A stretch of DNA of 64,000 bases from Chrysomallon squamiferum (taxonomy: Eukaryota > Animalia > Mollusca). The notes beneath the pieces are model-generated. The model did not search any database. It was given only the letters and a program-made list of their open reading frames with translations, and was not told the origin of the DNA. Shown here piece after piece: positions 1 through 64,000 of this stretch (the stretch's first letter is position 1; each line of letters begins with the position of its first letter). The DNA lies in assembly GCA_012295275.1 (NCBI GenBank), contig CM022679.1, positions 23,064,001 through 23,128,000 on the forward strand. The letters are read 5' to 3'. Made by a program: the position numbers and the translations under genes.

Positions 1-30
1 AATATTTGAATAAACGGGGGATGTTTCTAA

Positions 31-74
<44 letters not shown>

Positions 75-127
75 CAACAACAACAACAACAACGAAATAG
101 ATTCTAAAATAATTTAGACTGCACAAG

Positions 128-202
<75 letters not shown>

Positions 203-983
203 GAAGCTTACAAGTTCATCAGTAATAATATATAAAAATTCTGTCGTTAGCCAAATGATGTTATTTTAAGACAAATACTTATTTATACTTAGTTAAACTC
301 TGCCAGTCTGATATATCATCATTAACACTATCATCAGTTTCTGTGGCGGCCATCTTGTATGATATAACCTGATTTGCATAAATAAAACTCTTCTAATTAT
401 TTTCAGTTAATGTTATTAATTAAGTCCAGTTTTCTGGTTGCTCTATATCGTAATCTTAATACGTTGTGGAATGTCACAATTAACCAGGTTACCCACAACA
501 GCTTTGTCTCCTGCTGCTGGATTCGCCCAAAATATCGTAAAGTACCGTAACGTTACGTAACCACAAATTGTCAAAAGGGATCTAATTGCATAGTTATTTA
601 AAATAAAACTTTTTCAATCATAATAAATTTCATTCGCAAATAATTATGAAAGAAATTTGGTAACTGAACGAAAATACACATAAAAAAAAAAAAAAAAAAA
701 AATCACGGAATGACATTAAACTATCGATAATTACATGATTATTAACATTCATTTACCTTTAAATTATCGATAATACATTATCGATTGCAACCATTACTCA
801 CAATGCAGTCCATTGTTGGCATAATAAAGTTCGGTGGTAACTGAACTGTTACAGTAATAGAATGAAAAACACTTTATTTGAACATGATTTTATAATAACC
901 TCTTTCTCTTTTATTATAATATTTATTCATATTTTACATAAATATTTGATATATATATATTTGATATATAAATATATCATAAC

Positions 984-1028
<45 letters not shown>

Positions 1029-1054
1029 TATTAGGAGGTCGGAGTCGCTAATAC

Positions 1055-1098
<44 letters not shown>

Positions 1099-1320
1099 TT
1101 TGTATTAATTAACTAATTAATTTTTACTGAACTATTTTACACTGTGATTATTTTGTCTCATCAGTATAAAATGCTTCGATGTAAAGTTTTGTAAATATTT
1201 GCCCGATTAATTTCCTAGCTCGTGTTGATAGCGAGATTGAAGTAAATGCAGTTGTCTCCCCTATGTCATTTGTAGTAAATATAATGTTTGGTAGTAACCG
1301 AATCAACATTAGAAATGACG

Positions 1321-1442
1321 TGAGCCGCTCGAGTTGCTATTGCGATAAATATACAAAACAAGCATGCTTAGTCGCAGAAGCTGGTTAAAATCTCTGGAAT
1401 CGACTTTCTAACTGCTGTGACAAAAATACTTGATTATTCCAG
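1321..1442 (+). other. Probable 5'UTR exon of the NCX gene (5' boundary approximate)
   Basis: Strong donor CCAG|GTGAGT at 1443; acceptor CAG(CAG) at 1876-1881 lies just upstream of the ATG at 1907; slightly CpG-richer patch. Confidence 0.45.
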
Positions 1443-1479
1443 GTGAGTTTATTAAGTTTATTAATTGATTATTTATCTA

Positions 1480-1570
<91 letters not shown>

Positions 1571-1906
1571 CAATAACAACAACTATTATTATGATATTAT
1601 TATATATGAAATATTATAATTAAAAATATAAAATATATATATTACTATAAAAGAGAAACAGGTAAATAACGTTTTTTATTTTGATAAATTAATTTTCTTT
1701 ACAATAATATTAATAATGTTTTACTTTTATGAATTTATTTGAAACATATGTTAGAATTACATAATCACACAAATCCATCAATACTGTTAACATCAAATTA
1801 AATTGAAAATAAATCATAATATTAAAAAAAAAAAATAATAATAATAATAATTTAACCAAAAATATATCTTTACCACAGCAGAAGTGACATCATCAACATC
1901 AGCAGA

Positions 1907-2594
1907 ATGACATCCAACACCTCCACGTGTAACATTAACAGCTACCAGTGCTCCGATGTTGGTCTTCTCATGCCCTTTGTTAACGAATACACATGGCCAT
2001 TAGCTGTTCGAGGCTTCATCTACTTGTTTGGTCTGCTGTGGAGCTTCATGGCTGTTTCCATTGTCGCAGACGTCTTCATGTGCGCCATTGAGACCATCAC
2101 CAGCAAAACCAGAACCATCCGGATTCCCAATCCTAAGTCTGCAAGCGGGTATAACGAGTTCGAAATCAAGGTGTGGAATGACACGGTCGCCAATTTAACC
2201 CTCATGGCTCTTGGCTCGAGTGCCCCGGAAATTCTCCTGTCATGCATCGAAATAATTGGAAACAATTTCACCGCCGGAGACCTGGGTCCGAGCACCATCG
2301 TCGGATCGGCAGCGTTCAATCTGTTGTGCATCATCGGCATTTGCATTTTTGCTATACCTGACGGTGAAACGAGAACTGTCCGCTATGTGAAGGTGTTTGC
2401 AGTAACAAGTGTGTTCTGTGTCTTTGCTTACGTGTGGCTGGTGATCATCCTCGTCGTCATCACTCCAGACTACATCGACATCTGGGAGGCGCTGGTTACG
2501 TTTCTCTTCTTCCCGGTTCTGATTTTAGTGGCTTACATGGCCGACAAGGATTACTGCTCAAAGAAACACGAAGATACAGACACTTTCGGACTGG
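1907..2594 (+). CDS. NCX: NCX coding exon 1 (TM1-5, alpha-1 repeat)
   Basis: ORF 1907..2605 with GSSAPE motif; donor CTGG|GTAAGT, phase 1. Confidence 0.95.
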
Positions 2595-4148
2595 GTAAGT
2601 TGTGATGAATTACGTTTTTTCAATATTCGTGTTATTGTATTATATCATATAGTCATCATGTTGTGTCTGCATGTGTCATGTCTTACGATATATTACTTAT
2701 TTATCTATTTATATATATATATACACAGATATAACTATGTGTATATATATTATGTGTGTGTATATTTGTGTGTACATATGTATATCTATACATATACACA
2801 ATACATACCTTCATAAACACACATCTATATGTTTATATATACACAAACCTACATATTTACCTATATAAACACACACCTGTGCATCTGATCTTTTCTTCTC
2901 ATTAATGTTAAATTTGGTATTTATAGCTTTATGTTTTCAGTAATAGTTGTAGTAGTAGTCATAATAATGATAATTATGATGGTGATAAAATAATAATAAT
3001 AAAAGTAAGATTATAACAACAGTAGTAATAGTATTAATAATAATAATAATAATAATAATTAATAATAACAATAATATTAATAATAATAATATAACAATAA
3101 TAGTATTAATAATAATCATAATAATATTAATAATAATAATATAACAATAATAGTATTAATAATAATAATGATAATATGTTTTAACATGGCAAAGCAGCTG
3201 AGGGAAAGTTTATAATATTATATAGTAACAGTAAATAAAATAAACGAATAAAATAAAAACATAATAAAAATATTAGTTCCCCATAAATACATAATGATTT
3301 CAAGCAAGTTCATTTTGTTCACATGTTATTTTTATTGTGCTTATAAAAGTCATTATCTTGCAGTAAAAGATTTGTCTTAAGTATGGTTATATGGGATAAA
3401 TTTATGTTGGTGACTTTCTGTACCTGCTTCTTGTTTTACTTATAACAATCATTAGCCTATTTTCCATTCAAACTAGTACTCTTGGTCTTATTTCACACAT
3501 TAAATTATTTGCAATTCTATACTGTACAAATGGCCTATACTATACTGTGACTACTTTGATATTACATTTTCTCCAAATCCAAACAATATCTCCTAAATTT
3601 TGGATTTTATACCTCCATTTGTTTGTCAGAAATAGCAAATATCTTGACAAACAACCGAAAAGAAAAAAAAATCATTATGTTCTGTTGATGCTGTTAAATA
3701 AAACATTGCATAAGCACACTTTAAAAAAATCAATACTCGTTACTGAGTAGGTGTGACGATGCTGATGGAACCCATGACGTTGTTTATGATGGTTTTTCAG
3801 TCATGCGTACCTGATAAGTGCACCTGAACTGTTTCTTCGTTACATGTACAGGTATATTAATTATTAATACCTGTGGCTATATTGAGACTGTTCATCTTCT
3901 CGGGCAATGACTTAGGAGTACTTACAATATTGTTTGTGAATTGGGCAATAGTTTATTATTTGTTAGAGGTATTGATTGTTTTTATCAGTAACATAAATCT
4001 GAAAAGGCTGAGTCACAAATATGAATTTTTTTTTTTTTTAATTTTTATATTTTTTTTTTTATTCTTTTGTTTGTTACGAAAAGTATACAAACCAAAACAT
4101 GTACATGTATCTATAAAAAGTGTGTATCTTCTATATGGTAATGTGTGT

Positions 4149-4201
<53 letters not shown>

Positions 4202-6427
4202 CATTAGCACCATAGCAATCACCTTTATGTGCTATCCAAGTTCGTGTACACTTTTATATAACAATCACACGCCATTATATAAACACATACAAGAAAAGTA
4301 CTCCTAAAAAAACTTACATATTTAATAAAGAAATATAACTATTGTGCCAGGCAATGAAATGAATGAAAAGTTAGTATAATACAGGTGTACACTGATTTAT
4401 ATTTGAACAAGATTTCTAAAGAAAGAAATCTAGGTGTGTCTGTGTGTTACCTGAACTGAATCAATGGTCTCTGTTGTGATATGTTACTATGACAATCTTG
4501 ATTGTCATGCTGATATAGTTCAGTGATTGAGTGTATTTATAAACATCAATGTTATGAAACTCTCACTGAAAAGCATATTAAGAAGAAGATGGAAAAACAA
4601 TTAAATCAATAAATAAATAAATAAAAATATTAATAATAATTAAAAAAAATAAAACTTAAACACAAATAATGTAAATTGTAGTAGTATTAAAAAGAAAAAT
4701 TTATACAAAATTTTAATGTATTTTCTTAATGTTCTTTCTTAAAATTAATATGAAGTTTTTTACTGAAAAGTATATGAAGATAAAACAATAGATGTGATAA
4801 AATGCAATGGTTTTAATGGAGAAATAAAAAAAATGATTTAAAATTAAATTCTTAACAGTAATGTCCATTTCTAAAATTAATATTATGAAATCTGTCACTG
4901 AAGGATATTTAAAAAAATAATAATAATAATAATAAATGTTTTATGAAATTAAAGAATTATCAAATAAATTTTCATATTCTTCATATCTAAAAGTTAATAA
5001 TATGAAACTTTTTACTCAAATATGATTATAATATTAATTTAATATGAATTTCAAAAATAAGAAAATAATGATATATATATATATATATATATATAGATTT
5101 TATTTGTTAGTATATGAATGGACGTATGGCTGAAGTATGTATGTATGTTTGTATGTATATGTCTAAATGTCTTTTTAAGTGGGTATGGGATGATATTGTA
5201 TGGGATGATATTTTATAGGCAGGTAAATTTATATTTAAATGCAGCTGTATTATAAAATATGTTTATCTGCTTATCAGAAAGGTTTTACACAATAGTTTAT
5301 ATATTCACCTGTATTTATTTTCACCTGCTTTTCACATTGTCTTTGTTTTCTTTTGTTTTTTTACCAGCTATGCCATGTCCCACAGGTAAATTAATTAGTT
5401 GGTTTTTATTATTTTTGTTGTTGTTTACATTTTGTTATTTTTTTGTTGTTGTTGGGTTTTTTTTTGACACAGGAGGGATTGTTTGTTCATTATTTTATTT
5501 TATTTTATTTTATTTATATTTTATTCATTTTTAATTTTTAAAAAACAATTTATATATTTTTTTTTTATTTTTTTATTTCACTAACCTATTTAATAAGCAT
5601 GTTATTCTATTTGATAACTAATTGTCCACTTCACATTTTATGCTTGTATCACATGATCAGTTTAATTGTTTTAGCTTGTTTATTATGTTAATTAGTATAC
5701 ATTTCATTAATTACCTGGTCATTTATATACTGCTATAATAAATTTTCTAGTTTGCAGTTTCATTCAGTGGCAAAACAAAACCACTTAATTTAGTTATTTA
5801 TGCTACGAAATTAACTTTTATATTTAGAGCAAATTTTCAGCTTATTTTATTTTTCATATTTATTTATTTATTTATTTATTTATTTATTTCAGTTTTTAAT
5901 ATTCATTTCAGTAACATAAATTTAATTTTATTACATTTTATCATTTTATTATTATTAATCTGAGTTAATTATTTATTTTTGTATTCTAGTTATCTGTCCA
6001 TCTATCTGTCTGACTCTCTATCAATTTATCTATCTATTTATTCACACATTCAGATTTGATTTATTTCTTCAGACATCATTTTACAATGTAAATACATTTT
6101 GTATTTCTTCAGATGACTTTTTCACTTATTTCTAACTTATTTGTTAACTTCCAGTATCATTACAGAGATCATTTAGGAAAAGACATAACAAACTTTTCTT
6201 CTTTTTATCACCATACTACAGTGAAATAAAATGATATGCTTTATTACAGAACATTTAACTCAGCTATATCAATAATCTGGATGTATATGAACATTTCAAT
6301 AAAAACATTTATTTAGACTATTTTTTCAGACCATTATATACATTATTATAAATGTAATTATTATTCTGTTAAGAAAAGAATACACATTATATATATTTTT
6401 ACGTTATATTTCTTTAAACTCTTAACA

Positions 6428-6485
<58 letters not shown>

Positions 6486-6871
6486 ACATTTTGCTACTGA
6501 ATTAATTTTCAGTTTTTTTGTTTTTTGTTTTTCTGCACATTTTCTCCAATCAGCACAGACAACAGACACTGATGTTATAATAATACTTGATAATTTCATT
6601 TTAATTATGGATATTATAATAACTAGTACATAAATATTTTCTGAAGCATAATTTGTATACATTTGTCTTTATCTCTGCTTATATATGAATCTGTATGAAA
6701 ATGTGTTTATGTGTGTGCATAGAGTTGTGTTTGTGTGTGTGTGTGTGTGTGTTTTTGTTTGTGTGTGTGTTTTCTGTTAATGTTTGGGAATGTGTGTGTT
6801 TGTGTCTGTGTTTGTGCATGTGTATGTGAATGTTTCAGAATATATATGTGTGTTTGTGCCAGTAATCATGT

Positions 6872-6903
<32 letters not shown>

Positions 6904-7070
6904 CTGTGTGTGTGTGTATGTGTGTTTGTGTGTGTGCATGTGTATACTCTGTGAATGTTTCAGAATATATGTTTTGTGCCAGTAATCATGTGTGTGTATG
7001 TATCTGTGTGTGCACATGTGTGTGTGTATACTCTGATTATTTGTGAATATATATGTTTTTGTGTTAGTTA

Positions 7071-7115
<45 letters not shown>

Positions 7116-7854
7116 TGGGTGGGTGTGGTGAACCTACATATACAAATTTATAATATCTCTTAGTCTCTGCATTCTTTTTTAAACACCATTTCACTAATAT
7201 TTATAGTCCATGAAATATAATTTGCTACTGCACACTACACTAAAATTGGTCCGCAATAATTTGACTAATACCAAAAATATATTTTTCCATTCTTTCTAGA
7301 TGTGGACACCCCAAATCGGGCCTGTCAAGCTTTGATTGTAGAGCTTATAAAGGTACAGTACATTTTATTCTTAACAAATATTCATCAGAATTATATATAT
7401 ATAATTCTTAAGATGCATTTTTATTTTTATTATTATTATTGTTGTTGTTGTTGTTATTGTTTCTGTTGTTGATGTTGTTATTTTTATTATTGTTATTATT
7501 ATTACTATTATTGTTGTTTTTGTTGCTGTTATTATTATAATAATAAAATTGTTATTACCATTATCATTATTATTATTATTATGATTATCGTCATAATCAT
7601 TACTTTTGTTGTAGTTATTATTATTATCATTTATTATTATTATTATTATTATTGTTATTGGTATCATTTTTATTATTAATATTGTTGTTACCGTTATCAT
7701 TAGTATTATTATGATTATCATCATCATCATCATTATAATTACTTTCATCATCGTCTTCATCATCATTATTATTATTACTACACTATGATTATTATTATTA
7801 TTATTGTTATTATTATTATTATGATTATTGTTATTATTATTATCATTATTATTA

Positions 7855-7888
<34 letters not shown>

Positions 7889-7996
7889 CACTATTATTAT
7901 CATTATTATTATTATTATTATTATTATCACTATTATTATCATTATTATTTCATTATTATTATTATTATCATTATTATTATTATTATCATTATCATT

Positions 7997-8037
<41 letters not shown>

Positions 8038-8750
8038 TATCATTATTATCATTATCATTATTATCATCATCATTATTATCATTATTATTATTATCATTAT
8101 CATTATTATTATTATCATTATTATTATTATTATTATTATCATCATTATTATTATTATTTCAGAAACTCAGTAAAGACCCGTCTGTTGATGAAAATGATGA
8201 AGCGAAGCTGGCCGCTGCTTTGGTTTCTCAGAAATCGTCTCATGACCGAGGCTGGTATCGCGTGAACGCAATCAGAAACCTGACAGGATCAAATCGCCTG
8301 GAGCCACAAGTCAACGAACGACAGAAGGAGGTATGGTCTGTGGAGAAATGAATGAATATTTAACAGCCTCCCTGCATAACGAAAAGATAGATTAATAGTT
8401 AGGTCGTCTTGTTTGAAAATAAATGAAAATGATGATGATAATCTGCCAAGAGGTAAAGAAAATGTTTCTGTTACTGGATTTAGGGGAAAATAAATAATAA
8501 AATAAGCTGTACAGCTGCAAATAAAAGCTTTTCAAATCCTGATTTAGAGAAAATATTTAATAAAATATGTTATACAGCTGCAGAGAAATTTTTTTTCAGT
8601 TACTGGATTTATGGAAAATAACTAATAAAATAAGCTGTAAAGTTATAAAGAACCATTTGCATATTTGTAATGTAACTAGCTTAAAAAAAATTACATATAT
8701 CATGAATGAATATTTAAAATAATATCCTAATAAGAGGAGGTGTTAATAAT

Positions 8751-8796
<46 letters not shown>

Positions 8797-9189
8797 AAAT
8801 AAAATAAAATAAAATAACTAAAAACCCTATTTTTTTTATTTTTTTTTTAAACACACAGTTACAAAATAACTGGATAATCTTTTTGGAATGAAAACCACAT
8901 AAAAAATGAACACAGACTTTTAGTCTACATTCTCTATAAAGTAAGACATTTTTTTTCTCATTCAATCACTCAGTGATTTTGTAGTCTAAGATTACATAGA
9001 ATCACCTACATGATTATAATGATCAGAAAATTTAATGCTGTGACTCAGAGTGCAAATGTTGTTGTTTTTTAATATTAGCAATAAGGAATATTTTATATGC
9101 ACCCTTCCATATACTGTAAAATTCACACCATGCTATTTGATTAACCTGTGGATGATTTAGAAATTTAAAATAAAAGAGAAAAAAAAAAG

Positions 9190-9252
<63 letters not shown>

Positions 9253-9509
9253 GGTCCAATAACCATTTATGACTCGGCACATAAATAACCCAAATGTTGT
9301 TGTTAGAATGGATAAATTAATATTTAATAATGCTCCAGCAGATATTCATTTTGTCTTCTGCTAGGAATTAATGAAAGTTTAATGATGTGGTAAGAATATG
9401 TTGTGTGATGTTCTTGTTGTATTAAATGTCAGTGTGAATTAACACTTAAAGAAAGCATAGAATACAGAAAAATAATATTAGTTAGTGGTTATTTTATTTT
9501 ATTTTATTG

Positions 9510-9554
<45 letters not shown>

Positions 9555-10444
9555 TTTATTTAATAATAAATATTTTTTAAATTTATTTTTTGTACTATTT
9601 TTTTAAATTTATTATTTTTACAAATTTAATATAATTTTTATATCAGTTCTTTTTTCTTTTTATTGATATTATATTTTATTTATCCATTTATTATCATATT
9701 TTTAATCTTGCTTTCAGCTTTATGTTTTTATATATATTTATATATTCCTTTTTGGTATGTTTTGTTTGTTTATACATTATATGTTTATTATACACAGTTG
9801 ATGTATATATTTTTTAATTATTATTCACATATAACTGACACACATTATGTTCCAAAAGAGTTTTTTTTTCTCTCTCTCTCTCTCTCTCTGTATATATGTA
9901 TGTGTGTATGTGTGTGCATATAGATACAATACATGTATGTATGTGTATAAAATGTATTTGTGTGTATGTATGTATAAATATATTTCTTGTTTATTTATTT
10001 AGCTGTTGGAGAAGCTGATTGCTGGTGAAGATCTTGGTTCAACGGTGTCTCTGCAGTGCAGAATGGAGGACTACGCTCATGCTGTGGTTGAGTGGGATGC
10101 TGCAGCAGTTGCTGTCCCAGAATGTGACAAACAAGTCAAACTTGTCATCATCAGACACGGAAACACAGCAAACAGAATTCTTGTAAAGTAACTAGTTTTA
10201 TAGTGTTCTTTATTTTTGTGGTCTTTTACTGTTTGTTTTTATTTTTTTATTTATTTATTTTTTTTTTTCATTCATATTTTGCTTTGTTCTTTTTGTTTCA
10301 TGAATCTTAAAATACATGTTTTCTGAAACTAATTATAATTATTATTTTTTTAAATATTTAATATTTCTTATTTTATTTATTTGCAAGTTTCTTTCTTTCT
10401 TTATGTATATGTTTGTATGTTTATTTATTTATTTGTTTGTTTGT

Positions 10445-10495
<51 letters not shown>

Positions 10496-12045
10496 TTATT
10501 TTTTTAATGTTTATTTGATTCTGAAATAAAGTTAGAGAAATCCATGCAACTTCATAACATTTTTATTTTTAAACTTTATTATCAGCAAAGATTAAATTCA
10601 GAAAATGTTCACTTGTAAGATATGTCTACATTTTATATTTTATTTTATTTTATTTTATTTATTTTATTTTGTTTCTAGAGTAGAAACATTTGATGGAACT
10701 GCAGAAGCTGGTAGTGATTACAAGCCAATCAAGGACACTCTGGTGTTTGAACAAAACGAATGTTCTAAGACGATTCAGGTTGAGATAATAGACGACAACG
10801 AATGGGAGCCCGACGAGGTCTTCTTTGTCAAGCTCTCTGTGGAATCAGACCAACTGGCCAAAGTGGGCAAGAGACAGATCTGTCAGGTCACAATCCTCAA
10901 TGATGATGGCAAGTAAATTTATTAATTAGAAAATTAATTAAACTGGTCAAAAGCAGACAAGCAATGCATTGATTATTATCTACGATTTAGAACTATCAAT
11001 CAATATGTATGGTCTGGTTTTAAGTAATGCCCTTTAATAATTCATTTGTATGAAATGAAATAAATGTGTGTGTATATAATGTACTATAAGAACATTTTTA
11101 CATTTTGTTTGCAAAATACATATATAAAAACTAAAACATGTGTGGTAAGTTACACAGAATTAGATGACAAAAATGGAAAAAAGATAAGGATGTTATTTTC
11201 ACCATACCCAATATTTATTTTATCACTAATGAACTGCCTGACATCTTGGAAGAAATAAATGTATTATAATCACAATAAACTAACCCAGATTTGGCAATAA
11301 GAAAATGTTTATTATCATCTCAGCGAAATGGCTTGGATTTGACGAACAATACCTTTACGTTTATCACCATAAACATATGCAGTGTTTTTAAGAAATAAAT
11401 TTCTTGTCGTTGTTGTTATTCAAGATTGGTTTTGGAATTGGCAAGTGCTGGTTTGCTGATGCTGCCACTGTTAAATTGATTATGATGTTAATTTATTATT
11501 TATTAAAAATAATGAGTTCAGACTGGTCTCAATTTGGCAACACTGTGGATTGGTTAGATCATCTCATTTAAAAGTTAATCAAGCACAGGGAGTCTAAATG
11601 TCTCAGGTTACAACAGTGGTAACTGGTAATAAACTAGTAATGAGATATAAACAGAAAGGAGGAATAGGACTGTGACATTTAGGTTTTGAAGAACTCAACA
11701 CTTTCTGATTATGTGTATATAAACAGACACCCACAGATGTACACACACACACACATACAGATACATATACACACATGCATACACTTACACACATATACAC
11801 ACATACACACTCTTACATACACATATACACAGACACATGCACACACACACACACGTGTACAAACATTTGCATGTAGTATTTATATATGTATGTATGAATA
11901 TGAATATATATATATTTATGTATATATCCATGCATAAAGATGTAATCACATTCATGCATAGTTATTTACATCCTACTAACAAACACATACACAATATTCA
12001 TGTACAGACATATAACACACAAATAGATACACACACCCACCCACC

Positions 12046-12077
<32 letters not shown>

Positions 12078-12575
12078 GAGACACAAACACACCTGTACGT
12101 CTACTAATAAAATCAACAATGGACCAATCAACTTGTTTCAGATCCTGGAACTTTCGGATTCTCGTCTCCGAGTTTTGTCTTCAAGGAGAGTGCTGGCACA
12201 GCGACGATATCTGTGGACAGGAAAAACGGAGCAGATGGCAAAGCCTCAGTATTCTGGACAACCAAGGACAAGACAGCAATTAGTGGCAAGGATTACAAAG
12301 GGGGAAGTGGAGAGTTAGTGTTCCTGAATGGCGAGATAAAGAAATTTATTGAAATTGAGATAATGGACGATAAGGTACTTTTTTTTTTTTTTTTTATTCT
12401 TTGTTTCGTCGATGTCATTTAACAAAGCAGCCTTTCTGTATTTTTTTGTTCCAACTGGTTTATGTGAAATATTTATTTCAGTACATGTTGATGTAATTTA
12501 TATCCAAAACATAAAGGTAATGGTAATGAAGCTTGAGTATTTGAATGATATACTGTTGTTATTACTATTATTACA

Positions 12576-12642
<67 letters not shown>

Positions 12643-14564
12643 TTACCCAGGAATTTGAAAAGGATGAATACTTTGAGGTGAAGATAGAGAGAGTGTCTGA
12701 GGGAGCTAAGATTGGCCTGGCTAAAAGTGTGGTCACTATCCTCAATGATGATGGTAGGTCCCAGTTTTTTTTCCAAATACATCAAATCTGTCCAGCAAAA
12801 CAGACTATTTCTTTCCCAGCCCTCGTAGATTCCTACCAAAAGAAGACATCTTAAGTCTTTTATAGCATTAAAAAGTCTTAAAATCTAGGTGTTTTGGGTA
12901 TAATCTTGTATTCTGTGTATCTGTGTACATCTCTCTCTCTCTCTCTTTCACTCTCTCTCTCTACATATATATATATATATTTATATATCTAGCTATATCC
13001 ATGAAAGACAAAAACAGAAAGAGGGGAGTGTATGTTTGTGTGTACACATACTTACGTATGCATGTATGTTCGCACGTATGTTTGCACATATGTTTGCACA
13101 TATGTTCTCATTTTAATGCCTGTGAATAATTACCTATATTTATTGCATAACCTATATCTATATCTAGAACTATCTATCTAAAATTATATATATATGAAAG
13201 TTTATATAACTGTTGTATTTATGAACAGAGTTCAAAGGAGTTGTGAGTAGAGTTGTCAATCTTACCAATGCCAACCTGGATGCTCTGAAACTTGACTCAT
13301 CAACCTGGGCTCAGCAGTTTGAGGAGGCCATGAATGTGAATGGAGGAGACCTTGAAACGGCAACAGGTTTCGACTATGTGATGCACTTTCTTACATTTGG
13401 ATGGAAGGTAACAACAGTGTTGATAATGCTACTAACTGTTTACTATCTACTATTGTTTTTGATGATACTGTTGTTGTTGTTGTTATTGTTTTGATAAAGG
13501 GCTTTGAAAGGTATGGACATTGCAAAAGTTTAAATAGCAATGATTTAATAATAATAATAAAATAAATAAAATAAAATAAAAAATGATAAACCTCACACAC
13601 ACACACAATAAAATAAAATAAAAACAAAAGTGTTCTAAATTTGTATTTTTTCTGTATTTTGCAGGTGATTTTCGCAATCATCCCCCCTCCATCCATCTGG
13701 GGAGGCTGGCTGTGTTTCTTTATTGCTCTTCTTATGATTGGCATCCTCACTGCTATTATTGGAGATTTGGCAGCCATTTTCGGTTGTCTGATTGGCCTCA
13801 GGGATGTAGTGACAGCCATTACTTTTGTTGCCTTGGGAACCAGCTTGCCAGACATGTTTGCCAGCAAGCAAGCGGCTACACAAGAGAAGTATGCAGATAA
13901 CTCTATTGGGAATGTAACGGGAAGTAACTCTGTCAACGTCTTCCTGGGACTGGGTCTTCCGTGGGTGATTGCAGCTATTTACTGGGGAGCAAAGGTATTC
14001 TTCTTCTTCTTACTATTATAATATTTTCTCTCTATATGTGTATATATGTATGTAGGTACGTGTGTATGTGCGTGTCTGGTATATACATATATAGGTACTT
14101 GTATGCCCATATAAGTACCTATATTTCCAATGTATGCATTTGTATGTATGTCTGTACATATTTAAACATAAACGTTTTTGTGTACACAAACTTATATTTA
14201 CATCAACTTTTAATTATTCTACAAAGACAGACACCTTTATACTACAAAACTGGGCTTGCTGTTACCGCTGTTTACGTTTCAAGACCAAGCGCTGTATTAT
14301 GTTAACTGTGTCTGTTTACAGGGCAAGACGTTTGAAGTTCAGGCAGGATCTCTTGGCTTCAGTGTCATCTTGTACATCTTCTGCTCCCTGTGTGCTCTAG
14401 GACTGTTAGTTTTACGAAGACGACTTGCTTTCTTTGGCAAAGCTGAACTGGGTGGACCGAAATGGCCCAAAATATTTTCTTCAGTATTTATGGTCACATT
14501 ATGGATTTTCTACGTCATTGTATCTTCATTACAAGCATACGGCCACATCGACGTTGATATTTAG
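1907..14564 (+). CDS. NCX: Sodium/calcium exchanger (SLC8/NCX family), spliced CDS of 10 exons, 2412 nt, ~803 aa: join(1907..2594,7300..7352,8163..8330,10003..10187,10679..10908,12142..12374,12651..12753,13229..13407,13665..13994,14322..14564)
   Basis: alpha-1 repeat ([23 protein letters not shown]), alpha-2 repeat ([34 protein letters not shown]), two Calx-beta domains ([12 protein letters not shown]...[15 protein letters not shown]; [12 protein letters not shown]...[15 protein letters not shown]), C-terminal ELGGPK. All exon phases were checked by hand and are compatible. Confidence 0.95.
5368..5385 (+). CDS. Candidate 18-nt frame-preserving NCX microexon (AMPCPT)
   Basis: Long pyrimidine tract + CCAG|CTATGCCATGTCCCACAG|GTAAAT; phase 1-1 matches the host intron. 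Confidence 0.45.
6703..7113. repeat. Degenerate (TG)n microsatellite with internal ~125-bp duplication
   Basis: TG runs; 'gaatgtttcagaatatat...gtgccagtaatcatgtgtgt' occurs at ~6828 and ~6953. Confidence 0.85.
7300..7352 (+). CDS. NCX: NCX coding exon 2 ([18 protein letters not shown])
   Basis: TCTTTCTAG acceptor, AAG|GTACAG donor; converts phase 1 to phase 0 as required for the next exon. Confidence 0.75.
7425..8158. repeat. Long compound (ATT/ATC/GTT)n trinucleotide microsatellite in an NCX intron
   Basis: Directly visible; the source of the poly-I, poly-L and poly-Y ORFs in the track. Confidence 0.95.
8163..8330 (+). CDS. NCX: NCX coding exon 3 (cytosolic loop, [15 protein letters not shown])
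   Basis: Resembles the NCX 'SRAFYRIQATR.MTG' motif; AG/GT bounded, 168 nt. Confidence 0.9.
10003..10187 (+). CDS. NCX: NCX coding exon 4 (start of Calx-beta 1)
   Basis: AG/GT bounded, phase 0 to 2; [18 protein letters not shown]. Confidence 0.88.
10679..10908 (+). CDS. NCX: NCX coding exon 5 (Calx-beta 1), ends at a GC donor
   Basis: [14 protein letters not shown]...VTILNDD; only G|GCAAGT gives the phase needed by the next exon. Confidence 0.9.
12142..12374 (+). CDS. NCX: NCX coding exon 6 (Calx-beta 2)
   Basis: [19 protein letters not shown]...IEIMDDK; AG/GT bounded. Confidence 0.92.
12651..12753 (+). CDS. NCX: NCX coding exon 7
   Basis: [34 protein letters not shown]; CAG/GT bounded. 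Confidence 0.9.
13229..13407 (+). CDS. NCX: NCX coding exon 8
   Basis: [11 protein letters not shown]...[10 protein letters not shown]...[13 protein letters not shown]. Confidence 0.93.
13665..13994 (+). CDS. NCX: NCX coding exon 9 (alpha-2 repeat)
   Basis: VIFAIIPP...GTSLPD...[18 protein letters not shown]. Confidence 0.95.
14322..14564 (+). CDS. NCX: NCX last coding exon
   Basis: [12 protein letters not shown]...RRR...AELGGPK...[12 protein letters not shown] stop. Confidence 0.93.
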   Translation, partial: GKTFEVQAGSLGFSVILYIFCSLCALGLLVLRRRLAFFGKAELGGPKWPKIFSSVFMVTLWIFYVIVSSLQAYGHIDVDI

Positions 14565-16610
14565 AAACGACTTATTGCAACGTTGTTGATGATGCTAGGT
14601 GACGACGATTATGTGCGACGATGTTTCTGCTGTGATATTTTTAATCATTATATGAAATTTTATTTTGAAAAAAGAAGTTAAGAGATAGCTCTATTTTAAT
14701 TTATTTAAATTATGTCAAAGTAAATTTAAAAAAAAAAAAAATACTACTGATATTTGCTTTGATGTTATAATAAGGCTGTTAGTGATTGTAATAGTAGAGT
14801 ACTAGGCTTAATAATGATGTTCATGATGATATTGATGATAATGATTGTAGGTATTACTACTACTATTATTACTACTAATAATAATATTATAAAAGTAAAT
14901 AAAAACAGTATCAATTACAACACTACTTCTACTAATAAAAATGATGATGGTGTCATATGGAATCTGCATAAAATGTGGGTTTTTATTTAACCGATTATCT
15001 TTTTTATTATTATTTACAAAATAAATTTACTCAAATCTTTTTAAACAAATGTAAATACTTACTTAATTTCAGATTTATAATGATTATTTTATATTATTTT
15101 AATTATGTTATGAAAAACATAAACACCATTAAAAAAATTAAAAATAATATCTAATAAATATTTGTGAAAAAAAAGAAAAGAAAGAAGAACTGAAACACAG
15201 AAGTGTGTTTATGAATTAGTTTAATCCATCAGTTTGTATTTATTGTTTTCCATAAACTAAATAGTGCTCATATGACAATGTAAAGAGGCATTATTTTAAA
15301 AAAAAAACATATGTATATACATATATGTTCGTACACGTTCATACATACATACATACATATATATTTATTTGAGAAAATAAACACACATACACATTCATTA
15401 ATATATGTTTAGATGAATACATATGTACTTACGTACCTACATGCATTAAATACATAAATATTTCCCCAATCCATACATACATACTTACACATATACATTT
15501 TCAAAACAATAAACCAAAACGAAATTATTACCAAAGATTTTATTATTTTTTCACTTTATTCTTAATATTTTTATTATCAGTCTAAATTTTGTGCATAATT
15601 ATTACCAAAATTATATTCTTTTTCACGTTTAATAATTAATAAAAAAAAAACTTTGTTTTTTATTTGTTTTAATAATTAGTAATTAGACGTATTGTAAATT
15701 ATTTAAAATGTTTCATCACCTTGTTTACCATGTATGTTCTAGTTTATTCATTACCTACTTATTTATAATTCTTTAGGTGCACAGTTCATTTCTGTCTGTC
15801 TATGTACTTGTCCATTTTCTAGCACGTTTAATATTTTGTTTACATTGTATTATGATGTTCATTTGTGAAATTTGTCATCTCATAAATTATTGTTACACAT
15901 CGATGTTAATTTTTTTATATTCTCTTGATACCGATAAAATCCAAAGAAACTCAAATGCTAGTTGCGTTTTATAGAATCGTCAGTAATTGGGTATATTCGT
16001 AAAATAATTTCCAAATAAATTATTTAATTTAATTTATAGAAATAAACTTACATAATAATTATACTTTTGAAAGCTAATCGATATACAATTTCTTCGGACG
16101 CAAATTTTTATAATCAGATGACACTAAATACGGATTACCACAAAATATTAATTTTAATATATATATCATAGTTATTCTTTTCCTTACAGTACTAATTACT
16201 TTGTTTTGAAACCAGAATATATAACGTAATGTAATTATTATATAGAAAGGTTGGAACAAAATGCATTATAATCGTTATCAGATGTCGATCCCAGGTAAAG
16301 AATCTGCATATTCAAAATGGCGCTCAAGGCGAAGCATGCGTATTAAACAGCTGTCTATATTTATTCACAAATTCTTCTAGGAATTCGTCTAAGCTGACGC
16401 CACGTAAGCTGATTCTGTTGCATCTGACAAATGACCTAGATGCTTAGGCAGCCTCGTGGTGGCGCGACCTCTGACTGCTGGATGTCCCTGGTGAATATTG
16501 GGTAGTGTGTGTTTTCAGTAACGTCATCGGATAAACAAACGTACTGGGTAACGTGGATTAGTACGCGTAATCAGATAACGCCATCCAATACAACTACTGG
16601 GTATCGCCGT

Positions 16611-16650
16611 CTAGTAAACACGTTGCGAAGCGCAACCTTTATATAGTAGA
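16611..16650 (-). mobile_element. 40-bp Helitron-like micro-element (5'-TC...hairpin...CTAG-3')
   Basis: Minus strand TCTACTATATAAAG-GTTGCG-CTT-CGCAAC-GTGTTTA-CTAG; 5' flank is A, but 3' flank is A rather than the canonical T. Confidence 0.35.
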
Positions 16651-16759
16651 TTGGTTAATGCCGCTTCTGTCTACTTCAATATATCTGACGCAAAATGTTG
16701 TATCTTGTTATATTTCCAAGGTAACAAACTAAGATCAGTATTACATTATACACAGGGTC

Positions 16760-16801
<42 letters not shown>

Positions 16802-17451
16802 GTTTTCTTATCTTTTCTTTCATTTTTTTTTTTTTTTTTTTTTTTTATACTGCTAGTCGTCTAATTTTGATAAAATTAATGTGCATTTTGTTAATAAACT
16901 AGCCAGAAATATATAAAAAAAAAAAAAATAAAATAAAATAAAAACTGTTCTTAGTTGTTTTGTTTTTTTCCGTTTCTAGTCTTATTCATATTTTATGTAA
17001 TAATACAAACTGTATTTTGTAATTAGCTTTAACATCGTATTTATTCGCTCAACATAAATTTCCTGTCAGGGAATATCGAGGGTGCAGACGTCTATTCCAG
17101 AAATTCAGGTTTAGTTTTCATTGGTTCGGCGGAATCATTTCTTCACATGATGTGAAGGATATGCGCCTCATCATTGTCAATTTTGAATTTAAAATATCAA
17201 TAACTTACTTATTTATAATTTTTTAAAAATTATTTTGGTGTTTTTTATGTTTTATTTTTCTTATTTCTTGGCTGATTTAGTTTTTATTTGGTTTTCTTCT
17301 TATTCTCCTCCTTTCGTTTCGTTTTCTACTTTTCTTTTTCTTTTTTTATTCTTCTATCTTCTGTTATCTCGTTGTTTGGGTTGGGTTTTTTTTCTTATTT
17401 TTCCGGTTTCTTATTTGTTTTCTCTTGTTCTTGTTTCTTCTTATTTTTCTC

Positions 17452-17483
<32 letters not shown>

Positions 17484-18592
17484 TGTTTTTTTTTTTTTTT
17501 TTTTTGTCTGTTTGCATGTGTATCTGTATGTTTGAGTGTGGCTATTTATATTTCTATTTCTTAACTATTCCTACCCTGTTAACTACAAAAGGCATTTATT
17601 TTATGTCGTAGGCTATGATAAATAATTATTAAAATTAGAAGCGTCAGCGGAAATGTATCAATAAATTTTAAAAGTTAATTAAACAGGACGCTAATTTAAA
17701 CCATTCCCCAAAGTAATCAACATCGGATTGTGAAAGAACTTAATGCCGATTTATAAAATTAATTTCCGATCAAGAACCATAGATGCATTTTCGGAATACA
17801 CGGTCACTGAATCTTCATACCAAGTTGACCAAACATGACCTCAAAAATAAATAAAAGTAAAATTAAATTTAATGCACTCACCTACAACGTCCGATGGTAG
17901 CACCATATTTCATGTTATTTTACAAGTCCTGCAAAAGCCACGACCTCCCACTTACCTAGCGACTGACAAGTGACGTTATCGCAATTGTTGACGTCACATT
18001 TATAAACTTCCGAACGAAGCGGACCCTAACGACGTCGGAGATCTACGTCACTGGCAATGCTGCCAGGAGACCTGGAGTTCTGTTTTCATTTGATCCATCA
18101 TTATCATCTACGTACACACCACGAATACACGAAAACACAGTGATATATTTAATTCCACATAGGGTGAAAGTGACAGTGTTCTAGGAGAAAAAAGATAAAT
18201 GTACAGGTTTTATATAGTAATATTCTAGTATCAGAGCGTTTCTGTGAGTATGTTATTATTATCTTAAAATATGGTTTACGACACATAGACAGACAAACGC
18301 ACATAAACTACTCGTACCCACCGTTTTATACACATGGACCATTTTGTTATCGAACAATATACAAACTGTTTCCAGGATGATTATTTATTTATTTGCTTAT
18401 ATATTTGCTTATTTATTTATAGATTTAGCAAAGGTGATATGTAATGGCTGCTAGTGACAGGATGGACCTGTGATTTTTTTAAAATTCAAATACAAACCCC
18501 TTCATATATAACAAGTTTAAAAAGATTAATTATTTTTGTTTAATAGAGTGAAAAAGAGTCAAAAATTAATCTTTACACTAACACTTTTCACG

Positions 18593-19171
18593 ATGTACAT
18601 TAATATCACGTTTATTTCAAGTTCTACACAGGGATGTACTCTTTCACCACATGGTAAAAGTAAATTTAATTTTGTGCTCGTCTTTCTTGTGCGTGTAAAC
18701 ATTATAATTATTTCCAAACGATTTCTTAACATCGTTTTCAGTTATTAGGAGCAGTAAAATAATTCATTATAAAGCGTAGCACATTAGCTTTCGATGCGCA
18801 TGTCAGTCTGCGCTTAGCGACAGGTAGTAAATACCAAGCTGTTGCTAGCGCTTGTGGCCAAACCTTCAACATTAACCTTCTCGATATAAAAACGTTATTA
18901 CCCTGAAGAAAATAACGTGCGTACTTGTGACGTTTCCCTTTAAAATGTTCTGTAAAGGTCTTGAAACTTTGCATTGCATCGATAGAATTTTCATTATGCT
19001 TTCATAATTAGATTTTCAAATATTTAATTGGGTCAGACACGTGTTTAGAAACTGTGTACTTCACTAGGAATAGATCGGAAGTTTCGCGTGAATGGGTGGT
19101 GATGAAATTTTATAACTTCTAAAAAAAATATGAATGATTGAATGAATGGATGAACGAACAAAAGGTACGGA
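18593..19171. repeat. tRNA-cluster spacer, copy 1 (near-identical to 24558..25143)
   Basis: Direct alignment by eye; the 78-aa ORFs at 18738 and 24712 differ by one residue. Confidence 0.9.
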
Positions 19172-19223
19172 TGCGTCGGCCGGGAGTCGAACCCGGATCG
19201 ACTGCTTGGAAGGCAACCATGCT
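19172..19223 (-). pseudogene. 3' part (nt 21-72) of a tRNA-Gly(TCC) gene disrupted by a retrotransposon
   Basis: Identical to 25144..25195; abuts the element's poly(A) tail. Confidence 0.93.
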
Positions 19224-19444
19224 TTTTTTTTTTTATCTTTATTAGTATAATCACCAGTTGTACACAATTAAAATAACATTACAGCTGTAAATAACAATAA
19301 CAAAAACTATTTCCTCTCACACACTCAGTCACACTCATTCACACTCACATGCATGCATACTTATTTATTCGGAATATTCATATATATTTACAGTATTTTA
19401 TAGTATTAATTCTTTTATCCATTTCCATGATTTATCTGTATTGA

Positions 19445-22400
19445 TTATTTGTAGCTTTCCAAAGGATATTTGAAAATAAGTATGTCATCTTTTAGTTCTA
19501 GGAAAATATTGTTCTTAACATATTTGTTAATAAAAATTGAAAGTTTGTTTTGAATACGATATTGATTTAGAATGATTTTAAAGCACTGATACATATAATT
19601 TCTAAAAAAAAGTATTATATTGATATTTGTTCCTTTCATTTGAGCTATTACACGCCTTTTGAACACTGTTATTCTATAAATTGAAAGAATAATATTAATA
19701 AATTCTATTGTACTATTTTCAATTTTGAGATAACATCCAAATATTAATAATCTTTTTAATTGTTCTAGAGAAAACCCTGTTTTCTTAAATATATAAATAC
19801 ATATTTCATGAAAGATTGATATTAATTCCTTCAATTCTTCACAATACAAAAATAAATGGCACAAATCTTCATCAGCCTTCAAACACACTGGACATACACT
19901 AGATGAGATTTTGCCATATTTATATAATTTGTTATATGTATATATTATATGATGAACTATTCTAAAATCTAAGTCTATAAATTCAGTAAATTTATCACTA
20001 TAGTGTATCCATTTCCAAACTGGTCTCCAGAATATATTAAAACCAAGCTCATTCCATTTTTCTTCACAAGTTGGTGCTTTAAAGTTTTTTAAAATTAAAA
20101 TAGAATAAATTATTTTAGCTGTAAATTTATTGACATTTATCATTTCATTATTCTGAAACAAAAATAAATCTTTATTAGAAGTTAATTTTTTAGCATTTCT
20201 GTTAATAGCACTTTTCCATTCATCTGGAAGTGATTTCTTAATAACATTGTAAGCTATATAAATTTGGTTTTTGGATAATTCTGGAGATTTTTCATGAATA
20301 ATTTCTACAATAGCTGTAAAAGGAAGAAAACCTGGTATTACTTCATAAGCAATATCAGCCACTTTGACTATTCCACTTTTTATAAAAGAACTAAATAATA
20401 ATAATTTGTTTTTATATTTAATGAATGGATTTTGAAAAAGTGGCTGAGACAATATTTCATCTGTATCAAGTGGGAAATTACGTTCTCCATTATTAACATA
20501 GTCCCAAGCTGATAATATTTCAGCATAAAAAGGATTAATAACTTTTAAAGCTTCTTTACTGTATACTATTTTAAAAATGTCATAATTTAAATTCATATTC
20601 ATATATTTTTCAAGAAATATTGACATTGTATATTTCCACACATTTTTAAAATTATTATCAAAATATTTCTTTAACATTTTTATTCGAAAAGCCATTTTCT
20701 TTAATGAAATATCTTGAATATTTAGTCCACCCGACATTTTATTTCCAATTATTGTTGAATATTTTATTAAAGATGTTTTCCCTTCCCACATAAATTTACA
20801 AAATAATTTATGAATTTCATTTTCTACCCAATTTGGTACATTTATTGTGCTAATGATATACCACAGTCTAGATGTTAATAAAGTATTCCATACTTCAGCT
20901 TTTCCGTGCAAAGTAAGTTTCCTTTGACTCCATAAGTTAATTAGATTAGACATTTTAGCTAATTTATTTTTCCAGTTCAAAGTTTCACATAATAGTTTAT
21001 TTGGTCCTAAATATATACCTAGAATTTTAACATAGTTTTTATTTATTGATATTGGAATGTTAAAGGATAAGTTTTCAATCATGGTTTTACCAAGATAAAG
21101 TACTTCTGACTTATCTACATTGACTTTTGCCCCTGTAGCACTACAATACATATTTATTGTATTAAAAACATTTTCTACTGACTGAGCATCACAGACAGTT
21201 ACTGTAGTATCATCTGCATGCTGAAATAATAAAGAATTAAGTTCATTTGTTATCTTAATTCCATTCATGCTATGTCTTTTTTTTTAAAAATTATTTAAGG
21301 GTTCAGCTACAATAACATAAAGCATCATTGATATTGGACATCCTTGTCTAACCCCTCTTGTAATATTAAAAAAAGGTGTTAAATGTCCATTAATTTTTAC
21401 ACAACTTTTAATATTATTATATAGTATTTTAATCCACTTTATAAAATTATCACCAAAATTGAATTTTTTCAAAACTTTTAAAATAAAACTATGTGATACT
21501 CTATCAAATGCTTTCTCTTGATCTATTTTAACTATATACCCTTCTGTATTATTTAACTCGACAATATCTATAATATCTCTTACTGACATAATATTGTCAG
21601 CAATATCTCTTCCTTTTACACAACAGGTTTGTTCTGATGAAATAATAGTTGACATTACTTGTTTAAGACGATTTGCAAGAACTTTAGCAATAATTTTATA
21701 ATCTACATTTAAAAGGCTGATAGGTCTGAAATTTTTTAGGTCTGCTTTATCTCCTTTTTTCTTGTAAAATAAACTAATTACTCCTTTTTTCATACTGCGT
21801 GACAACATTTCTTCTTTCTGAATTGACATAACTACTTTATGAAAGAAATTTTTAAAATTTTCCCAGAATTTAACATAAAATTCTACTGTTAGACCATCCA
21901 GACCAGGTGATTTATTTCTATTCATTTCTTTTAAAGCTTCAGTTAATTCTTCAATTGTAATGTCTTTCTCACAGTTTTCACTTTCAGATTCTTTTAGTTT
22001 ATTTGATATTAAATTTATTATTTCTTCCTGTTTAATAATATCTACATTTTCTTGCGTAAATAATTTTGAATAAAAGTCATAAGCATATTGTAATATATCT
22101 TCTGTTTTTCTTGTTAATCCATTTACTGTTTTTAGCTCTTTAATAGAATTTGATTCTTGTTTTGATTTTTTCTAAACTGAGAAAAAAATGTGGTATTTCT
22201 ATCCATATCTAGATTCCAATGAGCTTTAGATCTCAAAATAGCACCATTACATTTAGATCTCTCAATTAATTTTAATTTTTTTTCTTCTAAAATTTGTATG
22301 TTACTCAAATCATGATGATTATTTACAGCTAGTTTAGCATATTCTCTTTTCAAAGCATTTTGTATATTATAATATTTTTTCGTTATCTGATTTTCTCTTT

Positions 22401-23338
22401 TTATTGCAAAATTTCTTGCACATGTTTTCATTTTATATTTTAAGTTGTCCCACCAAACACTAGGTTCAGTCTGTAACAAAGGACACTCAGAAGCATTATT
22501 AATAACTTCAATAATAGCTTTACAAAAAAATTCATCTTTCAACAATTCATTATTAAAGATCCAAATACCTTGACCTCTCTCTACATGAGAAAAATCTATT
22601 TTAAGTGATAAAAAATTGTGATCACTAACCGAGGTATAGGATATGTATACATTACTTATAAACTGCAATAAATTTCTAGAAATTAAGAATAAATCAATTC
22701 TTGACTGTTTTATAGTTTTTTTCAACTATTTGAGATCTAGTAAATTGCCTTTTATCTGGATTTCTGTGTCGCCAAATATCAACTAAATTATAATTAAAAA
22801 TAACTGACTGTAATTCATTACTACTTTTTTTTATATTGAAAGTTTTATTATTAATGCCCAAATCTAAATTAGGATCTAAAATGTCATTAAAATCTCCTGC
22901 CATTATTGTATTTTTTAAATCCACAAATTTACATAATCCTTTAAAAAATAAAATTCTTTCTTCAATATTATTTGGTGCATATACATTTATAAAACTGTAT
23001 TCTTCTTCATCTATTTTCGTATTAATTTTTAAAATCCTGCCTTCAGTGTCGCAACTATTAAATGTAAACTTATAAGGACATTCTTTTGATACCAGTATTG
23101 CTACACCCCTTCTTTTTTTATTTGGACAATTATTATAAAATATATTTCCTTCCCATAAATGTTTATATCTCTCAATGAAGTCATTATCCCAAAATGTTTC
23201 CTGTAGAAAAATAATATTTGCATGTTTACTTTTAAATGTTGCAAAAACTGAATTTAATTTCTCAATATCTCTCAGTCCGTTTACATTTATAGACAAGATC
23301 ATAGTTAGAAGTAGAAAAATTAGTGAACTATTACCCAT
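19445..23338 (-). CDS. Retrotransposon ORF2 (apurinic-like endonuclease + reverse transcriptase + C-terminal zinc finger), broken by homopolymer frameshifts
   Basis: APE: SINVNGLRD, IIFLQET, GVAIL, INVYAPN, GDFN, DIWR, SRIDLFL, SDH. RT: KSPGLDGLTVEFY, NFRPISLLNVDYKI, DQEKAFDRVSH, RGVRQGCPIS, QHADD. C-terminus: CPVC...EDLCHLFLYC. Confidence 0.93.
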
Positions 23339-23350
23339 TTTTAAAATATT

Positions 23351-24507
23351 CTATATCTTGTCTATATCCTCCCCATACTCATTCATTACCCTGGCAACAC
23401 TTTCTCTCACACTTTTCATGTGTGCTGCTTGTCTCTTTTTTTTTTTTTCTATTTTCTACCAAGCTCCACAGTTTTCTTCTGATGGACGCTTGATCAATCT
23501 CGTTCGACGCTTTGTTTTACTCTGCTTACTATTTTTCTGCTTCGATGGTTCCAGCTTCCTTGTTAGTAATTTTCACTTTGGTGTTTTTATCAGGGGATTT
23601 TCTTGGTTTTCTCCATTTTCTGATTTTTGTTGTTCCTTGTTGATTTCCATTTCTGTTGTATTTATCCTCTGGATACTTTCTGCTTCAATTTCTTTTTCTC
23701 CTTTGATTTTACATTATATTCCATACCATCACTGTCACTGTCGCTGTTTTTTGTTCATCGCTGTCATACTCTGACCAACACTCACATTCATCCTCTTTGT
23801 TTCCACACTTTTCACACAGAAATATGTTCGGGCAGTTTCTAGCAAAATGTCCTTTTGTTTACAGTTATGACACCTTATATTTGGACAGTCTTTCAACAAA
23901 TGATTATCCGCCATGCAGTTGTAACATACTTTTATTTGATTGTCATGTAAAACACGAAAATATTTTATTCCTTCATAAGTCCTAAATTTCATTGAGTATG
24001 GTAAACTTTTTTATTCCGGGTGGAAATTTCACTCTCACGTATCTTGTTCCATCTGCAATTTTTGTCCCTTTGTATAGCCTTCTATAAATTGGTGATAAAA
24101 TTTCTATTTCCATTTGTTTCAATTTTTCTTCAATTTCTTCATCTTCAATGTAGGCAGGCAAGTGCAAAAAGGAAACTACTACAGTTTCAGATTTCAAAAT
24201 TCTCGCCTTTATTTTTTAGACCTTTCAATTCTGTTTCATCAATTTCCGTAATCATTCTCGCTTGTATAATATCTTCTAGTGTTATTTCATAAGAGTCGGA
24301 TTCTTTCGGTACGCACGCTTTTATCACATCACCCACCTGGCCACTTACAAAATCTATCATGTCGCCTGCTGAAATTTTCTTGTTATCTTCTACATTTACA
24401 ATCACAGTGCATTCTTTTTTAAAAACATTTTTTCTCATTCCTTCTTTTTTTAAATTCATATCTTTCATCTTTTCTTCGTAATTTTCTGATTCTTCCGCCC
24501 AAGACAT
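23351..24507 (-). CDS. Retrotransposon ORF1 (gag-like, CCHC zinc knuckles), broken by frameshifts
   Basis: MSWAEESE start; VVVSFLHLPAYIEDEEI, ADGTRYVRVKFP, (K)SLPYSMKF after a 1-nt correction, CYNCMADNHLLKDC and CHNCKQKGHFARNC (1-nt correction); stop TAG ~12 nt before the ORF2 ATG. Confidence 0.85.
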
Positions 24508-24542
24508 AATACTTAGTTTACAAAACAAAATGTGAAACCTTC

Positions 24543-24554
24543 CACCACCGACGC
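24543..24554 (-). pseudogene. 5' part (nt 1-12, GCGTCGGTGGTG) of the disrupted tRNA-Gly(TCC)
   Basis: Exact match to 25204..25215, directly at the element's 5' junction. Confidence 0.8.
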
Positions 24555-24557
24555 CAC

Positions 24558-25143
24558 ATGTACATCATATCACGTTTATTTCAAGTTCTTCACCGTTACA
24601 CCACCGGATGTACTCTTTCACCATATGGTGAAAGTAAATTGAATTTTGTTTTCGTGTTTGTTGTTCGTGTAAACATTATAATTATTTCCAAACGATTTCT
24701 TAACATCGTTTTCAGTTATTAGGAGCAGTAAAATAATTCATTATAAAGCGTAGCACATTAGCTTTCGATGCGCATGTCAGTCTGCGCTTAGCGACAGGTA
24801 GTAAATACCAAGCTGTTGCTAGCGCTTGTGGCCAAACCTTCAACATTAACCTTCTCGATATAAAAACGTTATTACCCCGAAGAAAATAACGTGCGTACTT
24901 GTGACGTTTCCCTTTAAAATGTTCTGTAAAGGTCTTGAAACTTTGCATTGCATCGATAGAATTTTCATTATGCTTTCATAATTAGATTTTCAAATATTTA
25001 ATTGGGTCAGACACGTGTTTAGAAACTGTGTACTTCACTAGGAATAGATCGGAAGTTTCGCGTGAATGGGTGGTGATGAAATTTTATAACTTCTAAAAAA
25101 TATGAATGATTGAATGAATGGATGAACGAACAAAAGGTACGGA
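24558..25143. repeat. tRNA-cluster spacer, copy 2
   Basis: Near-identical to 18593..19171. Confidence 0.9.
25132..25135 (-). terminator. Pol III terminator (T4) 8 nt downstream of the tRNA; equivalents follow the other two copies
   Basis: Minus strand ...CGCA TCCGTACC TTTT G. Confidence 0.6.
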
Positions 25144-25215
25144 TGCGTCGGCCGGGAGTCGAACCCGGATCGACTGCTTGGAAGGCAACCATGCTAACCG
25201 TTACACCACCGACGC
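25144..25215 (-). tRNA. trnG-TCC: tRNA-Gly (anticodon TCC), intact, 72 nt
   Basis: GCGTCGGTGGTGTAACGGTTAGCATGGTTGCCTTCCAAGCAGTCGATCCGGGTTCGACTCCCGGCCGACGCA: acceptor stem GCGTCGG/CCGACGC, A box TGGTGTAACGG, B box GGTTCGACTCC, loop CT-TCC-AA. Confidence 0.97.
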
Positions 25216-25791
25216 CATATTATGTGCATTTCAGAAATGTGTCCTGACACGGTGTTTTCTTCATCGCAGGCGTTGGAAAGGCAAAAAACACACTGTTACT
25301 ACAATGTGTAAATCGTCCCCGTCTTTGATGCCACACTCCTTCAAAAGCTATCTAAACGCGGAATAACATAACAGGTAACGAAAAAAAAATCTGTTGAAAT
25401 CGTGTTGCTTAAACGTAATATCCGTCGTCTTGAAGGAGGAAGTCCACTTTAGCCCAAAGCTCTTGGCAACACCAAGCTGTTGCTACATGAAGACGCCCTT
25501 TTTCCTCATCTTTCGATTGTTATCACAACACTGACCGGGTGAGTTTTCAGTTGACGTATTTTCTGTGACAATAAATAATATTGTGATTTGTCTTAAGACA
25601 ACTGAAAAGGTTTTGAAGCCTTCGAGTACATGTTCCCTCATACCTTCGTTTCGAGGCTGAATGTTTCGAACACTTTGTTATGATTTATGTGAGTCGGGAA
25701 GGTAACAGCAAGAGAATATTAATCAGTAGTGGACTACAGTCGGACTTGCTGTGGTAAAATGAATGCATTCAAGAAGCAAAATTATTACGGA

Positions 25792-25843
25792 TGCGTCGGC
25801 CGGGAGTCGAACCCGGATCGACTGCTTGGAAGGCAACCATGCT
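25792..25843 (-). pseudogene. 3' part (nt 21-72) of a second disrupted tRNA-Gly(TCC)
   Basis: Identical tRNA 3' part with a different downstream flank, abutting a poly(A) tail. Confidence 0.93.
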
Positions 25844-26070
25844 TTTTTTTTTTTTTTTTATCTTTATTAGTATAATCACCAGTTGTACACAATTAAAATA
25901 AAATTACAACTGTAGATAACAATAATAAAAACTGTTTCCTCTCACACACTCTCACACTCATTCACACTCACATGCATGCATACTTATTTATTCGGAATAT
26001 TCATATATATTTACAGTATTTTATAATATTAATTCTTTTATCCATTTCCATGATTTATCTTTATTGATTA
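25844..26070 (-). mobile_element. 3' end (poly(A) + 3'UTR) of a second copy of the Tx1-like element, truncated by the assembly gap
   Basis: Aligns to 19224..19448 with several substitutions and small indels; 17-nt vs 12-nt T run. Confidence 0.92.
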
Positions 26071-26270
26071 NNNNNNNNNNNNNNNNNNNNNNNNNNNNNN
26101 NNNNNNNNNNNNNNNNNNNNNNNNNNNNNNNNNNNNNNNNNNNNNNNNNNNNNNNNNNNNNNNNNNNNNNNNNNNNNNNNNNNNNNNNNNNNNNNNNNNN
26201 NNNNNNNNNNNNNNNNNNNNNNNNNNNNNNNNNNNNNNNNNNNNNNNNNNNNNNNNNNNNNNNNNNNNNN
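26071..26270. other. Assembly gap (200 N)
   Basis: N run. Confidence 1.
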
Positions 26271-26557
26271 TGCTGCTATTAGAAAAGTAAGAACAAAGGA
26301 AAAATTTCAAGCTATATACTTAATTAATAAAATTTAGTTAATTAATTATTTTATTAAATACTTGCGACTAAATATTAAACAATTTATTTTTATTTAATTA
26401 ATTTTTGTTTCTTATTTTGTGCTGCTGTTGTCAGTGGTGAAGTTGTTGATACAGTATTGTAGTTGTATAATAAAGTCAGTTAGTTTAAAACGTACCTTTA
26501 CTAGTATCAGGATATTGTGATATTTATTTATTTAAATTGTTGTTGTTGTTGTTGTTA

Positions 26558-26602
<45 letters not shown>

Positions 26603-26904
26603 TAGTGTATTATTATTATTGTTACTGTTACTGTTATTGCTATTATTATTATTATTATTATTTTACATTTCTGTATAAGACGTAACTGCCTTCAGTGAAC
26701 TGGAGTTGTTTTCTGTTATCATATTTTATTATTGACTCAGGACAATCATGTCTACGAATTTTTAATTACACATGTTCATGAGAAACAGAATATATTACAG
26801 CATTGTCTAGTAAGACAGTCTCTTGCAAATTTACGGGAAACAAAGGTTTACGAGATTTAGATACAGATATACATGCAAGACCTGACAGTACAGAACACAC
26901 ATTA

Positions 26905-27227
26905 CAGGGGTTTTCAAACTGTGGTCCGCAAATTACAAGACAGGGGGTCGTGGACGGAGAATACTTTTATGGGCAGTTTGATTTTATATATGTTTTTAAT
27001 CGAAATCTTTTTTCTTATATTTGTAAATGTAGGCGCATTGAAATAACAGGTAAAATATTTTGTAATATATCCTAAAAAGTACCATCGATTAAAACATTAA
27101 ATGTAAAATATATGTTATTTTAAGCAAATATTTATTATAAATTTCACAAGCATTTATAAGGGGGTCCCTAAGGTAAAGCCTGAAAATATAAAAGGGGTCC
27201 GCAAGTCAAAAAGTTTGAAAACCCCTG
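26905..27227. mobile_element. hAT-type MITE (Charlie-like TIRs)
   Basis: Perfect 16-bp TIRs CAGGGGTTTTCAAACT / AGTTTGAAAACCCCTG; CATTA duplicated on both sides. Confidence 0.85.
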
Positions 27228-28324
27228 CATTACACTATCATGTCAGAATGTTTATCTCTCAAATCACAAGACGTCCACATTAGCATAATAGGTAATAAAC
27301 ATATACAGCGGTGTATTCAAAGTAATTCAAAGGTAATGGCTGGTGTTCAGTCGAGTGTTTATTCACTGGTAGATAATAAAAACCTCATAAACACACCTGC
27401 AGAGACAGTTGTTCTTGGTATTGTACACACACTGAGAAACTTCGGAGTCCAACACAGGTCAGTTTTTGCGTTATTTTTAACATGTCGATATGTCTGAACT
27501 GTGTTTTTACAGAAGAATATGTGATTGGAATTGAGGTAGTTTTTAAACATTATATAATAACTTTGTTTTAATAATCATAATATTTTGATACTTTTTCAAA
27601 TTTATGAAACTTATTTTAACTTTACTTCCTTGTCTAACTTTTGTATAAAGTTTCATAGCAAATGTTGGAAGCTTTCTATGAGCGATTTTATTCAATCCAA
27701 ACACAAACGTAAAAAGCACATTGGATTTAGTTGAAATAGATGAATAACAGGACCAATATTTGAAAATAAAATTACGTTTTAACATACGTAGGAAAATATA
27801 GAACTTGACTTTCTTTTTGCATTTATTACGACGACAATGAAAAGGTCACAAATATTCAGCTCTTGTATCGTCCATTTCTTGAATATCTTTCTCAATAATT
27901 TGTTAAAGAAGTGTACAGAGTAAGTTTTTAAGTTTTGTTTCCAACATTACAACATTTTTCTGTGTTTTCCTTCGAAACTGAAACCTCAGTTGTTTAAAAT
28001 AGAAAGAGTTACCCCTGACTAGATTTAAGTGAAAAATTTGTAAATATATATAAAATATTTTGACTTGTTTTTTTACATTAAAAAGTATAGATATCGATTT
28101 TCATTTTGTTAAATAATTAATTAATGAATTTGTTTTATTTGTAGTAAATTATTAATATTACAACTAATACGTCATTTAAACTTTCTTGTACAGTACTTCC
28201 ATTGTGATTTTGTGCTTGAATAAACAGACAATTTTAAAACAACATTTTCTAAAAGTATCGTCACGGTGAATAGTCTGAGTGGTATTAATACAGTAAGGTT
28301 GGCTCGTCCCGTCTAAAGGGCAGC

Positions 28325-28570
28325 CAGACTATAATAGCGTCACGTGACAAGGTGTTAATTATCTGAGACAGCTTGAACGCTACTAAATGACTATTCTGCT
28401 TCCGCTAGAGAACAATAGCGCAAACAAGAATTGAATATGGGTAATTGTTTTATATTTGACATAGATTAACCATCAAAGGTAACATATAATTAATTCGGCA
28501 TGATTCGAAGATACAATGTAAAAGATTTAAATGATACAATATAAAAGCAAATAGCTTTGAAAAGATAGTC
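28325..28570 (+). repeat. Left arm of a ~240-bp diverged inverted repeat (partner 31392..31611)
   Basis: cagactataatagcgtcacgtgacaagg...gaattgaatatgggtaattgttttatattt matches the reverse complement of 31480-31611 and extends further. Confidence 0.8.
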
Positions 28571-29079
28571 TAAACTAATTAAGTCCAGTTGGTTACTTTA
28601 ACTTTTAGATATTAAAATAAATTGTCTTAGTTTGTTACTTAGTTTTTCAAACGGTGGTACATCTCACAGAATAGCTCATTAAATTATCCAACAAATAGTC
28701 TTGGCTATCTTCTATCCCAGTCAACATGTAGTTCACATTAAAAAACATTTAAACTATAATTACCGTTGCCCTGGTGATCCTTTGTCTTGAGTTCACGTCC
28801 CTCAGACAATGTGTCGCTATTTAGATGTGAAATTACGGTTCTCTCCCGTAGCTAAATACTAAAACATCTGCCTCCCACATGGCCAGAAATGATGTTGGGA
28901 TACCTCGACCAAATGTTTTGATAGTAAATTGGTATTAAGGGCTCTGATCCGTGTTTTATATCAATTGAATATAGCTCAATAGATAGCAGTACATATGAGT
29001 AAATAGAATATCACCAAAATAACTAGATGGCACTGGTGAACAGATAGTCATGTACAGTTAAAAGCCAACCAAGACCGAG

Positions 29080-29695
29080 CTACATCAGTCATCATTGTTC
29101 ATTGACAAGAAAGAGACCGCAATCAAAATGCATGCCCTGTACATCTGGCCCCGATTCGTATCTTCTTTGACTTTCAGTCAGCAGCATGGAACGGTGTTTC
29201 CAGGTTTCGAAATGAAAGGATGTTTTTCACTACACCCAGTGTATCATCCGATACTCACGAGAATCATGCAAAGTAGCCATCCATTTTAGGGACAACGCTG
29301 ATGTCCAGAGGTTTGTGCGACGTGCTGCTGTTCTCCCACTAGCACCGTTAGATCAACTGGATGACGTGTGGACGCTCTTGATCGTAGGCCATCAGATGTT
29401 CCCGACATTGACAAGTTTGCAGACTATGTAACTGAACATTGGGCGACTACAGACAGCAGATCATTTTGGAACAACTCCGAAACCACTGGCCCACGTACAA
29501 CAAACCATGTTGAAGGCTGGCACCAAGAACTGAACAATCTAGTGAAGTCGCCACATTCAAACATTAATTAACAAACTGTTCACCACTATAAAGAACCTGC
29601 AGGCCAAAAACGAACAGCAGTTATACAACTTGCATCCACTGATCGACGGAAATGTAAGAAAAGAAGTATCGTGACACTGAAAACAAACTTCAAGT
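29080..29695 (+). pseudogene. MULE/MuDR-type transposase relic
   Basis: VFPGFEMKGC(F)FHYTQC (frameshifted), LPLAPLDQLDDVW, FADYVTEHW, GPRTTNHVEGWH..LN..V...H.NI: motifs typical of invertebrate MULE transposases. Confidence 0.75.
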
Positions 29696-31391
29696 TCACA
29701 GTTTTGCAAGTGGGCTCTGTACATTCAAATTATTTTACAGAATCAGTTTTGTTATTGTGCCACTATTTAGATCAGTTTTATTCGTGTCAGAGTTGATTTT
29801 ATGTATAATATCTAGGAAAACCCAAATATTCCAAATTGACCGCTATTTAATAGTGAGTGTATTCAAATAAAATAATATATAATAACTCTGATATAAATTA
29901 ATATTAGTGTATTTCTACCATAGTATACCAAAATATTACAAATATTTGTATTTGTATATCAGAAAATATTTCTCGATTTTTGAAGAATAAGTAATAAAAA
30001 TGGAACTAATTTTAAAATAACAACATTTAGAAATTGTTTATTCAAATTTGAGTTGGTCTTACTAAGGCATAAGACATAGGAAGTTACCCCTATGAGACTG
30101 TTTGCCGTGTAAACAATGTACCTAGTAATGCTATAAGAATGCTACAACTACTAATTGTTAGTGTATTTTATTTCTAAATATGAGCAAACTGGTAAATATT
30201 CTAAGTGTCACTTGATATTCATTTTATTGTCAGGATATTCCATCCTTCAGAACACTGTTGATTTATCCTCTAAAGATTAACTAAGAAGGTTTATATTCAT
30301 GTTGACTTGTAGTTTGGGTACCTTACAAAATTTCCTTCAGTGGACAACTGGCTAATACAATAAGACTGGTGACTCAGTGTTCGAATGCGTCACCATTCTT
30401 TTCTGTTACTTTACCCTTTTTTTCTCGGTTGAATTGCGCACGAACAAGAAACAAAAAAGCGTGGCTGCAGTATTTTGAATATCTACTTTATCTCTGTATT
30501 CAATCTTACCACACGCTGTGGTTTATTTTGTATCTTACTGCAGAAAGCCTCGCTCGGTTTGTCATTCGAACACTCTTTAACAGACGCCTAAACACGTGTC
30601 ATGATTCTAGTTGATTAGACTTAAACCTGATACTCAATATTTTACCTCGAACAAACATAAGAAAAATACAGTGTATTCAATAAAATGAATATAATATAAT
30701 ATAATATAATATAATATAATATAATATAATATAATATAATATAATATAATATAATATAATATAATAAAACACATCAATAAATAAATGAAAACAAACAAAC
30801 AAATTAAAATGATTTATACGTATATACCAGAAAAGGCGAATATTTGGGTACGTTTAAAAGTAGGGCAAATATTATTGTGATGTTGCGGTGTGTGACCGAA
30901 CCTCATTAGTGCCTCTTTGCCAGACTTGTTTTTGATGATAATTGTTAATTCTATGTGGTGAATTATATAATAATCACAAAACACTTATTTTTATATGTCG
31001 ATGTAAAGCAGAATGTCTGCTACATTTCATATTAGTATATTTTTATATTACGGTAATATTTATTTAGCTATCGTATACAATCATGTTTATAAATTCAAAT
31101 TTTTATAGTTCTTCAATGCTGAGCTCGTTAATGTCAGAAAATTGCGGTAACTACACAAAAACTAAATAGCAGAGTATGCACACGTCCATGGGCTGTTTAG
31201 AAGCTGTTTTTATATAATTAAGGGAAGTTCCGTTATTTTATAAAGTAAGAATCACTGGGATTAACAAACTCAAAATTAGCATTAAAATTGCAAAGTAAAT
31301 TGAGAAAGGCTGCCCGCGCGAGCTCCGTAACGTTGCGAAACTTTGTCTGATGGACGTGAACTCGAGACAAAAGACCACTCAGGCAATAGTA

Positions 31392-31611
31392 ACTATCTAT
31401 CAACGCTCTTTGCTTTTATATTGTATCGTTCGAATCGTACGATTTAATTTTATGTTGCCATTGATTGTTAATTTATGTAAAATATAAAACAGTTACCCAT
31501 ATTTAATTCTTGCTTGCGTTATAATTTTCTAGTGGATACAGATTAGTCATTTAGTAGTTAAAGCTGTCTCAGACCTTGAATACCTTGTCACGTGACGCTA
31601 ATATAGTCTGC
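31392..31611 (-). repeat. Right arm of the inverted repeat
   Basis: See partner at 28325. Confidence 0.8.
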
Positions 31612-33604
31612 TATGTTTGAGCTGTGCTTTACAGAAATAATGTGATTAGGAATTTGATAAACATTTAAAAAAAAGTTTTCTGTATCTAGTAATTTATACC
31701 TGTAAATATATATTTTTTAAATGTATGAAACTGATTTTAACATCACTTCTTTGTTTTCGTTTTCAAAGCTAATAAGGAAGCTTTTTGAACTAGTAATTAG
31801 GTTTTAACGTGTTTTACTATCTTCAGATAATAGGTAAAACGACTTCTTTTTATATTTAAATCAAGCGACAATTTTATATCTCCATACTTCTTCAGTATCG
31901 TTTTTAATAATTATTATGAGTAAACATTGCAAGTGTTTAGACAAATAATTAAAACGATTAGCATTCTTCGACTAATATTATAAAATATTTCCGTGCTCTT
32001 TCTTTCTTCTGTGTAACTGAAATTTGTAAGGCCCAAATAAATAAGCCAGCAAATAAACAAACAAATACAAATTAAAAAGATTTGGCGCTGAGATTATGAG
32101 CAATTCAAGGGTTTGCCAAGTTTATTTATATCATTAGTACGTAGTGCCAGCAATTTTTTAAGATATGAATAAGTTTGATCTGTGCTTTACAGAAATAACG
32201 TGATTAGAAATTTAGGTAAATTGATAAACATTATCGTTTTTAATAATAATTATGAGTACACATAATAAGTTTTTAGACAAATATTTAAAATTATTAGCTT
32301 TCTTCAGCTAACGTTATAAAATATTTTCGTGTCATTCTTCTTCTTTTTTTTTGAAACCAAAACTTGTATGGACGAAAATATTTCCTGGAACGTTCGAAAA
32401 CATAATTATTTACTTTTCAGTGTAATGGTAACTTTTATAATGCAGCATAATGCTACGTTTCTTGTTTGAAACTGATTAAATCCTATTTACTAAAAAAGAA
32501 AGTTTTTGTTGTTGTTGTTGTTGTTGTTGTTTTATATATTTATTGATCTTTTGTTATTATTATTTCTTGTTTTGTATGTTGTGGTTGTTTTTCTTTCTCT
32601 TTTCTCTGTAGCTGTTGATGAATTTAAAGAATCGAACGGCAGTATCGGGTTTATTATTATTATTACTATTTTTTATTTTTTTATTTTCATTATCATAGTA
32701 CATGAGAATAGTTGTTAACATCGAAATAGTTGATAATATTAAAATATTATACATCGAGCAAAACAAGGTAAGTTTTTTGATGAGTTATGATTTCCAGTAA
32801 CTTTAAGGTTCTTGCAAGGTTTCACTTAAGTTTGTTTGTAGCTTGGTCCACAGTTCAGGGGTGAGCAGTGTGTAAAAATTAATCCACCAAGTTTATTAAG
32901 TTAGTGGGGACGAAGAAAGAAAGAAAGAGAGAAGAAAAAGAGAAAAAGAAAAGAATAAGAAGAAAAAATCCAGTAGATAGAAGAAGGGTGAGAAGAAAGA
33001 GAAGCTGAAAAGGGGGAGGGGAATTCAAAGGGGGACGATAATGTGAATACAGAAATATTTCGAGAGGGGAGGGGGAGGTAGGCAGTTATCCCAAGAATAG
33101 AAGAAACCCAGTGTCTTAACCGCCCAAACACCACTGACCAAACGTCCTCGTATCTAATGACCGTGTTGTCGGCTGCCAAAGTTTTACAGAACTGAATGTC
33201 TACCTTGTAGCTGTACGAATAAATTATTTATTAAAATTCTCTTTAATTTCCACATCACAACTTCTAGTGTTAGTCGCTCAAGATCAAATCCTCAAAAGTC
33301 TTTATACAGTAAATATTACTTTATTTCTTGAGGTTAACAATCAATATAGAATCAGTTTCGGTAGAAATTTAACACGTTCCAGTCTTTTATTAATAATTAT
33401 ACTAAAATTAAATTTTTTATTAATTCAGAAACAGTTAAAGTAGATGACAGAGTGAAAGACAGAGTCACAAACAGTGAAGGAATACAGAACCTTCGATCTA
33501 TTTATAGAACAATCTCGTAAGTAACACGGATTTTTTTCTGATATTAAGCTGTGTTTCTTATTTATCTGTGTTGAGAAAAGTGTAGGTTTACTGACACATT
33601 GAAG

Positions 33605-33639
33605 GACTACGATGGCATACCTCTCGAATTTCATGGAAG
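33605..33639 (+). other. 35-nt exon-like module (ATG GCA TAC...GAA G|gtatgt), possible first coding exon of IAP paralogue A; duplicated at 35895
   Basis: Good donor; 33605-33880 aligns with 35895-36140. Confidence 0.4.
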
Positions 33640-33873
33640 GTATGTAATTAGAATGTTGTACGTTTACTAACACATCGTATAGCCCACTATCAGAATATCA
33701 CAAAATAATGCGAACATAAAAGTACTGAAAAAAATACATCCAGCAAAATAATATTTTAAATAGATTAACTTTAGCTGAACGGGACTTTGAAATGTTGCTG
33801 GATCATATAGAAATTCGGATTAGTCAGAAGAATAAAAAAAATATAAATATTTTATTTGATTTTATTCGCATAG

Positions 33874-33952
33874 CTGATGAGTTCCTTGTATCTAAGAAAA
33901 AAGAGTCGCGTACTTAGTGAAACAACAAGAAATACAAAATTTTCAACTCGAG
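33874..33952 (+). pseudogene. 79-nt exon-like unit upstream of IAP-A (one base off frame)
   Basis: TAG|CTGATGAG...CTCGAG|GT; paralogous to 34367..34445; removing one A from an A-run gives an open 26-codon phase 1-1 exon. Confidence 0.4.
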
Positions 33953-34269
33953 GTTTATTGTAGTTTTATTTCAGTACAATTTCTTCTTTTTATTATTATT
34001 ACTGTTATTGTTATTGTTATTATTATTGTTGTCATTATCATCATCATCATCATTATTATTGATATTATTATTATTGTTGTCATTATTATCATCATCATTA
34101 TTATTATTATTGATATTATTATTATTATTATTACTGTTATTGTTATTGTTATTGTTGTCATTATCATCATCATCATTATTATTATTATTATTGATATTAT
34201 TATTATTGTTGTCATTATTATCAGCATCATTATTATTATTATTATTGATATTATTATTATTATTATTGA

Positions 34270-34302
<33 letters not shown>

Positions 34303-34366
34303 TGATGTCTGAGGAATTCAGATGATATAAAAATTCAAAATATTTTATTTTATTTTGTTCGCACAG

Positions 34367-34445
34367 TTGATGAATCAGTTGTTTCTGAAGGAAGAAGTGG
34401 CGTGCTTAGTGAAAATAATAAGAACCACAGAACTTGCATCTGGAG
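34367..34445 (+). pseudogene. Second 79-nt exon-like unit upstream of IAP-A
   Basis: CAG|TTGATGAA...CTGGAG|GTATAT; a fragment of the same unit recurs at 56669..56714. Confidence 0.4.
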
Positions 34446-34904
34446 GTATATTCTAGTTTTATTCTATTACATTTTTTTTTTTTTTTTTTATTTATTAAAG
34501 TACTTCCGCATGACAGTAGTTATTAACTACATTTGGTATACACTGCTAATGAATATTTATAATATATTTTTGTAACAAAGTGATTTTCTCACTTCTTCGT
34601 TTCGTACTTCAGTAAAAATTTACTTTGTGATAAGCGTAAAACTGTCGAAGTCCTATTTAGCAACGATTTCTCACTTGAACAGTTTCAATTTTTCTCTGTT
34701 GCCTGGGTTTTTTTTTTTTGTTCAGCAGGGCCCTGTTTAGGTTTAGTTTTAAAACTGACAGTAAATGATTTATTCAATATTAACCTTTGTCTTTTCTCAA
34801 TTTCTCATAATTCAGAAGCCGCAATAGCTGATAGAAATGAAATAGAATCCTCAATAGTTGATATAAAGCAATCGGAAGCCGCAACTGTTGATATAAACCA
34901 GTAA

Positions 34905-35714
34905 ATGAGTCAGAAGCCGCAAATTGAAGGAAATGAAACAGATGATGAAATTGTTGATGCAAATGAATCAGATGATGGAATAACCGATGGAAATGAAAGA
35001 CAAGCCGGAAGTGTTAATGGAGATGAACCAGAAGCTGCAAGTATTGATGGAAATAATTCACAAGCTGTAGGAATTGCTGCCACTGTCAGATACAGTAGGG
35101 AGAAGGACCGATTTAAATTTAACTTAAAATCTGGTCTAAACCGATCTTGGTCAAGTCGTCTTGCAGCTGCTGGATTCTACTTCACTGGGACTGGTGATCG
35201 CGTTGTCTGCTTCAGCTGTGGTAAGAGCCATGATCAGTGGAGACGTGGAGATGATCCAATGGCAGTTCACAGACAAATCTCACCACGCTGCAGATTTGTC
35301 CTGGAAGAGGAAGAAAATGAACCCATGACGGTAAGTTAAAATGCTGAGAAGATAGTACAATAATTTCTGATTAGATGTCAGTTCAGTGTTACCAGTTTTG
35401 GAATCTGCTAGTCAGAGTTTTGTGAGCGCTGGTGATGTTGTATTTAGTGGTTCTGATGAAAGTTCTTCACAGCTTAGTGTCAGTAATTTAACATTTTATA
35501 TTCTTTTGATAATAAGCCATTTTGATACTCTTTTGAAATTATTTGACAATTCACCAGACATGTGAAGGGAGACAATTTTGTCGTTTTGATACAAGCAATG
35601 AATAAAAATGAAGATTTTTAGCTCTATCACGAAATTATTAACCTTGTAAAAAACCATTAGTTTTATATTTTGTATTGCTAGGTTTTTGTGACATTATTAT
35701 TATTATTATTATTA

Positions 35715-35752
<38 letters not shown>

Positions 35753-36155
35753 GTTATTATTATTATTGTTGTTGTTGTTGTTTTATAACTACTACTACTA
35801 CTACTAATAATAGTATTAGAAATAGTAGTAGTGGAATTATTGTTGTTATTGTTGTTGTTATTACTTTTCCAAATATATAATTAATATTTTGTAGGACTAC
35901 GATGGCATACAGGCTGATCTGCATGGAAGGTATGTTATTAGAAAATTGTAAGTTTACTAACACATCGCATGGCCCACTATCAGAATATAACAAAATAATG
36001 TGAACATAAAAACAGTGAATAATTTACATCCAGCAAAATAATATTTTAAATAGATTAACGTTAGAGGAACGGGATTTTGAAATGTTGCCGGATCATACAG
36101 AAATCCGGAATAGTCTCACGATTTTATTCGCATAGTTGATGAGTAACGTACATTG

Positions 36156-36195
<40 letters not shown>

Positions 36196-36654
36196 GCTGT
36201 TGTTGTTGTTGTTGTTGTTGTTGTTGATATTGTTGTTGTTATTATTAGATTCATAAAAGGTAGTAAAGAGTCAAATTACTTTTATGATAGTCTACAAAAT
36301 ATTTGTTTCAATCTTTAGGTGTAGCAAAGTATGCACATTATTATTATGTTCTTGTTGTTTTTATGTGTTGTCGTTTTTTGTTGTTGTTGTTGTTGTTGTT
36401 TTTTTGTTGTTGTTTTTTTTTGTTTGTTTTCTTTACCTAATTGTTTCAAAGTCTGTGCATTATAAGGTATTACAAAACTATTGTTTTTATGATTTAACAG
36501 ATGGAAATGCATTGTATGTAAAGACAAGCGAGTCACAATCGTTTTCCTGCCCTGTGAACACGTTTGCTGCTGTGACGATTGTGCGTCCAGACAGCGACGT
36601 TGCCCAGATTGTGGAAGGATAATCCAGTCAACTCGTCCGACTGTCCTCTTTTAA
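34905..36654 (+). CDS. IAP paralogue A (BIR + RING): join(34905..35330,35895..35929,36501..36654); possibly a pseudogene at its 5' end
   Basis: BIR: LAAAGFYFTGTGDRVVCFSC-x16-H-x6-C. A 35-nt phase 0-2 linker exon (DYDGIQADLHGR) follows. RING exon: CIVCKDKRVTIVFLPCEHVCCCDDCASRQRRCPDC...VLF*. The exon acceptor is at 34815, but an in-frame TAA precedes the ATG at 34905. Confidence 0.8.
35554..35615 (+). pseudogene. Remnant of the second-BIR exon 3' end inside an IAP-A intron
   Basis: cagacatgtgaagggagacaattttgtcg..atacaagcaatgaataaaaatgaag matches 59856..59914. Confidence 0.75.
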
Positions 36655-36807
36655 AGATGACGATGTGATGAACTTTGAATCTCATGTAAAAAATGTACCA
36701 AAGAATTTGAATCGATTTTTTGAGTTTCACACTAACAATTTTAAATGCTGAAGTCCAATTTTCTAGTACAGTACTCAATAGTAACCGACTAATACAAAAT
36801 ACTTTTC

Positions 36808-36847
<40 letters not shown>

Positions 36848-38998
36848 TTACTACTATTAGCAGTACCACTAATACAACGACAACTTCTACTACAGCTACA
36901 ACCAGTTACTTGTATATGGTTTTATGGCAAATTAGTATTTCCAGGATATTAAGAAGACACGCCTATAATATATGAAAGCTTATATACAGTTTTCTCTTAT
37001 CAGAGGTTGGTTTTAATAAAATAATCAGTAGTAAATTTATGATATACATAATTGTATAGTAGGATATTTATTGGTAATCATGCAGACACAATTTGACAAA
37101 AAAACAAACTATCAAAGAGTATGTAATAAAAAAATATAATTATAGTACGTTAAGTGATGTGTATATTTTGTAACAAACGTAACAAAGAACATTTTAAAAC
37201 AAATCAAATAACTTGATTACTTTGTTACACATAACCTTTGTAAACAAATTGTAGGTTTTATCATAAAAGTAACGTGATTCTTCACAAGGTTTTACCATCA
37301 TACAAAAAGGCTTTCTGTATTTCTTTCCTTGTAAAATATATCAGATAATAATAATAATAATAATAATAATAATAGTAATTGCAATACCAGTAATGCGAGA
37401 GGCAACAAGAACAATGATTAAACAATCAATAATAAATACATTATTAAGTGGAGTTAAATTAGCAAATATAGAACTAATATTAAAATAACATCTTGAAATT
37501 GTTTAATAAAATTTGGGTAGGTAAATAAATTAATAAATAAATAAAATAATGTTTGTTGCCCAGATTAGTGTTCAGTGGATTAAGTCAGTGAGTGAGAAAA
37601 TAAAAGTGCTAATCAGAGCGAGCTGTTGTGAAATAGATCTGCGACCGTCACGCTCTCTGACAAAGCCAGGGCGTGTCTGTCGTTGAAAAGAGACGAGGGA
37701 GGTAAAAGAAGGGGATCTCCAAACGATCACTCAGTCACTTTATTTATTAATTATTAATTAATTGTTTTGTATTTAGTGTATTTGCTTCATGTTTTGTTTG
37801 TTTTTTATTTGGTTATTTTAATTTTGATTTTTTTGTTTCGTTTTTCTTTTTTTTTTACTTGTTTCAATTAAAGTTTGTATTTTGTGTTGGTGATGTCAAT
37901 TGTTAGTGCAGCGAGGACTAGCTCTCTGTTTTTCGTAGCTGGTGTGAATTCGATTTTCAGCTCTTAAGATGTGTCATGTTAACCTCTATTCTTCGAATAG
38001 CAGACCTACTATGTCTGACAAGATTTAAGTTAAAAATGTAGAAAATATTAGGTCAGTTTAAATTAAGAAAATATTAAAAAAAAAAAAAATACATCTTTCA
38101 TTTTCCTTTTTTTAAAATGTTATTTAATTAGTTATTTGATCTTGTTTGCTTTATTTATTTATATGTATCTTTCTGAATACACTTATTTATTCCAGGAAAA
38201 ATGCTTATATTGTGTTCAAATTACAAATAAGTACGTCATTTACGTTGCAAACGTTGTTATATGTTATTTTTCTGTATGATTGAATGAAACATACCCAGAT
38301 TTGAATAAACACTTTCCAATTCTTTTTATAATAATAGTTTTCAACAGGACGATAACAAAAGCTGCTATTAGACACAATATTAAAAGTTCACAGTTTTGCA
38401 AGTGGACTTTGTTTATTCAGAATATTATACAGAAGCAGTTTTTGTTATTATGCCTCTACTTAGATCAGTTTTATTCGTGTCACTGTATCCAAAGTACACA
38501 AACAGCAATAGCTCTACTATAAATAAATATCAGTGTATTTTGGCTGTAATGAAAGTAGTATATATTAACTTTAACATAAGTAATACTTAGCAAATTAATC
38601 GATTGACTATAACATACGTGAAAATATTGTAAATTTTATATTTGTCTATCAGAAAATCTTTCTTGATTTATGAAGAGTGAGTTAAAATAAGAAAAAATGT
38701 TTATTCAAATTTGTGCTGGTCTTATTGAGACACAGGACGAAGAAAGTTACTACAGAGAATTCTGCTGTACATAATCAAACGAGTAAAATATTTTACTCTG
38801 TGTTTGTAGACATAAAACAAAGAACTATGAATACATTGCAAAGTGTTTAGCAGAAACACTGTCTTGCGAACTGTGATAATTTCATTGATAACAGCAATCA
38901 TGTTGCAGCATCAGACATAGTCACGAGTTCTGATATCTAGCACTGAGCTGCATGTGCTCTCGGTGTCTGGAAAACAGTCACAATTCTTATATAACAAA

Positions 38999-39150
38999 AT
39001 GCATGGGTTTGTGGAGTACTGAATGTGTCATCTTACTATGCATGGGTTTGTGGAGTACTGAATGTGTCATCTTACTATGCATGGGTTTGTGGAGTACTGA
39101 ATGTGTCATCTTACTATGCATGGGTTTGTGGAGTACTGAATGTGTCATCT
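38999..39150. repeat. 39-bp minisatellite x~4 (also x3 at 40372..40497 and x1 at 61831..61878)
   Basis: Unit ATGCATGGGTTTGTGGAGTACTGAATGTGTCATCTTACT, head to tail with no spacers. Confidence 0.95.
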
Positions 39151-40068
39151 GATAGATATTTGATAGAACATGCGGCTCAATCACCAACATTAAGATCAAA
39201 GAACATTAACAAAAAATTCTGATAAAATGTGTTCAATCTATCTTTCATTGTCAATATATTTCTTAATTAAAATTTGTGACTTTTTTCCTGTTTATTTTTT
39301 AAAGTTTTTTTTTCTTTTTTTGTGTATGACTTTATCTTAGATTCGTGCTTTCCACGTTTCTGATTTTTTAAGTGAAACAGTAAATTTAATGTGTGAATTA
39401 CAACATATACTAATAACTGTATCAAAAGTCTGAATGCGTGATAGTGCTTTTTTGTTTACTCATCACCAACTTTTTAACAGGAAGGTTTTGACTTAATTGT
39501 GTAAGTAGTAGCAATAAAAATATATCTTTTTTAAATCAATTGTGTTGTGAGTTTCACTTTTATGTACATAGCCATTTATGTATATTTTATGAACTAAGAG
39601 AATTCAAGCTGATCATGCTATAGAACTGGTTAAAAAAGAAAAAGAAAAAAGATAAGAAGAAGAGGAAGAAAAACCTAAAGAAGTTTTCTTAGAACGCTCA
39701 TAAATCTCTTTACCTAAGATGAATGTTCACTCAGTGTGATGGTGGTGATGATAATAATAATGTGACTTACATAACTAATTGAAATCAGCTAATAATAATA
39801 ATAGTTTTATTATTAGTACTATCACTAGTACAACGACGACTTCTACTACTACTATTACTACTAGATACTTGTATATGGTATTATGGCAAAATATAGATTT
39901 TAATAAGTAGATTAAAATGAGATAAAGCTGGACATAAATAAAAGTTAAATTCAACTGTAGTACTGATTATATGCATATACCACTACTAATAAATACTTCA
40001 ACAAAATATCCAAAACAATTATTTGTATTTATTTAACACCAGCAGGTACTATATTTTTTCTATAATAA

Positions 40069-40156
<88 letters not shown>

Positions 40157-41271
40157 GCGCACACTCACACACACACACACACACACCTTATGTCATTCTT
40201 AATTACAATATATTCATACTATTGCAATAAATAAAAGTGTACGTAAGTCCTTTCTGCATTTGTTCGTCCCAGTAAAGTCTGAACACCACAACAGTTCTCA
40301 AATAACTGCACATTATTATTGACTTAATTCAGAGATCATTCTAGATCCTATAACAATTCTTATATAACAAAATGCATGGGTTTGTGGAGTACTGAATGTG
40401 TCATCATACTATGCATGGGTTTGTGGAGTACTGAATGTGTCATCATACTATGCATGGGTTTGTGGAGTACTGAATGTGTCATCTTACTATGCATGGGGTG
40501 ATTGTTAAGCTTATTGATTAGTTCAATTAGGCAGGATTAAAGAAAGAGGCTTCATCTAGCTTAGTGATTAGGATAGACTTAAACTAAGGGCTTCCTTCTG
40601 TAAATGATTTATAAAATGTCCCAGGTTAAAATGTGTTTCACTACATATTCTCCAACTTGCTCTAGTATCAGAAGTATGTTTAATATGGAAGTTATTCATA
40701 GCAATAAGGGTGGTAACAAAATCTGTTATGAGGGGTTCATGTATACTGCGGCAGAATATTTTTCGTGATATCGGGTGAAACATCCGCCTAAACCATCAAC
40801 ATTAACAAAAAATTCTGACAAAAGGTGTTTAATCTATCTTTCTTAACAATATATTTCTTTTTTAAAAATTGTGACTTTTCCCTGTTGTTTTTTTTAGTTG
40901 TTTTTTTTCTTTTTTACTGTGACTTTTTCCTAGATTCGTGCTTTTCACGTTTCTGATTTTTTAAGTGAAATAGTAAATTTAATGTGTTAATTACAACATG
41001 TACTAATAACTGTATCAAAAGTCTGAATGCGTGATAGTGGTTTTTTGTTTACTCATCACCAACTTTATAACAGGAAGGTTTTGACTTAATTGTGTAAGTA
41101 GTAGCAATAAGAATATATCATTTTTAAATCAATTGTGTTGAGAATTTCGCTATTATGTACATAGAAATTTACGCATATTGTTTTTTTTTTTTTTACTTTT
41201 TTTCTTTTTTTGAGTGTAACTTTTTTCCTGTGACTTTTTCTTAGATTCGTGCTTTCCACGTTTCTGATTTT

Positions 41272-41337
<66 letters not shown>

Positions 41338-43081
41338 TGACTTACACAACTAATTCAAATCAGCTAACAGCCACTGTAGACGTCATTACGTAGATTCAAG
41401 ATAAGCTGGACATAAAAAGAACAGGAGAAAAACACGTGCAGCCATCTTTAAAGATGATCGTCTAAAGAGGACAACACTAACCATCTGAAATGTCTATCAA
41501 CCGAGTTCGGACATTTCAGAACTAACTAAAAAAAAAAACTGGATATTTTCATTAAATTGTTACACAAACTCAAAGCTTACAGATCTTGCTCATGGACTAT
41601 ACTGATTTTAATGAAGTTATGAAATATCCAAGTGAAACAAAAATGTTTCATAAATTCTCTGAAAATGATAGGGATTTCTGAAAACTCCTTGTGTCAGAAT
41701 TTTTCAGTACAATATACATGATAAATCAGTTAGCTAAGAATAAAATGTAAAAACAAACCAATAAACAAACAATAACAAAACAAAGTAAAATATACCTAGG
41801 AATATGTCAGTTATTTTATTCTGTGTAATTTTTTGAGAATACTCATATATATATATATTTTTTTTTTTTCTTTTGTCATGGTTTTAAGAAAAGTGGCGAA
41901 AAAAGTCGGAATTTTAAAACTTCTGTTGTTTTCTTTTTTCAAGATATATCTCAAGATGTTTTCTATCAGTTTAAAACATACGCAGACCAGTTTTATTTCT
42001 GAAACATCTAGAATGATTTATGATGCATCTGAGAAAATCGTCAGATGCAATATTTCTGGTATTTTATAATTTAGATTTATATTTTTATTTGTTTATTTAT
42101 TTATGAGAAGGAATCAGTGAAACTTTACACCACTTTTCACAGGGCGGTAACAAAAGCTGCTGTTAGACTCAATATGAAAAGTTCACAGTTTTGTAAGTGG
42201 ACTCTGTGTATTCAGAATATTATACGGAAGCAGTTTTTATTATTGTCCCAATATTTAGATCAGTTTTATTCGTGTCAGAGTTGGTTTTATGTATAATATC
42301 TGGGAAAATCCAAAGATTCCACTTTGAGTGCTATTTAGTAGGAAGAGTATTCAATTAAATGAAAATACAACAGCTCGAATATAAATTAATATCAGTGTAT
42401 TTCTACTGTAATGAAAGTAATATATTTTAACATTATCATATTTTATGCGTGGCAAATTAATCCGCTGAGTATAACGTACATGAAAATATTACAAATATTT
42501 ATATTTGTGTATCAGAAAATATTTCTAGATTTATGGAGAATGAGTTCAAGTAATAAAAATGGAACTAATATTAAATTGACACCATTTAGAAAATGTTTAT
42601 CAAATCTGAGTTGATTTTATTAAGACATAAGAAGTTACCAGATGGGAAAGTTTGCCGTGTAAACAATATAGCTACTTGTTATATGTACAATATTTAGTCA
42701 ATTTAACAAATAAATAAAATAAAAACAAATAATGTTTGTTTCATAGATTATGAGATTTTGGCTTATCGGCGGTTCATTGGAAAGTCACCAAGTTTATTTA
42801 TAGAATTTTGTCTACGTAATTTGAGTCACCTGATTGTTATGACGTAGTGATAATCCAGATACGTTATGTTGTCTGTTTTTAATATATCGACTGATCTGAG
42901 CTGGGCTTTTCAGAAATAAAGTGATTAGAAATTTAGATAAGTGTAGACATGATGCCGACTAGAATTACTGCAATGATGTTGATTACTCCTTCAGGTCAAC
43001 AGAGTTCACTGTGCATACTAATGATGTATAATAGACGACACCTATAAACAGAAACATGAAAATATATCCGATCAGAATCAA

Positions 43082-43120
<39 letters not shown>

Positions 43121-44597
43121 TAATTATTAGCTGGAAAGGTTTGAATAAAATTAATTATCACTGTTAATAAATAAATGAAAATATGCTGTGCATTTATTAC
43201 ACTAATTGCTTGTCTAATGACTTATCTAAATGTAATGGAAGTTTCAAATATTAAACGGAAAGTCAAAATCCTGAACGTAACTCGTGAACGTCTTGTTACG
43301 TTTAGCTCAAGTATATTGGAGTATATTGCCAACAGACATTCTGCCGCTTAACAGACAAAACACAAAAGTAATTATTTTATAAATTTATCAGCAATTATTC
43401 AGATTATTCAAAGTAATAGTCAAATGGAAAATAATTTCAAACACAATAACCAAATAGCTTTAGCACAATATCCAAAAGAGTTGTTTCCCTTGAACATACA
43501 CAATTTGCAAAAATCGTTTACACATAATTATAATAAATATTATTATAATTTGAGTTCTGTATTTTAACCTAAAAATTACTGAATAATAAGCAAGGTATAG
43601 ACAGCGATTTCTTAATTAAAAATCGTCTTTTAATTTCGAAATACAAACCGCCTGTCAGTTTCTACTCTACATCTTTTCCTGGTTGTTTACCATAACCCAT
43701 TTATGGTTGTCGTTAACAATCATTATTAACATTTTAGCTTTTTAATATTTTATGGCTTTATTTCCCGAAGAATGTAAGTAGCAACAATTATTTGTATACA
43801 GAAATCTTTACCGAAAACAACGACAATAAAAATTTGTAACGTTTATTGTTGCTGGACACAATCGGCAATACTCGGAATACCTCGTAATGTTTCGTTTATG
43901 ATGTGGAAAAAAAATAATACCCCCCCCCAAAACCCCACAAAATAATTGGAAATGAAAAACAGAAGCAGTAGTAACAGCAGCAGTTAATTAATTAATTAAT
44001 AATAGTTGTGTTTTTATTAACGACAGAAAATGATATCATCAATGGTAGCGAACTTCGATTCAGAAAAAAAAAAAAAAAAAAAAAAAAAGAGGAAAATTTA
44101 AAAAAAATTAAAAAATTAAAGAATTAGAGCAAAGAAAAAAGTAGAGAAAACCAAACAAACTTAAAATGAAATATTAATTTACTGATTTATACTTAGGTTG
44201 TTAATCGTGAATACCCTTAAAGTAAGTATTTTTATTCAAATAGCTAATAATAATACACGAATACTGGTACACACAGTTATATCATAGACTGAATGGTAAC
44301 CAAGGGTAACTGTGATAAAGATAAGTAACGACGTCGATAATTTCCTCCTAAAATTAATTAATTAAAACTAATGAAAACAAAAAATGAGCAGAAGATAAAA
44401 CATACATATGAAGAAAGTAGTCAAACACATTAAGAAGAGTAAAGAAAAAGAAGAAATAAGAAGGCAGAAAAATACAATCAAAAAGAATATTAAGTTAGCT
44501 GAGAACAACAACAAAAAACAAAACAAAACAACAACAACAGAAGAAGAAGATATCTTCATCATTTTGTTACACAAACACAAAACTTGGACATCTAACT

Positions 44598-44835
44598 CAG
44601 GGTTGGATTTAATGTGTTTGCCGCCCGCAGGCTAAAGAAATTTTACTGCCCCCTCCGCAAGGCTCAAGTCCCCCTCACCCTTCCCACTTAGTTTATATAA
44701 TATGAATGGTTGTAACTTATGATCTAGTTGAAAGCAAAAACATGGCTTTACATTTACATAATGATTTATTTATATATCAGATGTGAAAATACGAATTTAT
44801 GTAACATAAACTGCCGCCCCTATCATCCGGCCCTG
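44598..44835. mobile_element. hAT (Tip100-like) MITE with 8-bp TSD
   Basis: TIRs CAGGGTTGGAT / ATCCGGCCCTG; TSD ATCTAACT / ATCTAGCT; paralogous empty sites 'agatcttgctcatggact' at ~41581 and ~50814. Confidence 0.85.
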
Positions 44836-44981
44836 ATCTAGCTCATGGACTTTACTGATTTTAGTGACGTCATGGGAAAAAGTTGTAAACCAGATAAACT
44901 AATAATCAAAGAAAAACAAACAAACATTGAAAATGATTAAATGCTACTTTAAAAGATTTAAAAAAATAAATAAATAAAACT

Positions 44982-45723
44982 GTGAAAATTAAATTGAATC
45001 TGATTTATATATTTATTGATCGTTTGTTATTATTTCTTTTGTCTGATTTTTTTCTCTTTTTTTTGTATTGTTTTTTTTCTCAATGGCTGTTGATGAATTT
45101 AAAGAATCGAATGGCAGTATAGAGTTTATTATTTATTTATTTATTTATATTTTTTTTTACCCATTATATCATTGTACATGAGAGTAATTAATAACATCAA
45201 AATAGCTGATAATATTAAAATATTATACATCGAGGAAAATAAGGTAAGTTTTTTTGATGAGTTATGATTTCCAGTGACTTTAAAGTCCTTGCAAGGTTTC
45301 ACTTAAGTTTGTTTGTAGCTTGGTCCACAGTTCAGGGATAAGCAGTGTCCAGTTTATATATCTGCAGATGTTTTCTATCAGTTTAAAGCATATGCAGACC
45401 AATTTTGTTTCTGAAACATCTAGAATGGTTTATGATGCATCCGAGAAAATCCTCAGATGAAATTCTTCTGGTATCTTATAATTTAGATATTTTTCTTTTT
45501 ATTTCTTTATGAGAAGGAATCAGTGAAACTTTTCACCAGTTTTCACAGAGCGATAACAAAAGCTGCTGTTAGACGCAATATTAAAAGTTCACAGTTTTAC
45601 AAGTTCTATCAGTACAGTGACGTTTTAACAAGATGATTTTCAACCAGTACAGTGACGTTTTAACAAGATGATTTTCAACCAGTACAGTGACATTTTAACA
45701 AGATGATTTTCAACCAGTACAGT

Positions 45724-45819
<96 letters not shown>

Positions 45820-48674
45820 TGTATTCAGAATATTTTACAGAATCAGTTTTTGTTATTAAAATAGCTAATAATAATACACAAATACTGGTACTCACAGTTA
45901 TATCATAGACTGAATGGTAACCAAGGGTATCTGTGATAAAGTTAAGATAATTTCCTTCTTAAATTAATTAATTAAATAATTAAAACCTGATCAGTTTTGT
46001 TAATGGCAGAGTTGGTTGTATGTATATTATCTAGGAAAACCAAAGATTCCAAACTGATCGTTATTCAAGAGAGGATTCAAATAATATAAAATACAACAGC
46101 TCGAATATAAATTAATATCAGTGTATTTCTACTGTAAAGAAAGTAATATATTTTAACATTATCATATTTTATACGTGGCAAATTAGTCCACTGAGTATAA
46201 CGTACATGAAAATGTCACAAATCTTTATATTTGTGTATCAGAAAATATTCCTAGTTTAATGCAGAGGGAATTAAAGTAACAAAAATAGAATTAATATTAT
46301 AATAGCAACATAAAACCATTTTTTTTTTTTTTTAATTCAAATGTGAGTTGGTCTTATTAAGGAATAGGACATAAAAGTTACTACATGACAAAGATTATCC
46401 TGCAAACAATATACCTAGATGTAGCATGAATACAATTTAGTTAAACTTTATTAGAATAAAATACAAACAAACACACACAATAAATAAATAAATAAATAAA
46501 TAAATAAGGTGTATGGCCTAGGTTATGAGAAAGCAGTTCAGTGCTTTGGCAAGTTTATTTATATCTGTATGTACAGGTAATTTCCGTCACGTGACAGTTA
46601 CCTCGTAATGACGACCCACATACATTTTGTTATCAGTTTCTAATACTGGATCAGTTTGAGTTTTGCTTTTCAGAAATAACGTGATTAGGAATTTAGGTAA
46701 GTTGATAAACATTTCGATAACAGTTTTCTTTGTATAGTAATTTATGTTTGTAATTAAATACTTATGTCTGGAGATAAATCTATATTTTTTTAAATGAATG
46801 AAAATCATTTTAACATTACTTCCTTGTTTTCTCAGCTCATAACGAACCTTTCCTAGTCGATTTTATTGAATTCAGTGGCTCATGTGAAACATGCATAGAC
46901 CTTGGATTTAGTTTTAAAAAAAGGTTTAATAATAAAACTAGTATTCTAAATAATCGTTACGTTATAAACAGATTTACTGTATTCACGTAGTAGAGAAAAC
47001 GACTTTCTTTTGTGTTTGTTACGTGCGACAACGAGAAGGTCACAAATATTCAGCGCTTTGTGTCGCCAACTTAATATCGTTTTAAATAATAGTTGAGTGT
47101 ATAAAATAAATGTTAAGACAAATATTTAAAATTATTAGCTTTCTTCAGATAACGTTATAAAATATTTCCGTGTCATTCTTTTTTTCTTTTTAAGTTTCTG
47201 AAACCGAAACTTGTGTGCACAAAAATATTTCCTGGAACGTTTTAAAACATAATTATTTACTTTTCAGTGCAATGGTAACTTTTATAAAGCAGCATAATGC
47301 TACATTTCTTGTTTACAAATGATTAAATACTACTTATTAAAAAAAGGAAGATTTAAAAAAAAAAAAAAAATGTGAAGATTAAATTGCATTTGATTTATAT
47401 ATTTATTGATCGTTTGTTATTATTATTTCTTTTGTCTGATTTTTTTATCTTTTTTTTGTATTGTTTTTTCTCAATGGCTGTTGATGAATTTAAAGAATCG
47501 AATGGCAGTATCGAGTTTATTATTTATTTATTTATTTATATTTTTTTTACCCATTATATCATTGTACATGAGAGTAATTAATAACATCAAAATAGCTGAT
47601 AATATTAAAATATTATACATCGAGCAAAACAAGGTAAGTTTTTTGATGAGTTATGATTTCCAGTAACTTTAAGGTTCTTGCAAGGTTTCACTTAAGTTTG
47701 TTTGTAGCTTGGTCCACAGTTCAGGGGTAAGCAGTGTCCAGTTTATATACCTCCAGATGTTTTCTATCAGTTTAAAGCATATGCAGACCAATTTTGTTTC
47801 TGAAACATCTAGAATGGTTTATGATGCATCCGAGAAATACGTCAGATGAAATTCTACTGGTATCTTAGAATTTAGATATATATTTTTTATTTGTTTATTT
47901 ATTTATTTATGAGAAGGAATCAGTGAAACTTTTCAGCACTTTTCACAGAGCGATAACAAAAGCTGCTGTTAGACACAATATGAAACGTTCACAGTTTTAC
48001 AAGTTTACTCTGTGTATTCAGAATATTTTACAGAATCAGTTTTTGTTATTAAAATAGCTAATAATAATACACGAATACTGGTACACACAGTTATATCATA
48101 GACTGAATAGTAACCAAGGGCAACTGTGATAAAGATAAGATAATTTCCTTCTTAAATTAATTAATTAATTAATTAAAACCTGATCAGTTTTGTTAATGGC
48201 AGAGTTGGTTTTATGTATATTATCTAGGAAAATCCAAAGATTCCAAACTGATCGTTATTCAAGAGAGGATTCAAATAATATAAAATACAACAGCTCGAAT
48301 ATAAATTAATATCAGTGTATTTCTACTGTAACGAAAGTAATATATTTTAACATTATCATATTTTATACGTGGCAAATTAGTCCACTGAGTATAACGTACA
48401 TGAAAATGTCACAAATCTTTATATTTGTGTATCAGAAAATATTCCTAGTTTAATGCAGAGGGAATTAAAGTAACAAAAATAGAATTAATATTATAATAGC
48501 AACATAAAACAATTTTTTATTTTATTTTATTCAAATGTGAGTTGGTCTTATTAAGGAATAGGACATAAAAGTTACTACATGACAAAGATTATCCTGCAAA
48601 CAATATACCTAGATGTAGCATGAATAAAATTTAGTTAAACTTTATTAGAATAAAATACAAACAAACACACAAAA

Positions 48675-48705
<31 letters not shown>

Positions 48706-50190
48706 GGTGTATGGCCTAGGTTATGAGAAAGCAGTTCAGTGCTTTGGCAAGTTTATTTATATCTGTATGTACAGGTAATTTCCGTCACGTGACAGTTACC
48801 TCGTAATGACGACCCTCATCCATTTTGTTATCAGTTTCTAATACTCGATCAGTTTGAGTTTTGCTTTTCAGAAATAACGTGATTAGGAATTTAGGTAAGT
48901 TGATAAACATTTCGATAACAGTTTTCTTTGTATAGTAATTTATGTTTGTAATTAAATACTTATGTCTGGAGATAAATCTATATTTTTTTAAATGAATGAA
49001 AATCATTTTAACATTACTTCCTTGTTTTCTCAGCTCATAACGAACCTTTTCTAGTCGATTTTATTGAATTCAGTGGCTCATGTGAAACATGCATAGACCT
49101 TGGATTTAGTTTTAAAAAAAGGTTTAATAATAAAACTAGTATTCTAAATAATGGTTACATTATAACCTGATTTACTATATTCACGTAGTAGAGAAAACGA
49201 CTTTCTTTTGTATTTGTTACGTGCGACAACGAGAAGGTCACAAATATTCAGCGCTTTGTGTCGCCAACTTAATATCGTTTTAAATAATAGTTGAGTGTAT
49301 AAAATAAATGTTAAGACAAATATTTAAAATTATTAGCTTTCTTCAGCTAACGTTATAAAATATTTCCGTGTCATTCTTTTTTTCTTTTTAAGTTTCTGAA
49401 ACCGAAACTTGTGTGCACAAAAATATTTCCTGGAACGTTTTAAAACATAATTATTTACTTTTCAGTGCAATGGTAACTTTTATAAAGCAGCATAATGCTA
49501 CGTTTCTTGTTTACAAATGATTAAATACTACTTATTAAAAAAAGGAAGATTTAAAAAAAAAAAAAAAAATGTGAAGATTAAATTGCATTTGATTTATATA
49601 TTTATTGATCGTTTGTTATTATTATTTCTCAGTCTGATTTTTTGTCTTTTTTTTTTTTGTATTGTTTTTTCTCAATGGCTGTTGATGAATTTAAAGAATC
49701 GAATGGCAGTATCGAGTTTATTATTTATTTATTTATTTATTTATTTTTCCCCCATTATATCATTGTACATGAGAGTAATTAATAACATCAAAATAGCTGA
49801 TAATATTAAAATATTATACATCGAGCAAAACAATGTAAGTTTTTTTGATGAGTTATGATTTCCAGTAACTTTAAGGTTCTTGCAAGGTTTCACTTGTTTG
49901 TTTGTAGCTTGGTCCACAGTTCAGGGGTGAGCAGTGTCCAGTTTATATACCTCCAGATGTTTTCTATCAGTTTAAAGCATATGCAGACCAATTTTGTTTC
50001 TGAAACATCTAGAATGATTTATGATGCATTCGAGAAAATCGTCAGATGAAATTCTTCTGGTATCTTAGAATTTAGATATTTTTCTTTTTATTTCTTTATT
50101 TCTTGATGAGAAGGAATCAGTGAAACTTTTCACCAGTTTTCACAGCGCGGTAACAAAAGCTGCTGTTAGACACAATATAAAAAATTCACA
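44982..50190. repeat. Tandem ~2.2-2.4 kb duplication, ~2.3 copies (starts ~44982, 47372, 49571), built from IAP-flank modules
   Basis: Near-identical ORFs at 46587 and 48785 (offset 2198); modules shared with 32160-32870 and 52510-53190. Confidence 0.9.
45610..45816. repeat. 35-bp minisatellite x3.3 followed by (CT)n, present in only one of the tandem units
   Basis: Unit CAGTACAGTGACGTTTTAACAAGATGATTTTCAAC; absent at the paralogous site ~48005. Confidence 0.9.
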
Positions 50191-51394
50191 ATTTATGATT
50201 CTAGTTAAAAATGTGAAAATTAATTAATTAAATCATTTATTTGTTTAGTTCATTTTTATTCATTCACTAATGTATTTTGTTGAATGCGTTATATTTTATT
50301 CAGCAAAAATATAGTAAATTTTATTTATATTACAACTAAATACGTCATTTAAACTTTCTTGTACAGTACATACATCTGTGTTATGCTTGAATAAACCAAC
50401 CCAGATTTAAATCAGCATTTTCTAAATGTATTTAAAATAAAATCAATCCCATTCAGATTACATTATCTTCCTCTCCATATACGTAAAGTGTGTTTCTGAT
50501 TTTTTCTTTTTTCTGCAAACCTGTTACTAAATCGATTATTATGTAATACCAGAAAGTGAAAATATATTCGGACCTGAGTGATCCAGACTGTTTCTTTCTT
50601 AGTAAATTTGGTCGAAGGTTTTAGTCAGTTGACCTCTACTATACTGGACAGAAAAAACCACACACAACATGCAGCCATCTTTAAAGATGACCGCCTAAAG
50701 AGTAGAAAGCTAATAATCTGAAATATCCATCAACCGAGTTCGGACTCTTCAGAACTAACTAAAACAAAAAACTTGAAATTTTCATTAAATTGTTACACAA
50801 ACTCAAAGCTTACAGATCTTGCTCATGGACTATACTGATTTTAATAAAGTTATGAAATATCCAAGTGAAAGAAAAATGATTTAATAAATTATCTGAAAAT
50901 GATAGGGATTTCTGAAAACTCCATGTTTGAGAATTTTACAGTAAAATATACAAGATAAATCAGTTAGCTAAGAATAAAATGTAAAAACAAACTAATAAAG
51001 AAAGAAAGAAACAAAATTTCAGTGAAACTTTTCAGAAATTTTCACAGGGCGGTAACAAAAGCTGCTGTTAGACGCAATATGAAAAGTTCACAGTTTTGCA
51101 AGTGGACTTCGTATATTCAGAATATTTTACAGATTCAGTTTTTGTTATTGTGCCACTATTTAGATCAGTTTTATTCGTGTCAGAGTTGGTTTGATGTATA
51201 ATATCTAGGAAAATCCAAAAATTCCAAATTGACCGCTATTTAATAGCGAGAGTATTCAAATAAATTAAAATATAACATCACTTGTCGACTGTTCTGTCTC
51301 ATCATTCTCACGTCTGAAGATAAATATAAGAAATTCTCTGAAACACGGTTTACCTGAACAAATCTTTAACAATAAATACAATAAAATATAACAG

Positions 51395-51863
51395 CAGATC
51401 CCAGCACTTCCCCTGACAAGATCCGACGTGCACCTTACTGGAGACTGGACAGAGACTGCCGATGGCCACCGTTTCCTCTTGACTGCTGGTGGTGATGCAG
51501 ATAAGACACTAATCTTCTCCACTGATCAACAGCTTCGCTCTGAGCAATCGGCCGACACGATCTACATGGACGGCGAGGTCAAGGGGTGTTACTTCCATTA
51601 TTGTGAGGCGTTGTGGAGGAAGGTGCAGCACCTGGGACTTGAGGTGCGGTAAAGGAAGCAATGCCCCACTACCACCCGAAGTTCTATCAATTTGTGGACA
51701 TTATCAAGAAGATCGAGTGTGCAGACAGACTCCTCCATCCCGCAAGCGTGTGTACAGAGAGATGGAAAACAGACTGGTTAGACTCAAGCATCAATTACAG
51801 CAGAGAGTCAAGACGCCACTTCAGTTCTTAGGTGCTGTAGGCTATCTAGCGAAATTTGCTTAA
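51395..51863 (+). pseudogene. Internally deleted MULE-type transposase relic
   Basis: LTGDWTETADGHRFLL...KTLIFSTDQQL...ADTIYMDG fused directly to VKGCYFHYCEALWRKVQHLGL, then a C-terminal piece (RKRVYREMENRL...FLGAVGYL). Confidence 0.75.
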
Positions 51864-52926
51864 GTGATCAAGAGACACTAAGTGTAAACATGTCTAAACG
51901 ACTTGACATGTTCATGTGCATTAACCAAATTATAGTGCTCTAAATTGAAATGCAATTCTACAGAGGTGTGCTTTGTCATCTGGATGAAATAAAATGTATA
52001 ACTAATTATAATCCTTACTTTCATTTATTTATTGCCGGTAGACATACAATACACAACAATGTGGGATCATACTGTTTTTATCCAGGTAACGGGCAGAGGA
52101 TTAATTGTGCACCAAACCTTGACGTGTGTTGTTATAAACTGTATGACAAATAAGCGTAGACTAATGGGAGGTAATCGTCTTGACTTGTAGTGCGATCATC
52201 TTACAAAATTTCCTTCAGTGGACAACTGTGTAATAAAATAAGACTGTTGACTCAGTGTTCGAACGGGTCACCATTCTTTTCTCTTACTTTACCCTTCTTT
52301 TGTCTGTGGAATTGCGCACGAAGAAGTAACAATAAAATAAAATAACATAAATTATAACAAATCAATAAATAAATGAAATGAAATCTACAAGCAAGCAAAT
52401 AAATAAAAATTAAAAAGATTTGTGCTTGAGATTATGAGCAATTCAAGGGTTTGCCAAGTTTATTTATATCGTTAGTGACAATCCATGTACTTTTTTTAAT
52501 ACATGGATCAGTTTGAGCTGTGCTTTACAGAAATAACGTGACTAGATATTTAGGTAAATTGATAAACATTATCGTTTTTAATAATAGTTATGAGTATACA
52601 TAATAAGTTTTAAAACAAATATTTAAAATTATTAGCATTCTTCGGCTAACATAAAATAATTGAAACTTGTTTCCTGGAAGGTTCGACAACAGGGTACAGA
52701 ATTATTTACTATTCAGTGTAATTTTAACTTTTAAAATGCAGCTTAATGTTAAGTTTCTCGTTTCGAAATGATTAAATTCTACTTATTAAAAAAGAAATTT
52801 TTAAATTGCATTTGATTTATATATTTATTCATGTTTTGTTATTACTATTTCTTGTTTTGTGTATTTGTGGTTGTTTTTCTGTCTGTTTTCTCTCTAGCTG
52901 TTGGTGAATTTAAAGAATCGAATGGC

Positions 52927-52974
<48 letters not shown>

Positions 52975-54141
52975 ACTTCTATTACTACTACTACTATTTT
53001 TTTTCTCATTATATCATGGTTTATAGGAATAGTTATTAACATGAAAACAGCTGATATTAAAATTCACATCGAGCAAAATAAGGTTAGATTGCTGTCCTCG
53101 GCAGTTTTGTTGATGAATTACGATTTCCAGTAACTTTAAGAACTTTAGGTTGTTTGGAGCTTGGTCCACAGGTCAGAGGTAAGCAATGTTGTAATTATAA
53201 ATCCACTTAGTTTATTAAGTTAGTGGAGGGGTGGAATGAAGACAGAAAGAAGGAAGAAAAGGAGAGAGATAAAAAAATCAGAACAAAGAAAAAGAAGGGA
53301 AAAGAAAAAAAATCAGAAATAAAAGTTACTGCCACAGACAGCAATATTTCAAGAGGGGAGGGCGAGGGAGGCTGCTATCCCTAGAACTGACGAAATCCCG
53401 AGCCTTAACCGCCCAAACACCACTGACAAAACGTCCACATACCTAGTGACCATTTTGTCGGCTGCCAAAGTTTTACTGGTGAATGTCTACCTTGCAGCTT
53501 TACGAATAAATTGTCTGTTAAAAATATCTCTAATTTCAACATCAGAACTTCTAGTGTTAGTAGCTCAAGATCAAATCCTCAAAAGTCTTTATATAAAGTA
53601 AATATTACTTTATTTCTTGAGGTTAACAATCAATACATAGAATCAGTTTCTGTAGAAATTTAACACGTTCCAGTGTTGTATTAATAATTATACTAAATTT
53701 AAATTTTATTTAAATTTACAGTTAAAGTACATAACAGAGTGAAATACAGAGTCACAAACATTGAAGGAATACAGAAACCTGAATCTATTTATAGAACAAC
53801 CACGTAAGTAATATGGACTTTTTTCTGATATTAAACTTTATTACGTTAGTTTTACGATTGATAACATAACAGTTTTATTTTACCTCTGGGATTATCTCTG
53901 TCTAGAAATAACAAATAGTGATGTTAAGAAATATTAATTTGTGCGTCGTTTTTTCGCAAACACAAAATCTCTTTTCAAGATTCACCAGATAAATCATGAA
54001 TATAATTGATCCATTTAAATAAAATGAGTGAAAACTGCATTCCATATTTCTACCGTGTAAACAATAACAATATGTCGAACCATACTCCACACACGTTAAT
54101 TCTAAAATGTTTATTTTAATTTCATATTTCTCAAATTACAG

Positions 54142-54192
54142 AGCCAAGTGACAACCAAGTCGAAATGACAGAGAGGAGCATTCAGTCGTCAG
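54142..54192 (+). CDS. IAP-B 51-nt microexon E1: (E)PSDNQVEMTERSIQSS; contains a candidate in-frame ATG
   Basis: TTACAG| ... TCAG|GTAATT; phase 1-1, open. Confidence 0.7.
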
Positions 54193-55448
54193 GTAATTTT
54201 ACACCTTGGAAAACGTAACTAATAAATTGCTTCTCACAAAATCAAATGTTTATTTTAAATTTTTCTCGGTTTCGTAAACAAGTATATACATATAGATATA
54301 TAACTATTTAGCAATACCTATGAAACAAAGAAATCATTGCCTACTTAAACGGACTGTGCATCCAATAAATTAGAATGGGAATAAAATATTGATATCTCGT
54401 AATTTCAGTACCTTACTGTATCCAGCAATGATTTTTACGTGACTCACATCTTTCAATAAAGATACGAACATCAACATCTATAATATATTTCATTTAGTAG
54501 AATAACTGACAGTCATTTCAAATTATTGCAAATATGACAAAGGTCTCCTTCACATCCGTGTTTAAAAATTTATCACAAAAGTTAACCTTGCAAATTTATT
54601 AATATCCGGGTTTCGTATTCAAATAGTTTGTATGTCTGTGACTTTGCGCATTTTTCTAATGTAAATGACTGTTAACTGAATTATATTCTTATAAGCGTAA
54701 GCTCATATTAATTTTACACATTTTATAATTTATTACTACTTTCTTAACGATTAAATGCAGTTCAATCATCCTGTTACAAGATATGTACAATTTAAAAAAA
54801 AATAGCGTTAACAAAGTTTATTAATTTCATGAATTTTGAAAGATAATGAAAGAACACACAATATAGTAATAAATAAATATACTGTTACATGATTAAACCT
54901 TGTTAGTTTAGATTGAAACTTTATATAACAAGTAAACCTCGTTTTATTAAAAAGTAATTTGCATATTCACTCTTCGAGATGATGTCTGACTTGAAAGGAT
55001 TCGTAACCTTTTAACTTTTTTGAAATCATTTTATTTATTTACTTAATTATTTATTTATTTGTCACTTTTATTATTATTATTGAAAGGACCTGTGTGTCGC
55101 ACAATTTGATATATCTGTAAACTCTGTTTCTGAAAAAGTTATCTACAGACACGGAGAAGCGCCTTTAGTATTTTGCATCGTACGTGAAACACGCACATAT
55201 CTAACGAAAACGTTGAATTTCCTACTTAGAAGTCGTCTGTGGATGCTTAGAACAATTCATTCTTACAACTCATAATCTCAATTCTAGACTGACGCGACAA
55301 ATCATGAATATAATTGATCAATTAAAATGAAATGAATGAAAAGTTCATCGAATTTTTCTAATGTAAATTCCTAATAGTGTGACGAAGCACACTTCACAGA
55401 TGTTAATTTTAAAATGTTTATTTTCATTTCATATTTCTCAACTTACAG

Positions 55449-55499
55449 AGCTATATCCTTTTGATTTCGGAACCAGAAAGAAGATCAATCGCCGATCAG
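55449..55499 (+). CDS. IAP-B 51-nt microexon E2: (E)LYPFDFGTRKKINRRS
   Basis: TTACAG| ... TCAG|GTATTT; phase 1-1, open. Confidence 0.7.
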
Positions 55500-56989
55500 G
55501 TATTTTTACACCTTTTTAAAAATTATTCGTTTTTTACTTTATTTTAGATTCATAAGAAAAGAGTACGTATGTATATATATATATATTTAACAGGACATGT
55601 GAAAGAAAGAAACAATTGCCTAGGTACACGGTCTATACATCCAATAATTCAGCATGGTAATAAAATATTAATATCTCGTAATTTCAGTAGCTTAGAGGAC
55701 CCTGCCCTGATTAGTACGTGACTCATACCTTTCAATAAAGATACGAACATCAACATCTGTAGTGTATTTCAGTTAATAGAATGTTTGTGTCATTTCAAAT
55801 TATTGCAAGTCATACAAAATGTCTCCTTCACTTCCTTGTTTCAAAATTTATCACAAACGTTAACCTTGCAATTTCATTAATATCCCGATTTCGTTTTCAA
55901 ATAGTTTGAGTGTCTGTGACTTTGTGCATTTTTCTAATTTAAATGACTACTATATGAATTATATTCTTATAATCGTAAGCTCATATTAATTTTACATCTT
56001 TTATTTGGCGTTACCACTTCTTTTCTTCTGAAATTACAATTCTAGCCTAGGAACTAACGGAAATTCTGCCACAGAAAATTTGTTCATAATTTAATACAGT
56101 TCAATCATCCTATTACAAGATATGTACAATTTAAAAAAATAATATCGTTCACAAAGTTTGTAAATTTCAGGAGTTTTGAAAGATAATGAAAGAACACACA
56201 ATATATTAATAAATAAATATACTGTTAGATGGTTAAACCTTGTTAGTTTAATTTCAACCTTTAGGTAACAACTGACCCTCGTTTTATTAAAAAGTAATTG
56301 GTATATTCGACGTTGGAAATGATATCTGACTTTAAAGGATTCGTAACCTTTAAACTTTTTTGAAAGGACCTGTGTGTCGCACCATTTCATATATCTGTAA
56401 ACTCTGTTACTCACGAAGTTATCTGCAGACACGGAGAAGCGCCTTTAGTATTTTGTATACTAGGTGAAACACGCACATATCTAACGAAAACGTTCAATTT
56501 TTATCTCGAAGTCGTCTGTGGATGCTTAGAACAATTCATTCTTACAACTCGAAATCTCAATTCTAGACTGACGCGACAAATCATGAATATACTTGATCCA
56601 TTTAAATAAAATGAGTGAAAACTTCATCGAATTTTTCTAATGTGAAATCATAACAGTGTGACGACCTTAGTGGTGTACTTAGTGAAATAAGAACAACAGA
56701 ACTTGCATCTGGAGGTATATTCTAGGTTTATTCTATTACATTTTATTTATTTATTTATTTATCACTTTTATTATTATTATTATTGAAAGGATCCGTATAT
56801 CACACCATTTGATAAATCTGTAAACTCTGTTTCTCACAAAGTTATTTGCAGACACGAAGAAACGCTATTTGTATTTTGCATCGTAAGTGAAACATATTTG
56901 AATGTAAAATCAAAACAGTGTGACGAGTCACACTTCACAGATGTTAATTTTAAAATGTTTATTTTAATTTCATATTTCTCAAATTACAG

Positions 56990-57040
56990 AGCCAATTGAT
57001 AAGCAGGTGGAAATCATAGAGGAGGACATTGATCTATCAG
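56990..57040 (+). CDS. IAP-B 51-nt microexon E3: (E)PIDKQVEIIEEDIDLS
   Basis: TTACAG| ... TCAG|GTATTT; phase 1-1, open. Confidence 0.7.
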
Positions 57041-57984
57041 GTATTTTTACACCTTCTTAAACGTAACTGATAAAGGGATTGTCATAAAATTAATCGTTTT
57101 TTTCTTTATTTTAGATTCATAAGAAAAGAGTACGTATGTATATATATATATTTAACAGTACCTGTGAAAGAAAGAAACAATTGCCTAGGTACTCGGTCTA
57201 TATATCCAATAATTCATCATGGTAATAAAATATTGATATCTCGTAATTTCAGTAGCTTACAGGACCCTGCCCTGATTATTACGTAACTCATACCTTTCAA
57301 TAAAGATACGAACATCAACATCTGTAGTGTATTTCAGTTAATAGAATGTTTGTGTCATTTCAAATTATTGCAAGTCATACAAAATGTCTCCTTCACTTCC
57401 TTGTTTCAAAATTTATCACAAACGTTAACCTTGCAATTTCATTAATATCCTGGTTTCGTTTTCAAATAGTTTGTATGTCTGTGACTTTGTGCATTTTTCT
57501 AATTTAAATGACTGCTATATGAACTATATTCTTATAATCGTAAGCTCATATTAATTTTACAACTTTTATTTTGCGTTACCACTTTTTTTCTTCTGAAATT
57601 ACAATTCTAGCCTATGAACTAACGGAAATTCTGCCACAGAAAATTTGTTTCGGATTAAATACAGTTGAACCATCCTATTACTTGATATGTACAATTCAAA
57701 AAAAAAAAAAAAAAAAAATTTGGCGTTCACAAAGTCTGTAAATTTCAGGATTTTTGAAAGATAATGAAAGAACACACAATATAGTAATAAATAAATATAC
57801 TGTTACATGATTAAACCTTGCTAGTTTAGTTTGAAACTTTATATAACAAGTAAACCTCGTTTTATTAAAAAGTAATTTGCATATTCACTCTTCGAAATGA
57901 TGTCTGACTTGAAAGGATTCGTAACTATTTAACTGTTTTGAAATTATTTTATTTATTTACTTAATTATTTATTTATTTATTCAT

Positions 57985-58019
<35 letters not shown>

Positions 58020-58433
58020 TATTTATTTATTTATTTATTTATTTATTTGTCACTTTTATTATTATTATTGAAAGGAGCTGTGTGTCGCACAATTTGATAT
58101 ATCTGTAAACTCTGTTTCTGAAAACGTTATCTGCAGACACGGAGAAGCGCCTTTAGTATTCTGTATCCTAGCTGAAACACGCACATATCTAACGAAAACG
58201 TTCAATTTTCTACTGAGAAGTCGTCTGTGGATGCTTAGAACAATTCATTCTTACAACTCATAATCTCAATTCTAGACTGACGCGACAAATCATGAATTAA
58301 TTGATCCATTTAAATAAAGTGAGTGAAAACTTCATCGAATATTTCTAATGTAAAATCATAACAGTGTGACGAAGTACACTTCACAGATGTTTTGTAAAAT
58401 GTTTATTTTAATTTACTATTTTTCAAATTACAG

Positions 58434-58484
58434 GGATACTTGATAACCCGCTGGAAGTGAGAGAGAATAGGTGGGAGCGATCAG
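58434..58484 (+). CDS. IAP-B 51-nt microexon E4: (G)ILDNPLEVRENRWERS
   Basis: TTACAG| ... TCAG|GTATTT; phase 1-1, open; splices in frame to the BIR exon at 59103. Confidence 0.7.
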
Positions 58485-58737
58485 GTATTTTTACACCTTG
58501 TCAAACGTAACTGATAAAGTGATTCTCATAAAAGTAATATTTTTTTAAATTTAATTACTTTTTTTAGTAAGAGTAAAACTGTCAAAGTTTTATTTAGAAA
58601 CGACGTCTCACTTGAAGAGTTTCAATTTTTCCCTCTTGTCGGCTTTTCGTTCAACTTCGTCTCTCTGTACTTTCAAATTTAATTTTTGCTCGAAGCAACA
58701 GCATACCTTACTTTCGTGTGTGTGTGCCACTCTGAGC

Positions 58738-58863
58738 AGGTGTAAATCTTACAGGAAATGTATACAATTATGAAGAAGCTCATTTACGTGTACACAGACA
58801 AAACACGTGATAGCACGTCCTGCTTGTTCTAATTGGATACAGGGAGACATCCCTTTCGTAGAC
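58738..58863 (+). pseudogene. Decayed, deleted duplicate of the BIR 3'-half exon and its acceptor
   Basis: acaggaaatgtatacaattatgaa...tacacag.caaaacacgtgatagcacgtcctgc...aattggatacagggagaca aligns to 59695-59822. Confidence 0.75.
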
Positions 58864-59102
58864 TGTTCCCACGATGGGATTTCATTAAATACATTTAAGT
58901 ACGAAACGAAATATCATACAAAAAAAAAATGATCATAATAATAATAATAATTAATAAATAAATAAATAAATAAATAAATAATAACATCTAAAAATTGGTG
59001 AAACAACATACTTTAATTTTAATTCATAATTGATCCGTGTTTTTATTTTACAATGTAATTTCTAAATCTTTTCCTTTTGTTGTTGTTTTTCTTCTACATC
59101 AG

Positions 59103-60725
59103 CCCCAGGATTGCATACACCACGTCACAGCGACTACGTCGACGTACAAAGACGTATTTCGTCTTTTGAACAGCGGTGGCCTCATTCTGACAACCAGTCT
59201 CCGACAGAGCTGGCAGAAGCCGGTTTCTTCTTCTCTGGTTAGAGTTACTTTCACTTAATAAGAAATCTTCACAGTTTTATAATCATTTGAAAATCTTCTT
59301 GGATTGCTCTATTTTTTTAAATTCATTTTAAATTATTTGTATTTTAATATTCATTTGATAATGACTCTTGAAATTATTGACATTTTACTAGTGAATTAAA
59401 ACTTTCAGAATTTTAAGATTGATTTTGAATTTGGACATTTTAAAAGTCTTCTGAAAAGTTTGCCATAATAATAGTCATTTATAATCTTTTATTGTTGAAG
59501 AGTGAAATAATGTTTTCTGTATTTTAATATTCATTTTGACTTTGGACATTCTGATAGACATTTGATATCTCTGAACGATCGATAGAACAACATAGCTTAA
59601 TTTTGTGTATGTGTGTGTGTTTCTATGTGTGTGTAGATGTATGTGTGTATGTGTTTATGTGCCAGTATTAGTGGGTGTAAATACTTGTTTCTCACAGGAA
59701 ATGTATACAATTATGAACAAGCATCTTTATGTATACACAGGAGAAACAGGTGATAGCACGACCTGCTTTTACTGTGGCGGAGAACTTAGAAATTGGAGGC
59801 AGGGAGACAACCCTTACGTGGAACACGCCAGATGGTTTCCACTATGCAGTTTCATCAGACATGTGAAGGGAGACAATTTTGTCGATTTGGTACAAGAAAT
59901 GGATGAAAATGAAGAGCAGGTAAATAGCTGACATTTTTAACTTTACCACGAAATTATTAAACTTGTATAAAGATGTGTAGCGGTGTTTTCACTAGGAATC
60001 AGAAATTTATTATTACTATTGTTGATCTTGTTGTTATTATTACTTTGGAAAATATTTAATTAATGTTTCAAAATTTGTTTTAGATTAACTATAAGCAAGT
60101 GATGGAGATTCTAAATGACTGTCCACCCAAATTTGATATTCTCGTAACTGAAAATTATGAAGGTAAATGATAATAAAATAACATAAAAGTGCATAATAGA
60201 TTTCTAACATAAAATGATTGCAATACAATGACTCCCTTTATTATGAGGTTAAGTTTTGAGATTATAGATATATATATTTTTCTATTTTATTTTCTGGAGT
60301 AAGGAGTGCAATAGCAATGACACTTCAGAAAAGGATGATGAGAAATGAAGCATTAACAAGAATATCAATTTCTAAGCGACATTTTGTAACAACATCAAAC
60401 TTACTCTCTTTGTTGTCTGTTACTTGAAAATTAATAAATTATTATTATTATGTTGGGTTTTTTGTTTGTTGTTTTTTGTTGTTGTATTTTTTTTTTACAT
60501 AATTGTTTCAAAGTTTGTGCATTATAAAGTATTACAAAACTATTATTTTTATTCTTTTTATGATTTAACAGACGGAAATGCACCGTATGTCTTGACAAGA
60601 GAGTCACAATAGTTTTCCTGCCCTGTGAACACGTTTGCTGCTGTGCAGATTGTGCGTTCAGACTGCGAAGATGCCCACATTGTGGAGAGACAATCCGGTC
60701 AACTCGTTGGGTTGTCCTCTTTTAA
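59103..60725 (+). CDS. IAP paralogue B core (BIR + RING): exons 59103..59237, 59741..59919, 60084..60162, 60572..60725
   Basis: BIR: PRHSDYVDVQRRISSFEQRWPHSDNQSPTELAEAGFFFSG|ETGDSTTCFYC-x16-H-x6-C (EHARWFPLC). RING: CTVCLDKRVTIVFLPCEHVCCCADCAFRLRRCPHC...VLF*. The phase 1 end at 60162 does not match the phase 2 RING exon, so a linker exon is missing or decayed (candidate ~60300-60370). Confidence 0.82.
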
Positions 60726-60877
60726 AGATGACGATGTGCTGAACTTTAAATCTCATGTGAAAGATGTACCAAAGAGTTTGAATCGATTTCTTGAGTTTCA
60801 CACTAAAGTTTTAGATGCTGAAGTCCAGTTTTCTAGTATAGTACTCATTAGTAACCGACTAATACAAAATACTTTTC

Positions 60878-60976
<99 letters not shown>

Positions 60977-62716
60977 AAGAAGAAGAAGAAGAAGAATTGT
61001 AATAATAATAATAATAGTGTTAATTCGATTTTCTGTTCGTCAACCTCTGTTTTTCGAATGGCAGACTTACTATGTCTGACAAGATTTAAGTTAAAAATGT
61101 AGAAAATATTTGGTCAGTTTAAATTAAGAAAATATTAAAAGAAAAAGAAATACATCTTTCATTTGACTTTTTCAAAAAATGTTATTTAATTAATTATTCA
61201 GTATATTATTTTATTTTGTATTTATATATCTTTCTGAATACACTATAATTTATTCCAGGAAAAATGCATATATTATATTTAAATTACAAATAAGTACGTC
61301 ATTGACGTTGCAAACGTTGTTGTATCTAATTTTTCTGTATGATTGAATGAAACATACCCAGATTTGAATAAACACTTAGCTGTACTATAAATAAATATTA
61401 GTGTATTTTTATTGTAATCAAATAAATTAATCAACTGAGTATAACATCGCGAAAATATTACAAATATTTATATTTGTCTATCAGAAAATCTTTCTGGATT
61501 TATGAAGAGTGAGTTAAAATATGAAAACATGTTTATTCAAATCTGGGCTTGTCTTACTGAGGCACATTACAAAGAAAGTTACTACAGAGAATGCTGCTGT
61601 ACATAAACAAACGAGTAAACTATTTTACTCTGTGTTTGTAGACATAAAACAAAGAACTATGAATACATTGCAAAGTGTTTAGCAGAAACACTGTCATGCG
61701 AACTGTGATAATTTCATTGATAATAGCAATCATGCTGCAGCATCAGACATAGTCACGAGTTCTGATATCTAGCACTGAGCTGCATGTGCTCTCGGTGTCT
61801 GGAAAACAGTCACAATTCTTATATAACAAAATGCATGGGTTTGTGGAGTACTGAATGTGTCATCTTACTATGCATGGGGTAATTGTTAAGCTTATTGATT
61901 AGTTCAATTAGGCAGGATTAAAGAAAGAGGCTTCATCTTGTGCAGGGGTGCAGCTTGGGTCTAGGTTAGTGATTAGGACAGGCTTAAACTAAGGGCTTCC
62001 TATATTAAATCATTATCAAATATCCCAGGTTAAAATGTGTTTCACTACGTATTCTCCAACTTTCTCTAGTATCAGAAGTATGTTTAATATGGAAGTTATT
62101 CATAGCAATAAGGGTGGTTACAAAATCTGTTATGAGGGGTTCATGTATACTGCGATAGAATATTTTTCGTGATATCGAGTGAAACATCGACCTAAACCAT
62201 CAACATTAAAATCAAAGAAAAAATAACAAAAAATTCTGTTTAATCTATCTTTCTTTACCAGTATATTTCTTTTTTAAAAACTGTGACTTTTCCCTGTTGT
62301 TTTTTTCTTTTTTCCTGTGACTTTTTCCTAGATTCGTGCTTTTCACGTTTCTGATATTTTTAGTGAAACAGTAAATTTAATGTGTGAATTACAACATATA
62401 CTAATAACTGTATCAAAAGTCTGAATGCGTGATAGTGGTATTTTGTTTACTTATCACCAACTTTATAACAGGAAGGTTTTGACTTAATTGTATAAGTACT
62501 AGCAATAAAAATATATCATTTTTAAATCAACTGTGTTGTGAATTTCACTTTTATGTACATAGCAATTTACGTATATTTTATGAACTAAGAGAAATTCAAG
62601 CTGATCATGCTATAGGATTGGTTAAAAAAAAGAAAAAGAAATACATGAAGAGGTTTTCTTAGAACGATCATAACTGTGTTTACCTAAGATGAATGTTAAC
62701 TCAGTGTGATGGTGGT

Positions 62717-62765
<49 letters not shown>

Positions 62766-62991
62766 TGACTTACACAGCTAATTCAAATCAGCTAACAGCC
62801 ACTATGAACTATAATACATAGATTCAAACGAGATAATCTGGACATTAATAGAAGTTAAATTCTTCAGCAATAATACTGATTATATGCAATTACTAATAAA
62901 TACTTCAGTGAAATATCCAAAACACTTATTTTTATTTATTTAACATAGCATGTACTATCATTTATGTAATCTAAAATAATCACACACACAC

Positions 62992-63024
<33 letters not shown>

Positions 63025-63050
63025 CACACACGAATTAATTAAAAAAATAA

Positions 63051-63081
<31 letters not shown>

Positions 63082-63418
63082 TGAATAAATAAATAAAAAG
63101 GACATTTTAGAAAATCGGTGAGATTTATTTTTAATGTAAATTAAACATGCTTAATAATCAGTTGAAGTATAAAAAGTCATATAAAATAGATAAAATACAC
63201 TTAGAAGTGTTGATTTGTCAAATATCACTATATAGACTATTTTGTATTTTCCAAAAATTTCAATTTCTCTCTTTTTTTTGTTTTGGTTAAATGCTCCATA
63301 TATGTTACATGCATGGTACACGTTCTCATACAGTATAAATAAAGATTTGAACGAAATTAATATTGATTTTTATACCTGCTGAAACAACAGTTTAGATTTT
63401 TGTATCAAAACTTGGTAT

Positions 63419-63707
63419 TGCTGCTATTAGAAAAGTAAGAACAAAGGAAAAAATTTCAAGCTATATACTTAATTAATAAAATTTAGTTAATTAATTATTT
63501 TATTAAATACTTGCGACTAAATATTAAACAATTTATTTTTATTTAATTAATTTTTGTTTCTTATTTTTGTGCTGCTGTTGTCGGTGGTGAAGTTGTTGAT
63601 ACAGTATTGTAGTTGTATAATAAAGTCAGTTAGTTTAAAACGTACCTTTACTAGTATCAGGATATTGTGATATTTATTTATTTAAATTGTTGTTGTTGTT
63701 GTTGTTA

Positions 63708-63755
<48 letters not shown>

Positions 63756-64000
63756 TAGTGTATTATTATTATTATTGTTACTGTTACTGTTATTGCTATT
63801 ATTATTATTATTATTATTATTTTACATTTCTGTATAAGACGTAACTGCCTTCGAGTGAACTGGAGTTGTTTTTCTGTTATCATATTTTATTATTGACTCA
63901 GGACAATCATGTCTACGAATTTTTAATTACACATGTTCATGAGAAACAGAATATATTACAGCATTGTCTAGTAAGACAGTCTCTTGCAAATTTACGGGAA
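63419..64000 (+). repeat. Near-identical copy of 26271..~26840 (offset 37,148 bp)
   Basis: tgctgctattagaaaagtaagaacaaagg...ctcttgcaaatttacgggaa; only a few 1-nt and microsatellite-length differences. Confidence 0.95.

Follow-up and report, generated by a model that had tools for sequence, protein, structure and literature searches.

A likely Tx1-type LINE joined to the D-loop of tandem tRNA-Gly genes, and a related element at that position in tRNA-Asp

Introduction

Sequence-specific LINEs of the Tx1 clade include Keno, found in U2 snRNA genes, Mutsu, found in 5S rRNA genes, families that target U5, and Tx1L (PMC4494074), and the target of Dewa is described as the spacer of tRNA-Leu arrays (PMC3706591). 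Inside tRNA genes, the planarian element LIN15_SM, which is related to NeSL, occupies a single site in tRNA-Arg genes with four different anticodons, LIN25_SM is reported from tRNA-Glu and NeSL-1_TV from tRNA-Pro (PMC4640811). Dada DNA transposons also use fixed sites inside tRNA genes, many of them within the A box at nt 8-13; among related families the target changes from one isotype to another of similar sequence, and copies in tRNA-Gly have been reported (PMC3706591, PMC8869645). TRE5-A of Dictyostelium is a non-LTR retrotransposon tied to tRNA genes that inserts at a distance from them via contact with a host factor (PMC3706591). The papers that we searched yielded no APE-type LINE inside tRNA bodies.

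Here we analyse a stretch of 64,000 nucleotides (the window) that contains an element of this description. Like the Tx1 families, it combines an APE endonuclease and a reverse transcriptase (RT) with a poly(A) tail and occupies a fixed site in small-RNA genes that occur in many copies, and the endonuclease hairpin of its relative L081 is as long as that of Tx1L; unlike them, its lineage has 5′ junctions at which part of the target is deleted. Its target is a tRNA gene and not U2 snRNA as for Keno or 5S rRNA as for Mutsu, and whereas Dewa, as described, targets a spacer, the site here lies in the tRNA body, between nt 20 and 21, and is the same in two isotypes. LIN15_SM shares with it a fixed base inside tRNA genes, the tRNA resuming 3 nt downstream of the nt 20/21 site; however, the NeSL group has a restriction-like endonuclease, whereas the window LINE has an N-terminal APE domain and an RT of the L1 group. 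The base and the tRNAs are different too, and the likeness to the NeSL-type tRNA LINEs is thus convergent and not one of descent. Dada differs in having a DDE transposase, 6-7 bp duplications, neither RT nor poly(A), and a different site, and TRE5-A in its distance from the gene, as the window LINE is found at a fixed base inside it.

Results

The original prediction placed three tRNA-Gly(TCC) loci in the window, one intact and two joined to a poly(A) tail at nt 21, and this is borne out, for the intact gene by ARAGORN and Rfam and for the other two by the identity of their nt 21-72 (Table 1). Both poly(A) ends of the LINE join the tRNA in the orientation of the tRNA itself, and the only two of the window's 35 A-runs of at least 10 nt that are followed by GCATGG are these element ends. 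The motif GGT[GT]AG[CT]AT occurs once in the 64-kb window, in the intact tRNA-Gly. The junction had been given as exactly GGTT^AGCATGG; the site is the same in both copies, but it is ambiguous by one base, since A21 could belong either to the tail or to the target, and the tail lengths of 11 and 16 nt leave out this one A. At its 5′ end, copy 1 runs into tRNA nt 1-12, as had been stated, and L081 keeps nt 1-10, with ~7-10 target bases lost at both 5′ junctions. We rejected a reading of GAAGGTT at the copy-1 5′ junction as decayed tRNA nt 13-20, as an X1 variant has GGAAAGGTTT behind sequence that is not tRNA; GAAGGTT is likely the element's own sequence.

Table 1. Positions in the window of the tRNA-Gly array and of the two LINE copies
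Feature	Position	Strand	Remark
Second copy of spacer X, 3′ of the copy-1 interrupted tRNA-Gly	18593-19171	-	
tRNA-Gly nt 21-72, 3′ half of copy-1 host gene	19172-19223	-	100% identical
LINE copy 1 (ORF1, ORF2, 3′UTR, poly(A))	19224-24542	-	~5.3 kb
Copy-1 3′UTR and A-tail	19224-19444	-	A-tail 11 nt; ends AATAAAGAT(A)n
Copy-1 ORF2, RT and C-terminal zf-RVT part	19445-22171	-	PF00078, E 2e-27
Copy-1 ORF2, APE endonuclease domain	22697-23338	-	PF03372, E 3e-8
Copy-1 ORF1, frameshifted pieces	23350-24507	-	starts MSWAEE; lower end approximate
tRNA-Gly nt 1-12 at copy-1 5′ junction	24543-24554	-	nt 13-20 missing
Spacer X of tRNA-Gly array	24558-25143	-	586 bp
Displaced copy of tRNA-Gly nt 5-19	24592-24606	-	37 nt before copy-1 5′ junction
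Intact tRNA-Gly(TCC), empty target	25144-25215	-	ARAGORN and Rfam
Spacer Y of tRNA-Gly array	25216-25791	-	576 bp
tRNA-Gly nt 21-72, copy-2 host gene	25792-25843	-	100% identical
LINE copy 2 (A-tail and 3′UTR)	25844-26070	-	A-tail 16 nt; cut by 200-N gap at 26071

The host genes belong to an array in which tRNA-Gly and spacer X form a 665-bp tandem unit, present at high depth in public runs (joint 25229 to 24565), and spacers X and Y have no long similarity to each other. Over 469 bp the two window copies of X differ by one substitution and one gap, whereafter identity falls to 89.7% in the last ~110 bp; the similarity stops at 18593, beyond which there is no further tRNA. The displaced stretch of tRNA-Gly nt 5-19 is missing from the matching spacer copy (18593-18700). 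The two interrupted genes had been said to have different 3′ flanks, which holds in that X and Y are unlike, but the flank of copy 1 is the same X that follows the intact gene. A 640-bp direct repeat was considered as a giant target-site duplication and rejected, since tRNA nt 1-12 lies inside the repeat and the runs contain the 665-bp unit in tandem.

Copy 1 has the layout of ORF1 with a zinc knuckle (PF00098, in the piece 23738-24010; Pfam), ORF2 with an N-terminal APE domain, an RT and a C-terminal cysteine motif, and a poly(A) tail, with its frames broken by frameshifts and by one in-frame stop in the RT part (21284-21286). Its ORF1 matches the intact ORF1 of L082 at 38-60% in three pieces. 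The catalytic N, E, Y and D-x-N motifs of the APE domain are kept, and a frameshift near 22716 crosses its target-reading hairpin; a PF13966 match and a second RT piece fall below the curated cut-off. The dominant contigs of the public runs are unlike the window at 21284-21287, 22166, 22182, 22716, 23852 and 24212, which are positions of its frame breaks, and thus the common copies of the LINE, judged by their sequence, likely have open frames. That the two window copies differ in 3′UTR and tail length was correctly foreseen: 7 of 210 aligned 3′UTR bases differ, with one further 2-nt gap (96.7% identity), next to the difference in tail length.

The element is likely a Tx1-clade APE-RT LINE of the L1 group, an assignment drawn from sequence comparison. 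The protein P0002, a 67% relative that stands in for the broken window copy, matches human L1 ORF2p with E 5e-88 and R2 proteins with E 2e-15 or weaker. The trees, including the proxy RT tree, were built without an outgroup and without named Tx1 or L1 references among their rows, and contain, besides elements at the U2 site of Keno type, others in 5S, U5 and U1 genes. The hairpin of the L081 endonuclease aligns without gaps to the Tx1L loop of PDB 2v0r, whereas L1 needs a 2-residue gap, and 2v0r is the best match for L081 (77.5 bits vs 68.7 for plain L1-EN). The hairpin has 11 residues in all 14 proteins with a pattern match, among 24, a length that is not specific to Tx1, since the TRAS1 hairpin also has 11 residues (PMC1950540). 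Tx1L-EN nicks its own target almost exclusively in vitro, and grafting of the Tx1L loop did not transfer specificity (PMC1950540). As the 5S-associated relatives furthermore have a similar endonuclease loop, the choice of target is not accounted for by the loop on its own.

The most informative relative, L081, sits in an array of 35 tRNA-Asp(GTC) genes on a separate DNA record. Its ORF2 is ~67% identical to that of the window element, and the endonucleases are 66% identical. The L081 poly(A) joins tRNA-Asp at nt 21 in the same orientation, GGTG^AGTAT against GGTT^AGCAT in tRNA-Gly, so that 7 of 9 bases around the site are common to the two targets, and the site follows the A box immediately in both tRNAs. 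For an element that has already landed in a tRNA array, the chance of hitting this position and strand in the 498-bp unit is ~2 in 996. The window element had been proposed as a Tx1-like LINE that targets the body of tRNA-Gly; the tRNA body and the nt 20/21 site are upheld as the likely target, with L081 as independent evidence, but the target appears not to be peculiar to tRNA-Gly, being a D-loop position common to at least two tRNA isotypes.

The window element groups with L081 in a clade of 6 rows with 100/100 support (SH 0.999 in another tree). This close clade represents 3 loci, of which L081 is the only one with its 3′ end present, and the evidence across isotypes is therefore one locus. 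Two relatives at 66-68%, L082 and L083, end before their own 3′ junctions, and no tRNA was seen at the 5′ end of L082. Among P0002, P0003, P0157, P0164 and their cluster members, several come from contigs that match in length and thus probably sit in clusters. The wider sister group (96/91) includes L084, whose poly(A) joins 5S rRNA, and L001, whose 5′ end joins 5S sequence, both at 34-39% identity. Other relatives join U2, at a site also used by Keno and Utopia, and U5 and U1 genes; those at the U2 site form a separate clade and are about 33-35% identical. In addition, G001:C35 holds one copy with an intact junction and an old fragment and nothing more, and C55 carries a distant element with tRNA absent.

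Taken together, all 3 junctions observed fall at nt 21 of a tRNA (2 in tRNA-Gly, 1 in tRNA-Asp), a count that is not a genome-wide sample. Kojima's criterion for a sequence-specific family is that more than 20% of flanks lie in one target type (PMC4494074). A scan for the junction pattern in 5 genomes gave 1 match, which is L081 itself, and 0 matches in metagenome contigs and in viral contigs; a scan of viral contigs for related loci gave 24 pattern matches, of which 0 were confirmed.

Discussion

We consider it probable that the window contains a Tx1-type APE-RT LINE whose copies are placed between nt 20 and 21 of tandem tRNA genes, through predicted recognition of the D-loop sequence GGT(T/G)AG(C/T)AT by its endonuclease. 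The endonuclease, with its 11-residue hairpin, would read this sequence directly and nick the bottom strand, and the nick would serve as primer for reverse transcription beginning at the poly(A) tail, as established for the target-primed reverse transcription of APE LINEs. A second-strand cut or trimming 7-10 nt upstream could then leave the target deleted and not duplicated. Because the 3′ half of the A box is deleted, the host tRNA gene would be lost, and the host may tolerate this because the gene is multicopy. Isotypes with the common motif might allow the element to switch or spread among them.

Whether the two window copies arose by separate insertions, as we find likely, has to be weighed against the possibility that they, like most copies in the genome, go back to one or a few insertions that unequal crossing-over multiplied along with the tRNA array. 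Such an origin is compatible with the site-specific LINE proposed above, as it denies solely the two independent insertions, and we regard it as rather unlikely. The high depth of the tandem tRNA and spacer X unit speaks for it, as do the dominant element contigs, which are almost identical and reach depths of the order seen for the array units; the long, high-depth contigs with 0-8 differences would fit fresh jumps equally well. The different spacers behind the two copies could also have been swapped by recombination, given the 52 identical tRNA bases between junction and spacer. On the other hand, the 3′UTRs differ by 3.3% as against 1 substitution per 469 bp between the copies of spacer X, the tails and the spacer types differ, and X1 shows another 5′ end than the window copy, with T-runs longer than the window's. 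As L081 occupies the same site in a tRNA-Asp array, the two cannot be traced to a single insertion amplified along with a single array.

That the site follows the A box immediately in both tRNAs would also be expected if the element were site-specific but placed at a fixed distance by RNA polymerase III factors, such as TFIIIC on the A box, and not by sequence reading, and TRE5-A is a known case of factor-mediated targeting near tRNA genes (PMC3706591). However, elements tethered by factors insert at a distance and not at a fixed base inside the target (PMC3706591), the two targets agree in most bases around the site, and the relatives in U2, U5 and U1 hit polymerase II genes, which indicates specificity in this lineage without polymerase III factors; we therefore think placement by such factors clearly improbable. 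A merely loose site preference, such as L1-like nicking at a T that is followed by a purine, combined with chance survival in tRNA arrays and purifying selection elsewhere, gains some room from the small sample of three junctions, none of them from a genome-wide flank table. We hold it to be very unlikely, as two families 33% diverged use the same base and strand in two isotypes (the ~2 in 996 above), L1-like sites are far commoner in AT-rich spacers than in the tRNA body, and the relatives group by specific small-RNA targets. Finally, misassembled junctions, from a repeat that collapsed next to a scaffold gap, could be suspected from the 200-N gap at 26071, beyond which the sequence is 97.6% identical to 63419-64000, and from several frame breaks of the window that are single-base indels missing from the dominant contigs. 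Against this, L081 has the same type of junction with another tRNA in an unrelated record, and 9 public runs from 3 studies, one possibly the source of the window, each contain at least half of the stretch's words (runs X10-X12, with a share of 0.06, were left out; no read or contig was seen to span the window's own 3′ junction), and we give an assembly artefact hardly any weight.

Site-specific LINEs are few and are wanted as tools for gene insertion at fixed, harmless sites, and an APE-type family that enters one tRNA base adds a target class to the Tx1 group. A pair of endonucleases that are 66% identical and use one register in two tRNAs, together with the sister groups in 5S, U2, U5 and U1, offers a direct test of which residues determine the target and of any need for host factors. 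The D-loop motif is the same in vertebrate tRNA-Asp and tRNA-Gly genes, and thus the element might work in other species. More tentatively, and with some doubt on our side, the site-specific LINE may belong to an undescribed, active APE LINE lineage that reads the edge of D-loop and A box, has moved between isotypes in one register (Gly and Asp, with Gln and further tRNAs whose D-loop reads GGTTAG predicted as well), and could occupy between a third and half of the units of the host tRNA-Gly array. If so, it would be a tRNA counterpart of R2 in rDNA and part of a natural series on target change by APE endonucleases; should the approximate depth ratios be right, a large fraction of the tRNA-Gly genes in the host would be inactivated, which bears on tRNA gene counts.

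We also considered transcription of the LINE from the polymerase III promoter of the host tRNA and rejected it, as the B box would come to lie at a distance of 5 kb and T-runs come immediately after the start. RNA run X8, a single study without strand information in which DNA may be present, gives at most a weak hint of transcription, its contigs extending over 19235-24518 and almost none over the spacers.

Structure of the interrupted tRNA genes

The original prediction of one intact tRNA-Gly(TCC) gene and two copies interrupted at the same junction was confirmed: the array holds two further, identical nt 21-72 pieces. Read on the minus strand, each comes after AATAAAGAT and a run of 11 or 16 A. 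The site is defined to within one base, as the A after each run is either tail or A21 of the tRNA. GCATGG follows two of the 35 A-runs of at least 10 nt in the window, both of them element ends, and the motif GGT(T/G)AG(C/T)AT occurs a single time in the window, within the intact gene. The upper end of copy 1 lies at tRNA nt 1-12, as had been proposed.

Features of the tRNA-Gly(TCC) array in the window
Feature	Position	Strand	Remark
Intact tRNA-Gly(TCC)	25144-25215	minus	sole intact tRNA gene of the window
tRNA-Gly nt 21-72	19172-19223	 	identical to the 3' part of the intact gene
tRNA-Gly nt 21-72	25792-25843	 	identical to the 3' part of the intact gene
tRNA-Gly nt 1-12	24543-24554	 	upper end of copy 1
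LINE copy 1	19224-24542	minus	 
LINE copy 2	 	minus	227 bp only, tail and 3'UTR, then a gap of 200 N
tRNA-Gly nt 5-19, displaced	24592-24606	 	37 nt before the 5' junction

The displaced nt 5-19 copy includes the majority of the target bases that copy 1 lacks at its 5' junction, and the dominant spacer contig of X6, one of the public sequencing runs, has a 9-nt deletion at its position.

The element and its relatives

Copy 1 gave domain matches to a zinc knuckle in ORF1 and to APE, RT and zf-RVT in ORF2, and keeps the APE catalytic motifs; its reading frames are broken by frameshifts and one in-frame stop. In the public runs, the dominant contigs depart from the window sequence at 21284-21287, 22166, 22182, 22716, 23852 and 24212. 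These are the places where the window frames break, so the common copies likely carry open frames. Run X1 also contains a well-supported loose end at window position 24523 with a different family 5' end, in which non-tRNA sequence stands ahead of a shared GGAA(A)GGTTT. This variant may be the family's genuine 5'UTR, or it may come from a sibling family that uses another target, and in view of it copy 1 may be slightly truncated at its 5' end.

Among 7988 scored candidates, 2327 were homologues at E 1e-20 or better; the best of them reach 63-68% identity, and the best named ones, from Mytilus and Patella, about 40%, a weak indication that the host is an animal and possibly a mollusc. P0002, a 67% relative that stands in for the broken ORF2, matched human L1 ORF2p at E 5e-88 vs 2e-15 or weaker for R2 proteins. 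In the clusters of P0002 and four other homologous proteins (P0003, P0005, P0013, P0068), several members lie on equal-sized contigs (e.g. 88385 and 51390 bp) and some Patella members carry adjacent locus tags, an arrangement suggestive of insertions clustered within arrays.

In an RT tree built from a selection of 34 out of 133 rows, five of unusual composition and one (locus L101) on a long branch, the window element formed a clade at 100/100 with loci L081 and L082 and proteins P0003, P0157 and P0164. This clade lies within a group that also contains Mytilus and Patella proteins, and that group is sister to the 5S-associated loci L084 and L001 (96/91); FastTree on all 133 rows gave the same grouping. 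Since the tree holds neither an outgroup nor a named Tx1 reference, Tx1 membership rests on proxies. L084 (4400-4534) and L001 (1-130) are joined to 5S rRNA sequence, and the 3' end of L084, AATAAA...GAT(A)n, is as in the window element and L081.

A related element in a tRNA-Asp array

A search with an alignment of 20 homologues confirmed 562 metagenome loci, of which the best 80 were taken, and gave 34 loci on genome contigs; the latter appear to be animal DNA mis-binned in bacterial assemblies. Animal-type contigs that carry LINEs as well as tRNA or snRNA arrays occur in bacterial bins (G001:C35, G004, G005 and others; 48 matches in G004 and 61 in G005), an indication of host contamination.

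Three loci, L081, L082 and L083, belong to the close clade, and the 3' ends of the last two are missing. L081 is 97% identical to P0002, and at the DNA level 3862 bp of it align with the window element at 72.6% identity. Its contig carries 35 tRNA-Asp(GTC) genes with a repeat unit of about 498 bp. The poly(A) of L081 runs into AGTATCCCC, the tRNA-Asp sequence from nt 21 onward, in the orientation of the tRNA, and its truncated 5' end is joined to tRNA nt 1-10. The targets are thus GGTT^AGCAT in tRNA-Gly and GGTG^AGTAT in tRNA-Asp. Given an insertion somewhere in that array, we calculate the chance of this base and strand at about 2 in 996. One amplified insertion cannot yield the same site in another isotype with another family, and L081, although a single locus, is the strongest evidence.

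Array structure and abundance

The spacers after the two interrupted genes differ (X and Y). Spacer X also follows the intact gene, with one substitution and one gap over 469 bp, and similarity between the X copies falls to 89.7% over the last 110 bp. Contigs from four of 14 listed public runs were compared with the window; three DNA-type runs contain the joint 25229 to 24565, so the tRNA and X form a 665-bp tandem unit. Depth in X1, X3 and X6 was 55.6, 341.9 and 2718.9 for the X unit, 49.3, 257.4 and 2093.9 for the Y side of the intact gene, and about 100-118, 191-305 and 1807-2371 for the dominant element contigs; read roughly, as run depth is not copy number and these are the best-supported rows, the element and the array units are similarly abundant. 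The element would fill a third to half of these units only on the assumption that all copies lie in the array. The bin with the 3'UTR of copy 2 has low depth (3.1, 15.3 and 948.5), so this type is a minority, and no contig across the window's own 3' junction was found among the best-supported rows of the public runs.

Discussion

The shared junction in the window is a real feature, and the element probably represents a Tx1-type lineage with site specificity for nt 20/21 of tRNA genes. Whether the window itself records one insertion or two is a separate matter. The original prediction of separate insertions agrees with the differences in tail, spacer and 3'UTR, which favour it: the 3'UTRs show 7 mismatches in 210 bases and one gap, a divergence well above that of the X copies. 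A single insertion multiplied with the array would explain the near-identical, high-depth element contigs equally well, and as 52 identical tRNA bases separate junction from spacer, exchange within the array could set one insertion before either spacer and so mimic two. It accounts less readily for the 3'UTR divergence and the unlike tails, and we regard copies 1 and 2 as likely independent.

If the element follows the mechanism established for APE LINEs, a bottom-strand nick by its endonuclease opposite nt 20/21 would let the RT copy the element RNA from the poly(A). Target bases are missing at both 5' junctions, 8 of them in the window and 7-10 in L081. This suggests that the second strand would be cut or trimmed upstream, without target duplication; as the 3' half of the A box is removed, the host gene is likely dead. 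The L081 endonuclease hairpin has 11 residues and pairs, ungapped, with the grafted Tx1L loop of PDB 2v0r, which was the top hit. Excerpts of PMC1950540 describe nearly exclusive nicking of its own target by Tx1L-EN, a grafted loop that did not carry this specificity over, and a TRAS1 hairpin also of 11 residues. Given the latter two points and the similar loop of the 5S-associated relatives, that the endonuclease reads GGT(T/G)AG(C/T)AT directly is a guess only, and our best one. The main mechanistic rival, placement by tethering to polymerase III factors, is less likely, since factor-tethered elements integrate some distance away from their target gene (PMC3706591, in part) and relatives found here aim at polymerase II genes.

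Known Tx1 targets include U2 (Keno), U5, 5S (Mutsu), microsatellites, transposons and a tRNA-Leu spacer (Dewa), according to portions of PMC4494074 and PMC3706591; whereas Dewa lies in the spacer, the window element lies in the tRNA body. LIN15_SM, a LINE of the NeSL group, likewise sits inside the tRNA body: it uses a single site, 3 nt downstream of the one described here, in tRNA-Arg genes with four different anticodons (PMC4640811, excerpts). Dada transposons insert into tRNA genes close to the A box (PMC8869645, excerpts). We found no APE LINE inside tRNA bodies in the literature searched; such a family may already be recorded in Repbase, in a 2004 survey, or in the supplements or figure labels of PMC4494074.

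Other targets and repeats

An A-run of at least 9 nt follows ORF2 in 27 of the 114 loci. These tails join tRNA nt 21 once (L081), U2 four times, U5 seven times (one contig), 5S rRNA once and 5S-like sequence twice (one tested, below Rfam acceptance); the other 12 were left unassigned. The U2 junctions resemble the Keno/Utopia site, with position approximate; in excerpts of PMC4640811, U2 resumes at nt 39 at the site common to both. The seven U5 copies (L101-L104, L108, L112, L113), all of one element, occupy the same site in the tandem U5 snRNA units of one 82-kb contig. Short tails also join the U1 start in L004 (6100-6146), L085 (4740-4800) and L087 (7715-7750), which are Tx1-like elements in mixed U1/U2/5S arrays; for U1, the excerpts of PMC4640811 list Dada-U1 alone as of 2015. 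A distant relative, L106 (7590-7683), stops a few bases short of a tRNA-Gln(CTG) gene that lies in a cluster of Gln and Gly tRNA genes, a position reminiscent of Dewa.

Elsewhere in the window, 26271-26839, directly after the gap, matches the last 580 bp (63419-64000) at 97.6% identity, and is either a repeat or a scaffolding artefact. Regions 45815-50194 and 54056-58433 contain a tandem duplication of 2.2 kb (96.7%) together with a group of repeats of 1.3-1.5 kb, and more dispersed repeats lie within 32000-63000.

What the first reader, a model, noticed from the sequence alone, without database searches (positions are those of the whole stretch)
54142..58484. Array of four hypervariable 51-nt microexons in near-identical intron repeats at the N-terminus of an IAP gene
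Seen: four tandem 1.3-1.5 kb units each carry one exon of exactly 51 nt, with intact TTACAG acceptor and TCAG|GTA donor, phase 1-1, no stops and no indels. Any subset can therefore splice in frame to the BIR exon at 59103. Hand counts of exon identity: E1/E3 35/51, E2/E3 27/51, E3/E4 31/51. In contrast, the ~58 nt upstream of E2 and E3 differ at about 2 positions, and the ~350 nt of downstream intron (past a short indel near the donor) differ at roughly 10. The peptides differ sharply in charge (E2 basic GTRKKINRRS, E3 acidic EIIEEDIDLS). Established: exons diverging faster than flanking introns is the signature of diversifying selection seen in toxin and immune genes; tandem symmetric exon arrays allow combinatorial or mutually exclusive splicing (as in Dscam). 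Inference: a variable-cassette N-terminus on an apoptosis/immune E3 ligase, possibly tuning protease cleavage, localisation or pathogen-effector evasion. I do not know of such an array described for IAPs. None of these exons appears in the ORF track.
Basis: partly seen in the sequence, partly recalled or inferred. Interest (0 to 1): 0.88.

Follow-up and report, generated by a model that had tools for sequence, protein, structure and literature searches.

The report
Fast-evolving microexon cassettes on snail IAP
A cell-death-inhibitor (IAP) gene, likely from a deep-sea vent snail, carries four 51-base frame-preserving exons whose protein sequence has changed far faster than the introns around them, likely giving the protein a variable front end shaped by an arms race; whether the exons are mixed by splicing or by DNA copy-number change is untested.

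Summary
There are four 51-nt phase 1-1 exons with AG/GT ends. They are 23-35/51 identical, while their flanks differ by only 4-17%. Among E2, E3 and E4 the change is almost all amino-acid-altering (E2/E3 22.5 vs 1.5; E3/E4 18.3 vs 0.7; P about 0.002 each against neutrality). Intron homogenisation alone does not explain that. Pairs with E1 show no such signal. RNA contigs join E0 to E1, E1 to E4, and an E3-like exon to the BIR exon, so cassettes of this kind are spliced. No junction involving E2 was displayed. The RNA comes from other alleles or paralogues in an apparently multi-copy family, so skipping cannot be told from DNA copy-number change. Two corrections: in this allele the only in-frame AUG before the BIR lies in E1, and the RING exon does not splice in frame directly, so 'E3 ligase' is unproven. 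The closest IAPs are from Gigantopelta aegis. Ten literature searches found no such array in an IAP, but the design resembles schistosome micro-exon genes. The likely role, untested, is a variable degron or protease-bait leader. Verdict: new variant of a known kind.

The parts
48801..48894 (+). Candidate 5' non-coding exon inside the upstream 2.2-kb tandem repeat (twin copy ends at 46696; diverged copy ends at 52553).
   Evidence: The 30-letter loose end before E0 in RNA contig X4 matches the sequence before the GT donors at 46696 and 48894 exactly.
53722..53803 (+). E0, 82-nt exon. In-frame TGA at its codon 7; codon 53761-53763 is TTG here, ATG in run X1, GTG in X4, X5 and paralogue gene A.
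   Evidence: AG/GT ends; junction 53803->54144 in X1 and X4; variants.
54142..54192 (+). E1, 51-nt phase 1-1 exon; holds the only in-frame AUG upstream of the BIR in this allele.
   Evidence: joined to E0 and to E4 in RNA contigs.
55449..55499 (+). E2, 51-nt phase 1-1 exon, basic (+4), the most divergent; no RNA junction among the rows displayed.
   Evidence: absent from displayed joints.
56990..57040 (+). E3, 51-nt phase 1-1 exon, acidic (-5).
   Evidence: an E3-like copy joins the BIR exon in X1 (57029->59118, letters between not known); two amino-acid-changing variants in X5.
58434..58484 (+). E4, 51-nt phase 1-1 exon, last cassette before the BIR.
   Evidence: GT..AG junction 54192->58434 in X3 and X4.
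53959..58546 (+). Three full and one truncated intron repeat units carrying the cassettes.
   Evidence: Self-alignment, alignment A1; contigs over these flanks reach depth 700-2250 in X5 against about 25-65 for most single contigs.
59103..59237 (+). BIR exon a (phase 1-1).
   Evidence: Pfam BIR, E 7.7e-06.
59741..59919 (+). BIR exon b with C-x2-C-x16-H-x6-C.
   Evidence: Pfam BIR, E 5.6e-13; joint 59236->59740 in X2 and X4.
60084..60162 (+). Post-BIR linker exon, phase 0-1.
   Evidence: loose ends behind 59916 in X2 and X4 read into this exon type.
60572..60725 (+). RING exon; intact, but needs phase 2, so it is out of frame if joined directly to the linker exon.
   Evidence: Pfam zf-C3HC4_3, E 8.7e-13; frame check.
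58916..59003 (+). A-rich microsatellite in the last intron, complementary to U-rich arms upstream of E2 (55009-55081), E3 (56742-56793) and E4 (about 57940-58069). Possible loop-out site; low complexity, weak lead.
   Evidence: Inverted repeats; strict composite motif occurs twice on each strand of the window.

Best explanation
This is a bank of tandemly duplicated, frame-preserving 51-nt exons in front of the BIR domain of a young IAP paralogue; E2, E3 and E4 carry an excess of amino-acid-changing substitutions, and the array likely builds a variable N-terminal leader that would set how and by what the IAP is cut or degraded. Shown: the exons, their frame, exon-over-intron divergence, dN>>dS in E2/E3/E4, and splicing of E0-E1-E4 and of an E3-like exon to the BIR in close copies. 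Inferred: units arise and are lost by unequal crossing-over between the repeated introns; the number and identity of cassettes per protein varies both between gene copies and by exon skipping at weak GTATTT/GTAATT donors. Speculative: the leader is an unstructured degron or protease bait, like insect IAP leaders and the NLRP1 linker, whose cleavage or modification during infection would remove the IAP and release apoptosis. My odds: real coding cassettes under diversifying selection 0.75; true exon skipping contributes 0.55; degron or bait role 0.3.
For: Exon divergence 31-55% against flank divergence 4-17%, 6 of 6 pairs. E2/E3 Nd 22.5, Sd 1.5; E3/E4 Nd 18.3, Sd 0.67. Neutral simulation P 0.0007-0.0023 for these two pairs and 0.017-0.039 for E2/E4 over three kappa values. 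Codon likelihood test for E2/E3/E4 P 0.0001-0.0003; all four exons omega 2.7-4.0, P 0.016-0.063 in 9 settings. E2 and E3 sit inside one ~1-kb duplicated block that is near-identical on both sides of the exon. RNA joints E0->E1 (X1, X4), E1->E4 at GT..AG (X3, X4), E3-like->BIR (X1). One 278-nt X4 contig fits 5' exon + E0 + 2x51 and ends at the E4 donor. The two E3 variants displayed for X5 both change the amino acid. Precedent: insect IAP leaders hold a degron used in baculovirus infection (PMC4966970); DIAP1 is cut at Asp20 and removed by the N-end rule (PMC5739542); the NLRP1 linker is a positively selected protease tripwire (PMC7857732).
Against: Three of six pairs (all with E1) show no excess of amino-acid change (P 0.07-0.87). 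The trio test was chosen after seeing the pairs and rests on 15 codons; its omega ran to the upper bound. Among the joints displayed (15 of 26, 15 of 38) none uses E2, and none shows E1->E2, E2->E3, E3->E4 or E4->BIR. In X3, E4 continues into 144 letters that are not the BIR exon. The RNA copies differ from the window (X4: 4 letters in E0, 2 at the E1 start), so they are other alleles or paralogues. The start codon is unstable (TTG/ATG/GTG), the RING is not in frame by direct splicing, neighbour gene A has an in-frame stop, and X5 holds a copy with 4 letters inserted in E1; some copies are therefore probably decaying. The RING exons of genes A and B also differ mostly by amino-acid change (12 vs 3 codons), about what no constraint would give. 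Nothing here tests protein function.
Confidence: 0.55

Rival explanations
1. The selection is real but there is no alternative splicing: each allele or paralogue splices all its cassettes, and the different junctions come from gene copies with different numbers of units.
For: The RNA copies differ from the window. X5 holds 397 contigs on 5.6 kb, 204 of them under 95% alike. One set of joints at equal depth (55.1) links the E0 intron to the flank behind E4, as a one-cassette paralogue would (letters between not known). X4 has little cover over the E2/E3 units.
Against: E1 and E4 lay on the window at the 88% threshold with an exact GT..AG joint in 2 of 4 RNA runs. All four donors are weak and intron-retaining contigs occur at E3 and E4.
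Confidence: 0.25
2. The exons are old and drifting, perhaps in a decaying paralogue, while gene conversion or recent duplication has made the introns alike; the contrast is then a by-product with no selection.
For: The intron relationships are mosaic (E2 shares its far upstream flank with E4 and its downstream flank with E3). E1 pairs are neutral-like. Signs of decay: TTG start, RING frame, broken gene A, a 4-nt insertion in one copy.
Against: Conversion that spares the exon leaves synonymous sites as diverged as the rest, yet E2/E3 pS is 0.14 against pN 0.61 and E3/E4 pS 0.06 against pN 0.49 (P about 0.002). All four exons keep length, frame and splice sites; the product of the shuffle probabilities of an open frame is about 0.013 (from; copies not independent).
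Confidence: 0.13
3. A Dscam-like cluster: E1 is constitutive and exactly one of E2, E3 or E4 is chosen through competing RNA pairings.
For: Displayed junctions (E1->E4; E3-like->BIR) never show two of E2/E3/E4 together. These three are the ones under selection. One A-rich arm in the last intron can pair with U-rich arms upstream of each of E2, E3 and E4.
Against: The arms are microsatellites, common in this window, and their geometry would trim cassettes from the 3' end, not select one; it does not explain E1->E4. No docking site above chance was found. The junction lists are cut.
Confidence: 0.07

Closest known systems
Lineage-specific molluscan IAP expansions (hard clam PMC7831173; oysters PMC8917759; metazoan survey PMC13159474); nearest proteins G. 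aegis XP_041379548.1 and XP_041350670.1
   Same: Tandem paralogues; BIR split over two exons and followed by a phase 0-1 exon; RING in the last exon. BIR exon b is 75% identical over 56 residues to the two G. aegis proteins. IAP is listed among families expanded in G. aegis (PMC7895826).
   Different: The passages read describe no microexon array; the six tandem clam IAPs have Ka/Ks below 1. The G. aegis proteins have two BIRs; here gene B keeps the second BIR and gene A the first. Their N-termini show no significant match to E0-E4.
Schistosome micro-exon genes (MEGs) and VAL-6 (PMC4350168)
   Same: Very small symmetric exons, exon duplication and high dN/dS; VAL-6 joins a MEG-like exon run to a gene of another family.
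   Different: MEGs are mostly micro-exon and are found in secretions or glands at the host interface. Here 204 nt of cassettes precede a BIR domain, and alternative splicing is not proven.
Ectocarpus ROCO (72-nt LRR exons) and NB-ARC-TPR exon shuffling (PMC3341825)
   Same: One fixed-length repeat per exon, diversifying selection, variable exon number between recent paralogues, high gene birth and death.
   Different: Those exons encode folded ligand-binding repeats with a conserved scaffold; here only the final Ser is invariant in all four, and no inverted spare cassettes occur in the window.
Insect IAP N-terminal degrons and DIAP1 N-end-rule cleavage (PMC4966970, PMC5739542); NLRP1/CARD8 tripwires (PMC7857732)
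   Same: A regulatory N-terminal leader in front of a cell-death regulator; positive selection in the NLRP1 linker.
   Different: A functional analogy only. In the passages read none is built from repeated cassette exons, and no cleavage or degron activity was tested here.
Dscam mutually exclusive exon clusters (recalled, no paper read)
   Same: Tandem exon duplicates of equal phase.
   Different: E1 and E4 are co-included; no docking site above chance.

Membership tests
IAP (BIR-containing protein) | At least one BIR with C-x2-C-x16-H-x6-C | tested here: met
   Pfam BIR on both exon halves above cut-off; motif in 59764-59847.
IAP (BIR-containing protein) | Transcribed and spliced BIR | tested here: met
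   Joint 59236->59740 in X2 and X4; copies may be alleles or paralogues.
RING-type E3 IAP | C-terminal RING in the same reading frame as the BIR | tested here: inconclusive
   RING exon intact but direct linker->RING and BIRb->RING joins give stops; two weak bridging-exon candidates, unverified.
Molluscan modular IAP (PMC7831173) | Two-exon BIR followed by a phase 0 to phase 1 or 2 exon | tested here: met
   135 + 179 nt BIR exons, then a 79-nt phase 0-1 exon; pattern.
Schistosome MEG | Very small symmetric exons | tested here: met
   Four 51-nt phase 1-1 exons.
Schistosome MEG | Most of the coding region made of micro-exons | tested here: not met
   204 nt of about 640 nt up to the linker exon.
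Schistosome MEG | Alternative splicing yields variant pools | tested here: inconclusive
   E1->E4 and E3-like->BIR joints cannot be separated from DNA copy-number change.
Schistosome MEG | High dN/dS | tested here: met
   E2/E3/E4; not for E1 pairs.
Dscam-type mutually exclusive cluster | One exon of the cluster per transcript | tested here: not met
   E1 and E4 joined in X3 and X4. Exclusivity among E2/E3/E4 alone is still open.
Dscam-type mutually exclusive cluster | Conserved docking/selector RNA pairing | tested here: inconclusive
   Best short duplex matched by 7 of 150 shuffles and 6 of 39 other window stretches; only microsatellite arms remain; no covariation test possible.
Ectocarpus ROCO/NB-ARC exon shuffling | Each exon encodes one folded LRR or TPR repeat | not testable with these tools
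   The 16-residue peptides are below the family-scan minimum; no LRR/TPR pattern is visible in them.
NLRP1/CARD8-type tripwire | Positively selected N-terminal linker | tested here: met
   (E2/E3/E4).
NLRP1/CARD8-type tripwire | Cleavage by a pathogen protease triggers degradation and cell death | not testable with these tools
   Needs a cell assay.

The most novel reading that the evidence does not exclude
A vent-snail IAP subfamily with dozens of copies carries a genome-wide, recombining library of 17-residue cassettes. The cassettes are under diversifying selection and are combined by splicing and unequal crossing-over into variable protease-bait or degron leaders. Each IAP is then a tunable apoptotic tripwire for pathogen or symbiont enzymes: an invertebrate, exon-modular counterpart of the NLRP1/CARD8 sensors, working by loss of an inhibitor.
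Probability: 0.2. Interest if true: 0.85.

Novelty: new variant of a known kind. Interest (0 to 1): 0.62.

Why it matters
Molluscan IAP expansions are well known, but why they expand is open, and the studies read here look at domain counts and report purifying selection. This locus puts the adaptive signal outside the domains, in short N-terminal exons that gene models easily miss. It names specific 17-residue segments to test as degrons or protease baits. If the pattern holds across the paralogues, it gives a testable link between IAP expansion and conflict with microbes in a lineage of chemosymbiotic snails.

Tried and rejected
No whole genome is held for this window, so paralogous cassettes could not be collected. 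The word-index search with BIR exon b found 1 hit among 4 candidates. The BIR-RING profile search listed 120 of 282 hits, none closer than the two G. aegis proteins and none with a convincing match to E1-E4. Apparent likeness of E0 and E4 to the G. aegis N-termini was rejected: shuffle P 0.54 and 0.38 for E0, 0.04 and 0.06 for E4, in 10 tests. Frameshifted alignment as the cause of exon divergence: gaps do not improve E2/E3, E3/E4 or E1/E4, and gain only 4-8 points for the other three pairs. E0 read in its one fully open frame runs into a stop in E1, so that frame was rejected. A 5' docking site: 23 of 40 shuffles as good. A 3' short duplex to the donors looked good at first (0 of 40) but fell with better controls (7 of 150; 6 of 39). 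DNA joints between units in X5 were not counted as proof of copy-number change, because any paralogous unit can split-map across the repeats. Lack of displayed RNA cover for E2 is not evidence of absence: the tables are cut and the data are contigs. Three look-ups of earlier findings returned nothing. No structure was predicted: the spliced protein is not a contiguous stretch of the window.
Full report
Observation. The four exons are present at the stated coordinates: 51 nt each, TTACAG before, TCAG|GTA at the end, open in phase 1-1. A profile built from the four units finds exactly these four in the window. Pairwise identities are 26, 35, 29, 27, 23 and 31 of 51 (E1/E2, E1/E3, E1/E4, E2/E3, E2/E4, E3/E4). 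Flank divergence is 0.17, 0.17, 0.15, 0.04, 0.15 and 0.09. Exons exceed flanks in 6 of 6 pairs (Fisher P 0.021 to 6e-17). The jump in divergence coincides with the exon edges: E2/E3 differ at 24 of 50 positions across the exon and at 0-3 per 25 just outside. The fourth unit shares only about 60 nt of downstream intron.

Gene and organism. Downstream lie a two-exon BIR (59103-59237, 59741-59919), a 79-nt linker exon and a RING exon (Pfam). A neighbouring Na/Ca exchanger is 83% identical to Gigantopelta aegis and 69% or less to the other 119 listed hits. The two IAPs closest to the window's BIR exons and to gene A's BIR, among 150 listed representatives, are also G. aegis proteins. The window is therefore likely from a related peltospirid vent snail; Chrysomallon is a plausible guess, not tested. 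A second paralogue (gene A, about 33435-36654) keeps the first BIR of the G. aegis two-BIR type, while this gene keeps the second. Gene A has no 51-nt cassettes and has an in-frame stop in its large exon.

Selection. Counting gives E2/E3 Nd 22.5, Sd 1.5; E3/E4 Nd 18.3, Sd 0.67; E2/E4 Nd 23.2, Sd 3.8. Simulating the same number of differences neutrally gives P 0.0007-0.0023 for E2/E3 and E3/E4 (about 0.014 at worst after correcting for six pairs), 0.017-0.039 for E2/E4, and 0.07-0.87 for the three E1 pairs. A codon likelihood test rejects omega = 1 for E2/E3/E4 (P 0.0001-0.0003; omega at the bound; trio chosen after the pairwise look). It is borderline for all four (omega 2.7-4.0, P 0.016-0.063). 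If conversion had only homogenised the introns, synonymous sites would be as diverged as the rest of the exon; instead they are close to the flanks. The data are 15-16 codons in four copies, so the size of omega is not estimated.

Expression and splicing. Five public runs hold part of the region, at shares of 0.06-0.26; all are contigs, not reads. Displayed RNA joints include E0->E1 (X1, X4), E1->E4 at GT..AG (X3, X4), E3-like->BIR with unknown letters between (X1), and BIR a->b (X2, X4). One X4 contig of 278 nt fits a 5' exon, E0 and two 51-nt exons, and ends at the E4 donor. Its upstream end matches exon-like copies in the 2.2-kb repeats at 46696 and 48894. Against this: only 15 of 26 and 15 of 38 joints were shown; none uses E2; none shows E1->E2, E2->E3, E3->E4 or E4->BIR; and in X3 E4 runs into other sequence. 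The four RNA runs come from one study, and their copies differ from the window, so they are alleles or paralogues.

Family size. Run X5 (kind not on record; behaves like DNA) lays 397 contigs on 5.6 kb. Depth is about 25-65 for most single contigs, up to about 1850-2250 at exon-upstream flanks, and about 1060 over the BIR exon bin. The tool warns that depth is not copy number; I read it only as a hint of tens of related units. X5 shows an E3-like copy with two amino-acid changes, one creating ATG where E1 has its ATG. It also shows an E1-like copy with four extra letters, and a set of equal-depth joints that fit a one-cassette paralogue. Exon skipping and genomic loss of units therefore cannot be told apart here.

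First, E0 has an in-frame TGA, and the codon at 53761 is TTG in the window, ATG in X1, and GTG in X4, X5 and gene A. In this allele the only in-frame AUG before the BIR is in E1, so E1 behaves as a start exon. That may be why it lacks the selection signal (inference). Second, the linker exon ends in phase 1 and the RING exon needs phase 2; direct joins stop early, and the bridging candidates are weak. The product may be BIR-only.

Mechanism. The repeated introns give substrates for unequal crossing-over, and the mosaic flank relationships fit that. Symmetric phase lets any gain or loss keep the frame. Selection then acts on the 17-residue segments. E1, E3 and E4 share Asp, Glu and Glu at codons 3, 7 and 10; E2 shares only the final Ser. 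For function I commit to a degron or protease-bait leader, at about 0.3. Insect IAP leaders hold a degron that drives turnover in baculovirus infection (PMC4966970, passages). DIAP1 is cut at Asp20 and cleared by the N-end rule, a route that a virus suppresses (PMC5739542, passages). The NLRP1 linker is a positively selected protease tripwire (PMC7857732, passages). None of this was tested on this protein. A Dscam-like choice among E2/E3/E4 is not excluded by the displayed junctions, but no docking site beat controls. A microsatellite arm in the last intron complements arms upstream of E2, E3 and E4; it is a post hoc, low-complexity lead.

Comparison with the known. IAP expansion by tandem duplication with modular exons is described for bivalves and gastropods: PMC7831173 (passages), PMC8917759 (passages), PMC13159474 (passages and part 1 of 2 of section 13), and PMC7895826 (one passage). 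The passages read report no microexon array, and the six tandem clam IAPs have Ka/Ks below 1. PMC7736800 has no occurrence of 'IAP' or 'apoptosis'. Ten full-text searches listed no paper that describes such an array in an IAP; I judged most from the listing only, the library lacks most subscription papers, and no supplements were opened. The architecture itself is known from schistosome MEGs and VAL-6 (PMC4350168, passages) and from Ectocarpus ROCO/NB-ARC genes (PMC3341825, passages). Exon-over-intron acceleration in toxin genes and Dscam docking sites are recalled, not read.

Verdict. The feature is real, spliced in close copies and, for three of four exons, under diversifying selection. Combinatorial splicing, ligase status and function are open. 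New variant of a known kind; interest 0.62.

Noticed in passing
window 33435-36654: Second IAP paralogue (gene A) with first-type BIR and RING, an E0 homologue, a 10-residue acidic repeat leader, an in-frame stop before its AUG at 34905, and only a relic of BIR exon b (35550-35652). Probably decaying or restructured.
   Followed up: partly
window 33874-33952 and 34367-34445; relic near 56670-56714: A second class of repeated exon-like unit (79 nt each, AG...GAG|GT) in gene A; its 3' half and donor recur inside the intron between E2 and E3 of gene B.
   Followed up: partly
window 44931-50194: Tandem repeat of about 2.2-2.4 kb, up to 97% identical, each full copy carrying a 5'-exon-like donor (46696, 48894) that matches the start of an expressed contig; possible duplicated first exons or promoters.
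   Followed up: partly
window 53761-53763: Start-codon position reads TTG (window), ATG (X1) or GTG (X4, X5, gene A); possible switch of initiation between E0 and E1, or non-AUG initiation.
   Followed up: partly
window 58716-58825: Relic duplicate of the BIR exon b acceptor region (77% to 59651-59768) inside the last intron; paralogue contigs split-map here.
   Followed up: partly
window 59919->59097 (X1): A back-joint with 31 letters between suggests an expressed paralogue with tandem copies of this BIR.
   Followed up: no
window 60572-60725 vs 36501-36654: The RING exons of the two paralogues differ at 23 of 154 nt (12 amino-acid-changing vs 3 silent codons), more than their 3' UTRs (11 of 149).
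   Followed up: partly
window 1856-14561: Na/Ca exchanger gene, 83% to G. aegis over its first 231 residues; an ordinary neighbour used for lineage placement.
   Followed up: yes
window about 19448-24564 (- strand): LINE-like element with endonuclease and reverse-transcriptase-like frames broken into pieces (labels from my reading of the translations, not scanned), flanked by ~640-nt direct repeats (18593-19223 / 24558-25195, 96%).
   Followed up: no
window 26071-26270; 26271-26839 vs 63419-64000: A 200-N assembly gap followed by a 97.6% copy of the window's last 580 bases; possible segmental duplication or assembly overlap.
   Followed up: no
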